This document shows positions 1 through 64,000 of a stretch of 64,000 bases of DNA, piece by piece (within the stretch, counting starts at the first letter, position 1; the number at the start of each line of letters is the position of its first letter). The position numbers and the translations under genes are program-made. The stretch is taken from assembly GCA_964597545.1 (NCBI GenBank), contig CAZQXN010000006.1, positions 13,695-77,694 of the forward strand. The letters are read 5' to 3'. This stretch comes from an uncultured Planctomycetia bacterium. Its GTDB lineage: Bacteria; Omnitrophota; Gorgyraeia; 1-14-0-20-64-10. The notes beneath the pieces are model-generated. The model was not told the origin of the DNA and ran no database searches. It worked only from the letters and a program-made list of their open reading frames with translations.

Positions 1-369
1 GTAGGTGTTGCGATGGTGTTCTTCGGCGGAGCATGGGGCAGCATTCGAATGCTGCTTTCCCGCTTCATCTTCCTGACCAACGGTATTTTTATCCCCCTTG
101 AGGCGCTCCCGGAATACCTGAAGATGTCGGCCTATGCCTTTCCGTTGACGCATGCCTTGATCTTGGCGCGATCGGTTGTCTTTCCGGTGCCGGCAGGAGA
201 GATTGTTCGGGCCGGCGTTGTACTGTGTGTGATGACCCTCTGCCTTTTTGCTTCGGCCTGGGGGGGTCTTGTGGCGCTGCAGCTTAGGGTCCGCCGGGCC
301 GGGGGAGACTTGGGTGAAGACACAAAGGAAACGCTTTTAGCCAGTGAAACCTCCGCAGAAACAGGATAA
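1..369 (+). CDS. ABC-2 type transporter permease, C-terminal fragment (gene begins upstream of the window)
   Basis: Open frame from base 1. Hydrophobic TM-rich C-terminus (IFLTNGIFIPLEALPEYL...AFPLTHA) resembles ABC-2/Wzm-type permease ends. Confidence 0.4.
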   Translation, partial: VGVAMVFFGGAWGSIRMLLSRFIFLTNGIFIPLEALPEYLKMSAYAFPLTHALILARSVVFPVPAGEIVRAGVVLCVMTLCLFASAWGGLVALQLRVRRAGGDLGEDTKETLLASETSAETG

Positions 370-1933
370 AGAGCTTTTTGTTTGCGGCCCGGTCGGCCCG
401 CGGGGCCAGCGGGTCCAGGCGTGCCGGGCCTTTGGAACAAGCATGCTGCCCCTTTTCCGGTCCGGAGAAGAGCTTTGGGTTGAACCGGTAGATCCACCCA
501 CCGTCCGGATAGGGGAGATTGTCAATGCCGTGGTGCGTTTGGGTGGCGGGCAGGTGACCGATCCGGATCCCGAGCGCGTGGTGACACACCGCATCATCCG
601 GCGCCTTCACATCAACGGGCAGCTTGCGTTTTTGACCAAGGGGGACAACCGCCCCATGTTTGATCCCATGATCCTTCCGGGACAGATCACCGGCCGCGTG
701 ACTCAGGCCGGTTCGAAGGTGTTAACCCGCCCTCACTGGCGCTGGCTGGGTGTGGTTATTGCCTGGTTTTCTTACCACAAGGCCCTCATGCATTACGCCT
801 TTTGCCACATCACGTATTGCCGGCCCAACCAAATCCGGCACCACTGGACAGTCAAGGGCTGGATTCCGAAGGTGTCCATCCGAGGCGCTCTCCGGCGCTT
901 CAGGTTTTTTCTCCGGAGCGGGGGAACTGGGCGTCGAAACCGGTTGCCGAATCACAGGAAGGAAAATCTTCGAGGCGGCGGCATCCCGATGCGTGTCCGG
1001 CTGTGCTCCCCGAATGATTTGCAATCTCTGGTACGGGTTTGGAATGAGGCTTTCCCGGATTATCCCACTGATGCGGACCGCCTTCAGGCAAGGTTGTTGG
1101 CTTCCCTCTGGTTTGATCCTTTCGGGTCTTTTGTCGTGTGCCGGAATGGGGAGATATTGGGTTGGGCGGCAACCTCGATGCGCTTGGAGCGGCCGCGATT
1201 CTCCGGTGCGGGGAAGTTGGAGTTTGTGGCGCTGACGAAAAAAGGGTGTCAGATCGGCGCAGCGGAACTGCTCCTGGAGCGGGTATTATTGATGTTCGAA
1301 CGCCGGCGAGTGTCGTCCATTATTTTGGGTCCTATGCCAAATGGGTCCCAAAGGGCAGAGCCGGCGGAGCGCTTGGCTGCCTCGACCAGACGGGCCAACT
1401 TCACCGTGCGTAAGGCATGGGTGGAGATGGTCTGTTCCGGTCAGCAGCGCCGCCCTGACCGAGACGAGTATCTTTCCCCGGGACTCGTCGTCCGGCCCTG
1501 GCGGCCGAGCGATTGGAATGGGTTTGCGGCCAGTTTTGAAGATGACCCAGCTGACCTGGGCCGGATTCGGCGCCACCTCTTATTTAGGGGTCGGGCAGAG
1601 CAGCTGCTGGTTGCGCGGCGCAACCGAAAGCCGGCCGGCTTGTGTCAATGGTTGCCGGATACGGGAGTGGTGGACTATAGCCAGGCGGGGAATCCCTGGG
1701 TGGTGGCTCAGCCGGGTTCCGAACGGGCCTACATGTTTCACATCGATGCAAAGGGTGTTTTCCGGGATGAGGACGCCGCTCGAGCATTGGCGCACCAAGC
1801 TTGCTCAAACGCTTTTGCCTTAGGGTGCAAGGAGGCGGTTTGCTGGACCCCGACCCCCGCTCTCTTTGAGCCCATCGGTTTTACCCAACGAAATACCTTC
1901 GTAGAGATGGAACGTCTGGCCCAAACCCTTTAG
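344..1933 (+). CDS. S24/S26 (signal-peptidase/LexA-like) peptidase domain fused to tandem GNAT acetyltransferase-like domains
   Basis: N-terminus SMLPLFRSGEELWVEP...HRIIRR...TKGDNRPMFDP is S26-like (GDNR motif). C-terminal two-thirds are GNAT-like (VWNEAFPDYP...ILGWAA...) and paralogous to CDS 2969..3994. Confidence 0.5.
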   Translation: MKPPQKQDKELFVCGPVGPRGQRVQACRAFGTSMLPLFRSGEELWVEPVDPPTVRIGEIVNAVVRLGGGQVTDPDPERVVTHRIIRRLHINGQLAFLTKGDNRPMFDPMILPGQITGRVTQAGSKVLTRPHWRWLGVVIAWFSYHKALMHYAFCHITYCRPNQIRHHWTVKGWIPKVSIRGALRRFRFFLRSGGTGRRNRLPNHRKENLRGGGIPMRVRLCSPNDLQSLVRVWNEAFPDYPTDADRLQARLLASLWFDPFGSFVVCRNGEILGWAATSMRLERPRFSGAGKLEFVALTKKGCQIGAAELLLERVLLMFERRRVSSIILGPMPNGSQRAEPAERLAASTRRANFTVRKAWVEMVCSGQQRRPDRDEYLSPGLVVRPWRPSDWNGFAASFEDDPADLGRIRRHLLFRGRAEQLLVARRNRKPAGLCQWLPDTGVVDYSQAGNPWVVAQPGSERAYMFHIDAKGVFRDEDAARALAHQACSNAFALGCKEAVCWTPTPALFEPIGFTQRNTFVEMERLAQTL

Positions 1934-1948
1934 AGAGAGGAGCGCGCC

Positions 1949-2239
1949 ATGTCTCGGCAAGGCTTAAGCAAGGATCTTTGTCCGCGCAGGGCAGAGAACA
2001 TCATCTGGAGAGAGGTCTCCGGCAAGGGGATCTTGATCAACCTGGCCGACGGCGCTTGCTTTGAGGTCAGCCCCATGGGTCTTGCGATCTGGAAGCAGTG
2101 CGATGGCAAGGCTCCGGTGGGCGCAATAGCAGAGCGGATGGGACGTCGGTTTCACGTCAGTCCCAAGCGTGTTATCGAGGATGCTGGAAGTTTCTTAAAG
2201 CAGCTTAAGCGGCAGAAGATGGTTGCTTTCGGAGGGTAG
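1949..2239 (+). CDS. PqqD-family protein (RiPP recognition element-like peptide chaperone)
   Basis: 96 aa with WREVSGKGILINLADGACFEVSPMGLAIWKQCDG....IAERMGRRFHVSPKRVIEDAGSFLKQL, a typical PqqD/RRE pattern. Confidence 0.7.
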   Translation: MSRQGLSKDLCPRRAENIIWREVSGKGILINLADGACFEVSPMGLAIWKQCDGKAPVGAIAERMGRRFHVSPKRVIEDAGSFLKQLKRQKMVAFGG

Positions 2240-2241
2240 GG

Positions 2242-2964
2242 GTGCCGCTTCATTCCGGTTCTGTTCGCGTTTCAGTCATCATGCCGGTTTTTAACGCTAA
2301 GCGCACCATTGATGAAGCCATCCGGTCGGTCTTGGGGCAGGGCGGTGTTGCCTTCGAGCTGCTGGTGGGAGATGACGCCTCCAGAGACTCAAGCTGGAAG
2401 CAGATTCAGGCCTATCAGGGCGAGAAACGGCTGAGGGCCTGGCGGTTTCCTAAGAGACTGGGGGCTGCTCGGGCGAGGAATGCTCTGATTGCCAGAGCTC
2501 GGGGGTTGTACTTGGCGATCTGCGACGCCGACGATTGCATGTTGCCGAGTCATCTGCGCAGACTCTCCAGGGTTTTGGACTGCAGGCCCCAGGTAGGGGT
2601 CGTCCACGGGGATCAGGAGCTCATTGGCCCCGCTGGGCGCCGGCTCGAGCGCAAGCGGGTTGCCAAAGATCCACAAGAAACCTGGGACCTCCTGGAAGAC
2701 ATCGGCTGCCATGCCGGTTCCATGCTGCGCAGGTCGCTCGTCAGGAAGGTGGGGGGGTATCGTCCTTATCGTCTTGCTCACGACTACGACCTTTTTCTCC
2801 GCCTCGCCGAAGTGACCCAGTTTTATGTTACCAAGGGCCGGCCCACCTACTGCCGGCGCAAGCTCCCCGGTTCTTTGAGCGGCGCTCCAGAGGACAAATC
2901 TGCGCTTCTTCGCATCTGGCGGGATGCCATATTCAGGCGGTACGGTGTGCGCCTGAAGTGGTGA
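2242..2964 (+). CDS. Family 2 glycosyltransferase
   Basis: VSVIMPVFNA...ELLVGDDASRD...ICDADDCMLP (DxD) GT2 signature. GTG start with GGAGG 6 nt upstream. Paralogue of 4150..4872. Confidence 0.75.
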   Translation: MPLHSGSVRVSVIMPVFNAKRTIDEAIRSVLGQGGVAFELLVGDDASRDSSWKQIQAYQGEKRLRAWRFPKRLGAARARNALIARARGLYLAICDADDCMLPSHLRRLSRVLDCRPQVGVVHGDQELIGPAGRRLERKRVAKDPQETWDLLEDIGCHAGSMLRRSLVRKVGGYRPYRLAHDYDLFLRLAEVTQFYVTKGRPTYCRRKLPGSLSGAPEDKSALLRIWRDAIFRRYGVRLKW

Positions 2965-2968
2965 GTCT

Positions 2969-3994
2969 GTGCAGCCTGAAGAGAAATCCATGAGCGCAAG
3001 CGCTTTAAAGCGGAAAACCAACAGAGAGATCCAAATCCTCCCCTGGCGTCCCGAATTCGTCGAACCGATGGCTCTGCTCTGGAACCAGGCCTTCCCCCGG
3101 GATCAGGTTTCTCCGGATTATCTGGTACAGCGGTTGTTTGGGTCCAAGTGGTTTAACGCGTCAGGGTGTTGGGCGGCTTGGCGCTCCGAGGAGTGCCTCG
3201 GATGGATTCTTGCGACGCGGCGCAGCGGCAACCGGGCAGGGCATCGCACGAAGGGGTATCTTGAGGTTTTGGCGGTCAATGACGAAGGACTTCGGCAAGA
3301 CGTTGACGGCGCGCTCATCCGAAGTGCCTTTTCTTGGTTTCGCGCCCAAGGGGCATCGGTTGCTTGCCTGGATTCCCTTCCGGTTTCCGGGGAGCAGGCA
3401 GAGCAGTGCACCTCTGCTTTGATTCAGCGGCTGGAGGCGCGTGGATTTCAACGGGCCGGCCTGCTCTGGGATTTGGGACTGACCCCAGAGAGGCAGGCTG
3501 TACGCAAAAAGGAACTGGCCCAAGGCCTTACCCTTCGCCGGTGGCAGCCGGAAGACGACGGACCGCTCACAGAGATGTTTCGACGATCCGGATGGATGCG
3601 GTTCGCGAGGCGGTGGGCCGGCTGCCGGCGGGATCCCACTTACGCGAAGGACCCGCAGCAGATGTGCGTTGCTGCGATGGAGGGCCATCCCGTGGGATTT
3701 TGCCAGAATTTGCTGAGCGATCAAATCAAAGATTACAGCGTGCTGGGCAGATGGGTTGCATCCGCTACAGAGGGAGGCAGCGGTTTTCGCCCGGTTGGAT
3801 ATCTGCTGAATATGGTGGTGGATCCTGCTTTCCGCGGCCGCGGGATAGGGCGGGCGCTGTTTCTTGAACAGTGCAGCCGTTTGTTTGCGTTAGGCGCTAA
3901 GGAAATCCGAGGATGGGCTCCGCGCCCCGCTTTCTACCGGAAGTTCGGCGCCCGTCTGCGCGGTGCCTTTCTGAAGATGGAGGTCCCGCTGTAA
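2969..3994 (+). CDS. Tandem-GNAT N-acetyltransferase family protein
   Basis: Two GNAT-like halves (second ends ...VVDPAFRGRGIGRALF..). N-terminus is paralogous to the GNAT part of 344..1933. Confidence 0.6.
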   Translation: MQPEEKSMSASALKRKTNREIQILPWRPEFVEPMALLWNQAFPRDQVSPDYLVQRLFGSKWFNASGCWAAWRSEECLGWILATRRSGNRAGHRTKGYLEVLAVNDEGLRQDVDGALIRSAFSWFRAQGASVACLDSLPVSGEQAEQCTSALIQRLEARGFQRAGLLWDLGLTPERQAVRKKELAQGLTLRRWQPEDDGPLTEMFRRSGWMRFARRWAGCRRDPTYAKDPQQMCVAAMEGHPVGFCQNLLSDQIKDYSVLGRWVASATEGGSGFRPVGYLLNMVVDPAFRGRGIGRALFLEQCSRLFALGAKEIRGWAPRPAFYRKFGARLRGAFLKMEVPL

Positions 3995-4149
3995 ACGGGT
4001 TACAGCTACTCTGAGCCGAACGTTGTGACCTGGCGGAGATTTCCGAGACGTTTTAGGGTAGGTTTCTGGTAACGTTTTCGGGGTGTTGCGTTCTTTTCTT
4101 TGGTTGGCTTGACCTTTTTCTTCATATTGAGGATACAGTACAAGATCCC

Positions 4150-4872
4150 ATGAGTGGTGTCAAGATCTCTGTCCTGATGGCTGCCCGAAATGCTGAGGCG
4201 ACTCTTGAAAAGGCTGCTCAGTCGGTTCTGGCCCAGCGGGGGGCCTCCTTTGAGCTCTTGATCGGGGACGATGCTTCCACAGACGGCACCTGGGATTGCA
4301 TTCGGCGCATCAGGCGGGATCTCCGGGTGCGGGCGTGGCGTTTTCGGAGGCACCAGGGGGTGAGTGTCACCCGCAACCGGCTGATTGCACGTGCTGCCGG
4401 GCGGTATCTTTCAATCTGCGATGCCGATGATCGCATGCTGCCGGACAACCTCAGGCGGCTTTCGGCTGTTCTGGACCGACGGCCTCAAGTGGGTGTGGCG
4501 TACGGTCGGATCCTCCTTGTGGATGAGCGCAGGAAGGGTCCGCCAAAAACATCCATTTTGTCCACCGGATTTCTGGGTGATTGGGATCTGCTGGGTTTTT
4601 CGATCCCCAACGGCGCAGCAATGCTTCGCAAGAAACTGGTGCAACGGGTGGGCGGCTACAATCCCAAGATCTCATTTGGAGGGGATGGTGACCTGTTACT
4701 GCGGTTGGGGGAGGTGACGCAATTCCGGGACCTGGGGGGTAAGCCGGTTTATCTGTACCGCCGACGCCACGGATCTGTCACGGATCAATCCCGCCAAGCC
4801 CGCAAGCAGGTCGCCCAGGAGACCCTCCGTAGGACGATCCTCAGGCGCTATGGAGTGCGGGTGACCTGGTAG
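4150..4872 (+). CDS. Family 2 glycosyltransferase (paralogue of 2242..2964)
   Basis: ISVLMAARNA...ELLIGDDASTDGT...ICDADDRMLP. About 45% identical to the first GT2 by eye. Confidence 0.75.
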   Translation: MSGVKISVLMAARNAEATLEKAAQSVLAQRGASFELLIGDDASTDGTWDCIRRIRRDLRVRAWRFRRHQGVSVTRNRLIARAAGRYLSICDADDRMLPDNLRRLSAVLDRRPQVGVAYGRILLVDERRKGPPKTSILSTGFLGDWDLLGFSIPNGAAMLRKKLVQRVGGYNPKISFGGDGDLLLRLGEVTQFRDLGGKPVYLYRRRHGSVTDQSRQARKQVAQETLRRTILRRYGVRVTW

Positions 4873-4877
4873 GGAGG

Positions 4878-6626
4878 TTAGGCTCTCAGGCGCTGCTTGG
4901 CCCGCCTGAGGAGCCGGTCAGTATCTTGCCTGCGCCAGGGAGATAAATGTGAAGCGCTCTCCGGGTATCTGCGCCAGAGGTAATGCATCTCGCGCGGTAG
5001 CGCCATCATCCGAGCGTTGCGAGCGATCTTTAGGCCTAAGTCATAATCCTCAGAGGTCATCAGCGTTTCATCATATCCGCCGGCTTTGAGCATCGCCTCT
5101 GTTCGAATGAGCGCTCCTGCGTGCGCAATGACGTTGCGCTCCCACTCCTTGCTTCCATCTACTCGCTCCGCCCGCTCCACCCCCAGCGGAGTGCCGGTTT
5201 CATCCACCCTCAACCGGTTGGCATAGACCCACCCCACACGGCGGCGGGTCTCCAGGAACGCGACCATACGCTTAAGATGCGAGGGGAGCATGATGTCATC
5301 GGCATCGCACACGGCGATGTACTTGCCCCGGGCTTCCCCCAGGATCCGGTTGCGCGCCGCGGCAATCCCCATCTGTCTTGGGTTTTGAAGGAATCGGACG
5401 CGCGGGCTCCAGAGATAGCTGCTGGCGATTTGAGCGGTTCGGTCAGTGGAACCATCATCGACAATCACCAGCTCGAATTGCTTAAACCGCTGTGCCAGAA
5501 CCGACTCAATCGCTTCGGCAATCCAAGGCTGCATGTTGTGCGCGGTCATCATGACGGTCACCAGAGTTTGAGCGGGTGCTGTGGGATCCATTCGCTGGAT
5601 CAGTCCGCGCCGGCGCAGCAGCGCCAGCTGCTTGCCCGCACCATTGCGGAACGCAGCGCCATCGCTTAAACCCCTCCAGAGTTCCAAACCCCGGGGGTCC
5701 GGCCGGAAGATCTCAAGGTCGGACGATCGGACCAGAAGGGTTTCTTGGTCTGAGCGCATCGTAAAGCCCGATCGGATCCACCCGGGGGTTTCTCTTTTGC
5801 GCGGGGCGCTGACACCGATCTGGCGTGAGCGCGCTCTTCGCAGCGGAATCTTCCGGTTTAGCCAGGCCAGGAGTTTTTGATAGTCGGCGGGGGTGTTGTA
5901 AAGGGGTGTGCCCCATTTCTGCACAAAGAACTTCTCAGAGGTTTTGACCAGCCGGCGTCGATGTTCAGACGGTGCCGATCCGCTTCCCTTGTGATGCACA
6001 AACAGAGAATGCACCCGAACCAAGCGGTAGCCGGCAAGCCTGAGCTTGAGAGAATAATCAATGTCCTCTACGCCGAAGAAGTAACCTTCGTCGAAAAGCC
6101 CGACGCGGGCCATGACGACCTTTGGGATGAGCAGGCAGAAGCCGAACAGGTAGGGCATGGTTTCTAAGCGGTTTTTGCCCCACCGCTGAAAGAGCTGATC
6201 GGCCAGCGTTGTTGAGGCTTCATTGGCCGGAAGTCCCTTCGGAGGCCAGTCCCATTTGAAGCAGTGGATGTGTTGCGAGGTGGGTCCGGCCGCCCCCACG
6301 CCCGGCTGTTGAGTAGCCCCCACCAGGCGCTCAAGCCATCCGGGAGGGACCAGGACGTCGCTGTTAAGGAAGCAGACGTATCGCCCCCGGGCTGCAAGGG
6401 CCCCCTGGTTGGCGGCCTTAGCAAAGCCTGCGTTGCCCCTATTTTGAATGACCCGGATCTCAGGAAAGGCCCGCAGGGTTTTCTGAATACCTGGGCTGCG
6501 GCTGTTGTTGATGACGATCAGCTCATAGGGGACCGAGGTGTTGCGGATGACCGATCGCAGGCAGGCCCGGGTCAAGTTTGGGGTGTTGAGGGTAATGACG
6601 ACAATCGAAACCAGTGGAGGGGGCAT
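4878..6626 (-). CDS. Two-domain family 2 glycosyltransferase
   Basis: Two GT2-A modules: VSIVVITLNTPNL...ELIVINNS... and VTVMMTAHNM...ELVIVDDGSTDRT...CDADDIMLP. Confidence 0.7.
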   Translation of the reverse strand: MPPPLVSIVVITLNTPNLTRACLRSVIRNTSVPYELIVINNSRSPGIQKTLRAFPEIRVIQNRGNAGFAKAANQGALAARGRYVCFLNSDVLVPPGWLERLVGATQQPGVGAAGPTSQHIHCFKWDWPPKGLPANEASTTLADQLFQRWGKNRLETMPYLFGFCLLIPKVVMARVGLFDEGYFFGVEDIDYSLKLRLAGYRLVRVHSLFVHHKGSGSAPSEHRRRLVKTSEKFFVQKWGTPLYNTPADYQKLLAWLNRKIPLRRARSRQIGVSAPRKRETPGWIRSGFTMRSDQETLLVRSSDLEIFRPDPRGLELWRGLSDGAAFRNGAGKQLALLRRRGLIQRMDPTAPAQTLVTVMMTAHNMQPWIAEAIESVLAQRFKQFELVIVDDGSTDRTAQIASSYLWSPRVRFLQNPRQMGIAAARNRILGEARGKYIAVCDADDIMLPSHLKRMVAFLETRRRVGWVYANRLRVDETGTPLGVERAERVDGSKEWERNVIAHAGALIRTEAMLKAGGYDETLMTSEDYDLGLKIARNARMMALPREMHYLWRRYPESASHLSPWRRQDTDRLLRRAKQRLRA

Positions 6627-6632
6627 CGCTCG

Positions 6633-7607
6633 TTAAACCAGCCGCTTGAGCAGCGCAGGAATCTGCGCCAGATGTCGGTTGCTGTAGTGCAGATGATAGG
6701 CCCGAACCTGCTGAGCCAGTCGCTCAAAGACACCTAAGCGCTGACGGGCGATTTGGGTCCACGGATCGTTCTGGAACCAAGCAAAGTGGCTGTCCTCCAA
6801 AAGCCAGCGCATGGCAGAAGTCGAACGGACCGCTGACAGCCACAGCGGTCCTTGGGGACGGTATTTGGGGAAGAGCAGGATGCGTGGTTGGCAGGTTTGC
6901 GCGATGCGCTTGGGCCAGATCGATTGCGCCGAAAAGATCAGCCGCTTGGCCGAAGAGGTTTTCAGCAGCGATTGCAGTTCCGGAAACCGCTTGGCCACAG
7001 GCCGGTCCAGCCGGATGCGGCGGGGGAAGGCATGCGCGGCGATGCGGTTGCCCTTTTTGGAGAGAATCGGCATCTCATCCGTCAGGAATGAGAAACCGGC
7101 TTGCAGCCCACACAAGCTCAAAGCTGTCTTTCCGGAGCCGCTGTCCCCGACAATCAAGATGCCATCGTTGCCCTTGGCCACACAGGCGGCATGCAGGAAG
7201 TACATGCTCCGCTGCTTAAGCCACAGGCTTAAGGGTTGCGTGACCAGATAGTGGTATCCGGGATCCGGAAGCCAGGCTTCATCCGGAACGACGGCTGCTT
7301 GGATGCGCCGTTTCTTCAAGTCCTGGATCACGGTAAAGTTGCTGGAAAGCTGACGGGTGATAACGCGTCCGACTGCCGGCTCGCTCAAGATCAGCTCCCG
7401 GTAAGGGGCGAAGTCGGCCGGCACTCCGTCTTGGGCTGCGGAGGCGGGCAGGGCTGAGACGCTCAACCGCACGGCACTTCGACTGCCCCCGTTAGACCGC
7501 TTTCCGGCGCGAAACCACTCCAAGTCCGCCATCAATGTATTGAAAATCATCGGATGGTCGGAAGTGAATTCGATGGGTAAACCGTGTATGTTGAGATGAG
7601 TTTTCAT
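6633..7607 (-). CDS. HPr-kinase/phosphorylase-related kinase (HprK C-terminal-like P-loop protein)
   Basis: LHAACVAKGNDGILIVGDSGSGKTALSL P-loop in an HprK-C-like context. This protein family is often found next to PqqD-family genes. Confidence 0.6.
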   Translation of the reverse strand: MKTHLNIHGLPIEFTSDHPMIFNTLMADLEWFRAGKRSNGGSRSAVRLSVSALPASAAQDGVPADFAPYRELILSEPAVGRVITRQLSSNFTVIQDLKKRRIQAAVVPDEAWLPDPGYHYLVTQPLSLWLKQRSMYFLHAACVAKGNDGILIVGDSGSGKTALSLCGLQAGFSFLTDEMPILSKKGNRIAAHAFPRRIRLDRPVAKRFPELQSLLKTSSAKRLIFSAQSIWPKRIAQTCQPRILLFPKYRPQGPLWLSAVRSTSAMRWLLEDSHFAWFQNDPWTQIARQRLGVFERLAQQVRAYHLHYSNRHLAQIPALLKRLV

Positions 7608-7624
7608 GTTTGGTGGAATGTTAA

Positions 7625-7706
7625 TGCCGAGGCGGGGAGTCGAACCCCGACGGCTTGCGCCATACGCTCCTGAAGCGTACGCGTCTCCCTATTCCGCCAC
7701 CTCGGC
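7625..7706 (-). tRNA. tRNA-Leu (anticodon CAG)
   Basis: Reverse complement is GCCGAGGTGGCGGAATAGG...TACGC-TTCAGGA-GCGTA...GGGGTTCGACTCCCCGCCTCGGCA: cloverleaf with long variable arm, anticodon loop TTCAGGA. CCA is not encoded. Confidence 0.8.
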
Positions 7707-7712
7707 AAGAAT

Positions 7713-8318
7713 CTAGAGAAAAGATTCTGCGATTTTGTACTTCCTGTGAAGGCAGGGAAGGCCAGGTCGATAATATATCGCTTTAAGCAGTTGCTGTGAA
7801 GCCTTTTTCGCATACGTCAACTCCCAAACGCGTGAACCGTACCGGATGCAACCTATAATGCTAAGTTGGATTGCCACCATGTAGTTGATCCACTCAAGGT
7901 ATGATCGACTGCAAGAAGAGAACTTGACGTATAGTCGGATTGCATTTGGATAGATACAATCTTGGAACGTACTGATGTTCCCATCACCATCCAGACATCC
8001 TCGTAAAAAGTCGAAGAAGTAGACATTCGGAATCTTCAATGAACCAAGCTGCTTTGATTTGCAGGGCATTAAACCGATGTTTAGAAGCCAGCGATACAAC
8101 TTTACGTTACCAAATTGTACGTGTGGATATCGCCTCGAAGAAAAGCCGCTGCCCTTCCACCCGATTTTGTTTTCCAGGCCGAGGCAGCGCTTAAATGTTT
8201 CAAGTTGTTCCATGTCCTTAGAGGTCAATTCCAAATGCCGACCGTCATTAGAGAGACAGCCATCGGTGGCGATAAGGCCCACTGCATAGGCCAATTCATG
8301 GGACCACTGAATAGACAT
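7713..8318 (-). CDS. Free-standing LAGLIDADG-family homing endonuclease-like protein
   Basis: Two LAGLIDADG motifs (AYAVGLIATDGCLS and FLRGCLDGDGNIS). Sits in a locally AT-rich stretch next to tRNA-Leu. Start taken at internal ATG (MSIQW...); the upstream extension in the ORF track overlaps the neighbouring gene's promoter region. Confidence 0.65.
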   Translation of the reverse strand: MSIQWSHELAYAVGLIATDGCLSNDGRHLELTSKDMEQLETFKRCLGLENKIGWKGSGFSSRRYPHVQFGNVKLYRWLLNIGLMPCKSKQLGSLKIPNVYFFDFLRGCLDGDGNISTFQDCIYPNAIRLYVKFSSCSRSYLEWINYMVAIQLSIIGCIRYGSRVWELTYAKKASQQLLKAIYYRPGLPCLHRKYKIAESFL

Positions 8319-8381
8319 ATGTCTACTATAGTACGAAGGTGTGATTTTACAAAGGAAAAAAGGTGGTGATAAACTGTCTGC

Positions 8382-9239
8382 ATGCGGCTGACGAAGCTCA
8401 ACGACTTGATTCATGACGGCAGGAACATCAACGGCTCCTGGCGGCTTACCCGCAAGCATACGCTGGAGTACCGGCGGGCCGGCAGCGAGGAAGAGGCGGT
8501 CTTAAAGGGTCCACTACTGGAAACTTCGGCCAACCGCCTCACCTTTCGTGTTGCCGAGCAGCGCTTGGGCAATAACCTGGTTGGCCGCCGCTTAAGTTTG
8601 CGGGGTCGGTGGCAGGCTGATGCCGACAACCGTTTGGCCTTCTTGGTGGAACGGCAAGGGGGCCGACACAACTGGCTAACCCTGCAGGGGGCCTGGCAGG
8701 TTGACCCCGGCCATGAGATCGTTTACCGGTTTCACCGGGAAACTCTCAAGACCAAGCTGCGCCGAGAGGGACTGCTGCGGTTTCGGGGAATCTGGGAACT
8801 CTCCGAGCGCCGCCGCCTCACCTATGTCCTGGATGCCAAGACCGATTCCACCTTTCGCTTCCGGGGAACATTTCAATCCCCATCGGTTTTGGCCAAGCAG
8901 GGGAGGATCCGCTATCAGCTTGGGGTCGAAGTTAAAGGTAAAAGCTCCCGCAAGGCCGTCACCCTTTTCGGCAAATGGAAGCTCTCAAGAAGATTGGGGC
9001 TGACCTTTGAGATTCCGTATCGGGGCAGGCGGGCACGTGGAATTGATTTTGGTGCCACCTTCTCGTTGGGCCCTCAGGGGCGAGTGAAGGCCACACTCAC
9101 CACCCGGCGTGGAAAACCCTTGGGGTTAGAGCTGGTTGTTTCCCGGGAGTTTCTTAAAGGGCGGGGGGAGGCCTTTGCCCGGCTGAGACGTTCCCTTAAG
9201 GAGCTTGCCCTGGAGGGGGGTATCAGAATCCGCTGGTAA
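8382..9239 (+). CDS. Hypothetical protein (Arg-rich, beta-rich repeats)
   Basis: Long ORF with coding-like composition and no recognisable family. Confidence 0.3.
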   Translation: MRLTKLNDLIHDGRNINGSWRLTRKHTLEYRRAGSEEEAVLKGPLLETSANRLTFRVAEQRLGNNLVGRRLSLRGRWQADADNRLAFLVERQGGRHNWLTLQGAWQVDPGHEIVYRFHRETLKTKLRREGLLRFRGIWELSERRRLTYVLDAKTDSTFRFRGTFQSPSVLAKQGRIRYQLGVEVKGKSSRKAVTLFGKWKLSRRLGLTFEIPYRGRRARGIDFGATFSLGPQGRVKATLTTRRGKPLGLELVVSREFLKGRGEAFARLRRSLKELALEGGIRIRW

Positions 9240-9308
9240 CCCCTTGTACACCCCCGGGGTGTAAAAGCCGGTTAGTACCGACGGAGAGGATGTGGTATCT
9301 TAGATGGG

Positions 9309-9761
9309 GTGGAAAGCATTTTGATCGCCAAAAACCCATCTGCCGGAAGAGATTTCCACCTCCTGGAGAGCTGGGAGGCCGGCATTGAGCTGAAGGGCTC
9401 AGAGGTCAAATCGCTCAGGGCCCATCAGGTCAACTTAAGGGACAGCTTTGTCCGGATCGAGGGGGGTCAGGCCTGGCTGTATGGCATGGAGGTCTCTCCC
9501 TACCCGCAGTCCGGACGGTTTGCCCCGGAGCCCAAGCGGCAGCGCCGCCTCCTGCTTCACCGTGCACAGATTGAGCGCTTGGCAGGGCAGGTGGATCGTA
9601 AGGGTTTTGCCCTTATCCCGACCCAATTGTATTTTAAGGGCTCCTTGGCTAAGGTGGAGCTGGCCCTGGCCAAAGGCAAACGCTTCTTTGATAAGCGCGA
9701 AACCATCAAGAAGCGGGAGACCGACCGCGAGATTCAGCGCGCCTTAAAGCGGCGCATATAG
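9309..9761 (+). CDS. smpB: SsrA-binding protein SmpB
   Basis: ...GIELKGSEVKSLRAHQVNLRDSFVRIEGGQAWLYGMEVSPY...LLLHRAQI... is canonical SmpB. The tmRNA gene follows immediately. Confidence 0.85.
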   Translation: MESILIAKNPSAGRDFHLLESWEAGIELKGSEVKSLRAHQVNLRDSFVRIEGGQAWLYGMEVSPYPQSGRFAPEPKRQRRLLLHRAQIERLAGQVDRKGFALIPTQLYFKGSLAKVELALAKGKRFFDKRETIKKRETDREIQRALKRRI

Positions 9762-9767
9762 TTCTTT

Positions 9768-10171
9768 GGGGGCGACTGGTTTCGACTGAAGTGACTGGGT
9801 CGAACGTCGCGTGCCGAGGTGGTCCGGAGGCCTCGTAAAAAACCGGACAAAATGATACGTGCCAAAAATATGGTCAAGGGGATCGCCCCGGTTGTGCCGA
9901 TGAGGCCTGCCGTGGTCCCCATGGCACTGGCTGCGTAAAAAACGCAACCCGTCCTCCAGTCAACGCCTGCTAGATTGGATGGACGTCGCCAGCAGGCTGG
10001 CTTAAGTCCAGTACCTCTGGGGGCTTGGGCGAGGAAACCAACCAGGGGGTAGTCGATGCCTTGATCCTGTCCGTGGGAGCGGGCGTCGGCGAAAACCAAA
10101 TCACGGACTACGCACGTAGTGACTCGATTTTCAGCTGCTTCGGCACGAGAGTTCGAATCTCTCCGCCTCCA
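9768..10171 (+). ncRNA. ssrA: tmRNA (SsrA)
   Basis: 5' GGGGGCGACUGGUUUCGAC... and GCCUCGUAAAAAACCGGACAAAAU resemble the E. coli tmRNA 5' region. Internal tag ORF ends ...MALAA-TAA. 3' tRNA-like T-arm GAGAGTTCGAATCTCTC plus acceptor CGCCTCCA pairing with the 5' end. Confidence 0.8.
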
Positions 10172-10229
10172 TTTCTTTTCCAAGAGTTGTTTCCTGTTTG
10201 GTCATCGTGAATACAGCTGGAGGTCAACC

Positions 10230-10754
10230 ATGAAAATCGTTCCACAGCTTAGAATTTGCCTGGGGTTTGTTTCCTGTGCCGCCTTGATCTGCTTGTTTGT
10301 TCTGGTGTCAGGTTGCGCTCCCCGCTATCAGAAGGCGGGGAAGCTCGGCTATGGCTACCGGGACATCAAACTGCAGGAGGATATGTTCAAAATCTCCTAT
10401 GACGGCAACTCCTACATGAGCAAACGGCAGGCAGAGGATTTTGCCACACTCAGAGCCGCTGAGGTTGCTCTGGATAACGGCTATGCCTACTTCGTTATCC
10501 TGGAGTCGGACATCGAACTGAAGGAAGAGCTTAGGGCTACTGAGGCAGTCAGCCGCACCAAGATTGAGACGGACGATCCCGGAGACGTTGAGATTGAGAC
10601 AAGGGGTAGGCCCAGCGAACTGCAAACAAGGATGTATCCGCAGGTCACACTCTTTATCCAATGCTTTCACCAGAAGCCTCAAAGGGTTTCGGGGCGGACA
10701 TACGAAGCCAGATTCGTCAAGCAGAGCATTCGGTCCACCTACGAGCTTGAGTAG
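10230..10754 (+). CDS. Hypothetical lipoprotein
   Basis: Start moved to the MKIV... ATG, which has GGAGG 8 nt upstream; the longer ORF would overlap the tmRNA. Lipobox LVSGC. Confidence 0.4.
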   Translation: MKIVPQLRICLGFVSCAALICLFVLVSGCAPRYQKAGKLGYGYRDIKLQEDMFKISYDGNSYMSKRQAEDFATLRAAEVALDNGYAYFVILESDIELKEELRATEAVSRTKIETDDPGDVEIETRGRPSELQTRMYPQVTLFIQCFHQKPQRVSGRTYEARFVKQSIRSTYELE

Positions 10755-10803
10755 GGTAAACGTCCCCTATCTTTTCTAGCTTGTTACCTGTCAGGTCTAA
10801 AGC

Positions 10804-11910
10804 GTGAAGAAGATCGTTTCTTTCGCTGCATCGCTGTTTCTTCTTTCTGGGTGCGCTACGGCACGCCCAGTGACTTCTGCGGTGCAGCCCTTGGCACCCT
10901 CGCTTTCCAATTTTGCCTCTGCCCATCGTGTTTCTGTGGAGGGGCAGCGGTATCTTCCTTTGGAGGCGTTGGCCAAACAGCTCAAGGGACACCAGCTTTG
11001 GGATTCAGAAACGCAGATCTGGTCTCTGACCTCTGGTAACCGGGAGCTGCGGGCCGCTCCCAACCTGTCGGTGGTATTGGTGAATGGATCGGCCCATGCC
11101 CTTGAGCACCCTCCGCTGCTGCGTGAGGGGCGTTTCTTGCTTCCGGAGGAAGTATGGGCGCAGTGGTTAGCAGGATGGACCACTGCTCCTCCAGCCCCCA
11201 GGCGCGCACCGCTCAAGCGGCTTAGGACCATTGTTGTGGATGCCGGGCATGGCGGCAAAGATCCCGGGGCAGTCAGCCACGGGGGCTTGTATGAAAAGAC
11301 CGTCACCTTGGACATCGCCCGCCGCCTGCGCGATCTGCTGACTCGGGAGGGTTTTCGGGTGGTGATGACCCGTTACGATGACCGCTTTGTCTCCCTGCGC
11401 CGGCGCAGCGCCATCGCCAACCGGGAAGGGGGAGACCTCTTCATCTCCGTCCACGTCAACGCCTCCCGAAGCCGAAAGGTCTCTGGTTTTGAGGCCTATT
11501 ACCTCTCCGAGGCGACCGATGACAACGCTCGGGCTCTGGCTGCGGCTGAGAATGCTGCTCTGCCGGATGAGGTCGGAGAAGCCGTTCCTTCCGAGACCGA
11601 AGCGATCATCTGGGATCTGCTCTATACCGAGCACCGAGCTGCTTCCACCATACTGGCCGACCGTGTTTGCCAGGGGTTGGTTCGCAAGGGGCTTCCGGTC
11701 AGAAATCGAGGCGTTAAATCGGCTCGTTTTGCTGTGCTCAAGGGAGCGCGGATGCCGGCCGTTCTGGTGGAGGTCGGGTTCATTTCGCATCGAAACGAAG
11801 AGGCCAGACTGCGCAAGCCCGGCTACCGCCGGCAGTTGGCCGAAGGAATTCGTAACGGGATCATAAGATTCCGGGATGACTTGGAGCGGCAGTATGCTGC
11901 AGCGCCCTAA
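10804..11910 (+). CDS. N-acetylmuramoyl-L-alanine amidase (AmiC-like)
   Basis: Lipoprotein signal (LLSGC). IVVDAGHGGKDPGA...DLFISVHVNAS...ARMPAVLVEVGFISH is the Amidase_3 catalytic domain. Confidence 0.8.
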   Translation: MKKIVSFAASLFLLSGCATARPVTSAVQPLAPSLSNFASAHRVSVEGQRYLPLEALAKQLKGHQLWDSETQIWSLTSGNRELRAAPNLSVVLVNGSAHALEHPPLLREGRFLLPEEVWAQWLAGWTTAPPAPRRAPLKRLRTIVVDAGHGGKDPGAVSHGGLYEKTVTLDIARRLRDLLTREGFRVVMTRYDDRFVSLRRRSAIANREGGDLFISVHVNASRSRKVSGFEAYYLSEATDDNARALAAAENAALPDEVGEAVPSETEAIIWDLLYTEHRAASTILADRVCQGLVRKGLPVRNRGVKSARFAVLKGARMPAVLVEVGFISHRNEEARLRKPGYRRQLAEGIRNGIIRFRDDLERQYAAAP

Positions 11911-12697
11911 ATCCATCGGGATCTTCGACTCCGGGATCGGGGGACTCACTGTGGTCCGGGAGGTCATGAAGCTTTTACCCCACGAGTCGGTGGTCTATCT
12001 CGGAGACACCGCTCGTGTCCCTTACGGCAACAAATCCAAAAGGACAGTTCAAAAGTTCTCCACCGAGAACACCCTCTTTCTCCTGGAGCGTGACGTCAAG
12101 CTCATCATCGTTGCCTGCCACACCTCCTCCAGCTTTGCCTTAGATCAGCTTATCCGTAACTTCAAGCAGCCCTTTCTAGGGGTAACCGAGCCGGGTGTCG
12201 AGGCCGCCTTGGAGGCGACCCATTCGGGGCGAATCGGCGTCATCGGCACCAAGGCAACGGTGGGCTCCAGCGCTTACCCCAAGGCCATTGCCCGGCGCTG
12301 CCCAGAGGCCAAGGTCATCCAGCAGGCTTGTCCCCTCTTTGTTCCCTTGGCCGAGGAGGGTTGGCAAGCCGATCCGGTGGCCCTAGAGATCGCCCGGCGC
12401 TATCTCAAGCCCCTTAAATCTGCTCGGGTGGATACGTTGATCTTGGGCTGCACCCATTACCCGCTGCTTAAAGGAGTGATCGCCAAGGTCATGGGGCCCA
12501 AGGTTCGGCTGATTGATTCTGCCCAGCAGGTGGCACGCCGCGCCAAATCGATCTTGGAAGCCCCTGATGCCCAGCCCTCCGGGCGCCGAAGTGCCGGCCC
12601 GATTTATCAGTTCTTTGTGACAGATGAGCCGCGGCACTTCCAGACGCTCTCGCGCCGCTTTCTGGGCAAGCAGGTCGGTCGTGTCTCGAGGGTCTAG
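11894..12697 (+). CDS. murI: Glutamate racemase
   Basis: IGIFDSGIGGLTV...VVYLGDTARVPYG...IIVACHTSS...LGCTHYP. Start chosen at the second Met. Confidence 0.85.
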   Translation: MLQRPKSIGIFDSGIGGLTVVREVMKLLPHESVVYLGDTARVPYGNKSKRTVQKFSTENTLFLLERDVKLIIVACHTSSSFALDQLIRNFKQPFLGVTEPGVEAALEATHSGRIGVIGTKATVGSSAYPKAIARRCPEAKVIQQACPLFVPLAEEGWQADPVALEIARRYLKPLKSARVDTLILGCTHYPLLKGVIAKVMGPKVRLIDSAQQVARRAKSILEAPDAQPSGRRSAGPIYQFFVTDEPRHFQTLSRRFLGKQVGRVSRV

Positions 12698-13367
12698 AAG
12701 GGTTTCCGGGAAAGCGGTTGTGCTGCTTTCCGGGGGACTGGATTCCGCAACCACCCTTTATCTTGCTCGCTCCAAGGGATTTTATTGCACCTGCCTGATT
12801 GTGGATTACGCTCAGCGCCACCGCCGAGAGATTCGGGCAGCCCAGGCAGTGGCTCGAACGGCCGGATGCGCCTCAAAGACCGTCACCCTTAAGCTTCCTT
12901 GGGGCGGTTCTGCCTTGACCGACCGAAGCATGCCGGTGCCCAAAGGCCGGTCTATGGGCCGGATCGGGCAAGGGATACCCAGCACCTATGTTCCGGCCCG
13001 CAACACCATCTTTTTATCTTTGGCCCTTGGGTTTGCTGAGGCCATCGGAGCAGGGCGCATCTTTATCGGCGCCAACTCGGTCGATTTTTCCGGCTATCCA
13101 GATTGCAAACCGAGTTACTATCAAGCCCTTCAGCGGGCGGTTCGCCTGGGAACCCGGGCCGGGACAGTCGGCCAAAACATTCGAATTGAAACCCCCTTGA
13201 TCCGGAAAACCAAAGCTGAGATTATCCGCTTGGGTACCAAACTTAAAGTTCCTTATCGGTTGACCTGGTCCTGTTATTCGGGTGGGAGGCGTCCTTGCGG
13301 CCGATGCGACAGCTGTCTGCTGCGGGCCAGGGGATTCCGACAAGCTGGAATTTCGGATCCGGCATGA
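12624..13367 (+). CDS. queC: 7-cyano-7-deazaguanine synthase QueC
   Basis: KAVVLLSGGLDSAT (PP-loop) ... C-terminal CxxCxxC zinc motif RPCGRCDSCLLR. True start is probably a GTG near 12681; the ORF-track start overlaps murI. Confidence 0.75.
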   Translation: MSRGTSRRSRAAFWASRSVVSRGSRRVSGKAVVLLSGGLDSATTLYLARSKGFYCTCLIVDYAQRHRREIRAAQAVARTAGCASKTVTLKLPWGGSALTDRSMPVPKGRSMGRIGQGIPSTYVPARNTIFLSLALGFAEAIGAGRIFIGANSVDFSGYPDCKPSYYQALQRAVRLGTRAGTVGQNIRIETPLIRKTKAEIIRLGTKLKVPYRLTWSCYSGGRRPCGRCDSCLLRARGFRQAGISDPA

Positions 13368-13404
13368 GTCCTTCGACGTTGCTCAAGACAAGCGGAGTCG
13401 AACC

Positions 13405-14250
13405 ATGAGCGAAACTGCACGCGTGATCGAGGTCTTCCCCTCCATTCAAGGGGAGGGGATCTACGCGGGCAAGCGCCACCTCTTTGTCCGTTTTGGGGAT
13501 TGCAACCTCAATTGCTGTTACTGCGACACCGATTTCAAGGGTCCATCTGTCGCGGTTGATGCTGAAAAGCTTTTGGAGATGGTGCACCGCCACCTGCAAA
13601 GCAACGGTCCGTTCCACGCGGTCAGCCTCACCGGAGGGGAGCCGCTCATCTGGTGGAGATTCCTGCAGGGGTGGCTTCCGAAACTTAAAGCCATTCATCC
13701 CACAACGTATTTGGAAACCAACGGCACCCTGCCGGATGCATTTCAGGGGGTGCTCGCCTGGATAGATATCATTGCCATGGATCTGAAGCTCCCTTCCTCT
13801 ACGGGGGAGAGGCCTTTTTGGACAGAGCATGAGTGTTTCCTGCGAGCAGCCCACTCGGCAAGCAGGTGCCAGGTAGCTCGTAACTCCATAGGAGACAATA
13901 GGTTGCAAGCTGAATCGGTACCTGGTACCGTTTTTGTGAAGCTTACCGTGACTGCCGATACCCGCGATGAGGATCTGAGGCGTGCGTGCGATCTGGTGGC
14001 TGCGGTGGATGCGCGCATCCCGGTGGTGCTGCAGCCGGTCACCCCACCACCCGTCTTTGACCCGAAGGGTCGTTTCTCGAAGAGAAACCCGCCTTTGGCG
14101 GGCAAGCCGGGTGGTGGGGTCACCCCTTGGAGGGCGGTGAGCGGGGTTCCAAGCGATGATCAGATCAGCCGATGGCAGCATCAAGCTGAGGAAAGAGTTG
14201 CTGGGGTGCAGGTGATTCCTCAGCTTCAACGAGCACTGGGGGTGCCATGA
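13405..14250 (+). CDS. queE: 7-carboxy-7-deazaguanine synthase QueE (radical SAM), carrying an in-frame about 26-aa insertion
   Basis: [42 protein letters not shown] (Cx3Cx2C-type QueE) ... ends [11 protein letters not shown] as QueE proteins do. Start taken at the internal Met. Confidence 0.8.
13860..13938. repeat. Intragenic copy of the GGTACC-W-GGTACC palindromic element inside queE
   Basis: GGTGCCAGGTAGC (13865-13877) ... AATCGGTACCTGGTACC (13917-13929) then GTTTTTGTG. Same unit as the post-giant-gene repeats. Confidence 0.5.
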
Positions 14251-14975
14251 ACCGTTTGGATGGACGAAAGCCTAATGAACTGCGCCCGATCTCTGTGGGT
14301 CGGGGCTACCAGAAATTTGCCGAGGGATCCTGCCTGATCGAGCTGGGTCAGACCCGGGTGGTTTGCAGCGCCTCAGTGGAGGAGCGGGTCCCGCCCTTTC
14401 TTTTGGAGAGCGGTTCAGGCTGGGTGACGGCCGAATACGGCATGCTGCCCCGTTCCACTCAGGAGCGGTCCCAGCGGGAAGCGGCCCGGGGCCGCCAGGG
14501 GGGCAGGACCCAGGAGATTCAGCGTTTGATCGGCCGTTCCCTGCGCGCGGTGACCGATCTGGGCAAGCTGGGCCCCCGGACCATTGTGATCGACTGCGAT
14601 GTGATCCAGGCCGATGGCGGCACCCGGACCGCGGCCATCACCGGCGCCTTTGTGGCTCTGGTTGAAGCGCTGGGCTATTTGCGCAGCAAGGGTGTTTTCA
14701 AGAAGCTGCCGGTTCGGGATTTGGTCGCTGCCACCTCAATGGGTTTGCTGGAGAGTCAAGCGCTGTTGGATTTGACCTACGAGGAAGATGCCAAGGTGCG
14801 GGTGGACATGAACTTGATCATGACCGGCCGGGGGGAGTTGGTTGAGATTCAAGGGGCAGGGGAACGGAGCACCTTTACCGAAGACGAGCTTCAAACCCTG
14901 CTGGCGTTAGGCAAGGGGGGCATCGAAGAGCTGATTCAGGTTCAAAGATCCACCTTGAAGGATCTGCTGGGATGA
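14247..14975 (+). CDS. rph: Ribonuclease PH
   Basis: [15 protein letters not shown]...[22 protein letters not shown] is canonical RNase PH. Confidence 0.85.
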
Positions 14976-15054
14976 TTCCACTCGTCATTCCCGCGCATAC
15001 GGGAATCAGGATCCGTCCTCACGGAAGTGAGGATCAAGTCGGGGATGACAAATA

Positions 15055-15669
15055 GTGGTCACCTTTCTCTTAGCCACCGGCAACCGACACAAGGTTCGCG
15101 AGCTCAAGCGCCTCCTTAAAGGGGTGCCGGTTCGCTGGGTGGGGCTGGATCGCTTTCCCGGGATCCGGACAGCGCGCGAGGATGGAACCACCTTTCAGGC
15201 CAATGCCGTCAAGAAGGCGGTTGCCGTCTCCCGGCAGACGATCTTGCCTGTTTTGGCGGAAGACTCGGGATTGGTGGTCCCGGCCCTGAAGGGTCAGCCT
15301 GGGGTGCGCTCAGCTCGGTTTGCAGGCAAGGGAGCAACCGACCAGGCCAACGTAAAAAAGTTGCTCAACCAAATGCACCACCATCTCCCCTCCAGGCGTC
15401 ATGCCAAGTTTGTCTGCTGCATGGTCTTGGCGATGGGAGGCAGGCCGGTCAAAACCTTCCAGGCTTCCACGGCAGGATCCATTGCGCATGCTGCGCGCGG
15501 GGGAACCGGTTTTGGGTATGATCCGGTTTTTATTCCGCGGGGGTATCGAAAGACCTTTGCCGAGCTGGGGGCCGGGACCAAAGATCAGCACAGCCACCGG
15601 GCCAAGGCAGCTGCCCGCTTGAGGGAGTGGCTTAAAAGAGCTCTTCCAAAAGCTCCGGCAGGTTCTTAA
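15055..15669 (+). CDS. rdgB: Non-canonical purine NTP pyrophosphatase (RdgB/HAM1 family)
   Basis: LATGNRHKVRELKRLL...FGYDPVFIP is Ham1 family. Confidence 0.8.
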   Translation: MVTFLLATGNRHKVRELKRLLKGVPVRWVGLDRFPGIRTAREDGTTFQANAVKKAVAVSRQTILPVLAEDSGLVVPALKGQPGVRSARFAGKGATDQANVKKLLNQMHHHLPSRRHAKFVCCMVLAMGGRPVKTFQASTAGSIAHAARGGTGFGYDPVFIPRGYRKTFAELGAGTKDQHSHRAKAAARLREWLKRALPKAPAGS

Positions 15670-18208
15670 GCTGCTTGTTGATCACATCCTTGAGCTGCTG
15701 GGGCCGGTAGCTGCGCTTGGGGTTCTTCCACGTTCCGGTGACCTGAATCTCTCCTGCCAAGAGCTCCGTTCCACGGGCAATCACCTCGCCAAGCTTGCTC
15801 TGATTTTCCTCTAAGAGCTCCGGTTCCAGGGCGGGGATGATGGTCCAGTCAATGGGGCTGTTGGCGCCTTGCAGGAATCCGCCCGATCCGGAGATGGTTA
15901 GAGCCGCTTGCGGCGCTTTCAGCTCCAGGCCGTCGGTTCGAATCTGACCGCCTTGAAGGGCAAAACTTCCACCGGCCTGCTGAAACACCAGCGTACGCAG
16001 ATTGGGCACCTTCAGCAAAGAGGCAAGGGGCCCTAAAAACGGCAGCTCCAGGATCTGGGCTCCATGAATGGAGGTCATCCCTTTGCCGGTAATGCGGGTT
16101 AGGTCTGCCCCGGAACCTGTCCCTTCCCACTCCAGGGAGAGTTTTCCGGCCATCTGTGTCTCCCATTTGAACGTTTGGATGAGCTCGGCCAGTTCTACCT
16201 GGGCCGCGGCGAACTTCCCTTGCCAGGGGTTTTCAGGTTTCCGGGGATTGAGCACTCCGGAAGCTTCCACTGTGCCGCCGGCCAACAGACCCTTGGCCAG
16301 GGGAATGATCACTCGGCCCTCCTCTTGGCCGATTTGAAATGCCGCATCCTTGAATGTAATTCCCCACGCGGTTAGGGCAGGGGAGTTGACCTTGAGATCA
16401 CACTCCCACCTCTTAGGGTTGCGCAGATCCCCCTGCAAAAACCACCGGCCCGATGCTTCCCCCTGAAGCGCTGCCTTCTCGAGCCACCCCGGCGGTTTTG
16501 GCCAGAAGCTTATCAGCTCCTCAATGGGGCCCGCCCACTCTCCGTAGAGGTTGCCGACGGGAGCAGCTTCGGCTTCGGTGTCTGCGGGGCGCTTGATTTC
16601 TCCGAGGAGGCGAAAGAGGTTTTTCGCGGATTTTCCATTTAACCCGTGAATTTCCAGGCGATCCGGGTGAAGGGTCAGCTGTGTTTCCGCGGTGAGCTCA
16701 CCCCACCGGATTTGCGCATCCACCTGAGGCTTATCTGACTGCACCAGGGTCCCCTCCAGTTGGAGGGGGCGGCCGGAGAGCCGACCCTTGAGGTCTGAGA
16801 CCGTGACCAAATCCGGCTGCCACCGCGCTTGGCCGGCACCTGACTCAAATCTGTGATTCTCGGCAATCTGAAAAGCCAAATCTGTGAAGATGACAGTGGC
16901 GACAGAGTGCATGGAGGGTTTGGGTCTTAAGATACCCGAGCCGCTCCAATCGATCGCGGCCTGCCCGCCCGGCTTAGCCTTCTGGGCCCATTGCTCTGCT
17001 TGGGGGAAATAGCCCACAACGGTCCCGACCGGAAGGGCAGTCTTGGCCGAGAGGGAAAAGGTTCTCTGCCCGCTGTTATCCAGGGCCGCGGTAAGGGTGA
17101 CCGGCGCTCCGGAAGGAAGGCTCGCCGAAAGGGTTTGGGACTTGATCTCCTCGGCTGTCAGGCCAATCTTACCCGAGAGTTTCTCGAACCTCCCGATGCG
17201 GGGCAGCGGATCCAGCGTTGTCTCATCCAGGGTTATCAGGGTTGCCAGGCGCTTCCACACTTTGCGGAAAGAGATCGGGAAGGAAAGATCATCTGCTTTG
17301 GCGTCAATCCGGAGGCCTCCGCGAAGATGCAGGGTCTCAGGAGGATCTGCTTGCCATCCGGAGGCAATCGGGTGTTTTAATCCAAGGTCCAAGGTGTCGG
17401 TTGTGACGATGCCTTCGAAGGACAGCTTCTCTTTGGGTTTGCCGGCAACCTTCAGGGTCATCTGAGCGTGCCCCTGAAGAGAGTGGATCTTAGGCCGGAT
17501 CTTCTTGGGGAGGTAGCGCAGCACAAAGGAGAGGGGCACGTCAGATTTCCCCTCCAGCTTTAAGAGCTTTTCCTTCACGCTGTAGCTGCCCGTAAGAGCG
17601 AGGGGCAGCTGCGGCTCATGCTTCAACTGCGCCGAGAGGTCCCAACGGGCCTTTGCCGGAAGCGAGAGGGTAAGCTGGGCGTTCACCTCTTCAAACTGCA
17701 GCGGATCCGGGGCGTTGGCGCCACCAAAGACGAGATCAAAGGTCCCCTTGGAGATCACGATCTTTGGAATCAACAACTGGAATTTGCCGGGCTTATCTGC
17801 TTGGGATTTCTGCTTGCGCCGCAGGGTCTGGATGTTCCAGTTTCCCTTGGGTCCTTGGAGAAAACGCCCCTTGGGACGCACAATGTGGAGCGTTGGGATG
17901 ATGAGCTTGCGCTCCTTCAAGAGGGGCAGCAGGAGGATTCCGCCGGAGAGCCGCTCCACCTCTAAGAAGGAGATCTCCCCAAAGGCGGTCTCTTCGGCAA
18001 TGACCACCTGCTCCAAGAGAAAGCCGTGCCAAGGATGCAGGCGCACTCGCTCGACCGAGACCTTGCGCCCGAGCGCCTCGGAGGCAAGGGTCTGGGTCCA
18101 CTGCCGGGTCTTAACCGGTAGGACCTTGCGGTTGAGGTATTCCAACCCTGCTGCACCGACTGCTGCTGCCAACAGCAGGAAGATTGCGATCTTGACGGAT
18201 TTACGCAT
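15632..18208 (-). CDS. AsmA-family / TamB-like large membrane-anchored protein
   Basis: 858 aa with an N-terminal TM anchor (MRKSVKIAIFLLLAAAVGAAG) and a long beta-rich body typical of AsmA-like proteins. Confidence 0.5.
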   Translation of the reverse strand: MRKSVKIAIFLLLAAAVGAAGLEYLNRKVLPVKTRQWTQTLASEALGRKVSVERVRLHPWHGFLLEQVVIAEETAFGEISFLEVERLSGGILLLPLLKERKLIIPTLHIVRPKGRFLQGPKGNWNIQTLRRKQKSQADKPGKFQLLIPKIVISKGTFDLVFGGANAPDPLQFEEVNAQLTLSLPAKARWDLSAQLKHEPQLPLALTGSYSVKEKLLKLEGKSDVPLSFVLRYLPKKIRPKIHSLQGHAQMTLKVAGKPKEKLSFEGIVTTDTLDLGLKHPIASGWQADPPETLHLRGGLRIDAKADDLSFPISFRKVWKRLATLITLDETTLDPLPRIGRFEKLSGKIGLTAEEIKSQTLSASLPSGAPVTLTAALDNSGQRTFSLSAKTALPVGTVVGYFPQAEQWAQKAKPGGQAAIDWSGSGILRPKPSMHSVATVIFTDLAFQIAENHRFESGAGQARWQPDLVTVSDLKGRLSGRPLQLEGTLVQSDKPQVDAQIRWGELTAETQLTLHPDRLEIHGLNGKSAKNLFRLLGEIKRPADTEAEAAPVGNLYGEWAGPIEELISFWPKPPGWLEKAALQGEASGRWFLQGDLRNPKRWECDLKVNSPALTAWGITFKDAAFQIGQEEGRVIIPLAKGLLAGGTVEASGVLNPRKPENPWQGKFAAAQVELAELIQTFKWETQMAGKLSLEWEGTGSGADLTRITGKGMTSIHGAQILELPFLGPLASLLKVPNLRTLVFQQAGGSFALQGGQIRTDGLELKAPQAALTISGSGGFLQGANSPIDWTIIPALEPELLEENQSKLGEVIARGTELLAGEIQVTGTWKNPKRSYRPQQLKDVINKQLKNLPELLEELF

Positions 18209-18314
18209 GAAATGATTGTACCATTTGGATTGTTAGGTGCGGTACGGCGCTTCCCTTGCTAAAATAAACAGGTCGGTCCTTGCTCATTATCGACTTGATT
18301 TAAGAGCTTGTTTC

Positions 18315-18390
18315 CGGGGCGTAGCTCAGTTTGGTCTAGAGCGCTGCGTTTGGGACGCAGAAGTCGGCAGTTCGAATCTGCCCGCCCCGA
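18315..18390 (+). tRNA. tRNA-Pro (anticodon TGG)
   Basis: CGGGGCGTAGCTCAGTTTGG...CTGCG-TTTGGGA-CGCAG...GGCAGTTCGAATCTGCCCGCCCCGA cloverleaf. Confidence 0.8.
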
Positions 18391-18405
18391 GTATCCATGA
18401 TTTTA

Positions 18406-18478
18406 GCGCCTGTAGCTCAATGGATAGAGCAGAGGGTTTCTAACCCTTTGGCTGGGGGTTCGACTCCTCCCAGGCGCG
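18406..18478 (+). tRNA. tRNA-Arg (anticodon TCT)
   Basis: GCGCCTGTAGCTCAATGGATAGAGC...GAGGG-TTTCTAA-CCCTT...GGGGGTTCGACTCCTCCCAGGCGCG. Confidence 0.8.
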
Positions 18479-18506
18479 GATCATTAACTACGAGAGGAAT
18501 TCAAGC

Positions 18507-19571
18507 GTGCGCGGTAAATCGTTACTCATCATCCTTGTCATTGTGGGGTTGCTGGCCCTAGGTTACAAGGCCAGTATGGGTATACTCAAAGCCCGGTTGG
18601 AGGAGCGCCTGACCGATGCCTGTTCTCGAGCTGTCAAGGTGGAGTCGGTTCGCTTTACCTTTCCGCTCGGGATTCGCGTTGAGGGCTTGACGGTCCCGCG
18701 GATCCGAGGCGAACGAACTGCACCCCTTTCAGCCGACGCCATCCAGGTCAATCTCTTGACCGGCGCATTGCTGCAGGGCAGCCCGGGCGTTGCCTTAGAT
18801 ATTCAGGCACCCAAGCTGCGTATGGATTGGAATCAACAGGTGCGCAAACTGCTTGCGGCCGCAGGCCCCATTTCTTTGGGGCAGGGCACACAGGCCGGGG
18901 CAGTGGCGCTCAAGCGCGTGACAATTCGAGACGGGCAGCTGATCTTCTTAGACCAAACGGTGGTTCCCGAAGTTCCCTGGATCTTTCAGGGCATGGATCT
19001 GAGTGTCACCTCTGGAACCATCAAAGAGCAGCGCCTATTCAGTGCTGCAGGGGAATTAGGCGGTCCCTCAGCTGATATCCTGGGCCGAATCCAGCTTGAG
19101 GGCAGCACTCTACCCCAGGGGCCGGGTGAGATTAAACTTTCCTTGGGTCATCAGAAGATCCGGATTCTTGCCCCCTACATCCGTAAGGTGCTGGGGACAG
19201 CGCCCCATCGCGGTTCTGTGGAGCTGGAAAGCCGCATCACCTTTGACGCGACGAAGGGGCTGATTATCGCCGAAAATGAGTTGACCGCCAACGGTATCCA
19301 TTTTCCGGATGATCAGCCGACCCGCTTAGGTCCTGACGGCAACCGCCTGGCAGAGCTCTTAAGTGATCCGGAGGGGAATATCCACTTAGGCTTTGTTGTC
19401 ACCGGAAAGCGCGGAGAACCGCTCGATTGGTCCGACCTGGTCGCCGGCGCACTGCGCCAGGCCATGCGCCAGGCCTTGGCGCGCGGCATCCGGGATGCCT
19501 TGGTCGATTCTGAGCAGGTCAAGCCCCTGGAGGATTTGATTCAGAAGGGAATCGAATCCCTGGGCCGCTGA
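18507..19571 (+). CDS. Hypothetical membrane-anchored protein (DUF748/AsmA-N-like)
   Basis: N-terminal TM (LLIILVIVGLLALG) followed by a beta-rich periplasmic-type body. No motif recognised. Confidence 0.35.
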   Translation: MRGKSLLIILVIVGLLALGYKASMGILKARLEERLTDACSRAVKVESVRFTFPLGIRVEGLTVPRIRGERTAPLSADAIQVNLLTGALLQGSPGVALDIQAPKLRMDWNQQVRKLLAAAGPISLGQGTQAGAVALKRVTIRDGQLIFLDQTVVPEVPWIFQGMDLSVTSGTIKEQRLFSAAGELGGPSADILGRIQLEGSTLPQGPGEIKLSLGHQKIRILAPYIRKVLGTAPHRGSVELESRITFDATKGLIIAENELTANGIHFPDDQPTRLGPDGNRLAELLSDPEGNIHLGFVVTGKRGEPLDWSDLVAGALRQAMRQALARGIRDALVDSEQVKPLEDLIQKGIESLGR

Positions 19572-19602
19572 TTCGCCAGCCCTTCGCAACACCGATTTCC
19601 AT

Positions 19603-19677
19603 GGTGGCTATGGTGTAATGGCAGCACGAGAGATTGTGGTTCTCTTAGAGCGGGTTCGACTCCCGTTAGCCACCCCA
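19603..19677 (+). tRNA. tRNA-His (anticodon GTG), encoded G-1 and CCA
   Basis: G-GTGGCTA...AGAGA-TTGTGGT-TCTCT...GGGTTCGACTCCCGTTAGCCAC-C-CCA. The extra 5' G pairs with discriminator C, the His-specific feature. Confidence 0.8.
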
Positions 19678-19751
19678 CCTTTTCCTAATAAGAAATGCGT
19701 GATTTCTGCCCAGATAGGCCATAAATATGGTATATTTACATTGTAAATACC

Positions 19752-20039
19752 ATGCGTGAGATCAAGTTCATTTGGGATGAAAGCAAGAACCGACTCAACC
19801 AGAGAAAGCACAAAGTCTCTTTTGAAGAAGCGAAGACTGTCTTTTACGATGAGAGCGCGGTTGAGTTTCCCGACCCAGATCACTCGGAACGGGAAGATAG
19901 GTTTCTGATGCTTGGAATCAGCTATCGATTGCGGGTGTTGATCGTATGCCATTGCTTTAGAGAGCGAAATTCGACAATCAGGATTATTTCAGCCCGGAAA
20001 GCGACCAAGAAGGAAATCAAACGTTATGAAGAGAGGTGA
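19752..20039 (+). CDS. brnT: BrnT-family ribonuclease toxin (type II TA)
   Basis: IKFIWDESKNRLNQRKHKVSFEEAKTVFYDE...IRIISARKATKKEIKRYEE matches BrnT/DUF497. Confidence 0.75.
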   Translation: MREIKFIWDESKNRLNQRKHKVSFEEAKTVFYDESAVEFPDPDHSEREDRFLMLGISYRLRVLIVCHCFRERNSTIRIISARKATKKEIKRYEER

Positions 20040-20042
20040 ACC

Positions 20043-20255
20043 ATGAGAGCTGAATATGATTTGACTAAGCTGAAAGGTCGGCGCAACCCGTACGCCAAGG
20101 CATTGAAGAGGCAGGTGACGATCCGTCTCGGTACGGACGTGATTGCTTATTTCAAGACGTTGGCAAATCAGACCGGCATACCCTATCAGAGCTTGATTAA
20201 CCTCTATTTGCGGGACTGCGCGGAGCGTCATCGCAAATTAGCTTGGGCCGCCTAA
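20043..20255 (+). CDS. brnA: BrnA-family antitoxin
   Basis: YDLTKLKGRRNPYAKALKRQVTIRLGTDVIAYFKTLANQTGIPYQSLINLYLRDCA is typical BrnA, starting 4 nt after brnT. Confidence 0.7.
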   Translation: MRAEYDLTKLKGRRNPYAKALKRQVTIRLGTDVIAYFKTLANQTGIPYQSLINLYLRDCAERHRKLAWAA

Positions 20256-20270
20256 GCACAAAGGGATTCC

Positions 20271-20852
20271 ATGCCCAGCAATAAGGAAGAGGTAATTCGT
20301 GAAGTAATAAGCTTACGCAAAGAAGCTGTAGCTTTCTTCTCAAATGATTCCAAGAAGGAAAGAGAGAAATGGTGTGTCGGCACGTTTCTCAAGAATTTGC
20401 ACATTCTTTTCGATGAGAACGAGTTATTATCAGTACGCGATGAGCCGCCAGATGTTGCTTTCCGAGATGCATCATTTGAAGTGAAGGAGATAGACGAAGA
20501 AGGTCGTAAAAGGCATTCTGAGAAGAAGGAGAAATTGAAGAAAGCGAAAAGCGCTTTGAGTTTGAGGGATCTGATGGAGCCGTACAGATTCAAAGAGATT
20601 TCTCTTTCGAATGCTATCTGCAGAATGGAGGGGGTACTAGCAGAATCTGTTTATGATCCCGGTCTTTGCAGAAGGACGGACGCCTTGTTTTATCTAAACT
20701 TCGATCTTATAGACGAGCATGCCGGCCCAACCCCAGACCAAGATCTTTGGAGAAAATGGCGTTCTGTCTCTATCGTGACGAACAATAATATTTCTCGTGT
20801 TCTTTGGGCTACCGATACCGCCCCGCAGTTTATCAGGAGATCTTTCGTTTAG
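20271..20852 (+). CDS. Hypothetical protein (low-GC island cargo; possibly DUF1780-like)
   Basis: AT-rich codon usage unlike the host genes. Weak resemblance to DUF1780 N-terminus (..FFSN..KEREKW.V..FL.NL...F...E...). Confidence 0.35.
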   Translation: MPSNKEEVIREVISLRKEAVAFFSNDSKKEREKWCVGTFLKNLHILFDENELLSVRDEPPDVAFRDASFEVKEIDEEGRKRHSEKKEKLKKAKSALSLRDLMEPYRFKEISLSNAICRMEGVLAESVYDPGLCRRTDALFYLNFDLIDEHAGPTPDQDLWRKWRSVSIVTNNNISRVLWATDTAPQFIRRSFV

Positions 20853-20988
20853 AATGCTCGTGCCATGGTTTTGTTGCTCTCAAACAGGTTCTAATGTCAG
20901 CCAGCCACCCCACCTTTTTCTCCTAAGGTCCGATAGAGGGACACAAAACGCCGGGTCGTTTGTTGAACCGGGATTTTTAAATTAACGC

Positions 20989-21017
20989 TTGCACACTATA
21001 TGATAATAGCGTATACT
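20989..21017 (+). promoter_or_regulatory. sigma70-like promoter for higBA (TTGCAC-17-TATACT)
   Basis: TTGCAC at 20989-20994, 17-nt spacer, TATACT at 21012-21017. Lies 10 nt upstream of the higB ATG. Confidence 0.45.
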
Positions 21018-21027
21018 TGGGCTTATC

Positions 21028-21318
21028 ATGATAGCGAGTTTCGGGGATGAATCGACAGAAGATATTTTTAACGGCGCAAATACCAAAGCGGCCCGACGAT
21101 TCCCCATCCAGATTTGGAAAGCAGCATCACGGAAGCTGGATATGCTCAATGCCGCTCATGAGCTGCGGGATTTGAGGGTGTCGCCGGGTAACCGGCTGGA
21201 ATCTTTGCGCGGGACCTTAGCCGGAAAACACAGCATTCGGGTTAATGATCAGTTTCGAATAGTGTTTCGCTGGAAAGATGGAAACGCTCATGAAGTGCGA
21301 ATTATCGATTACCATTAG
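21028..21318 (+). CDS. higB: HigB toxin (RelE/ParE superfamily, 'killer protein')
   Basis: MIASFGDESTEDIF.....RLESLRG..AGKHSIRVNDQFRIVFRWKDGNAHEVRIIDYH matches the HigB pattern. Confidence 0.75.
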   Translation: MIASFGDESTEDIFNGANTKAARRFPIQIWKAASRKLDMLNAAHELRDLRVSPGNRLESLRGTLAGKHSIRVNDQFRIVFRWKDGNAHEVRIIDYH

Positions 21319-21332
21319 TTGAGAGGTGAAGC

Positions 21333-21605
21333 ATGATTCCAAAACATCGCAAACCAAGTCACCCCGGGGAAATTCTTCTTGAGGAATTTCTGGTGCCAAT
21401 GGGATTGAGCCAGGTGGAGCTGGCGCGCCGGATGAAAGTGCCAATACAGCGGGTCAACACCCTTGTCAACGGCAAGCGGGACATCTCGGCGGAGACCGCC
21501 ATTCTGTTGAGCCGGGTTCTGAACACCAGCCCCGAATTTTGGATGAATCTCCAAGATGCGCGTGATCTCTTTGAGGCCAGGGAACATCTGGCCCGCGCCG
21601 CTTAG
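21333..21605 (+). CDS. higA: HigA antitoxin (XRE-family HTH)
   Basis: HPGEILLEEFLVPMGLSQVELARRMKVPIQRVNTLVNGKRDISAETAILLSRVL is an HigA HTH. Confidence 0.75.
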   Translation: MIPKHRKPSHPGEILLEEFLVPMGLSQVELARRMKVPIQRVNTLVNGKRDISAETAILLSRVLNTSPEFWMNLQDARDLFEAREHLARAA

Positions 21606-21666
21606 GCAGCTCTCAGGCAGGCTCTAATGTTGTCCAGCCGGCCGCCCCAGCTTTGAATTCAGTATC

Positions 21667-22575
21667 ATGCCCATGAACAGAGAAGGCCACACACGCCGGA
21701 TCCAAAAAGTCCTCTGGAGAGTCCTGGCGCTCAACGCGCTGGTCGCGGCAGCCAAGATTTTCTACGGCCTCTTCAGCCGCTCGGCCAGCATGACGGCGGA
21801 CGGCTTCCATTCTTTATCCGACGGAGCCTCGAACATCATCGGCCTCGTCGGCATCCGTCTGAGCGCGCAGCCGCAGGATACGGATCATCCGTACGGCCAC
21901 AAGAAGTTCGAGACGCTCTTCGCCATGGGGATCGCCGCCATGCTCTTTTTGGTGGCGTTCGGCCTTGTCCAGAAAGGAATCAGCCGCATCATAGAGCCGG
22001 TCATCCCGCGGGTGGATTTTGTCAGCTTCGCGGTGATGCTGATCACCTTGGCGGTCAACGTCTCGGTGATGCTGTATGAGTACCGGCGCGGCAAAGCACT
22101 GCAGAGCGACATCCTGGTCGCCGATTCCCTGCATACGCGCGCCGACATCTTCACCTCCTGTTCGGTCATTGCCGCTCTGATCGGCGTCAAGGCCGGCGTG
22201 CCGGTGATTGACCCCATCATCACGCTGGTCATCGCCGCCTTCATTGTCCATTCCGCCGTCGGGATCGTCCGGCAGGAGGCCGGGATTCTGTGCGACGCGG
22301 TCGCCATAGGAGACACCGGAAAGGTCCGGGGTGCCGCGCTCCGGATCGAGGGGGTCAAGGGGTGCCACAAGATCCGCAGCCGGGGCCGGCCCGACGACGT
22401 GCATCTGGATCTGCATGTGCAGGTGGACGGGAAGATGACGATAGAGGAGTCACACCGGATCAGCCACCGCATCCAGGAGGCGATCGGCGAGGCATTTCCC
22501 CAGGTAACCGATGTGATTGTCCATATGGAGCCGGCCGGGCAATCCAGCGGTTTGAATCCACCCCGCTTGTGTTAG
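21667..22575 (+). CDS. Cation diffusion facilitator family metal efflux transporter
   Basis: HSLSDGASNIIGLVG...DHPYGHKKFE...C-terminal cytoplasmic domain. Six predicted TMs. Confidence 0.8.
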   Translation: MPMNREGHTRRIQKVLWRVLALNALVAAAKIFYGLFSRSASMTADGFHSLSDGASNIIGLVGIRLSAQPQDTDHPYGHKKFETLFAMGIAAMLFLVAFGLVQKGISRIIEPVIPRVDFVSFAVMLITLAVNVSVMLYEYRRGKALQSDILVADSLHTRADIFTSCSVIAALIGVKAGVPVIDPIITLVIAAFIVHSAVGIVRQEAGILCDAVAIGDTGKVRGAALRIEGVKGCHKIRSRGRPDDVHLDLHVQVDGKMTIEESHRISHRIQEAIGEAFPQVTDVIVHMEPAGQSSGLNPPRLC

Positions 22576-22601
22576 TAGGAATTAAAATCTAATAATCTAG
22601 C

Positions 22602-22630
22602 TTGACGCTTAGAGAATAGTTAAGTAAACT
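22602..22630 (+). promoter_or_regulatory. sigma70-like promoter of giant gene A (TTGACG-17-TAAACT)
   Basis: TTGACG 22602-22607, TAAACT 22625-22630. Lies in an AT-rich stretch. A homologous arrangement is found upstream of the other two giant genes. Confidence 0.4.
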
Positions 22631-22720
22631 TTAAATATAACCCAATATTTACGACCCCGCGAGATTTGACCTCGGAACCATGTTCGCCGCCATGCGGCAC
22701 TCCATAGGGGGGGAGTACCC

Positions 22721-25700
22721 ATGAAGAAAGTGAATGTCTCTTTTTTGAAACGAACCCAGCCTCTTTTTTTAACGATCCTCTTGGCCAGCTTTGTTCTGAC
22801 CCAGCCTGCTTTTGCCCTGCGCGCCAGTGGTGTAGATGCTAGGGGGCAAAAAACGGTACGCTCAGGCTTGGAAGAAACGCTTAAACGGGCCGGAGCGGCG
22901 GCCCGGGCCGGGAATCCGGATGCAGCGCTGGAAGCCGGCGCCTCTGCTGTTGGGCAATTGGCCAGCGCAGCCGGACTCCTTCCGGTAGCCCCGAAGCCCC
23001 CTGGTTTCGCCACCGGCCTGGAGGAAGACGCAGTGGCTGATTTGGACCAAGCCATCTCATATCTTCTGCGCGATCCCGAGGACCCGGACTTGGTGAATGT
23101 GAATGATTTGCTGGCCGAGAAAAATCCAACTGATCTGGCGAAAGGGTTCAGGCTGGCCGCGGCTATTCTTGGCAAAATGACGAGACTCCTCGATGAAGAA
23201 ACGATGGAAGTGCTGGAGGCTTTGATTGCCCGAGGCAAGGAGGAGACCGGCCCGGTATTGAGTGCTGCTTCTGTTGCGGGCGAGGCACTTGAGAGCTTGC
23301 CTGGCAGGGCCGAAGAAGCCAGCTTTGATGCACTCGCTGAGAGATATAAAGCCAGCGGTTTAGAGGAACGGCGGGGCATGACTCGCCGGGAAATGCTTAT
23401 TGGCCTGGCGGCAGCTGGAGCCGGGTTGGCGGTGGGTGTGCCCACGGGAATGTTTCTTCCGAGGTCAGACTCGCCATCGGCCGCTTCTTCGGCTGCACCG
23501 GACGCGGCACAGACAACCCCTGCCCTCACTTGGACCGGTGCGCACTACGAAAAGGGCAGATGGTCTTCTATCGCCTTAACCGGGTACCCTCAGGGTGCGG
23601 TTGCGAGTCTCTGGCGTGCGGAAACAGCACCGCAAGGTCAGCCTCGAAGTTGGGTATTGTTGGGCAGTTCTGATCCCGAGACACAACCCCGATTTGGAGA
23701 GAACGGAAGAGTGGAGCTGAGAGCGGTCCCAGAAGAAATCCCTCTGGAGCCGAACCAGACTCGGATCATAGTCGTCCACGATGTTCAAGCGTGGAACCGG
23801 TTGATGGAGGCATCTGGACCGGAGAACAGGTTAGACGAAACAAGGTTGAACCAGCTCTTGGGGGATCAGGAATTTGTTCAAACAACAGGGTTGAATGTGA
23901 CTGAAATTGCACCCCCAGACGTCAAGTATCTTTCCGCCTTCTCGGTGGAAGCCAAGGTAGACGAACTCCACTATGGACCTTTTGGGGTCGTCCTGCGGTT
24001 GGTCGAGATCCAAGGCGGCTCAGCGGTAGGCGTTTGGCGCAAGCAGAATCTTCCGCACGGACCGGAAGTGTGGAGTTACGACCCGTCGGAAGGATATGAG
24101 GTGGTGAAAGATGTTTGGGCTGGCCGGGGTTCGATACGGCTGGGTGCCAATTGGACAAAGCCCCCACTGCATGCTGGAGAATTTCGTATTGTCATTATGC
24201 CGAATCTCGCCACCTGGGACCACTGGGTGAGATCGGCAAACGAGATGGATGACTTTTCTAACAAGCTTTGGATGTCCACTGAAGAGATGGATCGGTTGGC
24301 TTCCGCTAAGCTTTTTGGGCCGACGACAGCGTTTTTCGTGGTTGAGGTGGGAGACCGGGTGCTTCAGGTTGTCTCGGCGCCACCCGCCGGCCTGGAGGAG
24401 CAGGGAGAAAGCCTGACCTGGAGGGCTTGGATGGCCACGGTGGGTGCTTGGGGGCCTACCAGGAGTTTCCTGAGTCGCGAGGTTATGCCGGCCGATCGAG
24501 CTGCCTTGCGTCGCCAAATCAACGGTCTGCTCAACCGCATGGTTCGGCAAGGGTACGTGGACAATATTCGTCCCATCCTTAAGCATGGGATTCCGGCAGC
24601 GGTCAAGAGCTTAATGCCGATGCAGTTCACTGGTGGGACAGGTTTTGGCGGCGAGCACTTTTACAGCAGGGAACTGGACTGGAACAAGCTGGATTTCGTC
24701 ATGGATTTCCTCTTTGAACTCGGGATTGAGTACCCGAATTGGAGCGAGCTGACGTCTGCGGAACTGGTACAACTTGTCGAGGAGGCCACTCACCTCTACG
24801 AACAGGCCATGGATTACCAAGTGGAAGTCGTCCTGCCGGCGGAAGGCGTTCGTTCTGATATTGAAGCTGCCGAGCGCGAAAGGATGCAGGCAAGAGCAGA
24901 AGCATTAAAGACAAGAGGGTCAGAGGTATTGGAGCACATGTTGTCGGCTGACGAAATTGATGAGGCGGCGACGATAGCCAATTATGAGGAAAAGGATCCC
25001 AATCTCGAAATAAAAAGGCTGCACCGCCACGAGGCTCCTCTTCGGGAAGATCTGGAGAGGCTAGAGGAGGAACTGCGCCAAATAAGCGAAGAGATGCAAC
25101 AGGGGTGGCGGATCCAGCATGTGCGGATTGTTCCCGCCGCCGGCCTGGAGGAAGTGGAAATAGTCTCCGAGCCGATAAGGCAATTCACAGGCCACGGCCA
25201 ATGGGTGTATGGCGTGGCCTTCTCCCCTGACAGCCGATATCTCGCTTCGGCAAGCGCGGACGAGACGGTTCGCCTTTGGGAGGTCAACAGCGGCAGCGAA
25301 GTCCGGCGATTCAAAGGCCATACCGACAGGGCGTGTCGCGTGGCCTTCTCCCCTGACAGCCGATACCTCGCCTCGGCAGGCGACGACAGGACGGTTCGCC
25401 TCTGGGATGTCGCCACCGGCAGCGAAGTCTGGCGATTCGAAAGCCAAGAACAAGGAATGCATATTCATAACATGGCCTTCTCCCCTGACAGCCGATACCT
25501 CACCTCGACAGGCAGCGGCAAGACGGTTCGCTTCTGGGATGTCGCCACCGGCAGCGAAATCCGGAAATTCGAGATCGGCTGGGTGTATACCATAGCCTTC
25601 TCCCCTGACAGCCGATACCTCGCCTCGGCAGGCGGCAAGACGATTCGCCTCTGGGATGTCGACGCCGGCAGTGAAGTCTGGCAATTCGAAGGCGACGACC

Positions 25701-28700
25701 TAATGATGGTGCGTGCCGTAGCCTTCTCCCCTGACAGCCGATACCTTGCCTCGGCAGGCGGCGACAGGACGGTTCGCCTCTGGGATGTCGCCACCGGCAG
25801 CGAAGTCCGGCAATTCAAAGGCCATACCAACTGGGTGTATACCGTGGCCTTCTCCCCTGACAGCCGATACCTTGCCTCGGCAGGGGAGGACAGGATGGTT
25901 CGCCTCTGGGATGTCGCCACCGGCAGCGAAATCCGGCGATTCGAAAGCCACGGCAAAGCGGTGCGTGACGTGGTCTTCTCCCCTGATAGCCGATACCTTA
26001 CCTCGACAGGTGATGGCAACACGATTCGCCTCTGGGAGAGCGGCCTCACCACTACCGGCCTGGAGGAAGGTAAGTCGCCTCGGCCCACCACAGCGCCCAG
26101 CTTCCTGGCGGCCACATTGGAGGCATCCATGGAGCTGGCAAGCGATGGGCCTGTGGCTGTAGCTGATTTGACTGCGGGAGTCAACCAAAGACAGGCTCGG
26201 CAGCTAAAAGAGTCGACTGTGGCAGACCACCTGCATCTGCTGTGGCTTGGCGGAGCCCTAGACAGAGGAGGAAGCACCAAGCGGGACGCAAGATATCAAT
26301 TGGCACGCCGTCCATCGTCAGCCCGCCTGCAAGCTGTTCAGCGCTATCTTAACGGGGCGGCAGGAAGTGCAGTGCGCTACAGCACGCCAAGCGAGCGCAA
26401 AGCGCTTGTTGCCCAACTGCGGAACATTGTCTATACGACGGACGTATCGCGGGCAGCCAAAGCGTACACAGCTGAAGGCGCTGGCGCTGTTCAGACTGCC
26501 GATGACCTGGAGCAGATTGCAGAGGCACTCGGCCTATCCCTTGTGATGCTCAAGCCCGACGCAATCAAGAGGCGACAGGATCGCGCCATCCTGGATTTGC
26601 TTTGGGATGCCAGCAGAGTGCAGATTGTATACATAGGCCAACAGGTTGCGTTGGACCAGGAGACCCAAATAGAGCCCTTTTATGAAGAGCACAGGGAGAA
26701 AGTCTTCTTTCAGGTCCTTCTCGACTACATCGGCGGCGGGGAGGTCGTTCCCATGCTGGTGAGGTCTACAGCCGCCGACGAATCTCCGATCGACCACATC
26801 GCCCGCATTATCGGGCCCACCAACGGCGGCTTTGACAGAGTGAACCCAGCGTCCAGCACCCCGCAAGGCATACGGGGCGCATTGATGAGCGCTCGGGACA
26901 TCAGCTCTGACCCCAGCAGATTCCCGACAACCAACAGAATTCATCGCTCATCCGGCACTTATGCAGATGTCGTCCAAGAAGCCGGTCTCGCCTTTGGCGG
27001 CACAGAGGCGCTGGCGCAGATCGTAGCTGCCCGTGTCTTAAAGATACAGCCCCCCGAACTCGCCTCCGGCCAGGAGGAGGGGGAGACGATGTTCGACCCT
27101 AGGTGGGCTGGGCTACTGGAGCAGTATCGCCTTGAGAGCGTTGAGGAGTTAAGGAGCAATTTGCTCCGGGCATTTACCGATCCGAGCTTTGCGTGGCTCA
27201 CCCCTAAGATGCTCTGGCAAGCGTGGCTCTATGATGAGGAGCGAGGCTTTGATGAAGCTGGCGAAGCGGTGCACATATGGTCTTATGAGGATATAGATGG
27301 TGCTCTCGAGGGATATGCACTTGGCCAGCGGGTTGAGGTGTATCCGGTCAGCACCAGCGAGGTGCGGATTGATATTTTATCCCCCTCCTCACATCCAGGT
27401 GCGCGACCAGTGGGCACCTCTAGCACTGCTACCGTGGGAGAGATAGGTCCCAAGCTGCATGCAGCATTCACCAACTCCCATCCGCGAAGTGATAGTCGGC
27501 TCACCCCAGGGTCGTTGCAGGGGATCGCATTTTACGATGACACACGCCCTATGCAGTATGGTACTCACTTTGTGGCGGATATAACCGACAGGACTAGCTT
27601 GAGAGATGTTCTTGAACAGTATCAGTCCGATCAGCCCGTTACACTCAGCGTGACGGGTAAGCATAAGCTGGCGCTTACAATCATATCCGCCTCCGGCCAG
27701 GAGGAGGGGAAGATAGAAAGGGAAATAGAGGAGGTGAGGGAAAGGCTTGCCGTTGTTAATCATCAACTTGCGCTGGCGAGATTTGTCAGGGCTGAGACGT
27801 TTATGGATCCAGAGCCTAGGTTGCCAGAAGAATCTGCAGAGTTGGACGAGCAATGGCACGTTTTGGTTGGCGACCTAAAACGTCTTCGGCAGGAGCAGCG
27901 AGCTCAGGAGATGGGACTCACCAGCCGGACCGGCCAGGAGGAGGGGGTTGCCAAACCTTTAAGCGAATTGCGGCCTTCACGCTACCTGAGGGACGATTGC
28001 CTTGTTGATTCGAATGCTGGAACAAAGGTGTTTCTGGTTTCCAAAAATCAGCGCGGGTCAGAAGACGTGAGTTTGATAAACATAGCTACACGGGACCCCC
28101 TGGCGTTGCCGGTCCTGATGCTGAAAAAATATCACGTCCTCCGCAGAAGGGCCTCCGGCCAGGAGGAGGCGGTGCGGCAAGCCGCACATGCGTACCTGGC
28201 TCAACCCGGGGTTTTGGAGCAGCTGGATGCTGCAGGTGGCAGCGTGCTGCTGAATTCAGCGGCTGCGCGGCGGTTGCATCCGGCAGCAATGGCGGCCACC
28301 TTGACGCGGGCAGGTGCACCTGCCGGCGTTGAAGAGCCCCCCGGCTTGGTCCTTTCAGACAGCAATCTCATCCCCCAGCGCAACCCTGCGTTACGGAATC
28401 TAGCTATGGTACCGCTGGGCTCCAGCTGGCAGGATGTCGAAAACGCCATCCAGCAGGCCAGCCCCTTTGACTTAATCTTGGTTGAAAAGGAAGCTGGACT
28501 ATCCCCGGAGGTGGTTGCCGCGGCTTTAAGCCAAGCCTTTGGGCAAGGGCCCTCGGCCCGAGCAGTGCTGGCAGATCCCCAGCAGATCGAACTCATTTCA
28601 GCCCAGGCCCTCTATGAGGTCTGGACCGACCAGAGCTTGCCCAAGGTGGTGGCCCTGGGGATCTTTCTCCAGATTCAGACTAAGGCCGGAGAGACCTTTA

Positions 28701-28720
28701 ATCTCGCCATCTGGATGTAA
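22721..28720 (+). CDS. Giant secreted modular protein A (1999 aa): Sec signal peptide, Ala-rich N-region, coiled coil, about 8 WD40 repeats, C-terminal modules separated by [AS]GQEEG motifs
   Basis: N-terminal signal peptide (LFLTILLASFVLTQPAFA). WD40 repeats (FSPDSRYLASAG.DRTVRLWDVATGSE). Recurrent GLEE/GQEE punctuation at module boundaries. Confidence 0.7.
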   Translation: MKKVNVSFLKRTQPLFLTILLASFVLTQPAFALRASGVDARGQKTVRSGLEETLKRAGAAARAGNPDAALEAGASAVGQLASAAGLLPVAPKPPGFATGLEEDAVADLDQAISYLLRDPEDPDLVNVNDLLAEKNPTDLAKGFRLAAAILGKMTRLLDEETMEVLEALIARGKEETGPVLSAASVAGEALESLPGRAEEASFDALAERYKASGLEERRGMTRREMLIGLAAAGAGLAVGVPTGMFLPRSDSPSAASSAAPDAAQTTPALTWTGAHYEKGRWSSIALTGYPQGAVASLWRAETAPQGQPRSWVLLGSSDPETQPRFGENGRVELRAVPEEIPLEPNQTRIIVVHDVQAWNRLMEASGPENRLDETRLNQLLGDQEFVQTTGLNVTEIAPPDVKYLSAFSVEAKVDELHYGPFGVVLRLVEIQGGSAVGVWRKQNLPHGPEVWSYDPSEGYEVVKDVWAGRGSIRLGANWTKPPLHAGEFRIVIMPNLATWDHWVRSANEMDDFSNKLWMSTEEMDRLASAKLFGPTTAFFVVEVGDRVLQVVSAPPAGLEEQGESLTWRAWMATVGAWGPTRSFLSREVMPADRAALRRQINGLLNRMVRQGYVDNIRPILKHGIPAAVKSLMPMQFTGGTGFGGEHFYSRELDWNKLDFVMDFLFELGIEYPNWSELTSAELVQLVEEATHLYEQAMDYQVEVVLPAEGVRSDIEAAERERMQARAEALKTRGSEVLEHMLSADEIDEAATIANYEEKDPNLEIKRLHRHEAPLREDLERLEEELRQISEEMQQGWRIQHVRIVPAAGLEEVEIVSEPIRQFTGHGQWVYGVAFSPDSRYLASASADETVRLWEVNSGSEVRRFKGHTDRACRVAFSPDSRYLASAGDDRTVRLWDVATGSEVWRFESQEQGMHIHNMAFSPDSRYLTSTGSGKTVRFWDVATGSEIRKFEIGWVYTIAFSPDSRYLASAGGKTIRLWDVDAGSEVWQFEGDDLMMVRAVAFSPDSRYLASAGGDRTVRLWDVATGSEVRQFKGHTNWVYTVAFSPDSRYLASAGEDRMVRLWDVATGSEIRRFESHGKAVRDVVFSPDSRYLTSTGDGNTIRLWESGLTTTGLEEGKSPRPTTAPSFLAATLEASMELASDGPVAVADLTAGVNQRQARQLKESTVADHLHLLWLGGALDRGGSTKRDARYQLARRPSSARLQAVQRYLNGAAGSAVRYSTPSERKALVAQLRNIVYTTDVSRAAKAYTAEGAGAVQTADDLEQIAEALGLSLVMLKPDAIKRRQDRAILDLLWDASRVQIVYIGQQVALDQETQIEPFYEEHREKVFFQVLLDYIGGGEVVPMLVRSTAADESPIDHIARIIGPTNGGFDRVNPASSTPQGIRGALMSARDISSDPSRFPTTNRIHRSSGTYADVVQEAGLAFGGTEALAQIVAARVLKIQPPELASGQEEGETMFDPRWAGLLEQYRLESVEELRSNLLRAFTDPSFAWLTPKMLWQAWLYDEERGFDEAGEAVHIWSYEDIDGALEGYALGQRVEVYPVSTSEVRIDILSPSSHPGARPVGTSSTATVGEIGPKLHAAFTNSHPRSDSRLTPGSLQGIAFYDDTRPMQYGTHFVADITDRTSLRDVLEQYQSDQPVTLSVTGKHKLALTIISASGQEEGKIEREIEEVRERLAVVNHQLALARFVRAETFMDPEPRLPEESAELDEQWHVLVGDLKRLRQEQRAQEMGLTSRTGQEEGVAKPLSELRPSRYLRDDCLVDSNAGTKVFLVSKNQRGSEDVSLINIATRDPLALPVLMLKKYHVLRRRASGQEEAVRQAAHAYLAQPGVLEQLDAAGGSVLLNSAAARRLHPAAMAATLTRAGAPAGVEEPPGLVLSDSNLIPQRNPALRNLAMVPLGSSWQDVENAIQQASPFDLILVEKEAGLSPEVVAAALSQAFGQGPSARAVLADPQQIELISAQALYEVWTDQSLPKVVALGIFLQIQTKAGETFNLAIWM
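25190..26040. repeat. Seven or more tandem near-identical about 126-bp DNA repeats encoding WD40 blades
   Basis: GCCTTCTCCCCTGACAGCCGATACCT(C/T)GCCTCGGCAGG recurs at 25217, 25343, 25474, 25595, 25721, 25847 and 25973 with over 90% identity. Confidence 0.8.
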
Positions 28721-28814
28721 AATCGGTACCAGGTACCAAACCTAACACCGGTACCGGGTACACTTTTCAACAGCGTACCCGGTACCTAGGTTGATCCCCG
28801 ATCAAGTCGGGGAT
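28721..28814. repeat. GGTACC-W-GGTACC palindromic repeat cluster / hairpins downstream of giant gene A
   Basis: GGTACCAGGTACC (28725-37). GGTACCGGGTAC (28750-61) and GTACCCGGTACC (28775-86) form a perfect 12-bp stem. Then the ATCCCCGA-n5-TCGGGGAT hairpin (28794-28814). Confidence 0.7.
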
Positions 28815-28937
28815 GACACCCCCCTAAAAAACGGTGGCGGGCACCGATTCCTGTGATACAATCATTCCTGAATCATCACCCAACAGGCTGGGTATGCGCA
28901 TTCCACACATCTGCACCTCGTACAAAAAGCATTCTGT

Positions 28938-28980
28938 AGCCCTTCGGCTTCCGTAACGAAGTCAAAGGGCTTTTTTTATT
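28938..28980 (+). terminator. Intrinsic-terminator-like hairpin plus T7 run in the leader of the hdrC-kor-hdrA operon (possible attenuator)
   Basis: AGCCCTT-CGG-CTTCG...CGAAG-TCA-AAGGGCT followed by TTTTTTT (28971-28977). Located 1-2 nt before the hdrC start region. Confidence 0.4.
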
Positions 28981-29401
28981 GGCAGACAGGAGGCACGTGG
29001 AGCCCGCAGCAGTAGGCATCCATAGCGAAACGGTAACAAAGGTCTCCCGGATCAGCGGCGAGAATCCCAGAGCCTGTTATCAATGCGGGAAATGCTCTGC
29101 CGGCTGCCCCTCTGCTGACAGTATGGATCATGTTCCGAGCCAGTTCATCAAGCTCATTCAGCTCGGTTTGGAGGATGATCTTAGAGAATCCAATACCCCA
29201 TGGGTGTGCCTGACCTGTTACATCTGCTCTGTGCGCTGCCCCAAGGGTGTTGACATTGCACGCATCATGGAAGCCGGTCGACTCCTTAAAGGCCGAGAGA
29301 ATGTGGATCATGTTGACATCAGGTCCTTGGGGAACACTCTGGAAGAGGATCTTCCACCCATTGCGGTGGTGAGCTGTTTTAGGAAGCATACGGCAAGCTA
29401 A
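28979..29401 (+). CDS. hdrC: Heterodisulfide reductase subunit C-like (two 4Fe-4S motifs)
   Basis: CYQCGKCSAGCP and CLTCYICSVRCP motifs. TTG start per ORF track; an alternative GTG at 28994 follows AGGAGG. Confidence 0.7.
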   Translation: MADRRHVEPAAVGIHSETVTKVSRISGENPRACYQCGKCSAGCPSADSMDHVPSQFIKLIQLGLEDDLRESNTPWVCLTCYICSVRCPKGVDIARIMEAGRLLKGRENVDHVDIRSLGNTLEEDLPPIAVVSCFRKHTAS

Positions 29402-29407
29402 GGGAGT

Positions 29408-30280
29408 GTGATGAAGGTACCTTACTATCCCGGATGCACCTTGAAATCCAATGCCAAGGCCTTTGAGGCCTCTGCGATCGCCTCCATGCGCAGGTTGGGC
29501 ATCGAGATGGAAGAGCTTCCCCGGTGGAACTGCTGCGGAACGGTCTTCTCTTTAGCCTCCGACGATCTCATGCACCATCTTGCCCCTGCCAGGATCCTGC
29601 TTCGCGTCCAGCAGCAGGGGAGCTCCGATGTCGTGACCCTCTGCTCGATGTGTTACAACACCCTCAAGATGACCAATGTTCGGCTGAAGCAGAATCCCGA
29701 AGAGCTTAAAACTCTCAATACCGTCATGTATAAGGAAGAGGGCACCTATGACGGCAAGGTCTCGGTGCATCACCTCTTGAGTTTCCTGAAAGAAAAGGTG
29801 GGCTTCAAGGGGATCAAGGAGCATCTCCAGGCAGACCTGGGGGGACTTAAAGTTGCTCCTTATTATGGGTGTCTTCTTCTGCGCCCCCGGGAGGCCAGCA
29901 TTGACCCCAACATGGAGAATCCGACCATCATGTCGGAATTTATCCAGGCGATCGGGGCAGTACCAGTGACCTTTCCACACCAAACAGAGTGCTGCGGTGC
30001 GTATTTGACTGTAAACGCCAAGGATCTTGTGGCAGAGCGCGCCCGCGGAATCTTAGAATCTGCCAAGCGCGCAGGTGCTGAGCTGGTGCTCACCTCCTGT
30101 CCGCTTTGTCAGTTCAATCTGGAGAAGAGGCAGGCGGAAATCAAGAAGCAGACCCCTGACTTTGTGGGGCTGCCGGTTCTGTATTTCACTCAACTTTTGG
30201 CAGCTGCGATGGGCTTGGATCAGGAAACGTGTGGTTTTGATGTGGACAGCGTAGTGCTGTCTGAGGCTTTGGTCAGGTAG
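29408..30280 (+). CDS. hdrB: Heterodisulfide reductase subunit B-like (two CCG domains)
   Basis: YYPGCTL...WNCCG...CSMCY and YYGCLLLRP...CCGAYL...SCPLCQFNL. Confidence 0.8.
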   Translation: MMKVPYYPGCTLKSNAKAFEASAIASMRRLGIEMEELPRWNCCGTVFSLASDDLMHHLAPARILLRVQQQGSSDVVTLCSMCYNTLKMTNVRLKQNPEELKTLNTVMYKEEGTYDGKVSVHHLLSFLKEKVGFKGIKEHLQADLGGLKVAPYYGCLLLRPREASIDPNMENPTIMSEFIQAIGAVPVTFPHQTECCGAYLTVNAKDLVAERARGILESAKRAGAELVLTSCPLCQFNLEKRQAEIKKQTPDFVGLPVLYFTQLLAAAMGLDQETCGFDVDSVVLSEALVR

Positions 30281-30290
30281 GGCTTTTCTT

Positions 30291-31460
30291 GTGAAGAAGC
30301 GTCAAAATAGCGACAACCAACCTGTCCTAGAGGGGGTTCATTTCTGGCAGGGGGACCTTGCCTGCGCAGAAGGGGCGATCGCTGCCGGCTGCCGTTTCTT
30401 TGCCGGCTACCCGATTACACCGGCCTCAGAGGTTGCCGAGCGGATGGCGCTGAGGCTGCCGCATCTCGGGGGAGTCTATATCCAGATGGAGGATGAGATC
30501 GCCTCCATGGCGGCCATCTTAGGGGGATCATGGAGCGGGGTCAAATCAATGACCGCCACCTCTGGCCCGGGGCTTTCACTCATGCTGGAAAACTTTGGGC
30601 TCGGGATCATGACAGAAACCCCCTGCGTCATTGTAAACGTCCAGCGGGGTTCCCCCTCCACGGGTTTGCCCACCTCTTTTGCGCAATCAGACATGATGCA
30701 GGCCAGGTGGGGTTCTCATGGCGATTACGAGGTGATTGCCTTGGCCCCGGATTCCGCGCAGGAATGTTTTGACCTGACCCTCCAAGCCTTTAATCTCTCC
30801 GAGAAGTATCGGCTGCCCGTCTTTCTGATGACCGACGGTTTGGTGGGTCACATGACTGAGAAGGTGACTGTGCCTGCCGAGGGGAAGCTCAAGGTGCTGC
30901 CCCGGCGAAAAACCAAAAAGCCTGTTGGCCAATACCGCCCCTTTGAGCCTGAGGCAGACCTGGTTCCCTCCATGGCCAATTTTGGTGAAGGACACCGGCT
31001 TCATGCCACAGGGCTCACGCACGACGAAAGGGGTTATCCGGACATGAGCACCGAGGCTCAGCAGGTGCTGGTGAGACGTTTAAGTGAGAAGATCCGGAAG
31101 AATGTCGATGACATCATCATGCTCGAAGAACAGGACATGAAAGAGGCCGAGGTTGTGGTCCTCTCTTACGGGTTAACCTCTCGGGTGGTTCCCCCTGCGG
31201 TGGAGAAGGCCCGGGCCGAGGGGATTCGTGTGGGGCAGATGAGGCTGCTCACTGTCTGGCCCTTCCCTGAGAAGAAGATTGCCGAGGTCTGCAAGCGGGT
31301 CAAGGCATGGGTGGTGCCGGAGATTAATCTCGGGCAGATGGTCAGAGAGGTGGAGCGGGTGGTGGGCCAGCGCTCCAAGGTGATTTCTCTCACCCACGCC
31401 GGCGGCGATGTCCATGATCCTGACGATATCTATAACGCTATCAAGGAAGGGCTGCAGTGA
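30291..31460 (+). CDS. korA: 2-oxoacid (2-oxoglutarate/pyruvate):ferredoxin oxidoreductase alpha subunit
   Basis: GDLACAEGAIAAGCRFFAGYPITPASEV...SMTATSGPGLSLMLENFGLG... is canonical KorA/PorA. Confidence 0.85.
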   Translation: MKKRQNSDNQPVLEGVHFWQGDLACAEGAIAAGCRFFAGYPITPASEVAERMALRLPHLGGVYIQMEDEIASMAAILGGSWSGVKSMTATSGPGLSLMLENFGLGIMTETPCVIVNVQRGSPSTGLPTSFAQSDMMQARWGSHGDYEVIALAPDSAQECFDLTLQAFNLSEKYRLPVFLMTDGLVGHMTEKVTVPAEGKLKVLPRRKTKKPVGQYRPFEPEADLVPSMANFGEGHRLHATGLTHDERGYPDMSTEAQQVLVRRLSEKIRKNVDDIIMLEEQDMKEAEVVVLSYGLTSRVVPPAVEKARAEGIRVGQMRLLTVWPFPEKKIAEVCKRVKAWVVPEINLGQMVREVERVVGQRSKVISLTHAGGDVHDPDDIYNAIKEGLQ

Positions 31461-32290
31461 ATCAGACACAGATGCCTCAGCACCCCTTAGAGCGCTACCT
31501 GCGGATGGACAGGGTACCGCACATCTGGTGTTCCGGCTGCGGCCTGGGAACCATTGCCACCTGCTTTATGAAGGCCCTGGATGAAACAGGGATAGATCCC
31601 GATAAGGTTGTGGTGGTCTCGGGGATTGGATGCACCGGCAGGATTGCAGGGTATGTGAGATTCGATTCCTTCCACACGACACACGGCAGGGCCATCCCCT
31701 TTGCCACTGGGGTTAAGCTCGCCAATCCGGATCTGCACGTGATTGTCTTCTCCGGCGATGGAGACCTATTTGCCATTGGGGGCAATCACCTGATTCATGC
31801 CGCAAGGCGCAACGTCGATATCACCGTATTCTGTGTGAACAACTTTATCTACGGCATGACAGGGGGCCAGGTGGGGCCCACCACGCCCCTTGGAGCGAAA
31901 AGCTCAACCACACCGTACGGCTGTTTTGAGCCGCCCTTTAATCTGCCCTATGTGGCAGAATCCTGCGGTGCGGTTTACGTGGCGAGGTGGACAGCCCTGC
32001 ATTTAAGGCGCATGACCCATTCCATGGGGGAGGCCATCCAGAAGCGCGGTTTCTCCTTTATTGAGGTTGTTTCACCGTGCCCCACCGTTTACTCCAGGTA
32101 CAACCGCTTGGGCGATGGGCTGAAGATGCTCAATTACTATCGCGACAACAGCCGCATCGACAACACAGCCAACACCAAAGACATTCCCCTGGGGGTGGAT
32201 CGCGAGATTGTGGTTGGCAAGTTTGTGGATATGGAGAAACCCACTTTCTTAGATTATCAGCGAGGACAGCTCACCCACCATGAAAGATAG
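31457..32290 (+). CDS. korB: 2-oxoacid:ferredoxin oxidoreductase beta subunit (TPP-binding)
   Basis: WCSGCGLG...SGIGCTGR...VFSGDGDLFAIGGNHLIHAARRNVDITV...GMTGGQ. Confidence 0.85.
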   Translation: MNQTQMPQHPLERYLRMDRVPHIWCSGCGLGTIATCFMKALDETGIDPDKVVVVSGIGCTGRIAGYVRFDSFHTTHGRAIPFATGVKLANPDLHVIVFSGDGDLFAIGGNHLIHAARRNVDITVFCVNNFIYGMTGGQVGPTTPLGAKSSTTPYGCFEPPFNLPYVAESCGAVYVARWTALHLRRMTHSMGEAIQKRGFSFIEVVSPCPTVYSRYNRLGDGLKMLNYYRDNSRIDNTANTKDIPLGVDREIVVGKFVDMEKPTFLDYQRGQLTHHER

Positions 32291-32858
32291 ATACACCGTC
32301 AGGATTGCCGGTTTCGGCGGACAGGGGGTCGTCTTAAGCGGCCTGATTGTCGGCAAGGCCGCCTCCCTCTACGACGGTAAGAGCGCCGCCTTTACCCAGA
32401 GCTACGGCCCTGAAGCCAGGGGTGGGGCCTGCCGGGCGAACGTGGTGATCGAGAAGGGCAAGGTGCGTTACCCTCTGGTCAAGCAGGCCGATGCCCTGAT
32501 CGCACTTTCCAAAGAGGGGTATGAGTGCTACGGCCATGAGGTCGGTCCTGACGCTCTTGTCTTTGTGGACAGCGATCTGGTGAAGGAAGCCCCCATCGAT
32601 AACAAGCGGGTTTTTGGGATTCCGGCCACCCGCCTTGCTGAATCCATGGGGCAAAAGATTGTCGCCAACATCATCATGCTGGGATTCTTCGCCGGAATCA
32701 CTCAGAGCATCTCCAAGGCCGCGATGCTCAAGAGCATCAAAACCTCCGTAAAGGAGGCCTTTGTGGAGATCAACGGTAAGGCTTTTGAGAAAGGCTACAC
32801 CTATCGTGACGCAACCCCAAGCAAACAAGCAGAACGCATACCAGCCCAAAATATTTAA
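32280..32858 (+). CDS. korC: 2-oxoacid:ferredoxin oxidoreductase gamma subunit
   Basis: RIAGFGGQGVVLSGLIVGKAA...QSYGPEARGGACRANVVI. Confidence 0.8.
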   Translation: MKDRYTVRIAGFGGQGVVLSGLIVGKAASLYDGKSAAFTQSYGPEARGGACRANVVIEKGKVRYPLVKQADALIALSKEGYECYGHEVGPDALVFVDSDLVKEAPIDNKRVFGIPATRLAESMGQKIVANIIMLGFFAGITQSISKAAMLKSIKTSVKEAFVEINGKAFEKGYTYRDATPSKQAERIPAQNI

Positions 32859-33090
32859 GGGCACGGTCTATATCCTCAAGGACCGCTGCAAGGGGTGTCA
32901 ATTCTGCATCGACTACTGCCCCAAGAAGATCCTTAAGGTCTCCGAAGATTTCAATGAAAAGGGTTACCACTATCCCATCGTGATCGACGAATCGGCCTGT
33001 GTCAACTGCAAGGTCTGCGAGGACATCTGTCCGGATTTTGCCATATTCTCTATCGCTCGGCAGGGCAGCGATAATGGGAGTCCCCCTTGA
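32806..33090 (+). CDS. korD: 2-oxoacid:ferredoxin oxidoreductase delta subunit (2x[4Fe-4S] ferredoxin)
   Basis: CKGCQFCIDYCP and CVNCKVCEDICP. Start is uncertain: GTG at 32806 chosen; the frame is open from 32761 and overlaps the korC end. Confidence 0.55.
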   Translation: MTQPQANKQNAYQPKIFKGTVYILKDRCKGCQFCIDYCPKKILKVSEDFNEKGYHYPIVIDESACVNCKVCEDICPDFAIFSIARQGSDNGSPP

Positions 33091-35048
33091 GAAGAATAGG
33101 CGTATTTGTCTGTCACTGCGGCGGCAACATCTCCAACGTCGTTGATGTCGAACGGGTTGCCCAGGAGATCGGTAAGCTCCCCGGGGTGGCGCTGTCGACC
33201 ACCAACCGCTACATGTGTTCGGCGCACGGACAGGATCTAATCCGTGCACAGGTCTCCCAGCACGGGTTAGACGGCTTTATCATTGCTGCCTGCTCGCACA
33301 CCCTTCATGAAGCCACCTTCCGCGGGCTGGCCAAGGAGATCGGTCTCAATCCCTACCAGGCAGAGATCTCCAACATCCGAGAGCAGGATTCCTGGGTTCA
33401 CGATGATGCGGAGTTTGCCACACAGAAGGCAGTTCGGATCATTCAGGGTGTCCTAGAGAAACTCAAGCTCAATGAGAGCCTTGACCCGGTCGAGGTTCCG
33501 GTGACCAAAAAGGTCTTGGTGATCGGTGCGGGGATTGCAGGCATGCAGTCGGCCTTGGACATTGCGCATGCAGGCTACGAGGTCACCTTGGTGGAGCGGC
33601 GCGCCACCATCGGCGGACACATGGCTCAGATCTCTAAGACCTTTCCGACGCTGGATTGCTCTCAATGCATCATGACGCCCCGGATGGTGGATGTTGCGCA
33701 CCATGAAAAGATCACACTCTTGACCAACAGTGAGGTTGAGGAGGTTTCCGGGTATGTAGGCAATTTCAAGGTCAAGATTAAGAAGAAGCCCATCTACGTG
33801 GATACCGAGAAGTGCACCCTGTGCAACGAATGCACAGAGGTTTGTCCGGTCGAGGTGGACAGTGAGCATGAGGCGGGCCTCACGAAGCGCAAGGCCATCT
33901 ACATTCCTTTTCCGCAGGCGGTGCCGGCCACCTATACCTTGGATGAGGACAGCTGTCTCGGGCTGCTTCCTTTGGCCTGCGGTGAATGCACCAAGGTGTG
34001 CGAGCCCGAGGCGATCAACTACGATCTGCATTCCGAATTCGTTGAGGATCAATTCGGCGCCATCATCGCGGCAACCGGCTATGAGCTCTACCCCATCTTG
34101 AATCTTAAAGAGTATGGAGCCGGCGAGATTCCCGATGTCATCGACGGCATGCAGTTTGAGCGGCTCCTCTATCAGGACAGCGCCACAAGCTGCGGGATCC
34201 GCAGGCCCTCCGACGGCAAGGTTGCCCGGGACATCGTCTTTGTCCAATGCGCCGGTTCCCGCGACCCCGAGCAGCACAATGCCTTCTGCTCCAAGGTTTG
34301 CTGCATGTACACCTCCAAACAGGCGCTGCTGTTCCAGAGCGCCGCCCCCGAGGGCAAGTCGTACATCTTCTACATCGACATCCGTTCCGGCGGCAAAGGG
34401 TATGAGGAGTTTGTCCAGCGGGTCACCGAGCAAAATGACGTGACCTATTTGCGGGGCAAGGTCTCCAAGATCTTTCGGGAAGAGGACAAGGTGGTGGTTT
34501 GGGGGGCCGATACCCTGACCGGCAAGAAGGTTCAGATCCGCGCGGATCTGGTGGTTCTGGCAACAACGATGATGCCCTCACCGGGGATCAGGGATCTGGC
34601 CGGAAAACTCAGGCTCAATCTCGATCAATATGGATTCACACAGGAGGCCCACCCGAAGCTAAGGCCTGTTGAGAGCCTCTCCGCTGGGATCTTTATGGCC
34701 GGATGCGCCCAAAGTCCCCGGGACATCCCGGATACGGTTTCCCACGCCTCGGGTGCGGCAAGCAAGGTGATGACGATGATCTCCCGCGATGTCTTAGAGC
34801 GGGAGCCGACCATCGCCACGGTGGATGAGACCCTCTGCAGTGGATGTAAGATCTGCATCTCAGTTTGCCCCTACGGGGCCAGGGTATTCCAGGAAGCAAA
34901 GAATGTTGTGGAGGTCAATGCCGCAACCTGTGAGGCGTGCGGCTCCTGCGTGGTGGCGTGCCCCAGCAGCGCCTCGCAGCAGATCAACTGCAACGATGAT
35001 CAGATAAAGGCGATGGTGCAGACAGCACTCTCGGAGCAAAAGTCATGA
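33087..35048 (+). CDS. hdrA: Heterodisulfide reductase subunit A-like flavoprotein
   Basis: IGVFVCHCGGNIS...VLVIGAGIAGMQSALD...FPTLDCSQCIMTP... plus multiple ferredoxin motifs. HdrA. Confidence 0.85.
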   Translation: MRRIGVFVCHCGGNISNVVDVERVAQEIGKLPGVALSTTNRYMCSAHGQDLIRAQVSQHGLDGFIIAACSHTLHEATFRGLAKEIGLNPYQAEISNIREQDSWVHDDAEFATQKAVRIIQGVLEKLKLNESLDPVEVPVTKKVLVIGAGIAGMQSALDIAHAGYEVTLVERRATIGGHMAQISKTFPTLDCSQCIMTPRMVDVAHHEKITLLTNSEVEEVSGYVGNFKVKIKKKPIYVDTEKCTLCNECTEVCPVEVDSEHEAGLTKRKAIYIPFPQAVPATYTLDEDSCLGLLPLACGECTKVCEPEAINYDLHSEFVEDQFGAIIAATGYELYPILNLKEYGAGEIPDVIDGMQFERLLYQDSATSCGIRRPSDGKVARDIVFVQCAGSRDPEQHNAFCSKVCCMYTSKQALLFQSAAPEGKSYIFYIDIRSGGKGYEEFVQRVTEQNDVTYLRGKVSKIFREEDKVVVWGADTLTGKKVQIRADLVVLATTMMPSPGIRDLAGKLRLNLDQYGFTQEAHPKLRPVESLSAGIFMAGCAQSPRDIPDTVSHASGAASKVMTMISRDVLEREPTIATVDETLCSGCKICISVCPYGARVFQEAKNVVEVNAATCEACGSCVVACPSSASQQINCNDDQIKAMVQTALSEQKS

Positions 35049-35470
35049 CTGCGCCCCAGGCGTTTGAGCCTAAGATCGTCGGTTTCTTGTGCAAATGGTG
35101 CACCTCGGCAGCGGCCGATTTGGCCGGGGTGAGCCGATTAAAGTATCAGCCCAATGCTGTTAACATCCGGGTGATGTGTTCCTCCCGGGTGGATCCGGTG
35201 CATATCATGGAGGCCTTCCGGAATGGGGCCGATGGGGTATTCATTGGGGGCTGCCACCCCGGGGACTGCCATTATGTGACCGGCAACACTCAGACCCAGA
35301 GGCGGATCGCCATCCTCCATAAGATACTTGAGCCCATGGGGATTGAGCCCGAGCGCTTGAGGCTTGAGTGGATTTCTGCTTCGGAGGGGACAAAATTTCA
35401 GAATGCCATGAATGAATTCATCGATACCGTAAGGGCCATGGGCCCGTATAAAGCGTATGCCCAAGTCTAA
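35045..35470 (+). CDS. mvhD: Methyl-viologen-reducing hydrogenase delta subunit MvhD
   Basis: KIVGFLCKWCTSAAADLAGVSR...IRVMCSSRVDP...GADGVFIGGCHPGDCHY. Confidence 0.85.
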   Translation: MTAPQAFEPKIVGFLCKWCTSAAADLAGVSRLKYQPNAVNIRVMCSSRVDPVHIMEAFRNGADGVFIGGCHPGDCHYVTGNTQTQRRIAILHKILEPMGIEPERLRLEWISASEGTKFQNAMNEFIDTVRAMGPYKAYAQV

Positions 35471-36176
35471 GTCTCAAGAGGCGGCTGTGCCTGCCGCGGG
35501 CGTCAGAGATGTGACGGTCTACATCATGGGCAAGCCGTACAGCGTGCCCTCGGACAAGACCATCATGGGCGCGATTCATCATGTGGGCTACCAGCTGATC
35601 CGCGGCGCAGGCTGCCGGGAAGGTTTCTGCGGGGCATGCTCCACCATCTATCGCATGCCCGGCGATTACAAGTTCCACACGGCCCAGGCCTGCACCAAAC
35701 TGGTCGAGGACAAAATGTACCTCGCCCAGATCCCCTTTGTCCCCGCGGATAGGCCCATCTACGATCTGGATGCGCTCAAGCCCGAGGCAGCTACCTTTGA
35801 GAAGATCTTTCCTGAAACCTTCCGGTGCTTGGCGTGCAACACCTGCACCAAGGCCTGCCCGCAGGACATTCAGGTCATGGATTATATTCAGGCGGTGATC
35901 CGCAATGACGTGGCCGCTTGCGCGGATCTCTCCTTTGACTGCATTGCCTGCGGGATGTGCGCGATTCGGTGCCCGGCAGAGATTACCCAGCACCAGGTGG
36001 GTCTTTTGGCCAGGCGGCTCACAGGGAAGTACTTGAGCCCCAAGGGAAAGCATCTCCCCGCTCGCATTGCCGAGGTTGAGCAGGGCCGCTATAAGAGCGA
36101 GATCAAGGAGATGATGGGTACGGAAAAGAGCCGCCTCAAGGAGCAGTACCACAGCCGGGACATCGAGCCCGAATGA
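35457..36176 (+). CDS. Fumarate reductase/succinate dehydrogenase iron-sulfur subunit-like (soluble; 2Fe-2S plus two 4Fe-4S-type motifs)
   Basis: CREGFCGACS...C (plant-type 2Fe-2S). CLACNTCTKACP and CIACGMCAIRCP. No membrane-anchor genes nearby. Confidence 0.7.
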   Translation: MPKSKSQEAAVPAAGVRDVTVYIMGKPYSVPSDKTIMGAIHHVGYQLIRGAGCREGFCGACSTIYRMPGDYKFHTAQACTKLVEDKMYLAQIPFVPADRPIYDLDALKPEAATFEKIFPETFRCLACNTCTKACPQDIQVMDYIQAVIRNDVAACADLSFDCIACGMCAIRCPAEITQHQVGLLARRLTGKYLSPKGKHLPARIAEVEQGRYKSEIKEMMGTEKSRLKEQYHSRDIEPE

Positions 36177-36200
36177 GATTTAAAGAGGAATCCTTCGCCC

Positions 36201-37868
36201 ATGTATCCTGAGTTCATGCAGCAGTCCCTCAAAAAGGTTGAAAAGAGTCGGCCCGAGAGGCTCAAGCTCGCCAAATCCGGCAAGCCGATATTCCCGATCA
36301 TGTCTGCCAAAGAGCGGGAGGCTGTCTTAAGCTCCTCTCACCCTGACTATAAGAAGGAAAGCCGAAGGGTTGTTCGGGTGGGGCCCAATGCAGGGGAGAT
36401 GCTGACCACACCGGTTGCAGACATCCTGGAGGCGCGCCCCAGGATAGATGTGAACGATATTGACTTAAAGAAGGCCGATGCAACAACGGATCTTTTAATC
36501 ATCGGCGGTGGCGGGGCAGGGTGTGCGGCGGCGATTACGGCCCGGCAAGAGGGGGTCAAATCCACGATTGTGACCAAGCTTCGGCTCGGCGATGCCAACT
36601 CGATGATGTCTCAGGGGGGCATTCAGGCAGCCGTCAATCCCAACGATTCCCCCACCCGGCATTATCTCGATGCCATCGGGGGAGGCCACTTTGACAACAA
36701 GCCGGAGTTGGTTGAGGCCCTGGTCAACGATGCCCCCGGAGTGATCCAGTGGCTTGAGGATTTGGGGGTTATGTTTGACAAGGATGAGGCAGGCGAGCTC
36801 AAGACCTTTCCCTTTGGAGGATATTCCCGAAAGCGGATGCTCTCCTGCCGCGACTATACCGGCATGGCGATCATGCGCTGCCTCATGGATGAAATCAAGA
36901 ATTACCCCGATGAGATTGCCATCCAGGAATTCTCCTCTGCTGTGGAGCTCCTATTGGATGAAAAGGGGCGCTGCGCCGGGGCGGTGCTCTACAACATGGA
37001 GACTGAGGAGTACACGACCATCCAGGCTCGAGCCACCCTCATTGCCACCGGCGGTTTCGGCAGGCTCCACATCTCCGGCTTTGACACCACCAATCATTAC
37101 GGGGCCACGTGCGACGGTGTGGTGATCGCCTATCGGGCCGGGGCGAAGCTGTTGTACATGGATTCGGTTCAGTATCACCCCACCGGGGCCGTCTACCCCG
37201 AGCAGATCGCAGGCTTCCTGGTCACCGAGAAGGTCAGGGGCGGCGGCGGGCAGCTCTTAAACCGCGAGGGAGAGATCTTTGTCTATCCCAAGGAGCCGCG
37301 GGATGTTGAAACCGCCGCGATCATCCGGGAGTGCCAAGCAAAGAAGAGGGGCATTCAGGATAACTACGGCCGACATGGAGTATGGCTGGACTCCCCGATC
37401 ATCGATGAGATCCACGGCGCCGGTTTCATTGCCGCAAATTATCCGGCCATGGTCAGGCAGTTTGGGAAGTTCAACATCGATATCGTCCGAGAGCCGATGC
37501 TGGTTTATCCGACCCTGCATTATCAAAACGGCGGCATTGAGATCAACGTCAAGTGCGAGACCAATATCCCAGGTCTTTTTGTCGCCGGCGAAGCCTCCGG
37601 CGGCCTCCATGGCAGGAACCGCCTGATGGGTAATTCCGTGTTGGATTACAACGTCTTCGGCAAGAGGGCAGGGGTCCAGGCCGCCGAGTGCGCCAAGAAG
37701 GCTAAGGTGGGCAAGCTCTCCCTGGAGCACGTCAAGAAATTTGAAGCCCAAATGAAGAAGGCGCGCATTGTGACCGACAGGATCTCCCCGGTGTTGCTTC
37801 CCAACTACACCCCTGAGGTTATCAAGGAGCGGCAGCTCACTTCGCATTACGTGGGAACACTCAGATGA
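36201..37868 (+). CDS. Fumarate reductase/succinate dehydrogenase flavoprotein subunit-like (FAD-binding)
   Basis: DLLIIGGGGAGCAAAI (FAD GxGxxG) ...QGGIQAA...H...R motifs of SdhA/FrdA/TfrA-type flavoproteins. Confidence 0.75.
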   Translation: MYPEFMQQSLKKVEKSRPERLKLAKSGKPIFPIMSAKEREAVLSSSHPDYKKESRRVVRVGPNAGEMLTTPVADILEARPRIDVNDIDLKKADATTDLLIIGGGGAGCAAAITARQEGVKSTIVTKLRLGDANSMMSQGGIQAAVNPNDSPTRHYLDAIGGGHFDNKPELVEALVNDAPGVIQWLEDLGVMFDKDEAGELKTFPFGGYSRKRMLSCRDYTGMAIMRCLMDEIKNYPDEIAIQEFSSAVELLLDEKGRCAGAVLYNMETEEYTTIQARATLIATGGFGRLHISGFDTTNHYGATCDGVVIAYRAGAKLLYMDSVQYHPTGAVYPEQIAGFLVTEKVRGGGGQLLNREGEIFVYPKEPRDVETAAIIRECQAKKRGIQDNYGRHGVWLDSPIIDEIHGAGFIAANYPAMVRQFGKFNIDIVREPMLVYPTLHYQNGGIEINVKCETNIPGLFVAGEASGGLHGRNRLMGNSVLDYNVFGKRAGVQAAECAKKAKVGKLSLEHVKKFEAQMKKARIVTDRISPVLLPNYTPEVIKERQLTSHYVGTLR

Positions 37869-38851
37869 GCAAACCTAAGGTTGCCCTCTATTGGTGTGCC
37901 AGCTGCGGCGGATGCGAGGAGTCTGTTGTCGACTTGGCTGAAGACATCCTGACAGTCACGGATGCCATCGACATCGTATTCTGGCCGGTGGCGATGGACT
38001 TCAAATATTCCGATGTCGAAGCCATGGCCGATGGCGAGCTCACCGCCACACTTGTCAACGGTGCCATCCGAACCGATGAGCAGGAGCGCATCGCCAAGCT
38101 CTTAAGACGCAAATCCCAGCTCATTATCGCCCACGGAAGCTGCGCCCATCTGGGGGGTGTCGTGGGGCTGGCCAACTTCTACAAGCGGGAAGATGTTCTT
38201 GGGCGCGCCTACACCGAGGTTCCAAGTGTCAACAACCCCAAGAAGACGCTGCCTCAGGTGCAAACCAAAGAGTCCGGCAATGAGCTGGAGCTGCCCGGTT
38301 TTCACGGCTCGGTCAAAGCCCTGGATCAAGTGATAGAGGTGGACTATTATCTGCCGGGCTGTCCCACGCCGCCTGCGCTCATCAAGACAGCGGTTATGGC
38401 GATCCTTGAGGGGAAGTTGCCTCCCAAGGGGACGGTCATAGCGGAGCAAAAGTCGCTGTGCGACACCTGCATTCTCAAGGAGAGCAAGCCCGATGAGATT
38501 GCGGTCAAGCGGTTCAAAAGGGTCTATGAGACTGAGTGGGACTCGACCAAGTGTTTTTTGGACCAGGGGATCATCTGCTTGGGGCCTGCAACGCGAGGGG
38601 GCTGCGACTCCAGGTGCATCAAGGCGAACATGCCCTGCCGGGGCTGCTTTGGACCCACCGAGGCGGTCACAGATCAGGGTGCCAAGTTCTTGTCGGCCTT
38701 GGCCTCTTGTATCAGTTCGGACAACGGCGAGGAGTTGAGCGCCATCGTCAATTCCATCCCTGACCCTGCGGGGCTCTTCTACCGCTACAGCTTAGCCTCA
38801 TCGACGCTGAAGGCCGGAGCAGGCAAAAAGAAAGTAGAGGTCAATGAGTAA
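37865..38851 (+). CDS. mvhG: [NiFe] hydrogenase small subunit (F420-non-reducing hydrogenase MvhG-like)
   Basis: KVALYWCASCGGCEES...HGSCAHLGG...PGCPTPP...CRGCFGP. Confidence 0.8.
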   Translation: MSKPKVALYWCASCGGCEESVVDLAEDILTVTDAIDIVFWPVAMDFKYSDVEAMADGELTATLVNGAIRTDEQERIAKLLRRKSQLIIAHGSCAHLGGVVGLANFYKREDVLGRAYTEVPSVNNPKKTLPQVQTKESGNELELPGFHGSVKALDQVIEVDYYLPGCPTPPALIKTAVMAILEGKLPPKGTVIAEQKSLCDTCILKESKPDEIAVKRFKRVYETEWDSTKCFLDQGIICLGPATRGGCDSRCIKANMPCRGCFGPTEAVTDQGAKFLSALASCISSDNGEELSAIVNSIPDPAGLFYRYSLASSTLKAGAGKKKVEVNE

Positions 38852-40307
38852 GCGCATCACGATCGATCCGATTACCCGCCTGGAAGGTCACGGCAAGATC
38901 GACATTCTGCTTAATTCCAAAGGGGATGTGGAGAGGGCTTATTTTCAGGTTCCGGAGTTCAGGGGTTTTGAGAAATTCTCAGAGGGTAGAGCCGCCGAAG
39001 AGATGCCGGCCTTGACTCAGAAGATATGCGGCGTATGTCCTACCGCGCACCACACAGCCTCCTCCAAGGCGCTGGACGATCTCTTCAAGGTGGAGCCCCC
39101 GCCGGCTGCCAAGAAGATCAGAGAGCTGGTCTATAACGCCTTCATGTTTGAGGACCACCTGCTTCATTTCTATGTCTTGGGCGGCCCCGACTTTGTGGTG
39201 GGCCCCGACGCCCCCAAGACTGAGCGCAATATCTTAGGGGTCATCGGCAAGGTGGGGGTGGATATCGGTAAACAGGTCATCGATATCCGCAAACGGGTGC
39301 GGGGCATCATGACCCTTATCAGTGGCAGCCCCCTCTATCCGGTCAACGGCCTTCCCGGCGGGGTCTCAAAATCCCTGACTGAGGAGGACCGCTCCGCGAT
39401 CAAGGAAGTCGTTGACGACACCGTAGATTTTGCCAAGTTCACCTTGAAGATCTTTGAGGACATTGTTCTTAAGAACAAAGAATACGTCAGCCTCGTCACC
39501 GGCGATATCTATAAACATAAGACCTACTACATGGGGCTGGTGGATGAGAAGAACCGCGTCAACTTTTATGACGGCAAGGTCCGGGTTGTAGACCCTGACG
39601 GTCGGGAGTACGTGAAGTTTGAAGGTAAGGATTACTTAAAGCACTTGGAAGAGCGCGTTGAACCCTGGAGCTACTTGAAGCTCCTCTATCTTAAGGGGGT
39701 GGGATGGAAGGGTTTTGCAGACGGCAAGGACAACGGCGTCTATCGTGTCGCCCCCTTGGCCCGCCTCAATGCCTCTGACGGCATGGCGACCCCCTCGGCC
39801 CAGGCAGAATATGAGCGCATGTATGACACCTTAGGGGGAAAGCCGGTTCACAATACCCTCGCCTATCACTGGGCCAGGCTTGTTGAGGTGATGTATGCCG
39901 CTGAAAGGATGGGTGAGCTGGTGAACGACCCTGAGCTGACTGACCCCAAGGTCAGAAATATCCCCACCCAGGCACCCAGTGAAGGGGTGGGGGTGTGTGA
40001 GGCCCCTCGGGGAACCCTCTTCCATCACTATCAGACCGATTCCAACGCCATCATCCAAAAGACCAACTTGCTGGTTGCTACACAGAACAATGCTGCGGCA
40101 ATGTGCCTCTCCATTGAGAAGGCCGCCAAGGGGCTCATCAAACGCGGCAAGGCGGATGACGGTCTTCTCAACATGGTTGAGATGGCCTTTAGGGCCTACG
40201 ATCCCTGCCTTGCCTGCGCCACACATGCCATTGACGGCGGCCCCGCCCTTGAGATTGTCCTTCACAGCGCAGACGGCAAAGCCCACCAATCCATCAAGAA
40301 TTTCTGA
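38844..40307 (+). CDS. mvhA: [NiFe] hydrogenase large subunit (MvhA-like)
   Basis: N-terminal RLEGHG...RICGVCPTAHH and C-terminal DPCLACATHAI nickel-binding motifs. Confidence 0.85.
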   Translation: MSKRITIDPITRLEGHGKIDILLNSKGDVERAYFQVPEFRGFEKFSEGRAAEEMPALTQKICGVCPTAHHTASSKALDDLFKVEPPPAAKKIRELVYNAFMFEDHLLHFYVLGGPDFVVGPDAPKTERNILGVIGKVGVDIGKQVIDIRKRVRGIMTLISGSPLYPVNGLPGGVSKSLTEEDRSAIKEVVDDTVDFAKFTLKIFEDIVLKNKEYVSLVTGDIYKHKTYYMGLVDEKNRVNFYDGKVRVVDPDGREYVKFEGKDYLKHLEERVEPWSYLKLLYLKGVGWKGFADGKDNGVYRVAPLARLNASDGMATPSAQAEYERMYDTLGGKPVHNTLAYHWARLVEVMYAAERMGELVNDPELTDPKVRNIPTQAPSEGVGVCEAPRGTLFHHYQTDSNAIIQKTNLLVATQNNAAAMCLSIEKAAKGLIKRGKADDGLLNMVEMAFRAYDPCLACATHAIDGGPALEIVLHSADGKAHQSIKNF

Positions 40308-40391
40308 GCCGCTAAGTCAGGCGTCATCCTAACCCTCTGGAGGAAAAGGCATTGCCAATTCGTTAGTAGTAATACTATTTAGTTTGACCGC

Positions 40392-40420
40392 TTGTAATTT
40401 TACAAAAAACAAGGTAAACT
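40392..40420 (+). promoter_or_regulatory. sigma70-like promoter of giant gene B (TTGTAA-17-TAAACT)
   Basis: AT-rich. TAAACT 40415-40420 is preceded by G as in gene A. The upstream TTAGTAGTAAT box is shared with A and C. Confidence 0.4.
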
Positions 40421-40448
40421 TATACCCACGACACGGAAAACTCCCCGA

Positions 40449-43400
40449 ATGAAGCACAACATACGCACCCTTCAACCGATAGCCGCACTTCTTGCCTTCA
40501 CGCTGGCCTGTCCGAACTCTGTCTATGCTATGCGACAGGAAGGGCCAGACTCCAAGACGGTTCGATCCGGCCTGGAAGAGGCTCTAAAAGCCGGTCCTGG
40601 CGCCACCCTGGAATACATAGAATACGGCGCCACACGCCTGACGCAAGCCCTCACCCCACCCAGCCCAGCCCCTCTATTCTCCGGCCAGGAGGAGGAGATG
40701 ACGAGCCGAACGGGCATCCACGCCGCTAAGTTCTATTTGTTGCCATTATTAGCGGAAGAGGGTTCAGTTAACACGCTAACCTATCCGGGTGGCACACCCC
40801 TTAATCTTAGACAGCTCCACAGTGATGCTGACACAGCGCTCACTATAGCCTTGATACGTGTCTTTGATGGACTAAGACTTCGTCAGGAAACAGGGGCGGT
40901 CGTAATAAGCATCGATAGAAAGACGAAGGTTGCCCACATAACGCAACTTTCCGCCGGCCAGGAGGAGGTGGAGACTATTTCCGAGCCGCTCAGACAATTC
41001 GCGAGCAACGATGAGGTGCTTGATATAGCCCTCTCCCCCGACGGCCAATTTATCGCTTCTGCAGGCTTGGATGGGACAGTTTGCCTCTGGAATGTCGGCA
41101 GTGGCGAGCCGGCTTGGAAGTACACAGGCCATACCAGCAAGGTGAATGCTGTGGACTTTTCCCCTGACGGTCGATATCTCGCTTCCGCAGGCCCAGACAG
41201 AGTTATCCGCATCCTGGATGCCGAGAATGGACGGGGGGTGCACTGGCTTAGGGGGCATTTCGATGAGGTGCTTGACGTGGACTTCTCCCCAAACAGCCGA
41301 ACCCTTGCCTCAACGAGCATGTTTGGGACGATTTACCTTTGGAGTGTTGAAAGCGGAAAGAAGTTCCGGGAGATTGGGCACCACAACGGTGTAGCGGTGA
41401 ATACCATCGATTTCTCCCCTGACGGGCGACACATTGTCTCAGGTAACATCCATGGAGATGTTGATCTCTGGAGTGTTGCCAGCGGCAGGATAGCTGGACA
41501 ATTCGAAGGGCACCACCTTGATGTACCTGTCGTGCTCTTTTCCTCTGACGGTCGATATCTTGCCACCGGAAGTAGTGACGACAGGACGGTTCGCCTCTGG
41601 GATGCTGAAAGCAGGCAAGAGCTTTGGCAGTCCAAAGCGGGAGAGCTCTTTAACGTAGCATTTTCCCCTGATAACCAACGTCTTGTCTCGACAAGCACCA
41701 ACGGGATGGTTCATCTTTGGGATGTTGCCAGCGGCAAGGAGCTGCGACGGTTTAAGGCGGGTACTCATAACATCTGGATGTTTGATGCGGTCTTCTCCCC
41801 TGACGGCCGGCAGATTATTACAGGGGATTCGGACAGCATGATTCGTGTCTGGCCGAGCGGCATGCACAGTGCCGGCCAGGAGGAATGGGTTGATATTACA
41901 GTTCCCATGTTGCAGCGCTTACATGCCAATAATCTGGTGCGGGTGGATGACCGGACTTTTCGCTTGGCCAGTAAAACTATGGATGGAACCTGGCAAGGCG
42001 CTGATGAAGAGAGCGGAGGCCCTCTGCAGCCCTTAAGCAAGGTAGATCTCCTCTCAGGGCAGGTGCTGCTTGAGGCCGGCCAAGAGGAGGGCAAGGTGGT
42101 TATGCGTACTCTCCGGCGACTTCAGGCTGCCTACGCGAGTCTTGGCAGCGCCACGGACAGCGGATCCCCTCTGCCGGCAGACGCGCAGGAAGCAACAAGG
42201 GCGGCGTACGAGCAGGTCCTGCAAGATGTCTACCGCTTAGCCAGGCCTGGCGTTGACGCGGGAACAATCGATCAGGCGTGGAATGGGTACAAAAGAGTGG
42301 CTGAGACAGTTCGGTCAGACACATTTTCCGGAACGTCTACCGAAGGCCTTGCTCTGTTGACCGGAGAGTTGAAAAACGTTGCCGCATTGCTGCAAGAGTC
42401 CGAAGATACCGCCGGCCAGGAGGAGGGGCAGGGGGATGTGGTGCAGAGTAACCTCTCTGCTCATGAGGCAGGCGAGCTTCTTGCCAAGGCGCTCAGCCCA
42501 ACCCTGTTCCATTTGCTTCGGTTGGGGCGTCAATACCGGGATGTGCAAATGCCTGATAATCAGCCGCTGACGTATACAACCCCAGCTCTCTTTGCGTCCG
42601 CGGTTTTCACAACGCTAGAGAGGATCAAAGCCAACGGCAGATGGACGGTTACCTTCCCAGCCCAAGGCGAGATCGCTGTGGTGACTGCGCATGAGGAGGC
42701 TGTTGGCCAGGAGGAGACGGTCGCGCCCCCTGAGGACTGGGACCGGATAGGAACTATCCGTACCGACTCAGATATTACCAACCTTCTGGCTCAGCGCGGA
42801 TATGGCCTTCTTTCCCCGGACGGAGACCCCTATCAGTATGTATCACATGATAAGCAACAGGTAGACATCGCCCCTTCGCTTTCCGATTCTTCATTAGGAG
42901 ATTCTTTCGGAAAACCCCGAGCTGAGTTTGAAGGGTGGCACGTTTATTCTTCGCTTCTATCAGCGCGGAAAGCTGCACAAAGAATTCGCCACGCCCGCCG
43001 GGAACAATCCTCCGGCCAAGAGGAGGGAACTGTAGCTGAGGCCTTGGTTTCCGAGAGCCGAGATCAGCCTCTTCCTCCGGAGAAAGTCATCGAGGCGATC
43101 TTGGGAGAATTGAATGAGTCGAGAGAAGTTGGGATTCGCTTCATTTGGGATAGCAACTTTGACTTTGGGATTGTTGATGAAACCCAGCCTCTTCATGATT
43201 TTGTGCATCTCAAATTTCTTCCTCGGATAGGACCTTCAGACCCAGTCCCATACGATGAGATCCGTCGGGTTGTTCCGGTCGGTCGATACATTGCGCTTCT
43301 TTCGAAAGCTGCTCAATCTGAGTTGAAAGCTACAGTTGAAGTCGCTAGGTACTCCCCCACAACCGGGCAGCTTGTTCGATTCAGCGGAGATCTTGACCAT

Positions 43401-45326
43401 TTTCACTTCGAGGGCGTCGGAGACACTCTCTTGAGAGTTCAACTTTCGGAGAGTGTCGCTGCAGCCGCAGAAGAAGCGCTTTCAGAGCGTTTTCCAGGAG
43501 ATGCCGTTTATGTTCGATTAAAGGAGGTTAGCCGCCTGGAAGTCCACGGTTTCCTGGAGGAGGACCCTCGCGGGGTGTTGGCACAGCAGTTTGGTCGACC
43601 TCAGTTAGATGCTGCCACTGACGAAGCATGGCGTTTCTTGAATCATCGAGATGATGCAAGCGATGCGCAGCTCAAGAGAGTTACCCTGGATTTTGTGCAC
43701 AGGCTTGAAACACCAGACAACATTGCGTTGTTCCAATTGCCGAGAGCAGATGAAGCAGCCATTCGATATCGTATCCGTAGATTCCAGATAAAATCTCCTT
43801 TTAGCGCAGTTAACCTCGATAAGGTTATCCTAGATGACAAAAGAGCAGTTGTCATTACGCCTGTGTTCAACCTGCCGTCTGCCTCCGGCCAGGAGGAGAG
43901 CCAGCCCGGCGTTGTCTCTGAGGAGTTGATGGGCACCCTCGCACGCGAGGGTTGGAACAAAGTTGCAAAACAGTGGGTAGCCCTCAATCGCGATGACGGC
44001 CTTACTCTCATGGATGCGCTCATTCGCGTTAACCCCGAAGGACAGGTTATCCTTTTAGGAAAGGAATTCTGGCAGCGTAACATCCCAGATACGATTGATG
44101 TCGAACGCGCTAGATCCATTGCGAGCGGATCGATCGGAAGGCAAGCAATCACAAGCGCAGTGGCAGTTGCTCCACAAGGGGTGGTTGTCCTTCAGGTCGA
44201 TCAGATGGGGGCATATGACGGTGTGACATACGAAGCGCTGGTCAGCGAGCGTACCGTCCCCATCACTGCTGAGGTCCGCCGCCTTGCCGGCCTTCCCCCA
44301 GCCGGCCAGGAGGAGGAGGATTTGATCGGGATTATCCGCGATGATCAAGATATCAATGACTTGCTCCAGCGCGGTTTTGGCCTGCTCTCTCCGGAGGGAG
44401 CCCCTTATGAATATTTATCACAGGATATTCGAAGAATAATAATCTTTCCTGTGGTTGGCGGGTCGATAGGAACTCCTTTCGGGAAACCCCGGTCTGAAGT
44501 TATAGGGTGGAGTGTTTATCCTTCGCTCAAAGCAGCGCTTGCAGCTAGTCAAAAAATAGCTCACGCTCGTTGGGGGCAATCTGCCGGCCAGGAGGAGAAT
44601 ATGACGACACGCACGGGCACTGTCGCCACTGTCTCCTATTTACTTGGCTTTGCGCACGATGGTTCTCTTGACACGCTGACTTATCCCGGCGGCAGATCCA
44701 TCAGGCTGGACAGTATCAGCGATGATCCTAATAGAGCGGTTCCCGTAGCTGTGACAAGAGTCTTTAGCGCGCTGGATCTTGATCCGCATAGGGCAATGGT
44801 CGCAATGAACATTGACGAAAGCGCGAAGACGGCTTACATAGTGCCAGAGGGCGGTCAGGAGGAAGCCTCTCTCGCAACTGCATTGGCTCCCTTTGCCAAC
44901 GCCCTAGCGCCAACTCACCCCGGGGTTTTAGTGCTTACTAATTCAGGCCTTGAGGAAAACCCAAGCCTCCTCGGCCTAGCCGCACACCCTGCTTTTGCTC
45001 AACGGATGGCGGTCTTTGCCACCCTCGCTGCCGTACAGCGCCAGCAGCTTCAAGCCGCAGGTGTTCAGGTTCTTGATGAGAACGATTTCTGGGGCCTGGT
45101 GGTAACGCTCCATGGCATGGACGAGGCCGAACGCGTGACTGTTCTTGAACAAGCCGGAACCCTTGCCAATGAACTTAGGAAAGAGCTGCCCCCTTCCGTT
45201 ACGGTTCATTTCCAGCCCATTGGCGCCACAGTCCGCGCCATTCTCTCAGCCTTCCTCCCTGAAGGAGAACTGGATCGGTTTGACGCTGAGGCATTCGGCG
45301 TCCTAGCACAACTGCTCGCTGCGTAA
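40449..45326 (+). CDS. Giant secreted modular protein B (1625 aa): signal peptide, WD40 propeller, duplicated internal modules separated by [AS]GQEE motifs
   Basis: Signal peptide (IAALLAFTLACPNSVYA). WD40 repeats (FSPDGRYLASAG...). Twelve GQEE/GLEE boundaries. Internal paralogous modules (MTSRTG.../MTTRTG...; IGTIRTDSDITNLL.../IGIIRDDQDINDLL...). Confidence 0.7.
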   Translation: MKHNIRTLQPIAALLAFTLACPNSVYAMRQEGPDSKTVRSGLEEALKAGPGATLEYIEYGATRLTQALTPPSPAPLFSGQEEEMTSRTGIHAAKFYLLPLLAEEGSVNTLTYPGGTPLNLRQLHSDADTALTIALIRVFDGLRLRQETGAVVISIDRKTKVAHITQLSAGQEEVETISEPLRQFASNDEVLDIALSPDGQFIASAGLDGTVCLWNVGSGEPAWKYTGHTSKVNAVDFSPDGRYLASAGPDRVIRILDAENGRGVHWLRGHFDEVLDVDFSPNSRTLASTSMFGTIYLWSVESGKKFREIGHHNGVAVNTIDFSPDGRHIVSGNIHGDVDLWSVASGRIAGQFEGHHLDVPVVLFSSDGRYLATGSSDDRTVRLWDAESRQELWQSKAGELFNVAFSPDNQRLVSTSTNGMVHLWDVASGKELRRFKAGTHNIWMFDAVFSPDGRQIITGDSDSMIRVWPSGMHSAGQEEWVDITVPMLQRLHANNLVRVDDRTFRLASKTMDGTWQGADEESGGPLQPLSKVDLLSGQVLLEAGQEEGKVVMRTLRRLQAAYASLGSATDSGSPLPADAQEATRAAYEQVLQDVYRLARPGVDAGTIDQAWNGYKRVAETVRSDTFSGTSTEGLALLTGELKNVAALLQESEDTAGQEEGQGDVVQSNLSAHEAGELLAKALSPTLFHLLRLGRQYRDVQMPDNQPLTYTTPALFASAVFTTLERIKANGRWTVTFPAQGEIAVVTAHEEAVGQEETVAPPEDWDRIGTIRTDSDITNLLAQRGYGLLSPDGDPYQYVSHDKQQVDIAPSLSDSSLGDSFGKPRAEFEGWHVYSSLLSARKAAQRIRHARREQSSGQEEGTVAEALVSESRDQPLPPEKVIEAILGELNESREVGIRFIWDSNFDFGIVDETQPLHDFVHLKFLPRIGPSDPVPYDEIRRVVPVGRYIALLSKAAQSELKATVEVARYSPTTGQLVRFSGDLDHFHFEGVGDTLLRVQLSESVAAAAEEALSERFPGDAVYVRLKEVSRLEVHGFLEEDPRGVLAQQFGRPQLDAATDEAWRFLNHRDDASDAQLKRVTLDFVHRLETPDNIALFQLPRADEAAIRYRIRRFQIKSPFSAVNLDKVILDDKRAVVITPVFNLPSASGQEESQPGVVSEELMGTLAREGWNKVAKQWVALNRDDGLTLMDALIRVNPEGQVILLGKEFWQRNIPDTIDVERARSIASGSIGRQAITSAVAVAPQGVVVLQVDQMGAYDGVTYEALVSERTVPITAEVRRLAGLPPAGQEEEDLIGIIRDDQDINDLLQRGFGLLSPEGAPYEYLSQDIRRIIIFPVVGGSIGTPFGKPRSEVIGWSVYPSLKAALAASQKIAHARWGQSAGQEENMTTRTGTVATVSYLLGFAHDGSLDTLTYPGGRSIRLDSISDDPNRAVPVAVTRVFSALDLDPHRAMVAMNIDESAKTAYIVPEGGQEEASLATALAPFANALAPTHPGVLVLTNSGLEENPSLLGLAAHPAFAQRMAVFATLAAVQRQQLQAAGVQVLDENDFWGLVVTLHGMDEAERVTVLEQAGTLANELRKELPPSVTVHFQPIGATVRAILSAFLPEGELDRFDAEAFGVLAQLLAA

Positions 45327-45343
45327 CCCCCGCTCAAAACCTA

Positions 45344-45423
45344 AAATCGGTACCAGGTACCAAAAGCGAAGATCGGTACCAGGTACCAAGAGCAAAAATC
45401 GGTACCTGGTACCGTTAGTTTTT
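45344..45423. repeat. Three tandem ATCGGTACC-W-GGTACCAA palindromic units (about 26-bp period) forming a perfect 13-bp hairpin plus T-run between convergent genes
   Basis: GGTACCAGGTACC at 45349-61 and 45375-87. GGTACCTGGTACC at 45401-13; the A and T versions are exact reverse complements. Then GTTAGTTTTT. Confidence 0.75.
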
Positions 45424-45933
45424 CCCTGCCTGGAATCCGATCTGTTTGCGAGCCGGCGGCTTATGGGTTTCTTCCATGAGTTTTCTGATGGCGTCAAATA
45501 CTACCTTGAATTGGGTGTCGTATTTTTTCTCCAAAGCGGCCAGACGGCGGGCCAGTTCTTTGTTGCTGGCCAGCATGGAACGGAGCTTCACAAACGTTCG
45601 CATGATGGCAATGTTGACCTGGACAGCTCGCTTGCTGCGGAGCACACTGGAGAGCATAGCTACTCCCTGCTCCGTGAAAGCATAGGGTTTTGCTCGTCGA
45701 ATGCCACCCCAGCTTGAAGTCACAAATTGTGACTTCAAGATTGAAAACTCCTTCTTGTTCAGTTGAAACATGAAATCCTTAGGGAATCGCTCCTTATTGC
45801 GCTTGACGGCCTGTATTAGGATTTTGGGTATCACACCGTACATATCAGCCAGGTCAGGGCTAAGCATTACTTTGTGGCCTCGCAGGAGGTAGATCTGTCT
45901 CTCGATTCGCTCTGATGGGATAAGCTGGCTCAT
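45415..45933 (-). CDS. ORF6N-domain protein (phage-associated DNA-binding family)
   Basis: [54 protein letters not shown]...[28 protein letters not shown] matches the ORF6N domain. A TATAAT -10 lies on the minus strand at 45987-45992. Confidence 0.7.
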
Positions 45934-46013
45934 GGGGTTGCCTCTTTCGTTATGTCCGATACTATTTGTATAAGGGATAATATAGCATTATATGCAAACA
46001 GACAACACCAAAC

Positions 46014-46135
46014 CTAACATCGGTATCGGGTACCAAACCTTATACCAAGGGGTCAGACCCTTTCGTACAGCGTGTACGGGGCAGCCGCGTACGAAAAGGT
46101 CAGACCCTAGAAAGCGGTACCTGGTACCAAGGTTT
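46014..46135. repeat. Degenerate and intact copies of the GGTACC-W-GGTACC element plus GGTCAGACCCT direct repeats upstream of the ORF6N gene
   Basis: AAACCTAACATCGGTATCGGGTACC (46011-34) is near-identical to 28739-28762. GGTCAGACCCT at 46051 and 46098 flanks the CTTTCGTAC/GTACGAAAAG inverted repeat. GGTACCTGGTACC at 46116-28. Confidence 0.6.
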
Positions 46136-46236
46136 TGTGAGATAATGCAGTCGGTTCGGAGAGCAGTATTCCCTGCACCACACCGCAAAAATCGTAACCA
46201 ATACAACGGGTATCGTCTACCTACTTAAGGGGCTGG

Positions 46237-46827
46237 ATGAAGGTCAAGGGGATCATCAAGTACGAGTCTGAGCGGGATCCGGAGTTTTCGCGCTGGATCA
46301 CCGGTGTCATGGGCGCTGAGAATATCCAGCACTGCATTCAGTGCGGCATGTGCAGCGCCGCCTGCCCCCTTGCTCCCTATATGCAGCACACCCCCCGCCA
46401 GTTGATTCAGCTCGCCCGCGAGGGTTTCAAGGAAGAGGTCCTCAAAAGCTCCACCTTCTGGTTCTGCTCAAGCTGCTATGCCTGTGCGGTGGAGTGCCCC
46501 AAAGAGATCAAGGTGACAGAGGTGATGTATGCCTTGAAGCGCCGGGCGATGGAGGAGAAGATCCACCCCAAGCGCGCTTCCATTCCGGTGATGGCAAAGG
46601 AATTTGCCCGGATGGTCTACAAGCGGGGTCGCGTCACCGAGACGGAGTTGATGACCCTGTTGATGCTCAAGACCAACCCCCTCAGGTTCTTTAAGATGTC
46701 TCGGCTCGGCCGCAAGCTCATGAGGACCGGTCGCTTCTCCTTAAAGCGTGAGAAGATCCAAGCCCGCGGGCAACTCAAGAAGATGCTCGATTCCGCCCCC
46801 TCCTGCCGGAAAGAGGAAAAGTCATGA
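46237..46827 (+). CDS. hdrC: Heterodisulfide reductase subunit C
   Basis: CIQCGMCSAACP and CSSCYACAVECP. Confidence 0.8.
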   Translation: MKVKGIIKYESERDPEFSRWITGVMGAENIQHCIQCGMCSAACPLAPYMQHTPRQLIQLAREGFKEEVLKSSTFWFCSSCYACAVECPKEIKVTEVMYALKRRAMEEKIHPKRASIPVMAKEFARMVYKRGRVTETELMTLLMLKTNPLRFFKMSRLGRKLMRTGRFSLKREKIQARGQLKKMLDSAPSCRKEEKS

Positions 46828-47702
46828 AGTACCTCTATTACCCCGGCTGCTCTCTTAAGGGGACCGGCATGGCCTATGAGGAGTCGATTCTGGAGGTCTT
46901 CAAAATCCTTGGGGTGGAGATCGAGGAGATTAAGGATTGGAACTGCTGCGGTGCGACCGCCTACATGTCGGTGGATGATTCCCAGGCATTGATCTTGGCC
47001 AGCCGCAACTTTGCCATGGCTGAGGGCAGGGGGGAGGATGTGGTGGCTCCCTGCAGCGCTTGCTATCTCACCTTAAGCAAGGCAAACCGGAGATTCCAGG
47101 AGTCACCTCAGTGCCGAGAGAAGGTTGAGCATGCGCTGGAGGAGGCAGGCTTAAAGTATCAGGGCAAGCTCAAGATCCGCCATCCGTTAGATATCCTCTT
47201 TCATGACATCACCCCGCAGGCCATCGCTAAGCACGTGAAGAAGCCGCTCAAAGGTTTTAAGGTGGCCCCTTACTACGGCTGCCAGGTGGTGCGTCCTTAT
47301 GCAACCTTTGATGACCAGTTCCATCCGATGACCATGGACAAGATCTTGTCCGCCCTCGGAGCCGAGGTGGTGCCGTACTCCTTAAAGACCAAATGCTGCA
47401 GCGGTTCTCAAGGCGGTGCGATGCCTGAGGTGACCTATGAGCTGGTCCATGCCCTGCTCAGGGAGGCCAGGCGGGTGGGCGCCAATGCCATGGCTACGGT
47501 CTGTCCGCTCTGCCAGTTTAATCTGGAAGGTTTTCAGGATGAGATCCGGGAGCGGATCGAGGATGTCCGGCTGCCGGTGCTGTACCTGCCGCAGTTGATG
47601 GGCTTGGCCTTTGGTCTGGATGAGAAGAAGCTTGGTATTCAGAGGAATTTTAGCTCGATCCAATCGATCCTGGCCGCCCAGAAGGCAGAGGCCAAGGCAT
47701 GA
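46824..47702 (+). CDS. hdrB: Heterodisulfide reductase subunit B
   Basis: YYPGCSLKGT...WNCCGATAYM...CSACY and YYGCQVVRP...CCSGSQG...VCPLCQFNLE. Confidence 0.85.
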   Translation: MKYLYYPGCSLKGTGMAYEESILEVFKILGVEIEEIKDWNCCGATAYMSVDDSQALILASRNFAMAEGRGEDVVAPCSACYLTLSKANRRFQESPQCREKVEHALEEAGLKYQGKLKIRHPLDILFHDITPQAIAKHVKKPLKGFKVAPYYGCQVVRPYATFDDQFHPMTMDKILSALGAEVVPYSLKTKCCSGSQGGAMPEVTYELVHALLREARRVGANAMATVCPLCQFNLEGFQDEIRERIEDVRLPVLYLPQLMGLAFGLDEKKLGIQRNFSSIQSILAAQKAEAKA

Positions 47703-49717
47703 GCGCTGAAGGGGCAGTGCAGGGAACCGGCCAAGAGGATCTTCGGGTCGGCTTCTACGTCTGCCATTGCGGCGTCAATATCGCCTCGATGATTGACGTC
47801 AAGGCCGTGGCCGAGTTTGCTTCCAAGCTGCCGGGTGTGGTCCTCTCGCGAGAGTACAAATACATGTGCTCTGATCCGGGCCAGGAGTTGATCTCCCAGG
47901 ACATCCGAGACAACCGCCTAAACCGCATTGTGGTGGCTGCCTGCTCGCCGCTTCTGCATGAAGAGACCTTCCGCAAGGCGACTGCCAGCGGGGGCTTAAA
48001 CCCCTTCTTTTTTCACATGGTCAACATCCGGGAGCACGACGCCTGGGTCCATGAGGATCGGGCCTCTGCCACCGAGAAGGCAATCGACTTGGTCCGCGCT
48101 GCGATTGCGCGTGTCGCAGCACACAAGGCCCTTGAGAAGAAACAGGTGCCTGTCCACCCGGATGTCTTGGTCTTGGGCGGCGGCATTGCCGGCATCCAGG
48201 CGGCCTTGACGCTGGCCAATGCCGGCAAGAAAGTGACCTTGGTTGAGCGGGAAGCGACGATCGGCGGCCACATGGCGCAGTTTGACAAGACCTTCCCGAC
48301 CCTTGATTGCTCCGCCTGCATCCTGACCCCTAAGATGTCTGCGGTCAGATCCCACCCCAACATCACCCTTTGGACCTATTCCGAGGTGACCCAGGTCGAC
48401 GGTTTTGTGGGCAACTTCACCGTGACCGTCAAGCGCAAGCCCCGCTACATCAAGGAGGATCTTTGCGTGGGCTGCCTGGAGTGTGTGGAGGCGTGCGTCT
48501 ACAAGGTAGGGCGAACCCCGGATGAGTTCAACATGGGGCTCTCCAAGCGCAAGCCGGTTTACATGCCCTTTCCGCAGGCCACCCCTCAGGTGGTGTTGAT
48601 CGATCCTGAGAGCTGCATTCAGCTTAAATCCGGCAAGTGCAAGCAGACCTGTGTCGAGGCTTGCGGGGACCGCAATGCAGTGGATCTCAAGCAGCTCGAG
48701 GAGATCAAGACCGTTGAAGTCGGCACCATCATTGTGGCGACCGGGTTTAAGACCTTTGACCCCAAGCACACCCCCTATTACGGCTATGGGATTTACCCGG
48801 ATGTCTACACCGCCTTGGAGGTGGAGCGGCTGATCAACGCCTCCGGACCCACCGCGGGCGAGGTCGTGCTTAAGGACGGGCGCAAGCCTAAATCCATCGC
48901 CATCATCCACTGCGTGGGCTCCAGAGACAATTTGACCAATAAGTGGTGTTCCCGGGTCTGTTGCATGTACTCGATGAAGCTGGCGCATCTCATCAAGGAG
49001 AGGACCCAGGCCGAGGTGTACAACTTCTACATCGACATCCGCGCACCCGGCAAGGGATATGAAGAGTTCTACGACCGCCTGCTGGGCGAGGGGGTCCACT
49101 TCATCCGAGGCCGAGTGGCTGAGGTGACCGATGCGGTGATGCCAGGAGAGGAGGCCGGTAAGTTGATCGTCCGCGCGGAGGATACCTTGAGCGGTTTTAT
49201 GCGGCGGGTGCCTGCAGACATGGTGGTCTTGGCTACGGGCCTCGAGCCCAGAGACGACGCCCAGGATGTGCGCAGGCTCTTCAACATGACCTGCTCCACT
49301 GAGGGGTGGTTCCTGGAGCGGCATCCCAAGCTTGCCCCTGTGGAGACATTCACTGACGGCATCTTTATTGCCGGCGGCTGCCAGGGCCCCAAGGACATCC
49401 CGGATACCGTGGCCCAGGCCGGCGCTGCCGCTGCTCAAGCTCTGGCTCTTATTGATACCGGGCACGTGGAGTTAGAGCCCAACACCGCCTACATTGCTGA
49501 AGAGGACTGCTCAGGCTGCAAGTCCTGTATACCGCTGTGCCCCTATACGGCGATCTCCTATGTGGAGGAGAAGAAAAAGGCCGAGATTAACGAGGCGCTG
49601 TGCAAGGGCTGCGGAACCTGCGTGGCCTCTTGCCCCTCCGGCTCCATCCGGCAGAACCTGTTTGAGGACGAAGAGATTTATAAAGAGATTGAGGGGGTGC
49701 AGTCCCATGACAAGTGA
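47699..49717 (+). CDS. hdrA: Heterodisulfide reductase subunit A
   Basis: VGFYVCHCGVNIAS...VLVLGGGIAGIQAAL...FPTLDCSACILTP. Collinear and about 60% identical by eye to 33087..35048. Confidence 0.85.
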   Translation: MSAEGAVQGTGQEDLRVGFYVCHCGVNIASMIDVKAVAEFASKLPGVVLSREYKYMCSDPGQELISQDIRDNRLNRIVVAACSPLLHEETFRKATASGGLNPFFFHMVNIREHDAWVHEDRASATEKAIDLVRAAIARVAAHKALEKKQVPVHPDVLVLGGGIAGIQAALTLANAGKKVTLVEREATIGGHMAQFDKTFPTLDCSACILTPKMSAVRSHPNITLWTYSEVTQVDGFVGNFTVTVKRKPRYIKEDLCVGCLECVEACVYKVGRTPDEFNMGLSKRKPVYMPFPQATPQVVLIDPESCIQLKSGKCKQTCVEACGDRNAVDLKQLEEIKTVEVGTIIVATGFKTFDPKHTPYYGYGIYPDVYTALEVERLINASGPTAGEVVLKDGRKPKSIAIIHCVGSRDNLTNKWCSRVCCMYSMKLAHLIKERTQAEVYNFYIDIRAPGKGYEEFYDRLLGEGVHFIRGRVAEVTDAVMPGEEAGKLIVRAEDTLSGFMRRVPADMVVLATGLEPRDDAQDVRRLFNMTCSTEGWFLERHPKLAPVETFTDGIFIAGGCQGPKDIPDTVAQAGAAAAQALALIDTGHVELEPNTAYIAEEDCSGCKSCIPLCPYTAISYVEEKKKAEINEALCKGCGTCVASCPSGSIRQNLFEDEEIYKEIEGVQSHDK

Positions 49718-50192
49718 TTGGGAGCCGCGGATTGTGGCCTTCTTCTGTAACTGGTGCACCTATACCGCTGCGGATTTGGCAGGTGTTTCCCGCATGAAAT
49801 ATGCCTCCAATGTGCGGATCATTCGACTGATGTGCTCAGGCCGGGTGGATCCGCAGTTTGTGCTGGAGGCCTTTGCCAAAGGGGCTGACGGGGTCTTGAT
49901 CGGCGGCTGCCACCCCGGCGACTGCCATTACATCGAGGGCAATCACAAGGCGATGCGGCGGGTGCGCCTGATGAAGCGGTTGCTCAAGGATATGGGAATT
50001 GAGGAGGAGCGTTTCCGCTTGGAGTGGATCTCTGCTTCGGAGGGGGATAAGGTCAAATCGGTTATTAACGAGATGGTCGAGCAGCTTAAAGCATTGGGTC
50101 CCCTGGCGCTGCCCAAGCGTTTTGTCGACTGGGACAAGGAATGCGCTGAGATGGCCGCCGGGTCCGGACAGGAGCAAGCCCACCATGGGTGA
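49707..50192 (+). CDS. mvhD: MvhD (hydrogenase delta subunit)
   Basis: Start moved to the internal Met (MTSDWEPRIVAFFCNWCTYTAADLAG...), which overlaps the hdrA stop (ATGA). The ORF-track N-extension lies in a different frame, inside hdrA. Confidence 0.85.
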   Translation: MTSDWEPRIVAFFCNWCTYTAADLAGVSRMKYASNVRIIRLMCSGRVDPQFVLEAFAKGADGVLIGGCHPGDCHYIEGNHKAMRRVRLMKRLLKDMGIEEERFRLEWISASEGDKVKSVINEMVEQLKALGPLALPKRFVDWDKECAEMAAGSGQEQAHHG

Positions 50193-51171
50193 GAAGCCGA
50201 AGGTTGCCTTTTACTGGTGCGCCTCCTGCGGGGGATGCGAGGAGTCGATCGTAGATCTCGCCGAGGATCTGCTCAGAGTCACAGAGGCGGTTGATATTGT
50301 CTTTTGGCCGGTGGGGCTGGATTTTAAGCGTAAGGATGTGGAGGCGCTGCCGGACGGGGCGATCTTGGCCTGTCTCCTCAATGGCGCCATTCGGACCTCT
50401 GAGCAGGAGGAGATGGCCCGGTTGCTGCGCAGAAAGAGCCAGGTGATGGTTGCCTATGGCGCCTGCGCTCACATGGGGGGTATTCCGGGCCTTGCCAACC
50501 AGTTCAGCCGCGAGCAGCTCTTGAAGTACGTTTACGAAGAGGCCCCTTCGGTTGATAACCCCGACAAGACCCGTCCGATGCCTAAGTTTGAAGAAGCCGG
50601 CCGCACTGCAACCCTGCCTGTTTTCCGAAACATGGTGCGCTCATTGGACCAAGTGGTGGATGTGGAGTATTACCTGCCGGGTTGCCCGCCCACCCCAGGG
50701 CTTCTCAAGGAGGCAGTCTTTACACTGCTCTCCGGCAAGCTCCCTCCAAAGGGAACAGTCCTGGCCCCGGATATTGCCCTGTGTGATACCTGTCCTCGCA
50801 AGGAGTCCAAGCCCACAGATGTTAGCTTCACTGAGCTTAAGCGCCCGCACGTCTCTGAGATCGATCCGGAGGCTTGTTTGCTGGCCCAGGGGTTTGTCTG
50901 CATGGGTCCTGCCACTCGCGGTGGGTGTGAGGCCCTGTGCGTGAACGGCAACATGCCCTGCACCGGTTGTTTCGGCCCGACCTCCCGCGTGCGGGACCAG
51001 GGGGCCAAGATCCTCTCCTCCATCTCCGCCAATATCTCGGCGACCGAAGAAGAAGGGGCAGACAAGATTCTGTCGGGATTGCCGGATCCGGTGGGCACCT
51101 TTTACCGCTATGGGCTGGCCAAGTCTCTAATGAGGCGCAACCTGGCTGCCGGCCAGGAGAAGAAGGGATAA
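50185..51171 (+). CDS. mvhG: [NiFe] hydrogenase small subunit MvhG
   Basis: Start at MGEKPKVAFYWCASCGGCEES (internal Met). Collinear with 37865..38851. Confidence 0.8.
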   Translation: MGEKPKVAFYWCASCGGCEESIVDLAEDLLRVTEAVDIVFWPVGLDFKRKDVEALPDGAILACLLNGAIRTSEQEEMARLLRRKSQVMVAYGACAHMGGIPGLANQFSREQLLKYVYEEAPSVDNPDKTRPMPKFEEAGRTATLPVFRNMVRSLDQVVDVEYYLPGCPPTPGLLKEAVFTLLSGKLPPKGTVLAPDIALCDTCPRKESKPTDVSFTELKRPHVSEIDPEACLLAQGFVCMGPATRGGCEALCVNGNMPCTGCFGPTSRVRDQGAKILSSISANISATEEEGADKILSGLPDPVGTFYRYGLAKSLMRRNLAAGQEKKG

Positions 51172-51179
51172 CCTTAAAG

Positions 51180-52727
51180 ATGGACAAAGAAATCCAGAAG
51201 AACTGGGAGAGGGGCCGGGCCGGCGCAGATGAGAGTTATCTCAAGAAGCGGCGCGTAGTGATTGACCCGATCACCCGCCTGGAGGGGCACGGCAAGGTCG
51301 ACATTCATCTTAACGAGGAAGGGGATGTGGACCGGGCCTATTTCCAGATACCGGAGCTCAGAGGTTTTGAGGTCTTTAGTCTCGGCCGCCCGGCTGAGGA
51401 CATGCCGCAGATTACCAGCCGCATCTGCGGGGTCTGCCCCACCGCCCATCACATGGCTGCCACCAAGGCGCTGGATGATCTGTATCAGGTGGAGCCCACC
51501 CCGGCGGCCAAGAAGATCCGGGAACTTGTCTACAACACCTTCATGCTTGAGGATCACGCCCTCCATGTCTATATCCTGGGTGGGCCGGACTTCATTGTGG
51601 GACCCGATGCGCCGGCCGAGACCCGCAATGTCCTCGGCGTCATTGAGAAGGTGGGTGTGGAGGTGGGCAAGAGGGTCATCGCCACTCGGCGCCGCCTGCG
51701 GGAATTGATCACCCATTTGGGTGGCAAGGTGATCCACCCGGTTCTGGGGCTTCCAGGCGGAGTGGCCAAGGGGTTGACCCAAGAGGAGCTGCCGCACTTT
51801 CAGCAATTGGCCAAGGACGCGGTGGAATTTGCAGAGTTTACCCTGCAGGTTTTCCGGGACCTGGTCTTAAAGAACGACGCCTACGTCAAGCTCATCACCT
51901 CAGATCACTACACGCATAAGACTTACTACATGGGTTTGGTGGATGAGGCAAACAAGGTCAACTTCTATGACGGCAAGATTCGCGTGGTTGATCCGGAGGG
52001 GAAGGTCTTAACCGATTTTGCCCCGCAGCAGTACCTTGACCACGTCGCCGAGCATGTGGAGCCTTGGAGCTATGTCAAATTCTGCTACTTAAAATCCGTC
52101 GGCTGGCAGGGTTTTGCTGAAGGGCCGGAGAGCGGCATCTATGCGGTGGCCCCTCTGGCTCGGCTCAATGCCTCTGACGGTATGGCCACCCCTAAGGCCC
52201 AGAAGGCGTACGAGGAGTTTTATGCGATCTTGGGGGGCAAGCCGGTCCACCACACCCTGGCCAACCATTGGGCCCGGGTGGTGGAGATGGTCTATGCGGC
52301 CGAGCGGATCGAAGAGCTGCTCGACGACCCGGAGATTACCAGCACCGATCTTCGCGTCATCCCCACCAAGACCCCCAAGGTTGGCATGGGGGTGGTGGAG
52401 GCGCCCCGAGGCACCCTGTTCCATCACTTTGAAACCGATGAAAAGGGTTTGCTTACCAAGGTGAACCTCATTGTTGCCACCCAGAACAACGCAGGCCGCA
52501 TCGCCATGAGCGTGGAGAAGGCCGCCAAGGGCTTGATCCGCAAGGGTAAGGTTTCTGACGGCTTGCTGAACATGGTGGAGATGGCATTCCGCGCTTACGA
52601 CCCCTGTCACGCTTGCGCCACCCACTCGCTTCCCGGCCAGATGCCCCTGATTTTGCAGGTGCGTGATGCGTCGGGCCGCGTTGTTGAGGAGGTCAGCCGA
52701 TGCGTGACCCCAAACCCCGCACCTTAA
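51180..52727 (+). CDS. mvhA: [NiFe] hydrogenase large subunit MvhA
   Basis: Start at MDKEIQ... (internal Met). RLEGHG...RICGVCPTAHH ... DPCHACATHS. Confidence 0.85.
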   Translation: MDKEIQKNWERGRAGADESYLKKRRVVIDPITRLEGHGKVDIHLNEEGDVDRAYFQIPELRGFEVFSLGRPAEDMPQITSRICGVCPTAHHMAATKALDDLYQVEPTPAAKKIRELVYNTFMLEDHALHVYILGGPDFIVGPDAPAETRNVLGVIEKVGVEVGKRVIATRRRLRELITHLGGKVIHPVLGLPGGVAKGLTQEELPHFQQLAKDAVEFAEFTLQVFRDLVLKNDAYVKLITSDHYTHKTYYMGLVDEANKVNFYDGKIRVVDPEGKVLTDFAPQQYLDHVAEHVEPWSYVKFCYLKSVGWQGFAEGPESGIYAVAPLARLNASDGMATPKAQKAYEEFYAILGGKPVHHTLANHWARVVEMVYAAERIEELLDDPEITSTDLRVIPTKTPKVGMGVVEAPRGTLFHHFETDEKGLLTKVNLIVATQNNAGRIAMSVEKAAKGLIRKGKVSDGLLNMVEMAFRAYDPCHACATHSLPGQMPLILQVRDASGRVVEEVSRCVTPNPAP

Positions 52728-53194
52728 TCCTCGCTTTCGGCAACGACATTCAGGGTGACGATGCGGTGGGGCTCGTTGCCGCACGGATGTTGAAGCAGGA
52801 GCTTCCCGAGGTGGAGGTGATGGAGGTTCCGGGAGCCGGCATGGATCTCTTAGAGCTGTGCGAGGGTCACACGCACGCCCTTTTGCTGGATGCGGTGGTG
52901 ACCGCACAGCACCCCCCAGGCACTGTTTTGCACTTCAGCCGCGAGGATTTCCAGAAGGTGGTGGCCCCCTCCCTGCATTACGCGGGGCTCCCTGAGATCT
53001 TCGGTATCTCTGAGAAGCTCAAGCTGCCTTTCCCCAAGACCTTTCGCATCTTGGCCATTGAGATTGAAAAGTCCGATGATTTCCGAGAGGGCTTAGGTCC
53101 AGAGATTCAAGCGGCTTTGCCCCGCTATGTGGATGAGGCTCGAGCGATCTTGAAGAGTTGGAACACAGAGGCAGCATGCACGAATACTCATTGA
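52700..53194 (+). CDS. Hydrogenase maturation endopeptidase (HycI/HybD family)
   Basis: LILAFGNDIQGDDAVGLVAARMLKQ...GMDLLEL...LLDAV is the typical large-subunit C-terminal processing protease. Confidence 0.75.
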   Translation: MRDPKPRTLILAFGNDIQGDDAVGLVAARMLKQELPEVEVMEVPGAGMDLLELCEGHTHALLLDAVVTAQHPPGTVLHFSREDFQKVVAPSLHYAGLPEIFGISEKLKLPFPKTFRILAIEIEKSDDFREGLGPEIQAALPRYVDEARAILKSWNTEAACTNTH

Positions 53195-55926
53195 TGCAGG
53201 GGGTGATTGAGGCGATCCTGGCCGACCTCAAGCGGCAGGGGATTGCTGAGGCTGCGCGGATTGAGGAGGTGGCGCTGAGCATCGGGGCTTTAAGCATTCA
53301 CTCCGCAGAATCCTGCGAACAGGCCTTTGAGATTGAAACCCAAGGAACACCGTTGGAAGGGGCGCGCCTGAACCTGACGGTGGTCCCCATCACCCTTCGC
53401 TGTCCCGCCTGTGGGTTTAAGGGCAGCTGCCCCTCAGGCAAATGCGATCCGCACCAATCGGTGCCTTACTTGGAGTGCCCCTCCTGTTCCGGAATGGCTC
53501 ATGTGGAAGGGGGCAGGGGGGTGGAATCGATCCATCTGGTGACCGACGGCGAGACCCCCGAGATCCTCTCCGGCGCGGCCCCCTCTCTTCGTCTGCGCGT
53601 AACGGTGCGCGGTGCGGTACAGGGTGTGGGATTTCGTCCCTTTATCTATCGCCTTGCCACTGAATTGGGTTTAGCCGGTGAGGTGACCAATACCCCCCAG
53701 GGTGTTTTGATCGAGGTCGAAGGTCCTCCGGAGCCGCTCAAGGCCTTTTTGTTAAGGATTGAGCGGGAGAAGCCCCCTCACGCATCGATCCAAAGCCTGG
53801 AATCGACCTATCTGGATCCCGCGGGATTTGCCTCCTTTGAGATTCGACCCAGCAAAACTCAAGGCTTAAAACGCGCGCTGGTGATGCCAGACATCGCCAC
53901 CTGCCCGGAGTGCTTAAAGGAACTCAATGATCCCAAGGACCGGCGCTACCAATACCCCTTTATCAACTGTACCCACTGCGGGCCCCGCTTTTCTCTGATT
54001 ACAAATCTTCCGTACGACCGGCCCAATACCACCATGGCACGCTTTACCTTGTGTGATGCTTGCCAGGTTGAGTACGACGATCCCCAAAGCCGCCGTTTCC
54101 ATGCCCAGCCCAATGCGTGTCCGGAGTGCGGCCCGAGCCTGGCTCTTTGGGACCCCCAGGGAAAAGCGTTGGCCGAGCGCGATGAAGCGCTGCGCTTAAG
54201 CGTCCAGGCCATTCGAGAGGGGAAGATCGTCGCAGTCAAGGGCCTTGGGGGGTTTCATCTGGTTGTGGATGCGGCCAACCAGCAGGCGGTCTTGCGTCTG
54301 CGCGAACGCAAGCACCGGGAAGAAAAACCCTTTGCCTTGATGGTTCCGACCTTGGAGAGCATCCGGGAGCACTGCGATTGCTCAGCCCTCGAGGAGCGCC
54401 TCTTGCGCTCACCCGAGGCACCCATTGTTTTGCTGCGGCGCAAGAATGAAGTTCGTCAAGGGGTGATTGCGGGGTCAGTCGCTCCTGACAACCCTAACCT
54501 CGGGGTGATGCTCCCCTATACGCCGCTGCATCATCTCTTGCTGGCTGAGTTGGGTGCACCCATTGTGGCAACCAGCGGCAACTTGTCAGATGAACCGATC
54601 TGCACCGATGAACAGGAGGCGCTGGAACGCCTGAGCGGCATCGCAGATCTCTTCCTGGTCCACGATCGTCCGATTGCCCGCCATGTTGATGATTCGATTG
54701 TCCGTGTGGTGATGAACCGGGAGCTGGTGCTGCGCCGCGCCCGCGGTTTTGCCCCCCTTCCGGTGACCTTGAAGACTCCTGTTGAGAATTGCATGGCCGT
54801 GGGGGGGCATCTCAAGAACACTGTGGCCGTTGCCTTTGAGAATCAAACGGTGCTCAGTCAGCACATCGGCGATTTGGAGACTGCCGAGGCCTCCAAGGTT
54901 TTTCAGGAGACCTTCGGAGATTTTCAGAAATTTTACGAGGTGGATCCTCGGACAGTTGCTTGCGATGCGCACCCTGACTACCGCTCCACGTGCTTTGCCA
55001 AGGGCTTGGGGCTGCCGACGGTGCAGGTGCAGCACCATGAGGCGCATGTGCGAGCCTGCATGGCTGAGAATGAGTTGGACGGCACAGTGCTCGGCGCTGC
55101 CTGGGATGGAACCGGTTATGGATCAGACAGCACCATCTGGGGCGGCGAGTTCCTGCTGGTGGATGGGTCCTCGTGCCGGCGCGTTGCCCACCTGCGCCCC
55201 TTTGACTTGCCCGGCGGCGAACAGGCGGTTAAGGAGCCCGGGCGCATTGCGCTGGGTTTGCTGGAGGCGTTGGGGGGCGAGAAGCTTGCCGGGTATGATG
55301 CCTTAGCGCCGGTGAAATCCTTTAACGCGCGTGAACGCGAGATTATTTTGCGCATGCTTAAGCAGAAGATCAACACCCCAGTTACCTCAAGCGCCGGTCG
55401 GCTCTTTGATGCGGTTGCTTCCCTGGTGGGCTTGCGTCAGATCTGTCGGTTTGAGGCGCAGGCTGCGATGGAGCTTGAATATGCGGCTGAGGGGGTCCGG
55501 ACCGATCAAGCCTATTTTATGGCAGCGGCGCCCTGTGCGTTGGCGCATGCTAAGTCAGAGCCGCACCTCATGATAGATTGGGAGCCGATGATCTTGGAAC
55601 TCCTCAAGGATCTGTGCGCCGGCACACCGGTCAGCGAAATCTCAGCAAAATTCCACAATGGATTGGCCCAAACCATTGCGGCTGTCGCAGGGCAGGTGGG
55701 TGCAGCGCGGGTGGTCCTTGCCGGCGGCTGTTTTCAGAATCGCATTCTAACCGAACAGGCAGTCAACCGCTTGCAGGCGGCGGGATTTAAACCTTATTGG
55801 CACCAGAGGGTGCCGCCCAATGACGGCGGCATCGCCCTTGGGCAGATTGCTGCGGCAGCCCGCATATTTGAACATGCGCCCAAGAAGGAGGAGGCATGTG
55901 CCTCGGTATCCCCGGTAAAATCCTAG
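53176..55926 (+). CDS. hypF: HypA-HypF fusion: N-terminal HypA (Ni-metallochaperone) domain fused to HypF carbamoyltransferase
   Basis: N-terminus MHEYSLMQGVIEAIL...CPACG...CPSC is HypA (MHE Ni site plus Zn CxxC pairs). This is continuous in frame with the HypF acylphosphatase (VQGVGFRPF), two Zn fingers (CPECL...CTHCGPRF; CDACQ...CPECGP), YrdC and Kae1-like domains. Confidence 0.7.
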   Translation: MHEYSLMQGVIEAILADLKRQGIAEAARIEEVALSIGALSIHSAESCEQAFEIETQGTPLEGARLNLTVVPITLRCPACGFKGSCPSGKCDPHQSVPYLECPSCSGMAHVEGGRGVESIHLVTDGETPEILSGAAPSLRLRVTVRGAVQGVGFRPFIYRLATELGLAGEVTNTPQGVLIEVEGPPEPLKAFLLRIEREKPPHASIQSLESTYLDPAGFASFEIRPSKTQGLKRALVMPDIATCPECLKELNDPKDRRYQYPFINCTHCGPRFSLITNLPYDRPNTTMARFTLCDACQVEYDDPQSRRFHAQPNACPECGPSLALWDPQGKALAERDEALRLSVQAIREGKIVAVKGLGGFHLVVDAANQQAVLRLRERKHREEKPFALMVPTLESIREHCDCSALEERLLRSPEAPIVLLRRKNEVRQGVIAGSVAPDNPNLGVMLPYTPLHHLLLAELGAPIVATSGNLSDEPICTDEQEALERLSGIADLFLVHDRPIARHVDDSIVRVVMNRELVLRRARGFAPLPVTLKTPVENCMAVGGHLKNTVAVAFENQTVLSQHIGDLETAEASKVFQETFGDFQKFYEVDPRTVACDAHPDYRSTCFAKGLGLPTVQVQHHEAHVRACMAENELDGTVLGAAWDGTGYGSDSTIWGGEFLLVDGSSCRRVAHLRPFDLPGGEQAVKEPGRIALGLLEALGGEKLAGYDALAPVKSFNAREREIILRMLKQKINTPVTSSAGRLFDAVASLVGLRQICRFEAQAAMELEYAAEGVRTDQAYFMAAAPCALAHAKSEPHLMIDWEPMILELLKDLCAGTPVSEISAKFHNGLAQTIAAVAGQVGAARVVLAGGCFQNRILTEQAVNRLQAAGFKPYWHQRVPPNDGGIALGQIAAAARIFEHAPKKEEACASVSPVKS

Positions 55927-56150
55927 AGATTGATACCCAAGGCCCCTTGAAACGCCAGGGCAAGGCCAGCTTCGGCGGCATTGTTAAAGAGGTCAATCTC
56001 TCCTATGTTCCCGAGGCCGAGGTGGGCCAATACGTCATCGTGCACGTTGGCTTTGCCATCAGCGTCATCAATGAGGCCGAGGCCCAGGAGACCCTCTCTT
56101 ATCTTAAAGAGATGGGGGAACTGGCTGAGCTCGAGGGCACGTCGGAATGA
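55896..56150 (+). CDS. hypC: Hydrogenase maturation factor HypC
   Basis: [12 protein letters not shown]... canonical N-terminus. Confidence 0.85.
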
Positions 56151-57256
56151 AATTCATCGACGAGTATCGCGATGTTGAATTGGCCCAACAGTATGCCCGG
56201 GCCATTACGCGCCTGACCACAAAGCCCTGGACCCTCATGGAGGTCTGCGGAGGGCAGACGCACGCGATCGTGAAATTCGGAATTGACGAGCTGCTGCCTC
56301 GGCAGATCACCTTGGTCCATGGGCCGGGGTGCCCGGTTTGTGTGACCCCATTGGAGTTGATCGACAAGGGCATTGCCATTGCATCCACTCCTAAGACAAT
56401 CTTCTGCTCCTTCGGGGACATGCTCCGTGTGCCCGGAAGCAAGCAGGACCTCTTTGCGGTTAAGGCTGCCGGGGGTGACATCCGCGTGGTCTACTCTCCC
56501 CTGGATGCGGTGAAAATCGCTCAGCAGAACCCAGAGCGTGAGGTGGTCTTCTTTGCCGTGGGCTTTGAGACCACGGCACCTGCCAACGCCATGGCGGTTT
56601 ACCAAGCCCGTCAGCTTAAACTTGCGAACTTTTCGATCTTAGTCTCCCACGCCTTGGTTCCTCCGGCCATGGAGGCGGTCCTCTCCTCCAAGCAGGCGCG
56701 CGTGCAAGGTTTCTTGGCGGCCGGCCATGTCTGCACCGTGATGGGGTATACCGAGTACGAGCCGATTGCGGAAAAACACCAGGTACCCATTGTGGTTACC
56801 GGTTTTGAGCCGGTCGATATCCTCCAGGGGGTCTTGATGTGCGTTAAGCAGTTGGAGGGGGGCAGAGCAGAGGTTGAGAACCAGTATGCTCGCTCAGTCA
56901 AGCGACAAGGAAACGCACCGGCGCTAAAACTCATCCGAGAGGTTTTCAAAGTTGTGCCCCGCAAGTGGCGCGGAATCGGAGAAATCCCTCAAAGCGGCCT
57001 GGGGCTGACCTCAAGCTACAGCGCTTTTGATGCTGAGCAGCGTTTTGGTGTAGCCGCCGAAAGCGTTGAGGAATCCAGTGAGTGTGTGAGCGGCCTTATC
57101 CTTCAGGGGCTGAGGAAACCTGACTCCTGCCCTGCTTTTGGAACGCGATGCACCCCGGAGCATCCCCTGGGGGCAACGATGGTATCTTCCGAAGGGGCCT
57201 GTGCGGCCTACTACCGATTCCGGTGGGTAAAGCCGCAAGAGGCCCACCGTGCCTGA
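56147..57256 (+). CDS. hypD: Hydrogenase maturation factor HypD
   Basis: ...[11 protein letters not shown]...[10 protein letters not shown]...FETT...GFEP.. motifs. Confidence 0.85.
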
Positions 57257-58304
57257 GACCCATCCCCCCACATTCTCCTGCCCAGCGCCTAAGACCGATC
57301 GCTCCACAGTTCAATTGGCGCACGGCGGCGGCGGTACTTTGATGCGCTCCTTGATCGAAACACTCTTTAAGCCGGCTTTCAGTAACCCAGAGCTAGATCG
57401 TTTGCATGACGGAGCAGTCCTTGAGCTGGGCGGGACCCGTTTTGCTTTTACAACCGATTCCTATGTGGTGCACCCCCTCTTCTTTTCTGGCGGCGATATC
57501 GGCAAGCTGGCGGTCTGCGGCACCCTCAATGACTTGGCGATGTGCGGCGCACGCCCAATAGCTTTGAGTGTAGGCTTCATTTTAGAAGAGGGGCTTCCCA
57601 TGGAGACCCTCAAGCGTGTCGTGGAATCCATGCGGCTCTCAGCAGAGGCGGCCGGGGTCAAGCTGGTCACCGGGGACACCAAGGTGGTGGACAAGGGCAA
57701 GGGGGACGGCCTCTTTATCAACACCGCAGGGATTGGCACCTTGGAGTACAAGGGCACCATCGCACCCGAGAAGATCCAAACCGGCGATGCCATTCTCTTA
57801 AGCGGCGACATCGGCCGCCATGGCATGGCGATCATGGCTGCTCGTGAGGGTTTAAGCTTTGAGGGGGCGATTGAGAGCGACTGTGCGGACCTATCAAGCT
57901 TAATCCAGGAGCTGATCCGCTCTGAAATTGGGATCCACTGTCTGCGGGACCTGACCCGCGGGGGTCTTGCGAGTGCCCTGGTTGAGATTGCCGAGGCTGC
58001 CAAGCGGGATTTGGCCGTTGAAGAACGAGCCATTTCAGTGCGCCAAGAGGTGCAGGGGGCTTGTGAGATCTTGGGACTCGACCCCCTCTATGCTGCCAAT
58101 GAAGGCAGATTCATTGCTTTTGTACCTGAGTCTTGCGCCAAGCAAGCGCTCGCTGTGCTTACGGCACACCCCCTGGGTCAGGGGGCGTCGCAGATTGGCG
58201 CAGTACAAAAGAGCAATCAGGGCCTCGTCACCCTAAAAACCGCCATAGGCGCCAGTCGGCTTGTTGATATGTTAAGCGGCGAGCAGCTCCCGCGAATCTG
58301 CTAA
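57249..58304 (+). CDS. hypE: Hydrogenase maturation factor HypE (carbamoyl dehydratase)
   Basis: AIR-synthase-like fold. LAHGGGG...TDSYVV...GDTKVV...C-terminal PRIC. Confidence 0.85.
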
Positions 58305-58398
58305 CCCGTTATGAACAAAAGAGTTACGGGCCGATCATCCGACCAACAGGATAGGCGATCTCTCCAGATGTTAGTAATAACAGAATCTAGCATACATC

Positions 58399-58428
58399 TT
58401 GATCTTCCAGTTTCCCACCGGGTATACT
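58399..58428 (+). promoter_or_regulatory. sigma70-like promoter of giant gene C (TTGATC-18-TATACT), nearly leaderless
   Basis: -10 TATACT 58423-58428. First in-frame ATG at 58439, so the leader is about 5-10 nt. The upstream TTAGTAATAAC...AATCTAGC box is shared with A and B. Confidence 0.4.
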
Positions 58429-58438
58429 TTACTTATCA

Positions 58439-61400
58439 GTGATGCATATGGTTAAGAGGGGGTTTCTACCCACAACGTTAGCCCTTTTCTTAAGCCTCTC
58501 CCTTGGCTTGTTTGTTGTGAGCGCGACCTTCGGGGAGGCCAAAGAGGAAAGCTGCGCCTTTACGCTGCGCACCCTAGAGACCGCTGAGTTCGCATCCGGC
58601 TTAGAGGAACTGGAGATGCGCCTAACCGAAGATTGGTCTGCAGCCGGTCTGGGGGAGGGCGCAGAGACCGTCCTAGGCATTACCGATACCGTAGCAACTG
58701 TCCAGACACTCCTTCGTGGTGGTACCGTTTTTCTTGGCAGCGTAGGTTTTGAAACAAAAGCAGGCCTGGAGGAATGGACCACCTTGGACTGGAAGAACCC
58801 TGGCTCGATTCGCCATTTTGTTTTAGCAGTTGCAGGCAACAGCCCGAGAACCCCACTGGTCATTCAGGCGATACCTCGCCAATCCGAAAACAAATTTGAT
58901 GTCTTGGTGCATCCAGCGCAGAGCCCTCCACCTGGGTTGCCTGTGCCAGATGCAGCTCAGACGCTCAACCTGGTCTCCCGCCATGATCAGGTCCGTACGG
59001 TTGAGATTCACGGACAGACTCGGCAGGAATTTCCAGCGAATGATTTTTCTCTACTCGAACCTGCTGAGCGCATTGAAATCGCCCGACGACTGAACCGGCT
59101 CTCAGGTGACAGAGGGGTTTGGGTTCGTTTTGTGCTGATTGCGGTTGAGATGGGCAGGCCCGCCCTTAAGGTGATCGCCATGCCTGTTCTGGCCGTTGAC
59201 CCTTCGACCCCTGATGTCGCGCAGGTTGAGTCTGGCCTCGAGGAAACACCCGCTATTCTCAGAAAGGCTCGTGAGGTCATTCAGAAACAAGGGGTACTGT
59301 GGCTTTTTGGCCGTTTCTTAGAGACGAGCGTGGATGACGGAACCCGTGCCCGTTGGGCGCAGCAAGGCATTCACTTCGGGGATAATCGTGCAGGGTACAG
59401 GCAGCTTTTGGGCGTTAACATGCCGGTTGCCGGCCTTGGAACTCCCCATGAGCGCCCCGGACATTTCATTAGGATTGAGAGGTTGGGATATGTACCCGAG
59501 GCAATCGCGGACAGGCAAGACCAGACAGGCGAACGCGATAAGCTCCTCATCACCTATGCCCCTGGCACAAAGGTGGTCCACCGCGCGGAGAAGAGAACAC
59601 GAGAGGTTCCCTCTAAGGCCTTTTGGGGGTTGGCAGGGCGGCTCGGGCGCAAGCAGCAGGAACCCTATGAGACGCAGGTTCAGGAACGGGTAGTTGACAC
59701 GAGCCGGCTTGCCTCCATGGGGGATGTTGCTCGGCCATACGAGGCGCTTACAGGGAGGCTCGATTCCAGTATCGCCTCGCAGAACGCCGTGAGCATCCAA
59801 TACATAGGTTGGACTGCCGGCCCGAGAGGCCAGTATTATTTCATGGTTGTTCTTCCAGAAGAAGACATGGGCGCTGAGCTGGCGGAATGGCTGCGCACCC
59901 ACCCTGAACAGGCACCTGTTCTCATTGAGCAGTTCTATCCTGATTTCTCCGACCTCCGCATTGCTCCTCCGCAGAATGTTGTGGATGTGTATCGGCATAC
60001 TTCTGATGAAGCGCTGAGGTGGTACCAACAGCACCATACCTGGGACGATCCCTTTAATGTATTCCTTGAGACAGTAAGCAGCAACGATGGAGACTTTCGC
60101 GATGAGCGTGGCGTGATAGCCCGGCAGGCCATGGAGCAGTTGTTCCACAAGGAGAGCGTCCCCATTGCTTCGGAGCCAACAGGCACGGGCCTGGAGGAGA
60201 GCGCGTTGCAAGGATTCCTGGTTCCTGCGGCTGTCGGGCCGATGGTGTCGAAGATTATTCCGGTTCCCCAAAGAGGCATCTTGTACGGCATTGAACTGGG
60301 CCATGAAATCCGAGAGGCCGCTTTATTCCCGACCGCCGCACCGGACGAGGCAATCTATAGCCCCACCCGAGGAACGTTGATCTCTCTGGACGCCCATACC
60401 CTGAAGCGCAATAGGGAAGGCCCCAAGGTGGCCCAGGCGCTTGTTTCTGCAGATGGAGAGAATCTCTATGCTGTGGAGGGGTCCACCGGAGTGATGTTGC
60501 GCTTAGATCCGAATACCCTGCAGATGGCGGCCAGAGGCGAACATCCTGCCGAGATGGCTGCCCTTTCTCCGGACGGCAACTCCCTGATCATTGTTGATAA
60601 GCAGACAGGGCAACTGGTTCGATTGGATCTAGAAGATCATCTAAGAGAGGTTGCCCGGAGCGAGGCGGCTGTCGTGCTCGACCCAGATGCTTTTCTGGTG
60701 ACCGATGAGGGGGTATATGCCTTTGATCGGCAGAGGGGCCGGCTTCTTCGTTTTGACCTGAATAACCTCAGTGTTGCGGCGCGGTTTGGTGGGAACTTGA
60801 TTGAGTTTGCAGTGGATCAGGAGTGCAACGCCCTTTTCGCTATTGAAGCGAATGGGTGGGAGCGGCAGATTGTCCGTTTCGACACCGAGGGCGGCGCAGA
60901 GACAGCGCGCACCCCAGAGGGCACTCGGTACGGCACTCCGGTGCTGGGGGCGGACCCCGATGCGCTCTACGCGACCGACATAGACAGAAACGTTGTTGTC
61001 CGGTTTGACGCTGTTGCGTTGACCCGGGAGGCGGCCGGCTTGCCGGAGGAGCTGATGGATGAATATTATCCCTCAACGGTGCCCGGCGTCCTCTTCGGGA
61101 TAAAGCATTCCGCCGCGGAAGGGGAGGGCGTTCCCCTGCTTGCCGATTCGCAGGGGCTTCGGGTGCAGGGGTGGGGACCCACCATCAGCTTGCAATGGCT
61201 GAGAAAGCCCGTTGCGTACGACAACTATTTTTATGCGGCCAATCCAAATTGGGATTTGATGCGCCTGAAGCTCCTCCCTTTTGAAGAGGTTCTGGATTTC
61301 TTTGTTGAGCGGTCCGATTCACTCGGCCTCAATTTTCTTGCTCCTCTCTTGGAACGCGATTTGCGGCAGGCAGCTTCCGATGAGGCGTCATTTCAGGGCC

Positions 61401-63715
61401 GCTACGGAGTTTCGTCCGAAACTGCACTCGGGGAACTTCAGAGGCTGGTTTCGGCACAATTCGAGGAGGGCGACTTTCTGGAGATTGAGCGGCAGGCGGC
61501 AGCGCGGGATATCCTGCTGCGCCTCTCCGATACCGCCGGTTTGGAGGAGGATTGGTTTGAGGTTCATCAATACAGAGACGGCGACAAGACGGCGCTTCTG
61601 GAGGCGTTTGAGAAGCTGAAGGACGCCGCCGTTACATTGGATCAAGAGGAGATAGGACTTATCAAGAGACTCCGCGAAGTCGCCGGTGAGGCTGCAAAAC
61701 GGGTGAAGCGGAAGCAGGACCAAGAATGGCCGGTGGGTTATGTGCCCTCTCCCCTGCAGGATACGGCGCGAGTGTTCAGATTTGCCGAGCTTCAGCCAGG
61801 AGATGAGGTTTTGGATCTGGGCGGTGCAGACGGAAGAGTCGCCTTTCTTGCCGCCTCAGATCTTTTCAGGGCTCACGCTGTCAGTCCTGAGATAAACGAA
61901 TATTTGCTCGATAAAGCCAGAGCCGGCGAGAAGGCTCTGGTGGATGCGCGGTTGATTCCTCAAGGCAGCGTGAAGCTGATGAGAAAGAATTTCATGTTCC
62001 CCAGGTGGAGTGGTTTTAAGCTCATCCACTACTTTTCATTTGGATCCGATATACCTGCCGCAGAGATCTCCGGGAAAGTGCTTGAAGAGCTGGTTGTGGG
62101 CGGGAAGTTTGTTGTGAGGGGCTCCAGGGCAGAGGACCTGCATGCGGGAAAAACCCTTTATGAGGATTTCAGGAGGTTGATGCGCTCAGAGGATTTTGAG
62201 TTTGCGCGGTTGCCGCAATACAGGTCCTGGGTCTTTACCCGCGTTTCAGACAGCGAAAAGCGCGCCGCCGGCCAGGAGGAGGGGGTGGAGCAGCTGGTGG
62301 TGATTGTCCACGCAAGTAAAGCGGCAGGTTTTGATCGCATTGCCAAGATTACCCGCCAAGTCAGGCCGGATATCGAAGTGACACTTCTCGAGGTGCTCAA
62401 CGATGGTAGTTATCGTTTCGATGACCAACCCATGGATTACGATACCTTGGTTGACGAGGTCGACATGCGGCCGAAAACAGCAGGTGTCATGCTGGGTTGG
62501 GACAGCCTTGCCAGCGATTTTGCTCTGCAGCCCGATACCGGGGTAGCGAACCTTCAAATTATCTTCGCAATTGGCCCCAACGCAGATCTTCACCGCAGCC
62601 GGAAGGTCGAGTTGTATCCGGTGATCCACGCCTCACTTGCTACCAAAGACCATACGATTCGGAAGAAGCTCGAGAGGTTTTTGGGCGTTGGCTTGGAGGA
62701 GGAGCAGGCCGATCCGAACCGAGTTCGAGAGGTGATCCGGCGATTAGGGGAGATGTCCGGGAAGATTTCTGTTGCCAAGATTTGGGAACAAACAGAACCG
62801 GAGGAGTTTAAGCTAACGCAGGTTCGTTTTGCTGGTTTTTTCAAGCTTTGGACCATTCATGTGACTGAGGGTCTCGCTGTGTCGAGGAAACCCTCTGGTA
62901 GTTACTCTATGGACCCATCCGGCCAGCGATTTGTCACGGTCGAGGAGGTGCCGGCTGATACTCTGCAAACGTTTGTTGGTGATGAGACGTTGGTTTACCG
63001 TGAAAGCGCTTCCAGTTTGGATGAACCATCAGAGGAAAGCTCTCTGCCTCTTTTGAAGCAGGCTGAAATGGCCTTCTTCAGACGGCTGCTTCAGCGGCAG
63101 TTGTTAGATGCGGTTACTCGCCCCGGAAGAGACCGCCAAGCCCGTCAGACTCTAGAAGCTCTCACCGGCCTGAAGATGGAGGCAGTTGGGAAGTTGCTCA
63201 TAGCTGAAGAAGGAGTGTTCCCTTCAGAATCGACAGATTCTGGCCTGGAGGAAACCACTGTGCGTGAGGTCACCCCGATGGAATTCACCCGCCTCAGCGG
63301 CCAACCCACTCCCCCAGACACCCGCGCGGTCTTGGTGTTCTCCGGCCTGGAGGAGCAGACCCGCGTCCAACTCTTTGCCCAGGCCCCCCTCTTTGCCCCA
63401 TTCGCCCAATGGGCCCAAGACCACTTAGCAGAGCTCCCAGAGGGCCTCTCCCTCTTTGTCCTGCCCCTCCCCGACAACCCATCCCAGCTCCAAGCCCCGG
63501 GCCTGGTCCTTAAAGATGCCCTGCTGAATCTGCCCTTTCCTGCAGACCGCTCCACCCTGCCCATCCTTGAGCGGTACCGCTCCGATCCCCTCCCTGCATT
63601 AGCCCCTGTACTCTACTATGCCTTCACCGGCAAGACCGGCCAGATCAAGGCCTTGATCGGCATGACCTCCTGGATCGACGCCAACGGCAAGCGCATCTTC
63701 GCCTTCTTCGTGTAA
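58439..63715 (+). CDS. Giant secreted modular protein C (1758 aa): signal peptide, YVTN-type beta-propeller repeats, class-I SAM-methyltransferase-like module, GLEE/GQEE-punctuated
   Basis: Signal peptide (LALFLSLSLGLFVVSATFGEA). YVTN-like repeats (LYAVEGSTGVMLRLDPNTL..., LIIVDKQTGQLVRLD...). VLDLGGADGRVAFLAA (MTase motif I-like). Nine GLEE/GQEE boundaries. C-terminus ...IFAFFV. Confidence 0.65.
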   Translation: MMHMVKRGFLPTTLALFLSLSLGLFVVSATFGEAKEESCAFTLRTLETAEFASGLEELEMRLTEDWSAAGLGEGAETVLGITDTVATVQTLLRGGTVFLGSVGFETKAGLEEWTTLDWKNPGSIRHFVLAVAGNSPRTPLVIQAIPRQSENKFDVLVHPAQSPPPGLPVPDAAQTLNLVSRHDQVRTVEIHGQTRQEFPANDFSLLEPAERIEIARRLNRLSGDRGVWVRFVLIAVEMGRPALKVIAMPVLAVDPSTPDVAQVESGLEETPAILRKAREVIQKQGVLWLFGRFLETSVDDGTRARWAQQGIHFGDNRAGYRQLLGVNMPVAGLGTPHERPGHFIRIERLGYVPEAIADRQDQTGERDKLLITYAPGTKVVHRAEKRTREVPSKAFWGLAGRLGRKQQEPYETQVQERVVDTSRLASMGDVARPYEALTGRLDSSIASQNAVSIQYIGWTAGPRGQYYFMVVLPEEDMGAELAEWLRTHPEQAPVLIEQFYPDFSDLRIAPPQNVVDVYRHTSDEALRWYQQHHTWDDPFNVFLETVSSNDGDFRDERGVIARQAMEQLFHKESVPIASEPTGTGLEESALQGFLVPAAVGPMVSKIIPVPQRGILYGIELGHEIREAALFPTAAPDEAIYSPTRGTLISLDAHTLKRNREGPKVAQALVSADGENLYAVEGSTGVMLRLDPNTLQMAARGEHPAEMAALSPDGNSLIIVDKQTGQLVRLDLEDHLREVARSEAAVVLDPDAFLVTDEGVYAFDRQRGRLLRFDLNNLSVAARFGGNLIEFAVDQECNALFAIEANGWERQIVRFDTEGGAETARTPEGTRYGTPVLGADPDALYATDIDRNVVVRFDAVALTREAAGLPEELMDEYYPSTVPGVLFGIKHSAAEGEGVPLLADSQGLRVQGWGPTISLQWLRKPVAYDNYFYAANPNWDLMRLKLLPFEEVLDFFVERSDSLGLNFLAPLLERDLRQAASDEASFQGRYGVSSETALGELQRLVSAQFEEGDFLEIERQAAARDILLRLSDTAGLEEDWFEVHQYRDGDKTALLEAFEKLKDAAVTLDQEEIGLIKRLREVAGEAAKRVKRKQDQEWPVGYVPSPLQDTARVFRFAELQPGDEVLDLGGADGRVAFLAASDLFRAHAVSPEINEYLLDKARAGEKALVDARLIPQGSVKLMRKNFMFPRWSGFKLIHYFSFGSDIPAAEISGKVLEELVVGGKFVVRGSRAEDLHAGKTLYEDFRRLMRSEDFEFARLPQYRSWVFTRVSDSEKRAAGQEEGVEQLVVIVHASKAAGFDRIAKITRQVRPDIEVTLLEVLNDGSYRFDDQPMDYDTLVDEVDMRPKTAGVMLGWDSLASDFALQPDTGVANLQIIFAIGPNADLHRSRKVELYPVIHASLATKDHTIRKKLERFLGVGLEEEQADPNRVREVIRRLGEMSGKISVAKIWEQTEPEEFKLTQVRFAGFFKLWTIHVTEGLAVSRKPSGSYSMDPSGQRFVTVEEVPADTLQTFVGDETLVYRESASSLDEPSEESSLPLLKQAEMAFFRRLLQRQLLDAVTRPGRDRQARQTLEALTGLKMEAVGKLLIAEEGVFPSESTDSGLEETTVREVTPMEFTRLSGQPTPPDTRAVLVFSGLEEQTRVQLFAQAPLFAPFAQWAQDHLAELPEGLSLFVLPLPDNPSQLQAPGLVLKDALLNLPFPADRSTLPILERYRSDPLPALAPVLYYAFTGKTGQIKALIGMTSWIDANGKRIFAFFV

Positions 63716-63775
63716 GATCGGTACTCCAATCGGTACCAGGTACCAAAATCAGAAATCGGTACCTGGTACCAAGCG
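63716..63775. repeat. GGTACC-W-GGTACC palindromic hairpin repeats downstream of giant gene C
   Basis: GATCGGTACTCC partial. AATCGGTACCAGGTACCAA (63732-44) and AATCGGTACCTGGTACCAA (63758-70) are exact reverse complements giving a 13-bp stem. Confidence 0.7.
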
Positions 63776-63798
63776 CTATACGTTATGATGGTGTTGCG

Positions 63799-64000
63799 AT
63801 GAGGATCAAAGAGAGCTTTCTGGCATGGGTTGTGCGGCGTAAGCGCTTTGTGCGTATGGTCACCGTGCTTTTCCTGGTGATTTACTGCATCCCCATGCTT
63901 GCCGGCACGTTGGCGATCGGGCGGATGAAGCGGGAGATGAAGGAGAAGCTTTCCATGACCGCCGAGTCCATCTCCTGGCGCTGGCCCATGGAGTTTGTGG
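63799..64000 (+). CDS. Hypothetical membrane protein, N-terminal fragment (runs off window end)
   Basis: ATG at 63799 opens MRIKESFLAWVVRRKRFVRMVTVLFLVIYCIPMLAGTLAIG... with one TM helix. No stop before the window end. Confidence 0.3.
   Translation, partial: MRIKESFLAWVVRRKRFVRMVTVLFLVIYCIPMLAGTLAIGRMKREMKEKLSMTAESISWRWPMEFV

Follow-up and report, generated by a model that had tools for sequence, protein, structure and literature searches.

A probable LPP-like RiPP cassette with a predicted very short core in an uncultured Omnitrophota-like bacterium

Related systems

The closest known system to the cassette considered here is the family of Linear Polyphosphorylated Peptides (LPP), represented by the genes lppA/K/B/S/D/N in Paenibacillus alginolyticus (Popov et al., Nat Commun 2026, PMC13381572). 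The logic of peptidase, RRE and kinase has been shown experimentally in this family: cleavage of the precursor LppA by LppS, which falls after T(-1), requires the RRE, mutation of S29/H68/D93 inactivates LppS, and LppK polyphosphorylates Ser3 of LppA, a position at which Tyr is not accepted (PMC13381572). The core of LppA is 45 aa long, and LPP precursors span 35-200 aa with a core that is long and variable (PMC13381572). In Bacillota, to which LPPs are restricted according to the paper, the clusters are embedded in capsule loci and a role in biofilm has been suggested; the authors could not identify the final products (PMC13381572).

Phosphorylated and glycosylated lasso peptides (paeninodin PadeK, pseudomycoidin PsmK/PsmN, Bsf; PMC6993621, PMC10368454) resemble the cassette in having a YxxPxL...T leader, a PqqD-type B1 protein and an HprK-like kinase, which there acts on a C-terminal Ser; pseudomycoidin receives a hexose once it has been phosphorylated (PMC6993621). 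Unlike these systems, the cassette has no cyclase, B2 cysteine protease or ring-forming core, and its proposed leader peptidase is of the serine, SpI type. An HprK-related kinase and a PqqD protein also form a pair in the uncharacterised HPr-rel-A system (kinase A, TIGR04352, and a PqqD family chaperone, TIGR04353), on which we found no literature. In mycofactocin biosynthesis (MftA/B/C/E/F), a PqqD-like RRE binds a scaffold peptide, the last few C-terminal residues of which become the product, and the GT2 enzyme MftF glycosylates the freed small molecule. Lastly, as in Wzm/Wzt-type glycan export loci, the cassette has an ABC-2 permease (with an ATPase in the related locus L024) near several cytoplasmic glycosyltransferases; unlike them, it has a ribosomal precursor, an RRE, a peptidase and a kinase, and no lipid-carrier priming enzyme was recognised in it.

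The cassette, its enzymes and its relatives

The region studied comprises positions 1-7607 of the window (the whole stretch of DNA analysed, 64 kb), at whose left edge the cassette is truncated. The lineage is uncultured and Omnitrophota-like, unlike the Bacillota that carry LPP clusters. Gene calls were scored against Pfam and NCBIfam, and the domain matches bear out the existence and the placement of the genes listed in an earlier, sequence-only reading of this DNA. The features are:

1-369, + strand: ABC-2 permease, C-terminal part, truncated where the window starts (Pfam ABC2_membrane, 20.5 bits, under the cutoff)
344-1933, + strand: S26/SpI-like peptidase fused to a tandem GNAT, 529 aa (TIGR02228, GNAT match, AlphaFold)
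1949-2239, + strand: discrete PqqD-family RRE (Pfam PqqD, 48.6 bits)
2242-2964, + strand: GT2a, short soluble GT2 glycosyltransferase (Pfam, 92.9 bits)
2969-3994, + strand: free-standing tandem GNAT, 341 aa, paralogue of the C-terminal half of the fusion (Pfam Acetyltransf_1, 53.7 bits)
4006-4125, - strand: candidate precursor peptide gene, 39 aa, MKKKVKPTKEKNATPRKRYQKPTLKRLGNLRQVTTFGSE (motif scan; homologues in other loci)
4135-4163, - strand: putative precursor promoter, with -35 TTGACA (4163-4158), a 17 nt spacer and -10-like TACTGT (4140-4135)
4150-4872, + strand: GT2b, short soluble GT2 glycosyltransferase, paralogue of GT2a (Pfam, 80.4 bits)
4878-6626, - strand: dual-domain GT2 glycosyltransferase (two GT2 stretches, 197 bits, Pfam)
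6633-7607, - strand: HprK-related P-loop kinase (NCBIfam, HPr kinase structures, modelled fold)
7624-7707, - strand: tRNA-Leu(CAG), the right-hand boundary of the cassette, with no functional part in it (ARAGORN)

Housekeeping genes lie beyond the tRNA, and among them is the sole radical-SAM gene near the cassette, which is QueE-like. The same tRNA-Leu(CAG) stands immediately upstream of the kinase in four related loci (L002, L007, L008 and L009).

Residues 31-121 of the fusion protein match the archaeal-type signal peptidase I model TIGR02228 (NCBIfam; 38.7 bits, E 8.8e-10, under the cutoff of 51.85), and the motifs GTSM, HR, KGD and D are found in the peptidase domain. The S26 SpI-like domain (residues ~13-125) is followed by a helical linker (130-194) and two GNATs (216-365 and 381-525), both of which appear as domains in the AlphaFold model (pLDDT 78.5). 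Pairwise comparison with LppS gives 25% identity (E 8e-8) and aligns S33/H82/D107 with the LppS catalytic residues S29/H68/D93; across 24 members of the fusion family the catalytic Ser/His/Asp are strictly conserved. An SpI-like peptidase with this triad is thus common to both systems, whereas fusion to a tandem GNAT sets the cassette apart from LPP. No transmembrane helix is predicted in the fusion protein (no hydrophobic 19-mer lies above KD 1.4), which argues that it is not a Sec signal peptidase. Its tandem GNAT is nearest to glucosamine N-acetyltransferases and MshD, and in other metagenome proteins the same peptidase domain is fused to a sulfotransferase or GT. By analogy with LppS we propose that the protein is a leader peptidase plus acetyltransferase; the signal-peptidase-type leader peptidase would then be a module fused to various tailoring enzymes (GNAT here, sulfotransferase or glycosyltransferase elsewhere).

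As in LPP, a discrete PqqD-type RRE is encoded beside the peptidase. The gene begins 16 bp past the fusion gene, and in eight related loci (L010, L011, L016, L017, L024, L025, L026 and L027) it adjoins the S26-domain fusion gene or lies no more than two genes from it. The PqqD family profile aligns with LppB at a probability of 96.5% (hhalign, E 7.7e-10), and the window protein also matches the lasso_PqqD models (NCBIfam). An HprK-like kinase, placed here by its HprK families and fold, is a further point in common with LPP. Its Walker A motif is GDSGSGKT, G-x-S-x-x-GK and D177 are invariant, its profile matches HPr kinase structures (E 3e-5), and the model has a PEPCK/HprK-type fold (pLDDT 84). 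Its highest-scoring NCBIfam models are TIGR04352 (HprK_rel_A), with 48.9 bits where the cutoff is 200, and TIGR04355 (HprK_rel_B), which at 32.1 bits also falls below its cutoff. Membership of HPr-rel-A was rejected on that first score and on the window PqqD, which has no TIGR04353 match at E<=0.01.

GT2a and GT2b share 46% identity (E 1e-60), GT2a and the C-terminal GT2 domain of the dual enzyme 35%, and fusion residues 223-523 and the 341-aa GNAT 27% (E 8e-29); these alignments confirm the paralogy of GT2 and GNAT genes that had been proposed. The free-standing GNAT keeps an intact motif A (RGRGIG); L025 also has a free-standing tandem GNAT of 341 aa, located before PqqD. Unlike in LPP, the short and the dual GT2 enzymes are conserved in the cassette family: orthologues of GT2a (47-60% identity) flank the fusion gene in L011, L013-L017 and L025, and those of the dual GT2 (52-53%) adjoin the kinase in L002-L004, L008 and L024. 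The best NCBIfam match of the dual GT2 is MftF (TIGR03965), a likeness to mycofactocin; at 145.7 bits, under the cutoff of 280, and with no radical-SAM MftC in the cassette, mycofactocin membership was rejected. Unlike mycofactocin, the cassette also has no MftE-type peptidase and no MftD.

The permease fragment gives a weak Pfam match, but it has full-length ABC-2 homologues in L010, L012 and L024, where they immediately precede the fusion gene, as the sequence-only reading had supposed in describing an upstream ABC-2 permease; in L024 an ABC ATPase precedes it. The permease is the likely exporter, in place of the MsbA-like pump (LppD) of LPP. By Pfam, it resembles Wzm-type exporters.

Kinase, dual GT2, fusion, PqqD and precursor are found together again, as a full set, in L024 and on the L001/L025 contig, with protein identities of only 28-53%. 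A fusion gene beside the deacetylase, predicted from L001, was confirmed on extending the contig (L025). As in LPP, the cluster is set among glycan-biosynthesis genes: relatives carry GT4, GT9, epimerase, polysaccharide deacetylase and Capsule_synth genes, and an NTP_transf_5 gene, of the sort usual in LPP and lasso clusters, is present in L007, L008, L011, L017, L024, L026 and L027; it adjoins PqqD in L007, L011, L017, L024 and L026. Unlike LPP, with its uncharacterised NTP transferase (PF14907, LppN), the window yielded no such gene (tblastn with three family members, 64 kb), nor was an MsbA-like pump found among the cassette genes scanned (Pfam, NCBIfam). Both are LPP core genes, and their absence counts against a pathway of that kind; both might lie in the sequence left of the window.

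The candidate precursor and its promoter

The sequence-only reading had reported no short precursor ORF in the window and allowed that the substrate could be encoded upstream. Neither statement held, as a 39-aa ORF with an RRE-binding leader motif lies inside the cassette, at 4006-4125(-), where it occupies the sole sizeable intergenic gap. We regard this ORF, with its predicted translation, as the probable precursor. The layout is MKKKVKPTKEKNATPRKR-YQKPTLKRLGNLRQVT-TFGSE, that is, a basic N-terminus, a leader recognition motif and a C-terminal core of 4-5 residues. The motif, YxxPxL...T (here YQKPTL...T), is of the type bound by PqqD-type RREs; back-translated in degenerate form, it has one match in the 64 kb, against none expected (100 shuffles). 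The Thr follows the Tyr by 15 residues, the same spacing as in LppA (Y12, T27) and in lasso leaders, and as in LppA a Ser comes a few residues later. Beyond these residues the leader does not follow the LPP logo (VLxHQxIxFET) but resembles lasso leaders (LxxxG).

In 10 other loci a homologue of the precursor adjoins the gene for the S26 peptidase-GNAT fusion or that for PqqD; among these loci are L010, L011, L012, L014 (partial), L016, L017, L024, L025 and L026. In every locus the gene is antisense to its neighbours, which is not so in LPP, and the N-terminal half is consistently very basic (10-13 Lys/Arg). Over the 16 codons of the motif, the window and L010 differ by 11 synonymous changes and one non-synonymous change; differences between loci are almost all synonymous, a pattern that points to strong purifying selection. 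The tails vary (TFGSE, TFS, FLS, SMY, SFSSY, SLS) while the leader is conserved, as in RiPPs. A core of 3-5 residues is predicted, from the presumed cleavage site, in all 10 full-length copies (the window and nine loci); counted as residues past the leader motif, the tail measures 2-5. By contrast, the core of LppA has some 45 residues.

The putative promoter leaves nine nt between the -10-like box and the ATG, with no Shine-Dalgarno sequence, as in a near-leaderless mRNA. A consensus promoter scan did not call it because its -10 is weak. TTGACA is, however, invariant in a promoter alignment of nine loci (nine full-length copies), and in L024 the promoter reads TTGACA-17-TATAAT.

Proposed pathway and rival explanations

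We consider it probable, at roughly 70%, that the cassette encodes an LPP-like pathway of RiPP type acting on the 39-aa peptide. The gene domain identities, the conserved precursor with its lasso/LPP-type leader motif and the co-occurrence across loci were computed here; for the mechanism and the chemistry of the product we reason by analogy with LppA/B/K/S, paeninodin and pseudomycoidin. The PqqD protein would bind the leader at YQKPTL...T, and the kinase would add one phosphate, or perhaps several, to Ser in the short tail TFGSE. The GT2 enzymes would put sugars onto the phosphate or onto hydroxyls, and in this Omnitrophota-like lineage may work alongside the NTP transferase known from LPP clusters or take its place. 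The cytoplasmic SpI-like domain would then cut after the conserved Thr, a site set by analogy with LppS, to free a modified core of 3-5 residues; the tandem GNAT could acetylate the newly freed N-terminus or an amino sugar, and the ABC-2 transporter would export the product. That product is, by the same analogy, most likely a very small phospho-glyco-acetyl peptide and not a long one. Of the sequence-only reading, the idea of a peptide-modification cassette stands, now in RiPP form given the precursor with its RRE-binding leader and the LPP precedent, while its secondary ideas on the substrate do not.

Several observations weigh against the LPP-like reading. The family scores of the kinase and the peptidase are all below curated cutoffs, and a core of 3-5 residues is without precedent in LPP. 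Ser occupies core position 3 in FLS, TFS, SLS and SFSSY, as in LppA, but position 4 in the window, and the SMY homologue has Tyr at 3. In the window copy the acetyl-CoA loop (motif A) of the C-terminal GNAT of the fusion is degenerate (RDEDAA). Most of the short contigs bearing the fusion gene show no kinase, and 11.5 kb of L011 sequence lacks it.

The cassette is most likely a variant of the LPP family, previously unstudied, from uncultured Omnitrophota-like bacteria. If so, then a RiPP family published in 2026 as confined to Bacillota extends to such lineages. So short a core points to a small molecule derived from a peptide, or to a glycan capped by one, rather than to a classical peptide, and offers a fresh angle on the LPP products that the authors of that work could not identify. 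Precursor, RRE, kinase, fusion protein and GT2s make a small and concrete set for experiment.

It is also conceivable, if distinctly unlikely, that the peptide serves to prime a glycan. Phospho-Ser of the tail would prime a cytoplasmic oligo- or polysaccharide, the leader would be cut, and the glycan-peptide would leave the cell through the ABC-2 (Wzm-like) transporter to become part of the surface or capsule. A conventional bioactive peptide would need a longer core, every locus is rich in GT2, GT4, GT9 and GT-B genes, deacetylases and methyltransferases, and ABC-2 exporters such as this one serve for glycans; LPP clusters, moreover, sit in capsule loci with a suggested biofilm role and products that were not identified (PMC13381572). 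On the other hand, no polymerase or chain-length regulator was recognised, and the four GT2 domains of the window fit a short oligosaccharide as well as a polymer. The corresponding route, in which phospho-Ser would do what undecaprenyl phosphate does in ABC-transporter-dependent pathways, the peptide would stand in for the lipid carrier and the fused peptidase-acetyltransferase would release the glycan for ABC-2 export, we hold to be unlikely. Were the peptide to act as primer, these ultra-small Omnitrophota-like bacteria would build a surface or secreted glycoconjugate on a ribosomally made primer, and the conserved leader would be a reusable handle.

The epimerase, GT4, GT9, deacetylase and Capsule_synth genes of relatives, together with the Wzm-like permease, could also mark an ordinary surface-polysaccharide locus, in which PqqD, kinase and small ORF are incidental and the enzymes act on lipid-linked sugars only. 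Such surroundings had been named in the sequence-only reading as favouring plain surface glycan synthesis; they are seen in part in relatives, yet the peptide reading survives them, because Bacillota LPP clusters also sit in capsule loci (PMC13381572). We hold an ordinary locus to be very unlikely: the precursor bears an RRE-binding motif, and selection on it is strongly purifying; precursor, PqqD and SpI-like peptidase keep together across loci with proteins only ~30% identical; and Pfam and NCBIfam scans of the cassette revealed no priming phosphoglycosyl transferase, flippase or polymerase. As to the priming glycosyl-phosphate transferase and nucleotide-sugar genes that accompany Wzm/Wzt in ABC-transporter-dependent polysaccharide loci, positions 1-7607 hold none; the left part of the cluster lies outside the window, and relatives have epimerase and Capsule_synth-like genes.

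The basic N-terminal half with its 10-13 Lys/Arg, the constant antisense orientation and a cleavage site set by analogy leave a slender chance that the peptide undergoes C-terminal modification without being cut, or is a regulator or antisense-encoded element, with the S26-like domain serving another substrate. Against this, the peptidase keeps its Ser/His/Asp triad throughout the 24 family members, and the homologous LppS cuts at the equivalent Thr (PMC13381572).

Modification of giant secreted proteins, raised in the sequence-only reading, is highly improbable. Giant ORFs do occur in the window (22721-28720, 40449-45326 and 58439-63715), but motif scans found no YxxPxL...T near their C-termini, a dedicated precursor is encoded within the cassette, and in the available sequence of related loci cassette and precursor have no giant ORFs beside them.

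A phosphorylated lasso-peptide cluster of the paeninodin/pseudomycoidin type is scarcely credible: the leader register Y(-17)...T(-2), the lasso_PqqD matches and the HprK-like kinase speak for it, but the cassette genes contain no Asn-synthetase-like macrolactam cyclase or B2 cysteine protease domain (Pfam, NCBIfam), the AsnB-like protein of L011 has no tblastn match in the window, and 2-5 residues after the leader motif cannot form a lasso, which takes a ring of 7-9 residues plus a tail.

A minor observation concerns the dual GT2, whose interdomain linker (residues 296-348, nt 5583-5741) aligns with the PqqD profile at E 1.7e-4 but a probability of only 49% (hhalign), and is possibly RRE-like.

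Gene content of the cassette

An ORF listing and profile searches recovered all of the genes named in the sequence-only reading, each at the position claimed for it. The features are listed here together with the precursor gene and promoter discussed below.

Features of the cassette. Family scores for the kinase and the peptidase all lie below the curated cutoffs.
1-369 (+): tail of an ABC-2 permease, cut by the window edge (profile search)
344-1933 (+): 529-aa fusion; archaeal-type signal peptidase I at the N-terminus (38.7 bits to TIGR02228), GNAT over the remainder
1949-2239 (+): PqqD protein, 96 aa (48.6 bits)
2242-2964 (+): GT2 enzyme, 240 aa, GT2a (profile search)
2969-3994 (+): GNAT protein, 341 aa (profile search)
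4006-4125 (-): precursor gene, in the 156-bp gap from the 341-aa GNAT gene to GT2b
4135-4163 (-): putative precursor promoter, within the 5' part of the GT2b coding sequence (alignment of upstream DNA)
4150-4872 (+): GT2 enzyme, 240 aa, GT2b (profile search)
4878-6626 (-): 582-aa protein with two GT2 domains, the dual GT2 (profile search)
6633-7607 (-): 324-aa protein, best family HprK-related kinase A (48.9 bits; cutoff 200)
7624-7707 (-): tRNA-Leu(CAG) gene at the right end of the cassette, 17 bp upstream of the kinase start

The module duplication proposed earlier is real: GT2a shares 46% identity with GT2b and 35% with the second GT2 domain of the dual enzyme, and the last 300 residues of the fusion share 27% identity (E 8e-29) with the 341-aa GNAT protein.

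The left side of the cassette is truncated by the window edge. To the right of tRNA-Leu, a LAGLIDADG-like ORF is followed by a conserved ORF of unknown function and then by SmpB, tmRNA and housekeeping genes. The LAGLIDADG_3 ORF (32 bits; 7713-8459, minus strand), between the conserved unknown ORF and tRNA-Leu, has a 68% identical homologue at the same spot in one related locus (L008, 9222-9827) and is absent from three others (L002, L007 and L009). The ORF is possibly mobile, as a free-standing gene of homing-endonuclease-like type. The 285-aa ORF at 8382-9239 (plus strand) has no Pfam or NCBIfam match and is conserved, at 49-56% identity, beside the cluster in L002, L004, L007, L008 and L009. 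SmpB and then the tmRNA gene (153.7 bits) occupy 9309-10171; the predicted tag, AKNMVKGIAPVVPMRPAVVPMALAA, is unusually long.

A conserved precursor gene

The sequence-only reading had found no short precursor ORF; one is nevertheless present, and is conserved across loci. A scan of intergenic gaps in related loci revealed a small ORF whose product ends in ...YQKPTLKRLGNLRQIT plus three to five residues, and which always lies on the strand opposite to its neighbours. In the window it encodes the 39-aa peptide MKKKVKPTKEKNATPRKRYQKPTLKRLGNLRQVTTFGSE. Back-translated as a degenerate pattern, the motif has a single match in the 64 kb, where shuffles predict none; the pattern also matches seven fetched loci, with a variant in L024. 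Over the 16 codons of the motif the window and the L010 locus show 11 synonymous and one non-synonymous codon differences, and other pairs are similar. This synonymous excess indicates strong purifying selection on the peptide. By comparison, the C-terminal tails vary (TFGSE, TFS, FLS, SMY, SFSSY and SLS), and in this they resemble RiPP cores. The peptides, which carry 10-13 Lys/Arg, are strongly basic. On these several lines of sequence evidence we conclude that the ORF is a genuine, selected gene. The fetched DNA of the kinase-only relatives (L002-L009) yielded no precursor-like ORF. Another candidate precursor, the 69-aa ORF at 7604-7813 upstream of the kinase, was rejected because it is a translation of tRNA-Leu.

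Alignment of the DNA upstream of the precursor from nine loci revealed an invariant TTGACA some 35-40 nt before the ATG; in L024 the upstream region holds a perfect TTGACA-17-TATAAT. The distance from the -10 element to the ATG is about 9-13 nt, and includes no Shine-Dalgarno sequence. These features suggest that the precursor has a promoter of its own and an mRNA with almost no leader. The proposal is based on conservation across loci; a consensus promoter and terminator scan around the precursor made no call. All precursor genes run antisense to the biosynthetic genes beside them, and all have the invariant TTGACA and a very short untranslated region. In the window the putative promoter is placed within GT2b, a position suggestive of transcriptional interplay between precursor and enzymes.

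Relationship to linear polyphosphorylated peptides

The closest known counterpart is the Linear Polyphosphorylated Peptides (LPPs), whose clusters sit within capsule loci of Bacillota, the phylum to which they are said to be restricted (PMC13381572). There the kinase LppK polyphosphorylates Ser3 of the core, and the peptidase LppS, which is inactivated by S29A, H68A and D93A, cuts after Thr(-1) only when the RRE protein LppB presents the leader (PMC13381572). Using LppA, LppB and LppS sequences from the supplement of that paper, we found the peptidase domain of the fusion to be 25% identical to LppS (E 8e-8), with S33, H82 and D107 opposite S29, H68 and D93; all three are kept in 24/24 family members examined. 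Between the PqqD profile and LppB the match probability is 96.5%, and in LppA and the window peptide alike a conserved Thr lies 15 residues after Tyr.

There are also differences. The window contains no NTP transferase, its transporter is ABC-2 rather than MsbA-like, its peptidase is fused to GNAT, and the core comprises 3-5 residues as against ~45; the Ser of the window precursor is core position 4, whereas LppK acts on Ser3. GT2 enzymes are conserved partners, and the lineage lies outside Bacillota. The supplement of PMC13381572 lists, but does not study, a similar peptidase from Candidatus Brocadia; we found no other account of this variant in the library searched. We conclude that the system is a variant of the recently described LPP kind, and that the variant is new. 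The peptide-modification reading first made from the sequence is supported, both by the precursor and by the LppS- and LppB-like peptidase and RRE. The giant secreted proteins, which it offered speculatively as substrate, are not needed in that role. Motif scans of the three giant ORFs (22721-28720, 1999 aa; 40449-45326, 1625 aa; 58439-63715, 1758 aa; all plus strand) found no leader motif close to a C-terminus.

By analogy with known systems, the following scheme may be envisaged. The PqqD protein, as RRE, would bind the leader (predicted ligand peptide YQKPTLKRLGNLRQVT); the kinase would phosphorylate the Ser of the tail; the GT2 enzymes would add sugars, much as in pseudomycoidin, where phosphorylation is followed by hexose addition; the signal peptidase-like domain would cut after the conserved Thr; a tandem GNAT would acetylate the new N-terminus or an amino sugar; and the ABC-2 transporter would export the product. 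In a less likely alternative, the phosphorylated tail, tiny as it is, would serve as primer for a glycan that the ABC-2 system then exports. The precursor is under selection and keeps constant company, which makes a plain polysaccharide locus unlikely. A lasso peptide is ruled out by core length and the missing cyclase, even though the precursor motif is in the same register as the lasso leader motif, YxxPxL...T (PMC10368454).

The fusion contains no hydrophobic segment of transmembrane strength, which fits a cytoplasmic leader peptidase and not a Sec signal peptidase. In the AlphaFold model of the fusion (pLDDT 78.5) a helical linker joins a beta-rich peptidase domain to two GNAT domains; among solved structures, the GNAT part comes nearest to glucosamine N-acetyltransferases, other tandem GNATs and the mycothiol synthase MshD. 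An R-x-x-G-[ILV]-G acetyl-CoA loop is found in 20/24 family members; in the window the loop of the fused C-terminal GNAT is degenerate (RDEDAA, residues 473-478), whereas the free-standing paralogue (2969-3994) has RGRGIG, and activity may therefore reside in the latter. The kinase model (pLDDT 84) has a PEPCK/HprK-type fold, and a fold search returned only the generic PEPCK/HprK superfamily.

The linker between the two domains of the dual GT2 (residues 296-348; 5583-5741, minus strand) shows a weak likeness to the PqqD profile (hhalign E 1.7e-4, probability 49%); Pfam detected no PqqD domain in it. The linker may be an embedded RRE and, if so, the dual GT2 would be a leader-guided glycosyltransferase. 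The conserved linker also aligns to the N-terminus of the MftF model.

Relatives and gene neighbourhoods

Close relatives of the kinase number only about nine among 5.8 billion clustered proteins, and the MAGs that encode them are labelled Candidatus Omnitrophota or 'uncultured Planctomycetia'. Kinase, dual GT2 and a short GT2 are kept in these loci, usually directly downstream of the same tRNA-Leu; the other genes are variable (GT4, GT9, epimerase, HTTM, deacetylase and GNATs). Housekeeping genes matching those of the window flank L002, and on this ground an Omnitrophota-like bacterium is the very probable source of the window. The tRNA-Leu/kinase adjacency recurs in L002, L007, L008 and L009, which points to a variable cluster at a conserved, tRNA-flanked site.

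Two runs of a word-indexed search returned no homologue of the fusion besides itself; when 1.84 billion representatives were searched exhaustively with HMMER, about 25 full-length homologues emerged (24-36% identity), and metagenomes were scanned with a nine-sequence alignment. Fusion-family loci show a recurrent module of PqqD, short GT2, peptidase-GNAT fusion, polysaccharide deacetylase, a further short GT2 and a distant GT-B protein, with NTP_transf_5 (PF14907), methyltransferases, GT4, GT9 and an ABC-2 transporter as frequent extras. A prediction from locus L001, that the fusion gene lies just past the deacetylase, held when the contig was extended (L025). The window, L024 and the L001/L025 contig each carry the full set of kinase, dual GT2, fusion and PqqD; on most short contigs carrying the fusion gene the kinase is unseen.

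A lipoate/biotin-ligase-like (LplA/LipB) gene adjoins the system in L024 (10849-11496) and L007 (3970-4560), and is absent from the window cassette. In other metagenome proteins (P0050, P0052 and P0062; L026, 575-2320; L027, 9915-11045) the peptidase domain is fused to a sulfotransferase-like or Kdo-transferase-like domain, again with a PqqD gene on the 3' side. L026 also carries a protein in which NTP_transf_5 is fused to a methyltransferase, as well as a precursor whose last residues are ...LGNLRQIVSLS.

What the first reader, a model, noticed from the sequence alone, without database searches (positions are those of the whole stretch)
13860..13938. In-frame insertion of the palindromic element inside the radical-SAM gene queE
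Between the conserved QueE segments ...ECFLRAA and VFVKLTV... there are about 26 extra residues ([26 protein letters not shown]). Their DNA is a copy of the same element: GGTGCCAGGTAGC ... AATCGGTACCTGGTACC-GTTTTTGTG.

The insertion preserves the reading frame and has no stop, as seen for in-frame MITE insertions that genes tolerate. This is direct evidence that the element is, or was, mobile. If the hairpin forms in the mRNA it may attenuate queE.
Basis: partly seen in the sequence, partly recalled or inferred. Interest (0 to 1): 0.6.

Follow-up and report, generated by a model that had tools for sequence, protein, structure and literature searches.

The report
In-frame palindromic repeat insertion in queE
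A short palindromic selfish repeat that normally sits between genes has landed, in frame, inside a flexible surface loop of the queuosine-pathway enzyme QueE; this kind of event is already known in other bacteria, and this is a new family of it.

Summary
queE (13405-14250) carries a block (13854-13929) that its relatives lack. The block ends in a perfect repeat unit, AATCGGTACCTGGTACCGTT, identical over 20/20 nt to the intergenic copy at 45397-45416. A degenerate unit in inverse orientation lies 52 nt upstream. The frame is open.

Two corrections. The net gain is about 20 residues, not 26. The 35 nt between the two units are not recognisable as the element.

Most of 120 homologues have a 10-residue loop here. 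Other QueE lineages carry other palindromes at the same loop: three perfect GGTACCWGGTACC units in one, and a different repeat in the closest relative. Near relatives with an empty site exist for one of these lineages.

In metagenomes the same inverted doublet lies in frame in at least ten housekeeping genes. It abuts REP-associated tyrosine transposase genes in four distinct contigs. An identical 48-nt copy sits at a strain-specific site in atpG, with no target duplication.

The element is therefore REP/REPIN-like, not a classical MITE. It inserted into a disordered loop and has partly decayed. The proposed mRNA hairpin is no more stable than shuffled sequence (z -0.6). Intragenic REPs and Rickettsia RPEs are published precedents, so this is a new member of a known kind. 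A second hairpin insert lies at 14037-14124.

The parts
13405..14250 (+). queE-like radical-SAM gene (281 aa), host of the insertion
   Evidence: ORF. Best NCBIfam hits are QueE families, though below their cut-offs. The profile hits B. subtilis QueE 5tgs at 1.4e-20. The AF2 model's top Foldseek hit is QueE 5th5. It follows a QueC-like ORF, as in relatives L006 and L251. CX3CX2C (C33, C37, C40) and GGEP are conserved.
13854..13929 (+). Block unrelated to the nearest relative's sequence; this is the insert region. It encodes roughly [25 protein letters not shown].
   Evidence: In the DNA alignment with L002 the flanks align well and the middle is unrelated: 76 nt here against 52 nt there. Loop length statistics. 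pLDDT is about 60 for residues 161-170, between helix 139-160 and strand 175-182.
13865..13877 (+). Degenerate 5' unit GGTGCCAGGTAGC ('A' orientation, 2 mismatches), read as RCQVA (a decayed RYQVP)
   Evidence: It lies 52 nt (2 x 26) upstream of the perfect unit, matching the A-A-T layout of the array at 45349-45413.
13913..13932 (+). Perfect 3' unit AATC-GGTACCTGGTACC-GTT ('T' orientation), read as VPGT and abutting the native VFVK
   Evidence: 20/20 nt identical to 45397-45416.
14037..14124 (+). Second, unrelated in-frame hairpin insert (+27 aa between QP and VTPW). Arms are GGTCACCCCACCACCCG / CGGGTGGTGGGGTCACC, with three small internal hairpins.
   Evidence: inverted repeat. RNA fold -63.5 kcal/mol, z = -4.84. 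Absent from 102 of 120 homologues; present with the same termini in L005, L006 (two tandem copies) and L007. pLDDT 45-61.
28721..28786 (.). Intergenic array of the same family (one good unit and two degenerate units), starting right after a TAA stop
45342..45416 (.). Intergenic array of three perfect units (A, A, T) with a 26-nt period, between convergent genes
   Evidence: RNA fold z = -5.39.
46015..46131 (.). Composite intergenic array: GGTACC-type units flanking an inverted pair of a second palindrome family (GGGTCWGACCC-TTTCGTAC)
   Evidence: Positions 46047-46069 are 23/23 nt identical to the insert in the closest QueE relative.
63725..63773 (.). Intergenic inverted doublet (A, T) with 26-nt spacing, right after a TAA stop

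Best explanation
The block at 13854-13929 is an old, partly decayed, in-frame insertion of a REP/REPIN-type palindromic repeat. The repeat unit is about 20 nt, aAAtC-GGTACCWGGTACC-Gaw. Units are usually arranged as an inverted 'A then T' doublet, or as short arrays with a 25-26 nt period.

Shown here. The family is dispersed, mostly just downstream of stop codons. Its 13-bp core has no stop codon in any of the six frames; it reads as VPGT, GT(W/R)Y or Y(Q/L)VP. The QueE copy sits between a helix and a strand, in a loop that ranges from 8 to 45 residues among homologues and is predicted to be disordered. The catalytic motifs are intact. The 5' unit and the spacer have decayed, and the hairpin is no longer exceptional.

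Inferred. Copies are made by a REP-associated tyrosine (HUH/Y1) transposase acting on hairpins in single-stranded DNA, without target-site duplication. I found such genes abutted by these units in other contigs but could not look for one in this genome. Insertions are then filtered by selection, so only intergenic copies, or 3n-length copies in tolerant loops, survive. The insert is most likely a neutral passenger in QueE rather than a regulator.
For: Enrichment and arrays. 20/20 nt identity of the QueE unit to an intergenic unit. Derived state: 71 of 120 homologues have a 10-residue loop, and the nearest neighbours of the window's QueE (62-63% identity) have short loops. In the P0021/P0041 lineage, L001 has three perfect units and L004 has two, while relatives at 83-84% identity have an empty site. 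The junction and reading frame differ between the window (VPGT abutting VFVK) and L001/L004 (GTWY, 14 nt before VFVK), so these look like separate events. Ten of ten tested intragenic doublets lie in real genes with Pfam domains on both sides or spanning the insert: TopA, RlmN, ArgS, IleS, MutS, GatB, DUF255, NuoG-like, NuoF-like, NadE. Recent copying: an identical 48-nt doublet occurs at two sites in the atpG of L220, one of them absent from the near-identical L155, with no TSD. Doublet orientation is biased: AT 59, TA 17, AA/TT 16 of 95. Y1_Tnp genes occur in 5 of 120 array loci (4 distinct). Each has units 10-50 nt upstream of its start codon, and in L142/L214 also just after the stop. None occurs in the 120 control loci. 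The L232 ORF passes NCBIfam's cut-off for 'REP-associated tyrosine transposase' (90.2 against 80). Structure: pLDDT is about 60 at the insert while the core is above 90. Published precedent for intragenic REP dimers encoding 20-30 aa: PMC3733652.
Against: No RAYT gene is in the 64-kb window, and the rest of the genome was not available, so the transposase link is by family association only. The family lacks the GTAG/CGTC tag of classical REPs. The middle 35 nt of the insert cannot be assigned to the element, so the original form (three-unit array, or doublet with a long loop) is uncertain. No empty-site relative closer than 63% identity exists for the window's own lineage, and the insertion boundaries cannot be fixed to the nucleotide. 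QueE activity with the insert is untested.
Confidence: 0.8

Rival explanations
1. The repeat sequence entered QueE not by transposition but by recombination, gene conversion or template switching with an intergenic array. Alternatively, palindromes arise in situ in this permissive loop.
For: The loop hosts unrelated palindromes in different lineages. One is a perfect 24-nt palindrome in L251 that is not repeated elsewhere in 20.7 kb. In both QueE and atpG, close relatives carry different palindromes at the same site, as if elements replace one another. No TSD was found.
Against: An identical 48-nt doublet with sharp ends occurs at unrelated sites. The association with RAYT genes and the biased doublet orientation point to a defined mobile unit. 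Absence of a TSD is what Y1 transposases are expected to produce (established knowledge of IS200/IS605).
Confidence: 0.12
2. The insert is functional: either its mRNA hairpin attenuates or regulates queE, or the extra peptide has been recruited for a new function.
For: The pairing of the 5' and 3' units appears in the MFE and centroid folds. The insert has been kept open and in frame.
Against: The region folds no better than shuffled sequence (z = -0.59; 51 of 200 shuffles fold at least as well), unlike the intact intergenic array (z = -5.39). The peptide is not conserved in any relative. It is predicted to be disordered. The units have decayed.
Confidence: 0.05
3. It is an ancestral, naturally variable loop whose resemblance to the repeat is coincidental.
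For: The loop varies in length in many homologues that show no trace of the GGTACC motif at the protein level.
Against: A 20/20 nt match to an intergenic unit including its flanks. A second unit in the correct inverse orientation, 2 x 26 nt away. About 0.7 chance matches are expected in the whole 64 kb. The closest relative does not share the loop.
Confidence: 0.03

Closest known systems
Intragenic REPs (GTAG-/CGTC-tagged repetitive extragenic palindromes found inside ORFs; Di Nocera, De Gregorio and Rocco 2013, PMC3733652)
   Same: Short palindromic units, mostly downstream of ORFs and often in inverted dimers. Tyrosine-transposase (RAYT/TIRYT) genes are flanked by the repeats. A minority lie entirely within ORFs as dimers encoding 20-30 amino acids, often in DNA-repair and tRNA-synthetase genes. 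Here the hosts include MutS, TopA, ArgS, IleS and QueE.
   Different: This family has no GTAG or CGTC tag. Its core, GGTACCWGGTACC, is a near-perfect 13-bp palindrome whose only asymmetry is the central base. It occurs in contigs of 43-73% GC. The exact motif was not found in the searchable literature.
Rickettsia palindromic elements (RPEs)
   Same: Palindromic repeats inserted in frame into unrelated metabolic and housekeeping genes, compatible with the fold and function of the host protein (PMC10969869).
   Different: RPEs are about 100-150 bp, are confined to Rickettsia, encode a conserved peptide, and have no identified transposase. Here the unit is about 20 nt (doublet 48 nt) and RAYT genes are adjacent in four distinct contigs.
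REPIN-RAYT systems (own knowledge: Bertels and Rainey 2011; Ton-Hoang et al. 2012; a related paper was listed)
   Same: The replicating unit is an inverted REP doublet that forms a long hairpin, with a RAYT gene flanked by its cognate repeats.
   Different: Classical REPINs are essentially extragenic and carry GTAG. This family is often intragenic: at least 10 verified cases among 95 non-redundant arrays, and up to 39% of the 113 arrays screened are candidates.
Bacterial MITEs
   Same: Small, non-autonomous, hairpin-forming, and occasionally fused in frame to ORFs.
   Different: MITEs have 15-30 bp TIRs derived from an IS and make target-site duplications. Neither was found here.

Membership tests
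REP/REPIN-RAYT repeats | Short (20-40 nt) palindromic unit in many dispersed copies, mostly extragenic and close to the 3' ends of ORFs | tested here: met
   23 matches against 0.7 expected. Four intergenic arrays, three of them within 25 nt after a stop codon.
REP/REPIN-RAYT repeats | Units paired in inverted orientation (REPIN-like doublet able to form a long hairpin) | tested here: met
   AT 59, TA 17, AA/TT 16 of 95 non-redundant arrays. Window pairs 45375/45401 and 63732/63758 are 100% complementary. The QueE insert has the order A...T.
REP/REPIN-RAYT repeats | Conserved GTAG (or CGTC) tetranucleotide at one end of the unit | tested here: not met
   The consensus of 193 units is aAAtC-GGTACCAGGTACC-Gaw, with no GTAG or CGTC. 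It is closer to the self-complementary 'TIR' repeats of TIRYT genes described in PMC3733652.
REP/REPIN-RAYT repeats | A Y1/HUH tyrosine transposase gene flanked by the repeats (REPtron), tested in other contigs | tested here: met
   PF01797 ORFs in L232, L142/L214, L130 and L157, each with units 10-50 nt upstream of the start codon, and in L142/L214 also after the stop. L232 passes NF047646. No such ORF in 120 control loci.
REP/REPIN-RAYT repeats | The cognate RAYT is present in this genome | not testable with these tools
   None in the 64-kb window. The source contig could not be fetched.
REP/REPIN-RAYT repeats | Insertion without target-site duplication | tested here: inconclusive
   No direct repeat flanks the two identical 48-nt copies in L220 or the QueE inserts. 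However, no exact empty site is available for the window's own insert.
MITE | Terminal inverted repeats matching an IS, plus target-site duplication | tested here: not met
   The whole unit is a palindrome rather than TIRs around a core. No TSD found.
Rickettsia palindromic elements | In-frame insertion in conserved protein genes at positions compatible with the fold | tested here: met
   The QueE loop has low pLDDT between helix 139-160 and strand 175-182. Ten other genes carry such inserts.
Rickettsia palindromic elements | Element of about 100-150 bp belonging to the RPE sequence families of Rickettsia | tested here: not met
   The unit is about 20 nt and the doublet 48 nt. The host is not Rickettsia: the named QueE homologues are labelled Candidatus Omnitrophica.
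QueE (7-carboxy-7-deazaguanine synthase) | Radical-SAM CX3CX2C cluster motif and QueE fold | tested here: met
   C33, C37 and C40 are invariant. 5tgs hit at 1.4e-20. 5th5 is the top Foldseek hit.
QueE (7-carboxy-7-deazaguanine synthase) | Score above the curated equivalog cut-off | tested here: not met
   Best is TIGR03963 at 69.3 bits against a cut-off of 260.1. The assignment therefore rests on best hits, fold and the neighbouring queC.

The most novel reading that the evidence does not exclude
GGTACCWGGTACC is the core of a RAYT-associated REP family. The family is shared by distantly related, mostly uncultivated bacteria (contigs of 43-73% GC). Its core is stop-free in all six frames, and it colonises coding regions of essential genes unusually often. 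The same protein loops (QueE site 1, QueE site 2, one atpG loop) are hit repeatedly by different palindrome families, which suggests that an existing palindrome attracts or is replaced by the next one. If so, these elements would be a recurrent source of loop-length variation in core enzymes.
Probability: 0.45. Interest if true: 0.55.

Novelty: new member of a known kind. Interest (0 to 1): 0.45.

Why it matters
This is a clean, well-delimited case of a selfish palindromic repeat becoming part of an enzyme. It extends a phenomenon known from Rickettsia RPEs and a few REP families to a new repeat family in poorly studied lineages. The family also offers experimental handles: a very simple 13-bp core, candidate cognate transposases, and strain-level presence/absence. 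These could be used to test how REP doublets are copied and why some protein loops are hit repeatedly. For annotation, peptides such as VPGT, GTWY and RYQVP inside conserved proteins flag repeat-derived inserts rather than true domain features. For QueE itself the insert is probably inconsequential.

Tried and rejected
1. ORF6N gene (45427-45933, minus strand) as the mobilising gene. It is flanked by arrays in the window and is a clear ORF6N domain. But only 2 of 120 array loci hold a homologue, and those are kilobases from the array. Rejected.

2. Scan of genome contigs with the 15-mer TCGGTACCWGGTACC. Only Halobacillus showed inverted pairs.

3. A recognisable middle unit in the QueE insert. 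Positions 13891-13903 and 13901-13913 match the core at only 4-6 of 13 positions, and the spacer has no other copy. Not supported.

4. Target-site duplication. None at the window insert, none in L004 against the empty sites L249/L250, none at the L220 copies.

5. A common composite ancestor for the window insert and the P0002 insert. The interiors do not align. Not supported.

6. Fetching the source contig through P0001 failed, and cluster look-up gave no names.

7. Literature search for the exact 13-mers found nothing. Omnitrophota plus palindromic repeats returned nothing relevant.

It served only to find L232; all conclusions rest on the later Pfam and NCBIfam scans.

Full report
**1. What is in the sequence**

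The open frame 13405-14250 (+) encodes a 281-aa radical-SAM protein.
- Its best family hits are QueE models, although all fall below their curated cut-offs.
- A profile built from its homologues hits B. subtilis QueE (5tgs) at 1.4e-20.
- An AlphaFold model (mean pLDDT 87) has QueE 5th5 as its top Foldseek match.
- The gene follows a QueC-like ORF and precedes RNase PH and a Ham1-like gene. Relatives show the same order.

The quoted motifs are at the stated places. GGTGCCAGGTAGC lies at 13865-13877. AATCGGTACCTGGTACCGTT lies at 13913-13932 and runs directly into GTT TTT GTG AAG (VFVK).

**2. The motif is not chance**

GGTACCWGGTACC with up to 2 mismatches has 23 matches in the window against 0.70 expected, and no shuffle reaches 23. 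The other copies form arrays with a 26-nt period at 28725-28786, 45349-45413, 46022-46128 and 63732-63770. All are intergenic, and three start within about 25 nt of a stop codon.

The QueE unit is identical over 20/20 nt, flanks included, to the unit at 45397-45416. The degenerate unit lies 52 nt (2 x 26) upstream in the opposite ('A') orientation. That reproduces the A-A-T layout of the 45349-45413 array.

The 35 nt between the two units have no copy anywhere in the 1.86 Mb I held. No middle unit is recognisable.

**3. How much is extra**

Homologues are mostly 234 aa. The alignments show two separate length differences.
- **Site 1, the finding.** The window has 29 residues between FLR and FVK where 71 of 120 homologues have 9 (a 10-residue loop by my anchors). 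The net gain is 20 residues, not 26, because AAHSA aligns with the native loop.
- **Site 2.** This adds 27 residues between QP and VTPW.

Against the nearest relative (P0002, 79% identity; loci L002/L003) the flanking DNA aligns well and the middle is unrelated. The window has 76 nt (13854-13929) where L002 has 52 nt.

**4. The insert is derived, and the loop has been hit repeatedly**

Site 1 ranges from 8 to 45 residues among 120 homologues. At the DNA level:
- L001 (P0041) holds three perfect units (A, A, T; 25-nt period).
- L004 (P0021) holds two perfect units. Its nearest relatives, P0083 and P0088 (83-84% identity), have the short loop RIAWEAGKDL, an empty site. The DNA alignment shows +69 nt in L004.
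- In the window the T unit reads VPGT and abuts VFVK. In L001/L004 it reads GTWY and lies 14 nt before VFVK. The window's nearest full-length neighbours (62-63% identity) have short loops. The window and the P0021/P0041 lineage therefore look like separate events.
- The closest relative, P0002, carries a different palindrome at this site: TGTACGAAAGGGTCTGACCCCTTCGTACA. It is 23/23 nt identical to part of the composite intergenic array at window 46047-46069.
- L251 (P0055) has a perfect 24-nt palindrome there, and L252 has a remnant of it.

**5. What the element is**

- Core-to-core spacing peaks at 25 nt (range 24-27), with a second class at 17-19.
- Among 95 non-redundant arrays the orientation is strongly biased: A-then-T 59, T-then-A 17, same orientation 16.
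- Conservation extends about 5 nt to the left and 3 nt to the right of the core (aAAtC...Gaw), with no GTAG or CGTC tag.
- 44 of the 113 arrays screened lie in long open frames. All ten that I tested are real genes with Pfam domains on both sides of the insert or spanning it: TopA, RlmN, ArgS, IleS, MutS, GatB, a DUF255 protein, NuoG-like, NuoF-like and NadE.
- The core has no stop codon in any of the six frames. This is read directly from the sequence. The peptides are VPGT, GT(W/R)Y and Y(Q/L)VP.

Two near-identical atpA-atpG-atpD contigs, L155 and L220, share one doublet in atpG. They differ at a second site, where L220 has the same doublet and L155 has a different hairpin. The two L220 copies are identical over exactly 48 nt, AAATCGGTACCAGGTACCGATCTTCAAAGTTCGGTACCTGGTACCGAT. 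Their flanks are unrelated and there is no target duplication. This is the best direct evidence for a defined mobile unit whose length is a multiple of three.

**6. The transposase link**

A local search found IS200-like Y1 transposase ORFs in 5 of the 120 array loci (4 distinct contigs). It found none in the 120 control loci of similar total length, and none in the window.
- All are above Pfam's cut-off for PF01797.
- All have 'REP-associated tyrosine transposase' (NF047646) as their best NCBIfam family. L232 passes that model's cut-off, 90.2 bits against 80.
- In every case GGTACCWGGTACC units lie 10-50 nt upstream of the MPR(A/P)PR... start codon. In L142/L214 a unit also follows the stop codon.
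- These contigs range from 43% to 73% GC.

Repeats flanking the transposase gene are the hallmark of REP-RAYT systems. The element is therefore REP/REPIN-like. It is not a MITE with TIRs and a TSD. Whether this genome carries such a gene could not be tested.

**7. Effect on QueE**

In the model, helix 139-160 runs into the insert. Residues 161-170 have pLDDT of about 60, and strand 175-182 follows. The rest of the core is above 90. The cluster cysteines, the GGEP motif and all invariant columns of the family are present. The insert is thus a loop expansion on an intact fold.

The 5' and 3' units pair in the predicted mRNA fold, but the region is no more stable than shuffled sequence (z = -0.59). 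The intact intergenic array scores z = -5.39. I found nothing to support attenuation by this element.

**8. Comparison with what is known**

In-frame palindromic inserts are established for Rickettsia RPEs. For REPs, Di Nocera et al. 2013 report REPs entirely within ORFs, more than half of them as dimers encoding 20-30 aa, in repair genes and tRNA-synthetase genes. They also report tyrosine-transposase genes flanked by REPs or by other self-complementary repeats.

This case fits that picture and adds a new repeat family. The exact motif does not occur in the searchable literature. It fails the GTAG/CGTC criterion of classical REPs and the size and host criteria of RPEs. I file it as working like an intragenic REP doublet, as a new member of a known kind.

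**9. Verdict**

Interest is moderate. The single event is ordinary for this class. Two features are worth a systematic study: the same loops are colonised repeatedly by different palindromes, and one 13-bp core is spread across very different genomes.

Noticed in passing
window 14037-14124 (inside queE): A second, unrelated in-frame insert of 27 aa between QP and VTPW. It has a 13-bp outer stem (CCCCACCACCCG / CGGGTGGTGGGG) flanked by a direct GGTCAC, and three small internal hairpins. RNA fold is -63.5 kcal/mol, z = -4.84, far stronger than the hairpin in the finding. The same termini with different interiors occur at the same QueE site in L005, L007 and L006 (two tandem copies). L006 has a third copy at 4292-4389, overlapping the smpB start. 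It looks like a TIR-plus-5-bp-TSD MITE-like family. The termini occur nowhere else in the window.
   Followed up: partly
window 46040-46110; L002/L003 376-398: A second palindrome family (GGGTCWGACCC with TTTCGTAC flanks) forms an inverted pair between two GGTACC-type units. 23/23 nt recur as the QueE site-1 insert of the closest relative. It also forms 25-nt-period arrays in L197 and L159.
   Followed up: partly
window 45427-45933 (minus strand) and 45713-45739: An ORF6N-domain gene (Pfam 5.8e-32) is bracketed by repeat arrays on both sides. It contains a perfect 13+13 nt palindrome (CTTGAAGTCACAA-T-TTGTGACTTCAAG) in its coding sequence. It is not generally linked to the arrays: 2 of 120 loci have a homologue, and neither is adjacent.
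   Followed up: partly
L155 2674-3642 versus L220 492-1421: Near-identical atpG genes differ at one loop. L220 has the 48-nt GGTACC doublet; L155 has a different hairpin element (GTCATTTCGA...TCGAAATGAC). Both share a second doublet further on. This is a strain-level polymorphism of intragenic repeats in an essential gene.
   Followed up: yes
L251 10463-10486 (QueE of P0055); L252: The extended QueE loop of another lineage is a perfect 24-nt palindrome, GGGGACGGTTCCGGAACCGTCCCC. It is not repeated elsewhere in 20.7 kb. L252 has a half-remnant (GGGGACGGTCCG). Either it is another repeat family or a palindrome generated in situ.
   Followed up: partly
window 24387-63342, 16 sites (e.g. 27066, 40681, 44584, 62268): The motif CCGGCCAGGAGGAG (consensus CCGGYYWRGAGGAG) occurs 16 times, always on the + strand. 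At several sites an ATG follows 5-8 nt later (40681 and 44584 start paralogous MT(S/T)RTG... ORFs). It looks like an extended Shine-Dalgarno-like leader shared by a set of co-oriented genes.
   Followed up: no
window 25204-26076 and 41015-41810: Two runs of 126-nt (42-aa) tandem repeats with FSPD...LAS / TVRLWD signatures. By eye these are WD40-type repeat proteins; they were not scanned against Pfam.
   Followed up: no
window 38552-40238 versus 50875-52637: Several collinear direct repeats 71-79% identical at a constant offset of 12,399 nt (families D9-D19). This is a diverged duplicated gene segment.
   Followed up: no
L025, L036, L070 (Halobacillus genomes): Inverted pairs GGGTACCAGGTACCGAAA...TTTCGGTACCTGGTACCC with 15-40 nt loops occur in Halobacillus chromosomes. 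The same 13-bp core is therefore used by a hairpin repeat in a Firmicute.
   Followed up: no

Follow-up and report, generated by a model that had tools for sequence, protein, structure and literature searches.

A shared promoter layout with a distal 12-bp box upstream of three giant genes of an uncultured bacterium

In the vlp, vsp and vsa families of Mycoplasma, conserved 5′ ends comprising a promoter and a signal peptide are found on variable surface proteins. Polymorphic toxins carry short junction motifs, VENN in CdiA and PxxxxDPxGL in the Rhs proteins. UP elements usually extend upstream to -59 at most (Estrem/Gourse consensus). Among class I promoters, an arrangement is on record in which an UP element comes directly after the activator site and the activator recruits the polymerase via the alpha-CTD (PMC4132738). 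The erp surface-protein family of Borrelia burgdorferi has a 5′ flank with an 'upstream homology box' and the erp operator (PMC9112904, citing Sung et al. 2000, PMC97285), the latter being a conserved repressor/antirepressor region 5′ of the promoter (PMC9112904). These systems are compared here with the region upstream of three giant genes in a window of 64 kb, the whole stretch of DNA that was analysed.

The giant genes A (22721-28720, 1999 aa), B (40449-45326, 1625 aa) and C (58439-63715, 1758 aa from a GTG codon), all on the plus strand, sit between conserved housekeeping operons; a 1755-aa database entry for C implies a start at 58448. The sequence GTTAGTA(G/A)(G/T)AA occurs three times in the 64 kb (22571, 40362 and 58370), always on the plus strand and each time directly ahead of one giant gene, 52-53 nt upstream of G-TA(A/T)ACT-TT. 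Ahead of gene A, the distal box GTTAGTAGGAAT (22571-22582, about -66 to -55 from the predicted transcription start site, TSS) is followed by an UP-like AT-rich tract (22583-22601) with two copies of AATCTA (22586-22591 and 22594-22599), by the -35 hexamer TTGACG (22602-22607) and, after a spacer of 17 nt, by the -10 region G-TAAACT-TT (22624-22632, hexamer 22625-22630), which would place the TSS at about 22637. Gene B has the box GTTAGTAGTAAT (40362-40373, about -65 to -54), an AT-rich tract (40374-40391) that reads ATTTAG where A and C have AATCTA, the -35 hexamer TTGTAA (40392-40397), a spacer of 17 nt and the -10 region G-TAAACT-TT (40414-40422, predicted TSS about 40427), and its leader and start codon are contained in GAAAACTCCCCGAATGAAGCACAA (40436-40459). 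Upstream of gene C, the box GTTAGTAATAAC (58370-58381, about -65 to -54), an AATCTA box (58384-58389), the -35 hexamer TTGATC (58399-58404), a spacer of 18 nt and the -10 region G-TATACT-TT (58422-58430, predicted TSS about 58435) follow in the same order. All of these elements lie on the plus strand. The distance from box to -10 is 53, 52 and 52 nt in A, B and C, and the box ends ~19 nt 5′ of the -35 hexamer, overlapping neither the -35, the -10 nor the start.

The same ordered boxes had been noticed upstream of all three genes in an earlier sequence-only reading of this DNA, and they are indeed there, including the -35-like TTGnnn and the G-TA(A/T)ACT -10 at a spacing of 17-18 nt as well as AATCTA in A (twice) and C (once). 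Two details change: TTAGTA of gene B starts at 40363 rather than 40364, the coordinates given for A and C being right, and the form TTAGTA(G/A)(G/T)AAT describes the boxes of A and B, that of C ending in AAC instead of AAT. The sites are AT-rich islands in GC-rich DNA, as that reading had it: their GC content is 0.28, 0.27 and 0.38 in A, B and C, whereas the 200 nt upstream have 0.56-0.62 and the window as a whole 0.571. A formal alignment of the three upstream regions (MAFFT and an anchored comparison), which had been proposed as a check, leaves the boxes alone invariant, and the DNA between them is unrelated.

With at most one mismatch, the 11-mer GTTAGTARKAA has three matches in the window against 0.89 expected, and 8 of 100 shuffles reach three; the composite pattern GTTAGKARKAA-N17-21-TTG-N18-21-GTAWACTT, by comparison, has three matches against 0.00 expected (100 shuffles). 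No further credible site appears in the 64-kb window when up to three mismatches to GTTAGTAGTAAT are allowed, and ~45 kb of a close relative hold no box apart from that of the B orthologue. The objection that the motif might be common genome-wide finds no footing in these regions, nor in 596 Gb of genomes of species representatives, evidently other than the source genome, where the composite scan stays at chance level (16 stretches, ~20 estimated for a random pattern of equal information). Matrices built from four foreign sites alone place, for the box, A first, B second and C fourth in the window and, for the core, C first. Since the layout is also found ahead of related genes from further uncultured bacteria (see below), it is a real family-specific control region and no chance resemblance.

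Most of this layout is generic. In a sigma70 consensus scan, A (TTGACG/TAAACT) and C (TTGATC/TATACT) pass at 9/12, and B fails at 8/12; the three nevertheless share a core of sigma70 type in -35, -10 and spacer, in agreement with the sequence-only reading. The -35 hexamers in other genomes (TTGTAT, TTGAAA, TTGAAA, TTGATT and TTGCTT) are TTGACA-like, the -10 is TAAACT or TATACT, hence TATAAT-like with A at position 2 and T at position 6, in 9/9 distinct sites, and the spacer of 17-18 nt falls within 17 +/- 1 bp at every site. Sigma70-like matches are not enriched in this genome in general (6 against 5.4 expected). The -10 shape G-TATAnT-T is also present at unrelated promoters of the window (19729 and 21010), namely in GGTATATTT at 19729 and in CTTGCA-N17-TATACT (20988-21018) ahead of a toxin-antitoxin pair. 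The box is absent from the other recognised promoters of the window, those at 19729, at 20983-21018 and of tRNA-Leu (7800-7772). Judged by its sequence, the core is an ordinary housekeeping-type (sigma70-type) promoter; as G-TATAnT-T also precedes unrelated genes, the family-specific part is the distal box only.

The AT-rich tract between box and core invites comparison with UP elements. Such a tract is present (site GC 0.27-0.38), and the A-tract/T-tract consensus is not clearly matched; the conserved part near the UP region is the distal box, which contains G and extends to -66. Box and tract together might form a lineage-specific UP element that is read by the alpha CTD and makes strong constitutive promoters, with no dedicated factor involved. 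This is rather improbable, even though the core comes close to the consensus, the tract spans ~-54 to -38 and the adjoining box has the position of the distal UP subsite (PMC4132738). As A/T tracts, UP elements are degenerate, whereas GTTAG, with two G, is invariant in 9/9 sites, and the other recognised promoters of the window do without the box. It also extends past the usual limit of -59.

How strongly the elements are maintained can be gauged from the close relative, which was reached via the hydrogenase gene upstream of B (L001, L002) and extended by L056 and L059, and whose flanking DNA is 83-90% identical to the window. Along the region that leads into gene B and its orthologue B′, identity rises and falls sharply: 87% in the 3′ coding part of the hydrogenase gene, 53% in the 53-nt spacer after the upstream stop codon, 21/22 (95%) in CGTTAGTAGTAATACTATTTAG (box and AT block, with ACTATTTAG of the tract kept), 2/9 (22%) in the next 9 nt (TTTGACCGC), 27/30 (90%) in TTGTAA...GGTAAACTT (-35 to -10, the relative having TTGTAT and TATACT), 5/14 (36%) in the 14 nt around the predicted start, 24/24 (100%) in GAAAACTCCCCGAATGAAGCACAA and 45% in the head coding sequence. 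TTGACC at 40383, considered as the -35 of gene B, was rejected, being unconserved in the relative. The B and B′ proteins show 55% identity in the head and 47% in the last ~220 aa, and their middles are unrelated. At 90-100%, the cis-elements are thus far better kept than gene B itself, with its 45% in the head coding sequence and its unrelated middle; by this comparison, the B promoter elements are under purifying selection. Gene C is absent from the relative, where the locus has a different small gene and no box. There, homology between window and relative ends at 58331, 39 nt before the box, which argues that the promoter travels with gene C. For gene A, the contig of the relative begins inside the WD40 repeats, so that the comparison of A and A′ covers the downstream part.

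A promoter that travels with its gene could be inherited without being selected: it would hitchhike with a copied or converted head cassette, and the box would be functionless. Two loci from metagenomes, L020 and L045, fit this idea, as their DNA is 98% identical from upstream of the box through the first SGLEE word and their bodies are unrelated, and so does the C island, whose left junction is no more than 39 nt 5′ of the box. A, B and C have, however, diverged to randomness except for the boxes, and heads without a box exist. The boxes of B and B′ are, moreover, 90-95% identical, against 22-53% in the adjacent non-coding DNA and 45% in the head coding sequence, which points to selection on the boxes and makes mere inheritance very improbable. 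The same junction, together with the strain-specific occurrence of C and the position of the giants between conserved housekeeping operons, could also be taken to mean that the box is a recombination or attachment site, the 5′ border of mobile giant-gene islands. This is scarcely credible: the homology of B and B′ runs unbroken from the hydrogenase gene across the box, no recombinase lies nearby, the 3′ ends carry no copy of the box (the GGTACCWGGTACC palindromes found there are unrelated to it), and a fixed spacing to the -10 is needless for recombination.

The recurrence of the layout elsewhere comes mainly from metagenomes. Matches of the composite in the genome scan lie mostly in AT-rich genomes or inside genes; two in one Gemmatimonadetes MAG were discarded, being copies of one coding segment that lies on the opposite strand. 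One genome match, labelled Planctomycetia (L016), has its island in GC-rich DNA behind the end of a gene and, further downstream, a giant ORF with a head-like start, and looks similar to the family. Among 36 stretches from the metagenomes, five stand out (L020, L045, L040, L042 and L054), with an AT-rich site in a GC-rich contig and a gene start 7-30 nt after the -10. All four readable products (4/4) begin with a signal peptide, followed by A(L/M)R and then SGLEE or AGMEE; Pfam gave no match in the products of the five loci except for one Rossmann domain in L054. The neighbours of the foreign family genes are unrelated housekeeping genes with no regulator in common. Because the pattern used to find these foreign sites came from the window itself, their agreement at the positions of the pattern is circular; their context, heads and unpatterned positions are independent of it. 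With a start assumed 7 nt 3′ of the -10, the box occupies -65/-67 to -55/-57 at all 9 distinct sites, and the distance from box to -10 is 52-54 nt, compared with a spread of 49-56 nt among chance matches.

Head genes retrieved by protein similarity alone form a sample that is independent of the box. The head-profile searches returned P0004, P0005, P0021 and P0022, as well as P0020, which was set aside as a false positive, being a T9SS protein of Bacteroidetes that has SALEEL repeats. The box is absent at the three head-bearing genes among these whose DNA could be read (P0005/L055, P0021/L063-65 and P0022/L062), two of which have GG-TAAATT or TGG-TATAAT -10 regions. In every case seen, box implies head, and head does not imply box; the three boxless genes suggest that the box is a regulatory input added in some genomes or subfamilies. 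The elements, their spacing, their exclusivity to these genes, the purifying selection and the recurrence elsewhere are observations, and on their basis the module is very probably a functional promoter with a selected distal cis-element.

What the distal element may do is suggested by its position. In class I sigma70 promoters (E. coli CRP-type; PMC4132738), as here, a protein site is followed by an AT tract, the -35, a 17-18 bp spacer and the -10, the site being centred near -61 with its phase fixed within +/-1 bp. A class I site is expected to be centred near -61.5, or one or two helical turns further upstream, on a fixed face of the helix; relative to the predicted TSS, the box, centred near -60/-61, agrees with this. 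The likeness ends with the site itself, which in CRP-type promoters is a 22-bp palindrome and here has 12 bp with almost no dyad; the TSS is a prediction, and the box resembles no nameable site. The box has been called a candidate operator, a term that implies a repressor site. At ~-66 to -55, clear of the core and upstream of the AT tract, it fits a class I activator site better, a geometry shared with UP-type promoters. The best explanation, and one that appears reasonably probable, is therefore a family-specific promoter module for each giant gene, with the box bound by a dedicated activator at the class I position; the class I mechanism, taken on its own, has somewhat less than an even chance.

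Against this explanation stands the weak dyad symmetry of the box, unlike most dimeric activator sites: the consensus has TTA-N4-TAA only, GTTA-N4-TAAC is confined to the C box, and inverted or direct repeat half-sites of the kind bound by dimeric helix-turn-helix proteins are lacking in the box. The failure of B in the consensus scan, the missing enrichment of sigma70-like matches, the circularity at the foreign sites and the three boxless head genes, by which not every family member requires the box for its expression, also weigh against it. A conserved regulator gene was not seen beside the family members either. The ORF6N protein, which had been put forward as a candidate binding protein, adjoins B and B′ only and neither A, C nor the foreign family members, and nothing specific speaks for it.

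The sign of regulation could also be the opposite one. In that case, the box would be a negative site, bound by a repressor, or the place from which a nucleoid-associated or xenogeneic-silencing protein starts to cover the AT island, and costly, variable genes would be kept off until derepressed. The box sites are the most AT-rich islands of a window with 57% GC, and the genes resemble strain-variable accessory DNA, C being absent from the relative and the middle of B replaced. The Borrelia erp genes, in addition, offer the precedent of a conserved upstream region that acts as a repressor/antirepressor operator (PMC9112904). A negative site is nevertheless unlikely, given that the box overlaps neither -35, -10 nor start. 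Its fixed phase of 52-54 nt suits polymerase contacts on one face of the helix and is not needed for silencer nucleation, and a 12-mer that contains G and is the same in different genomes exceeds the specificity usual for silencers.

If the favoured explanation, a dedicated activator at the class I position, holds, the module would work as follows. Its first part would be a sigma70-type core, with the -35 TTGAnn, a spacer of 17-18 bp and the -10 TA(A/T)ACT between a G at -13 and a TT at -6/-5; its second part, the UP-like AT-rich tract from ~-54 to -38; and its third part, the 12-bp distal box with the consensus GTTAGTAGTAAT, centred at ~-60/-61 in fixed phase to the -10. A sequence-specific DNA-binding protein on the box would act via the alpha subunits of the polymerase, and all box-bearing genes would be switched together. 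Transcripts would start ~7 nt after the -10 and be leaderless or have very short leaders in C, L020 and L042 and longer ones in A. A head cassette that comprises promoter, signal peptide, A(L/M)R and the first SGLEE word would begin with this module and be joined to secreted proteins that are built of cassettes and otherwise unrelated. We infer the start site, the sigma factor, protein binding at the box and the sign of regulation from the arrangement of these elements.

With the start placed in this way, the leaders differ widely among the genes. That of gene A would comprise ~84 nt, with GGAG at 22712-22715, 5 nt 5′ of the ATG, and its fold is not significant (z = -0.8); that of gene B has 22 nt, is fully conserved in the relative and lacks a Shine-Dalgarno sequence. 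For gene C, the predicted leader has 4-13 nt, depending on the choice of start codon (58439, 58442 or 58448), and lengths predicted elsewhere are ~1 nt in L042 and ~5 nt in L020/L045. A nearly leaderless gene C, as suggested by the sequence-only reading, is therefore plausible, and the trait is also expected in other family members (L020 and L042); the 10 nt after the end of the -10 lead, however, to the GTG at 58439 and not to an ATG, the distances to the ATG codons at 58442 and 58448 being 13 and 19 nt. At gathering threshold, Rfam reports tmRNA and tRNAs only in the whole window, and nothing in 22500-22800 at E<=1. No terminator was found between the upstream genes and the boxes of A, B and C. 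An explanation at the RNA level (riboswitch or leader structure) was discarded, as there is neither an Rfam match, a significant fold nor a terminator.

The proteins behind these promoters are related in an unusual manner. A and B each contain a WD40 propeller (between the words at 25142 and 26057 in A and those at 40956 and 41874 in B), and similarity between them is limited to the first ~100 aa, where the head lies, and this one WD40 cassette. For C, no similarity to A or B was detected beyond the head of ~60 aa and short G(L/Q)EE words, Pfam gave no match, and a search among 5.8 billion proteins returned no homologue but the protein itself; the first 800 aa of A likewise had no match in a homologue search. 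Given these limits of similarity and the missing homologues, A, B and C are not three ordinary paralogues. The sequence-only reading had described three paralogues with homologous promoters: the promoter layout is common to all of them, and C is related to the others by head and words only. The common head comprises, in ~60 aa, a signal peptide, A(L/M)R, ~10-15 residues and SGLEE, and extends as far as the first G(L/Q)EE word (22865-22876 in A, 40569-40580 in B and 58598-58609 in the orphan C).

G(L/Q)EE is present in 9-13 copies per giant gene, 32 in total against ~0.4 expected from composition. At the DNA level, it is written as a nearly fixed word of ~20 nt, (G/T)CC GGC C(A/T)G GAG GA(G/A). 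Codon choice within the word departs from the rest of the same genes, with GGC in 29/32 words compared with a background of 41% (p = 7e-9), and GAG as the first glutamate codon in 30/32 compared with 59% (p = 1e-5). As the word holds a GGAGG Shine-Dalgarno core and CCWGG, it might be a signal for processing, pausing or internal initiation.

Ends of homology coincide with these words. The WD40 cassette common to A (25137-26068) and B (40951-41885) has its two ends at -5 and +11 nt relative to words, in A as in B; homology of B and B′ breaks off at 40673, near the word at 40683, and sets in again at 44853, the position of another word; and the blocks shared by A and A′ end at 27079, 27689, 27931/27949 and 28157/28168, with words at 27068, 27695, 27932 and 28157. 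Between A and C or B and C, the words themselves and the 3′ palindromes are all that is in common. The giants thus look, from their sequences, like in-frame cassette arrays joined at G(L/Q)EE words, and with homology ending at words the promoter would belong to the 5′ head cassette. Tentatively, such arrays may represent an undescribed kind of bacterial gene, in which the promoter is part of a fixed expression head and cassettes exchange at the words, although the chances are rather against it. The head cassette would then supply transcription, a leaderless or short-leader start and export; paralogues and strains would exchange, lose and duplicate cassettes precisely at the words; and the distal box would tie the whole shuffling secretome to one regulator.

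In organisation, the closest counterparts are the families with conserved 5′ ends. Surface- or secreted-protein genes with a common 5′ flank whose remainder differs and recombines are found both here and in Borrelia erp, where the common flank gives coordinate control by common DNA-binding proteins. The agreement is one of organisation only, a conserved 5′ flank with leader-peptide codons on otherwise unrelated genes; the comparison is an analogy, and no sequence relationship is expected or claimed. The erp genes are small, lie on prophage plasmids, encode lipoproteins and have an operator region of ~145 bp, whereas the giants are chromosomal genes of 5-6 kb with a 12-bp box at the class I position. 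With the vlp, vsp and vsa genes of Mycoplasma, the giants share a conserved 5′ module on divergent bodies and strain-to-strain variation. Their promoters differ in having neither a homopolymer tract nor an invertible element, so that phase variation is not indicated, and all three copies are complete. As in polymorphic toxins, a short conserved peptide-coding word marks the point of exchange of downstream modules; unlike there, each gene has 9-13 words instead of one, the word is also constrained at the nucleotide level, and no toxin/immunity pair was seen in the giants. The literature on SGLEE/GLEE motifs and on conserved giant-gene promoters yielded nothing relevant, and box, head and word are, as far as was found, undescribed. 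By these analogies, the module would work like a class I/UP-type sigma70 promoter and be organised like the 5′-end families of Borrelia or Mycoplasma; it is a member of no named family among those compared.

The promoter finding is solid; more unusual is that it is linked to a mosaic, orphan secretome. GTTAGTAGTAAT at ~-60 is a concrete cis-element that can serve as bait for the regulator, and the regulon of this uncultured lineage can be defined by scanning its genomes for the box. The promoter pattern also finds family members that protein searches miss: C has no homologue among 5.8 billion proteins, and yet the pattern found relatives of the family. Head and junction words, finally, suggest that very large secreted proteins are assembled and diversified from modules, which, if confirmed, would be relevant to giant genes, surface variation and gene mosaicism.

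Within the three giant secreted-protein genes of the window, A (22721-28720), B (40449-45326) and C (58439-63715), the amino acid word G(L/Q)EE occurs 32 times, against about 0.4 copies expected. The words lie at 22865, 23015, 23357, 24389, 25142, 26057, 27068, 27695, 27932 and 28157 in A, at 13 sites within 40569-44946 in B and at 9 sites within 58598-63344 in C. At the DNA level they are encoded by a nearly fixed word of ~20 nt, (G/T)CCGGCC(A/T)GGAGGA(G/A), which contains both GGAGG and CCWGG, and codon usage at the word is far more uniform than in the background of the same genes. The edges of homology blocks coincide with these words, both between paralogues and between strains; because homology starts and stops there, the words behave as cassette junctions.

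The giant loci are strain-variable: they differ between the window genome and a close relative whose flanks are 83-90% identical. When window 40449-45326 was compared with locus L001 (4072-6996) of the relative, the counterpart of B was found to encode 974 aa, with a middle unrelated to that of B. In the comparison of window 58305-63715 with locus L056 (12160-12336), C is missing from the relative, and a small gene of another kind stands in its place, with an inverted repeat, CTATAGTAGA...TCTACTATAG, ahead of it. A short segment at the start of B is conserved: the 13-nt leader and first codons (40436-40459; GAAAACTCCCCGAATGAAGCACAA) are kept at 24/24 positions, while the surrounding DNA has diverged. 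This leader lacks a Shine-Dalgarno sequence; the segment may act in translation initiation or in regulation.

Directly 3' of each giant gene stand two to three copies of a REP-like palindrome, (A)TCGGTACC(A/T)GGTACC(AA), namely at 28725, 28750 and 28774 (A), 45349, 45375 and 45401 (B), and 63732 and 63758 (C). It recurs at two further intergenic or 3' sites (46022 and 46116; 13865 and 13917), giving 12 matches versus 0.75 expected. Where a T-centred copy comes after an A-centred one, the two are able to form a 13-bp hairpin, and the copy at 13916-13930, followed by a T-run, was flagged as terminator-like. A search of the close relative found no copies of the palindrome; those at B match a stretch of ~58 nt that is extra in the window.

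The fourth-best match to the matrix of the box, the 12-bp distal promoter element, is a weak one (TTGTATAAGGGATAATATAGCATTATAT) and falls in an AT-rich island ahead of the ORF6N gene (45937-46026). It scores 10.9-15.8, as compared to 14-40 at true sites, and is probably just the promoter of that gene. Two toxin-antitoxin-like pairs of small ORFs also occur in the window (19679-20255 and 20956-21605), each following a separate AT-rich promoter island that carries a G-TATAnT-T -10 region: the ORFs at about 19753-20040 and 20043-20255 follow GGTATATTT at 19729, and those at 21028-21318 and 21333-21605 follow CTTGCA-N17-TATACT at 20988-21018. By eye only, BrnT/BrnA and HigB/HigA are candidate families. 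A tmRNA lies at 9768-10174; the tag peptide predicted for it, AKNMVKGIAPVVPMRPAVVPMALAA, is unusually long.

In metagenome loci matched by the box-plus-core promoter pattern, the head (the 5' cassette of promoter, signal peptide, A(L/M)R and first SGLEE word) is joined to very different sequences. L020 (2718-2943) and L045 (reverse strand) have the promoter, the signal peptide and the opening ~45 codons in common at 98% identity; beyond them the two genes code for unrelated proteins, each of >650 aa. In another foreign family member (L054, 2-1075, reverse strand), a mannitol-dehydrogenase-type Rossmann domain (aa 290-355) lies behind the head as a cassette; ordinary enzyme domains can therefore serve as cassettes.
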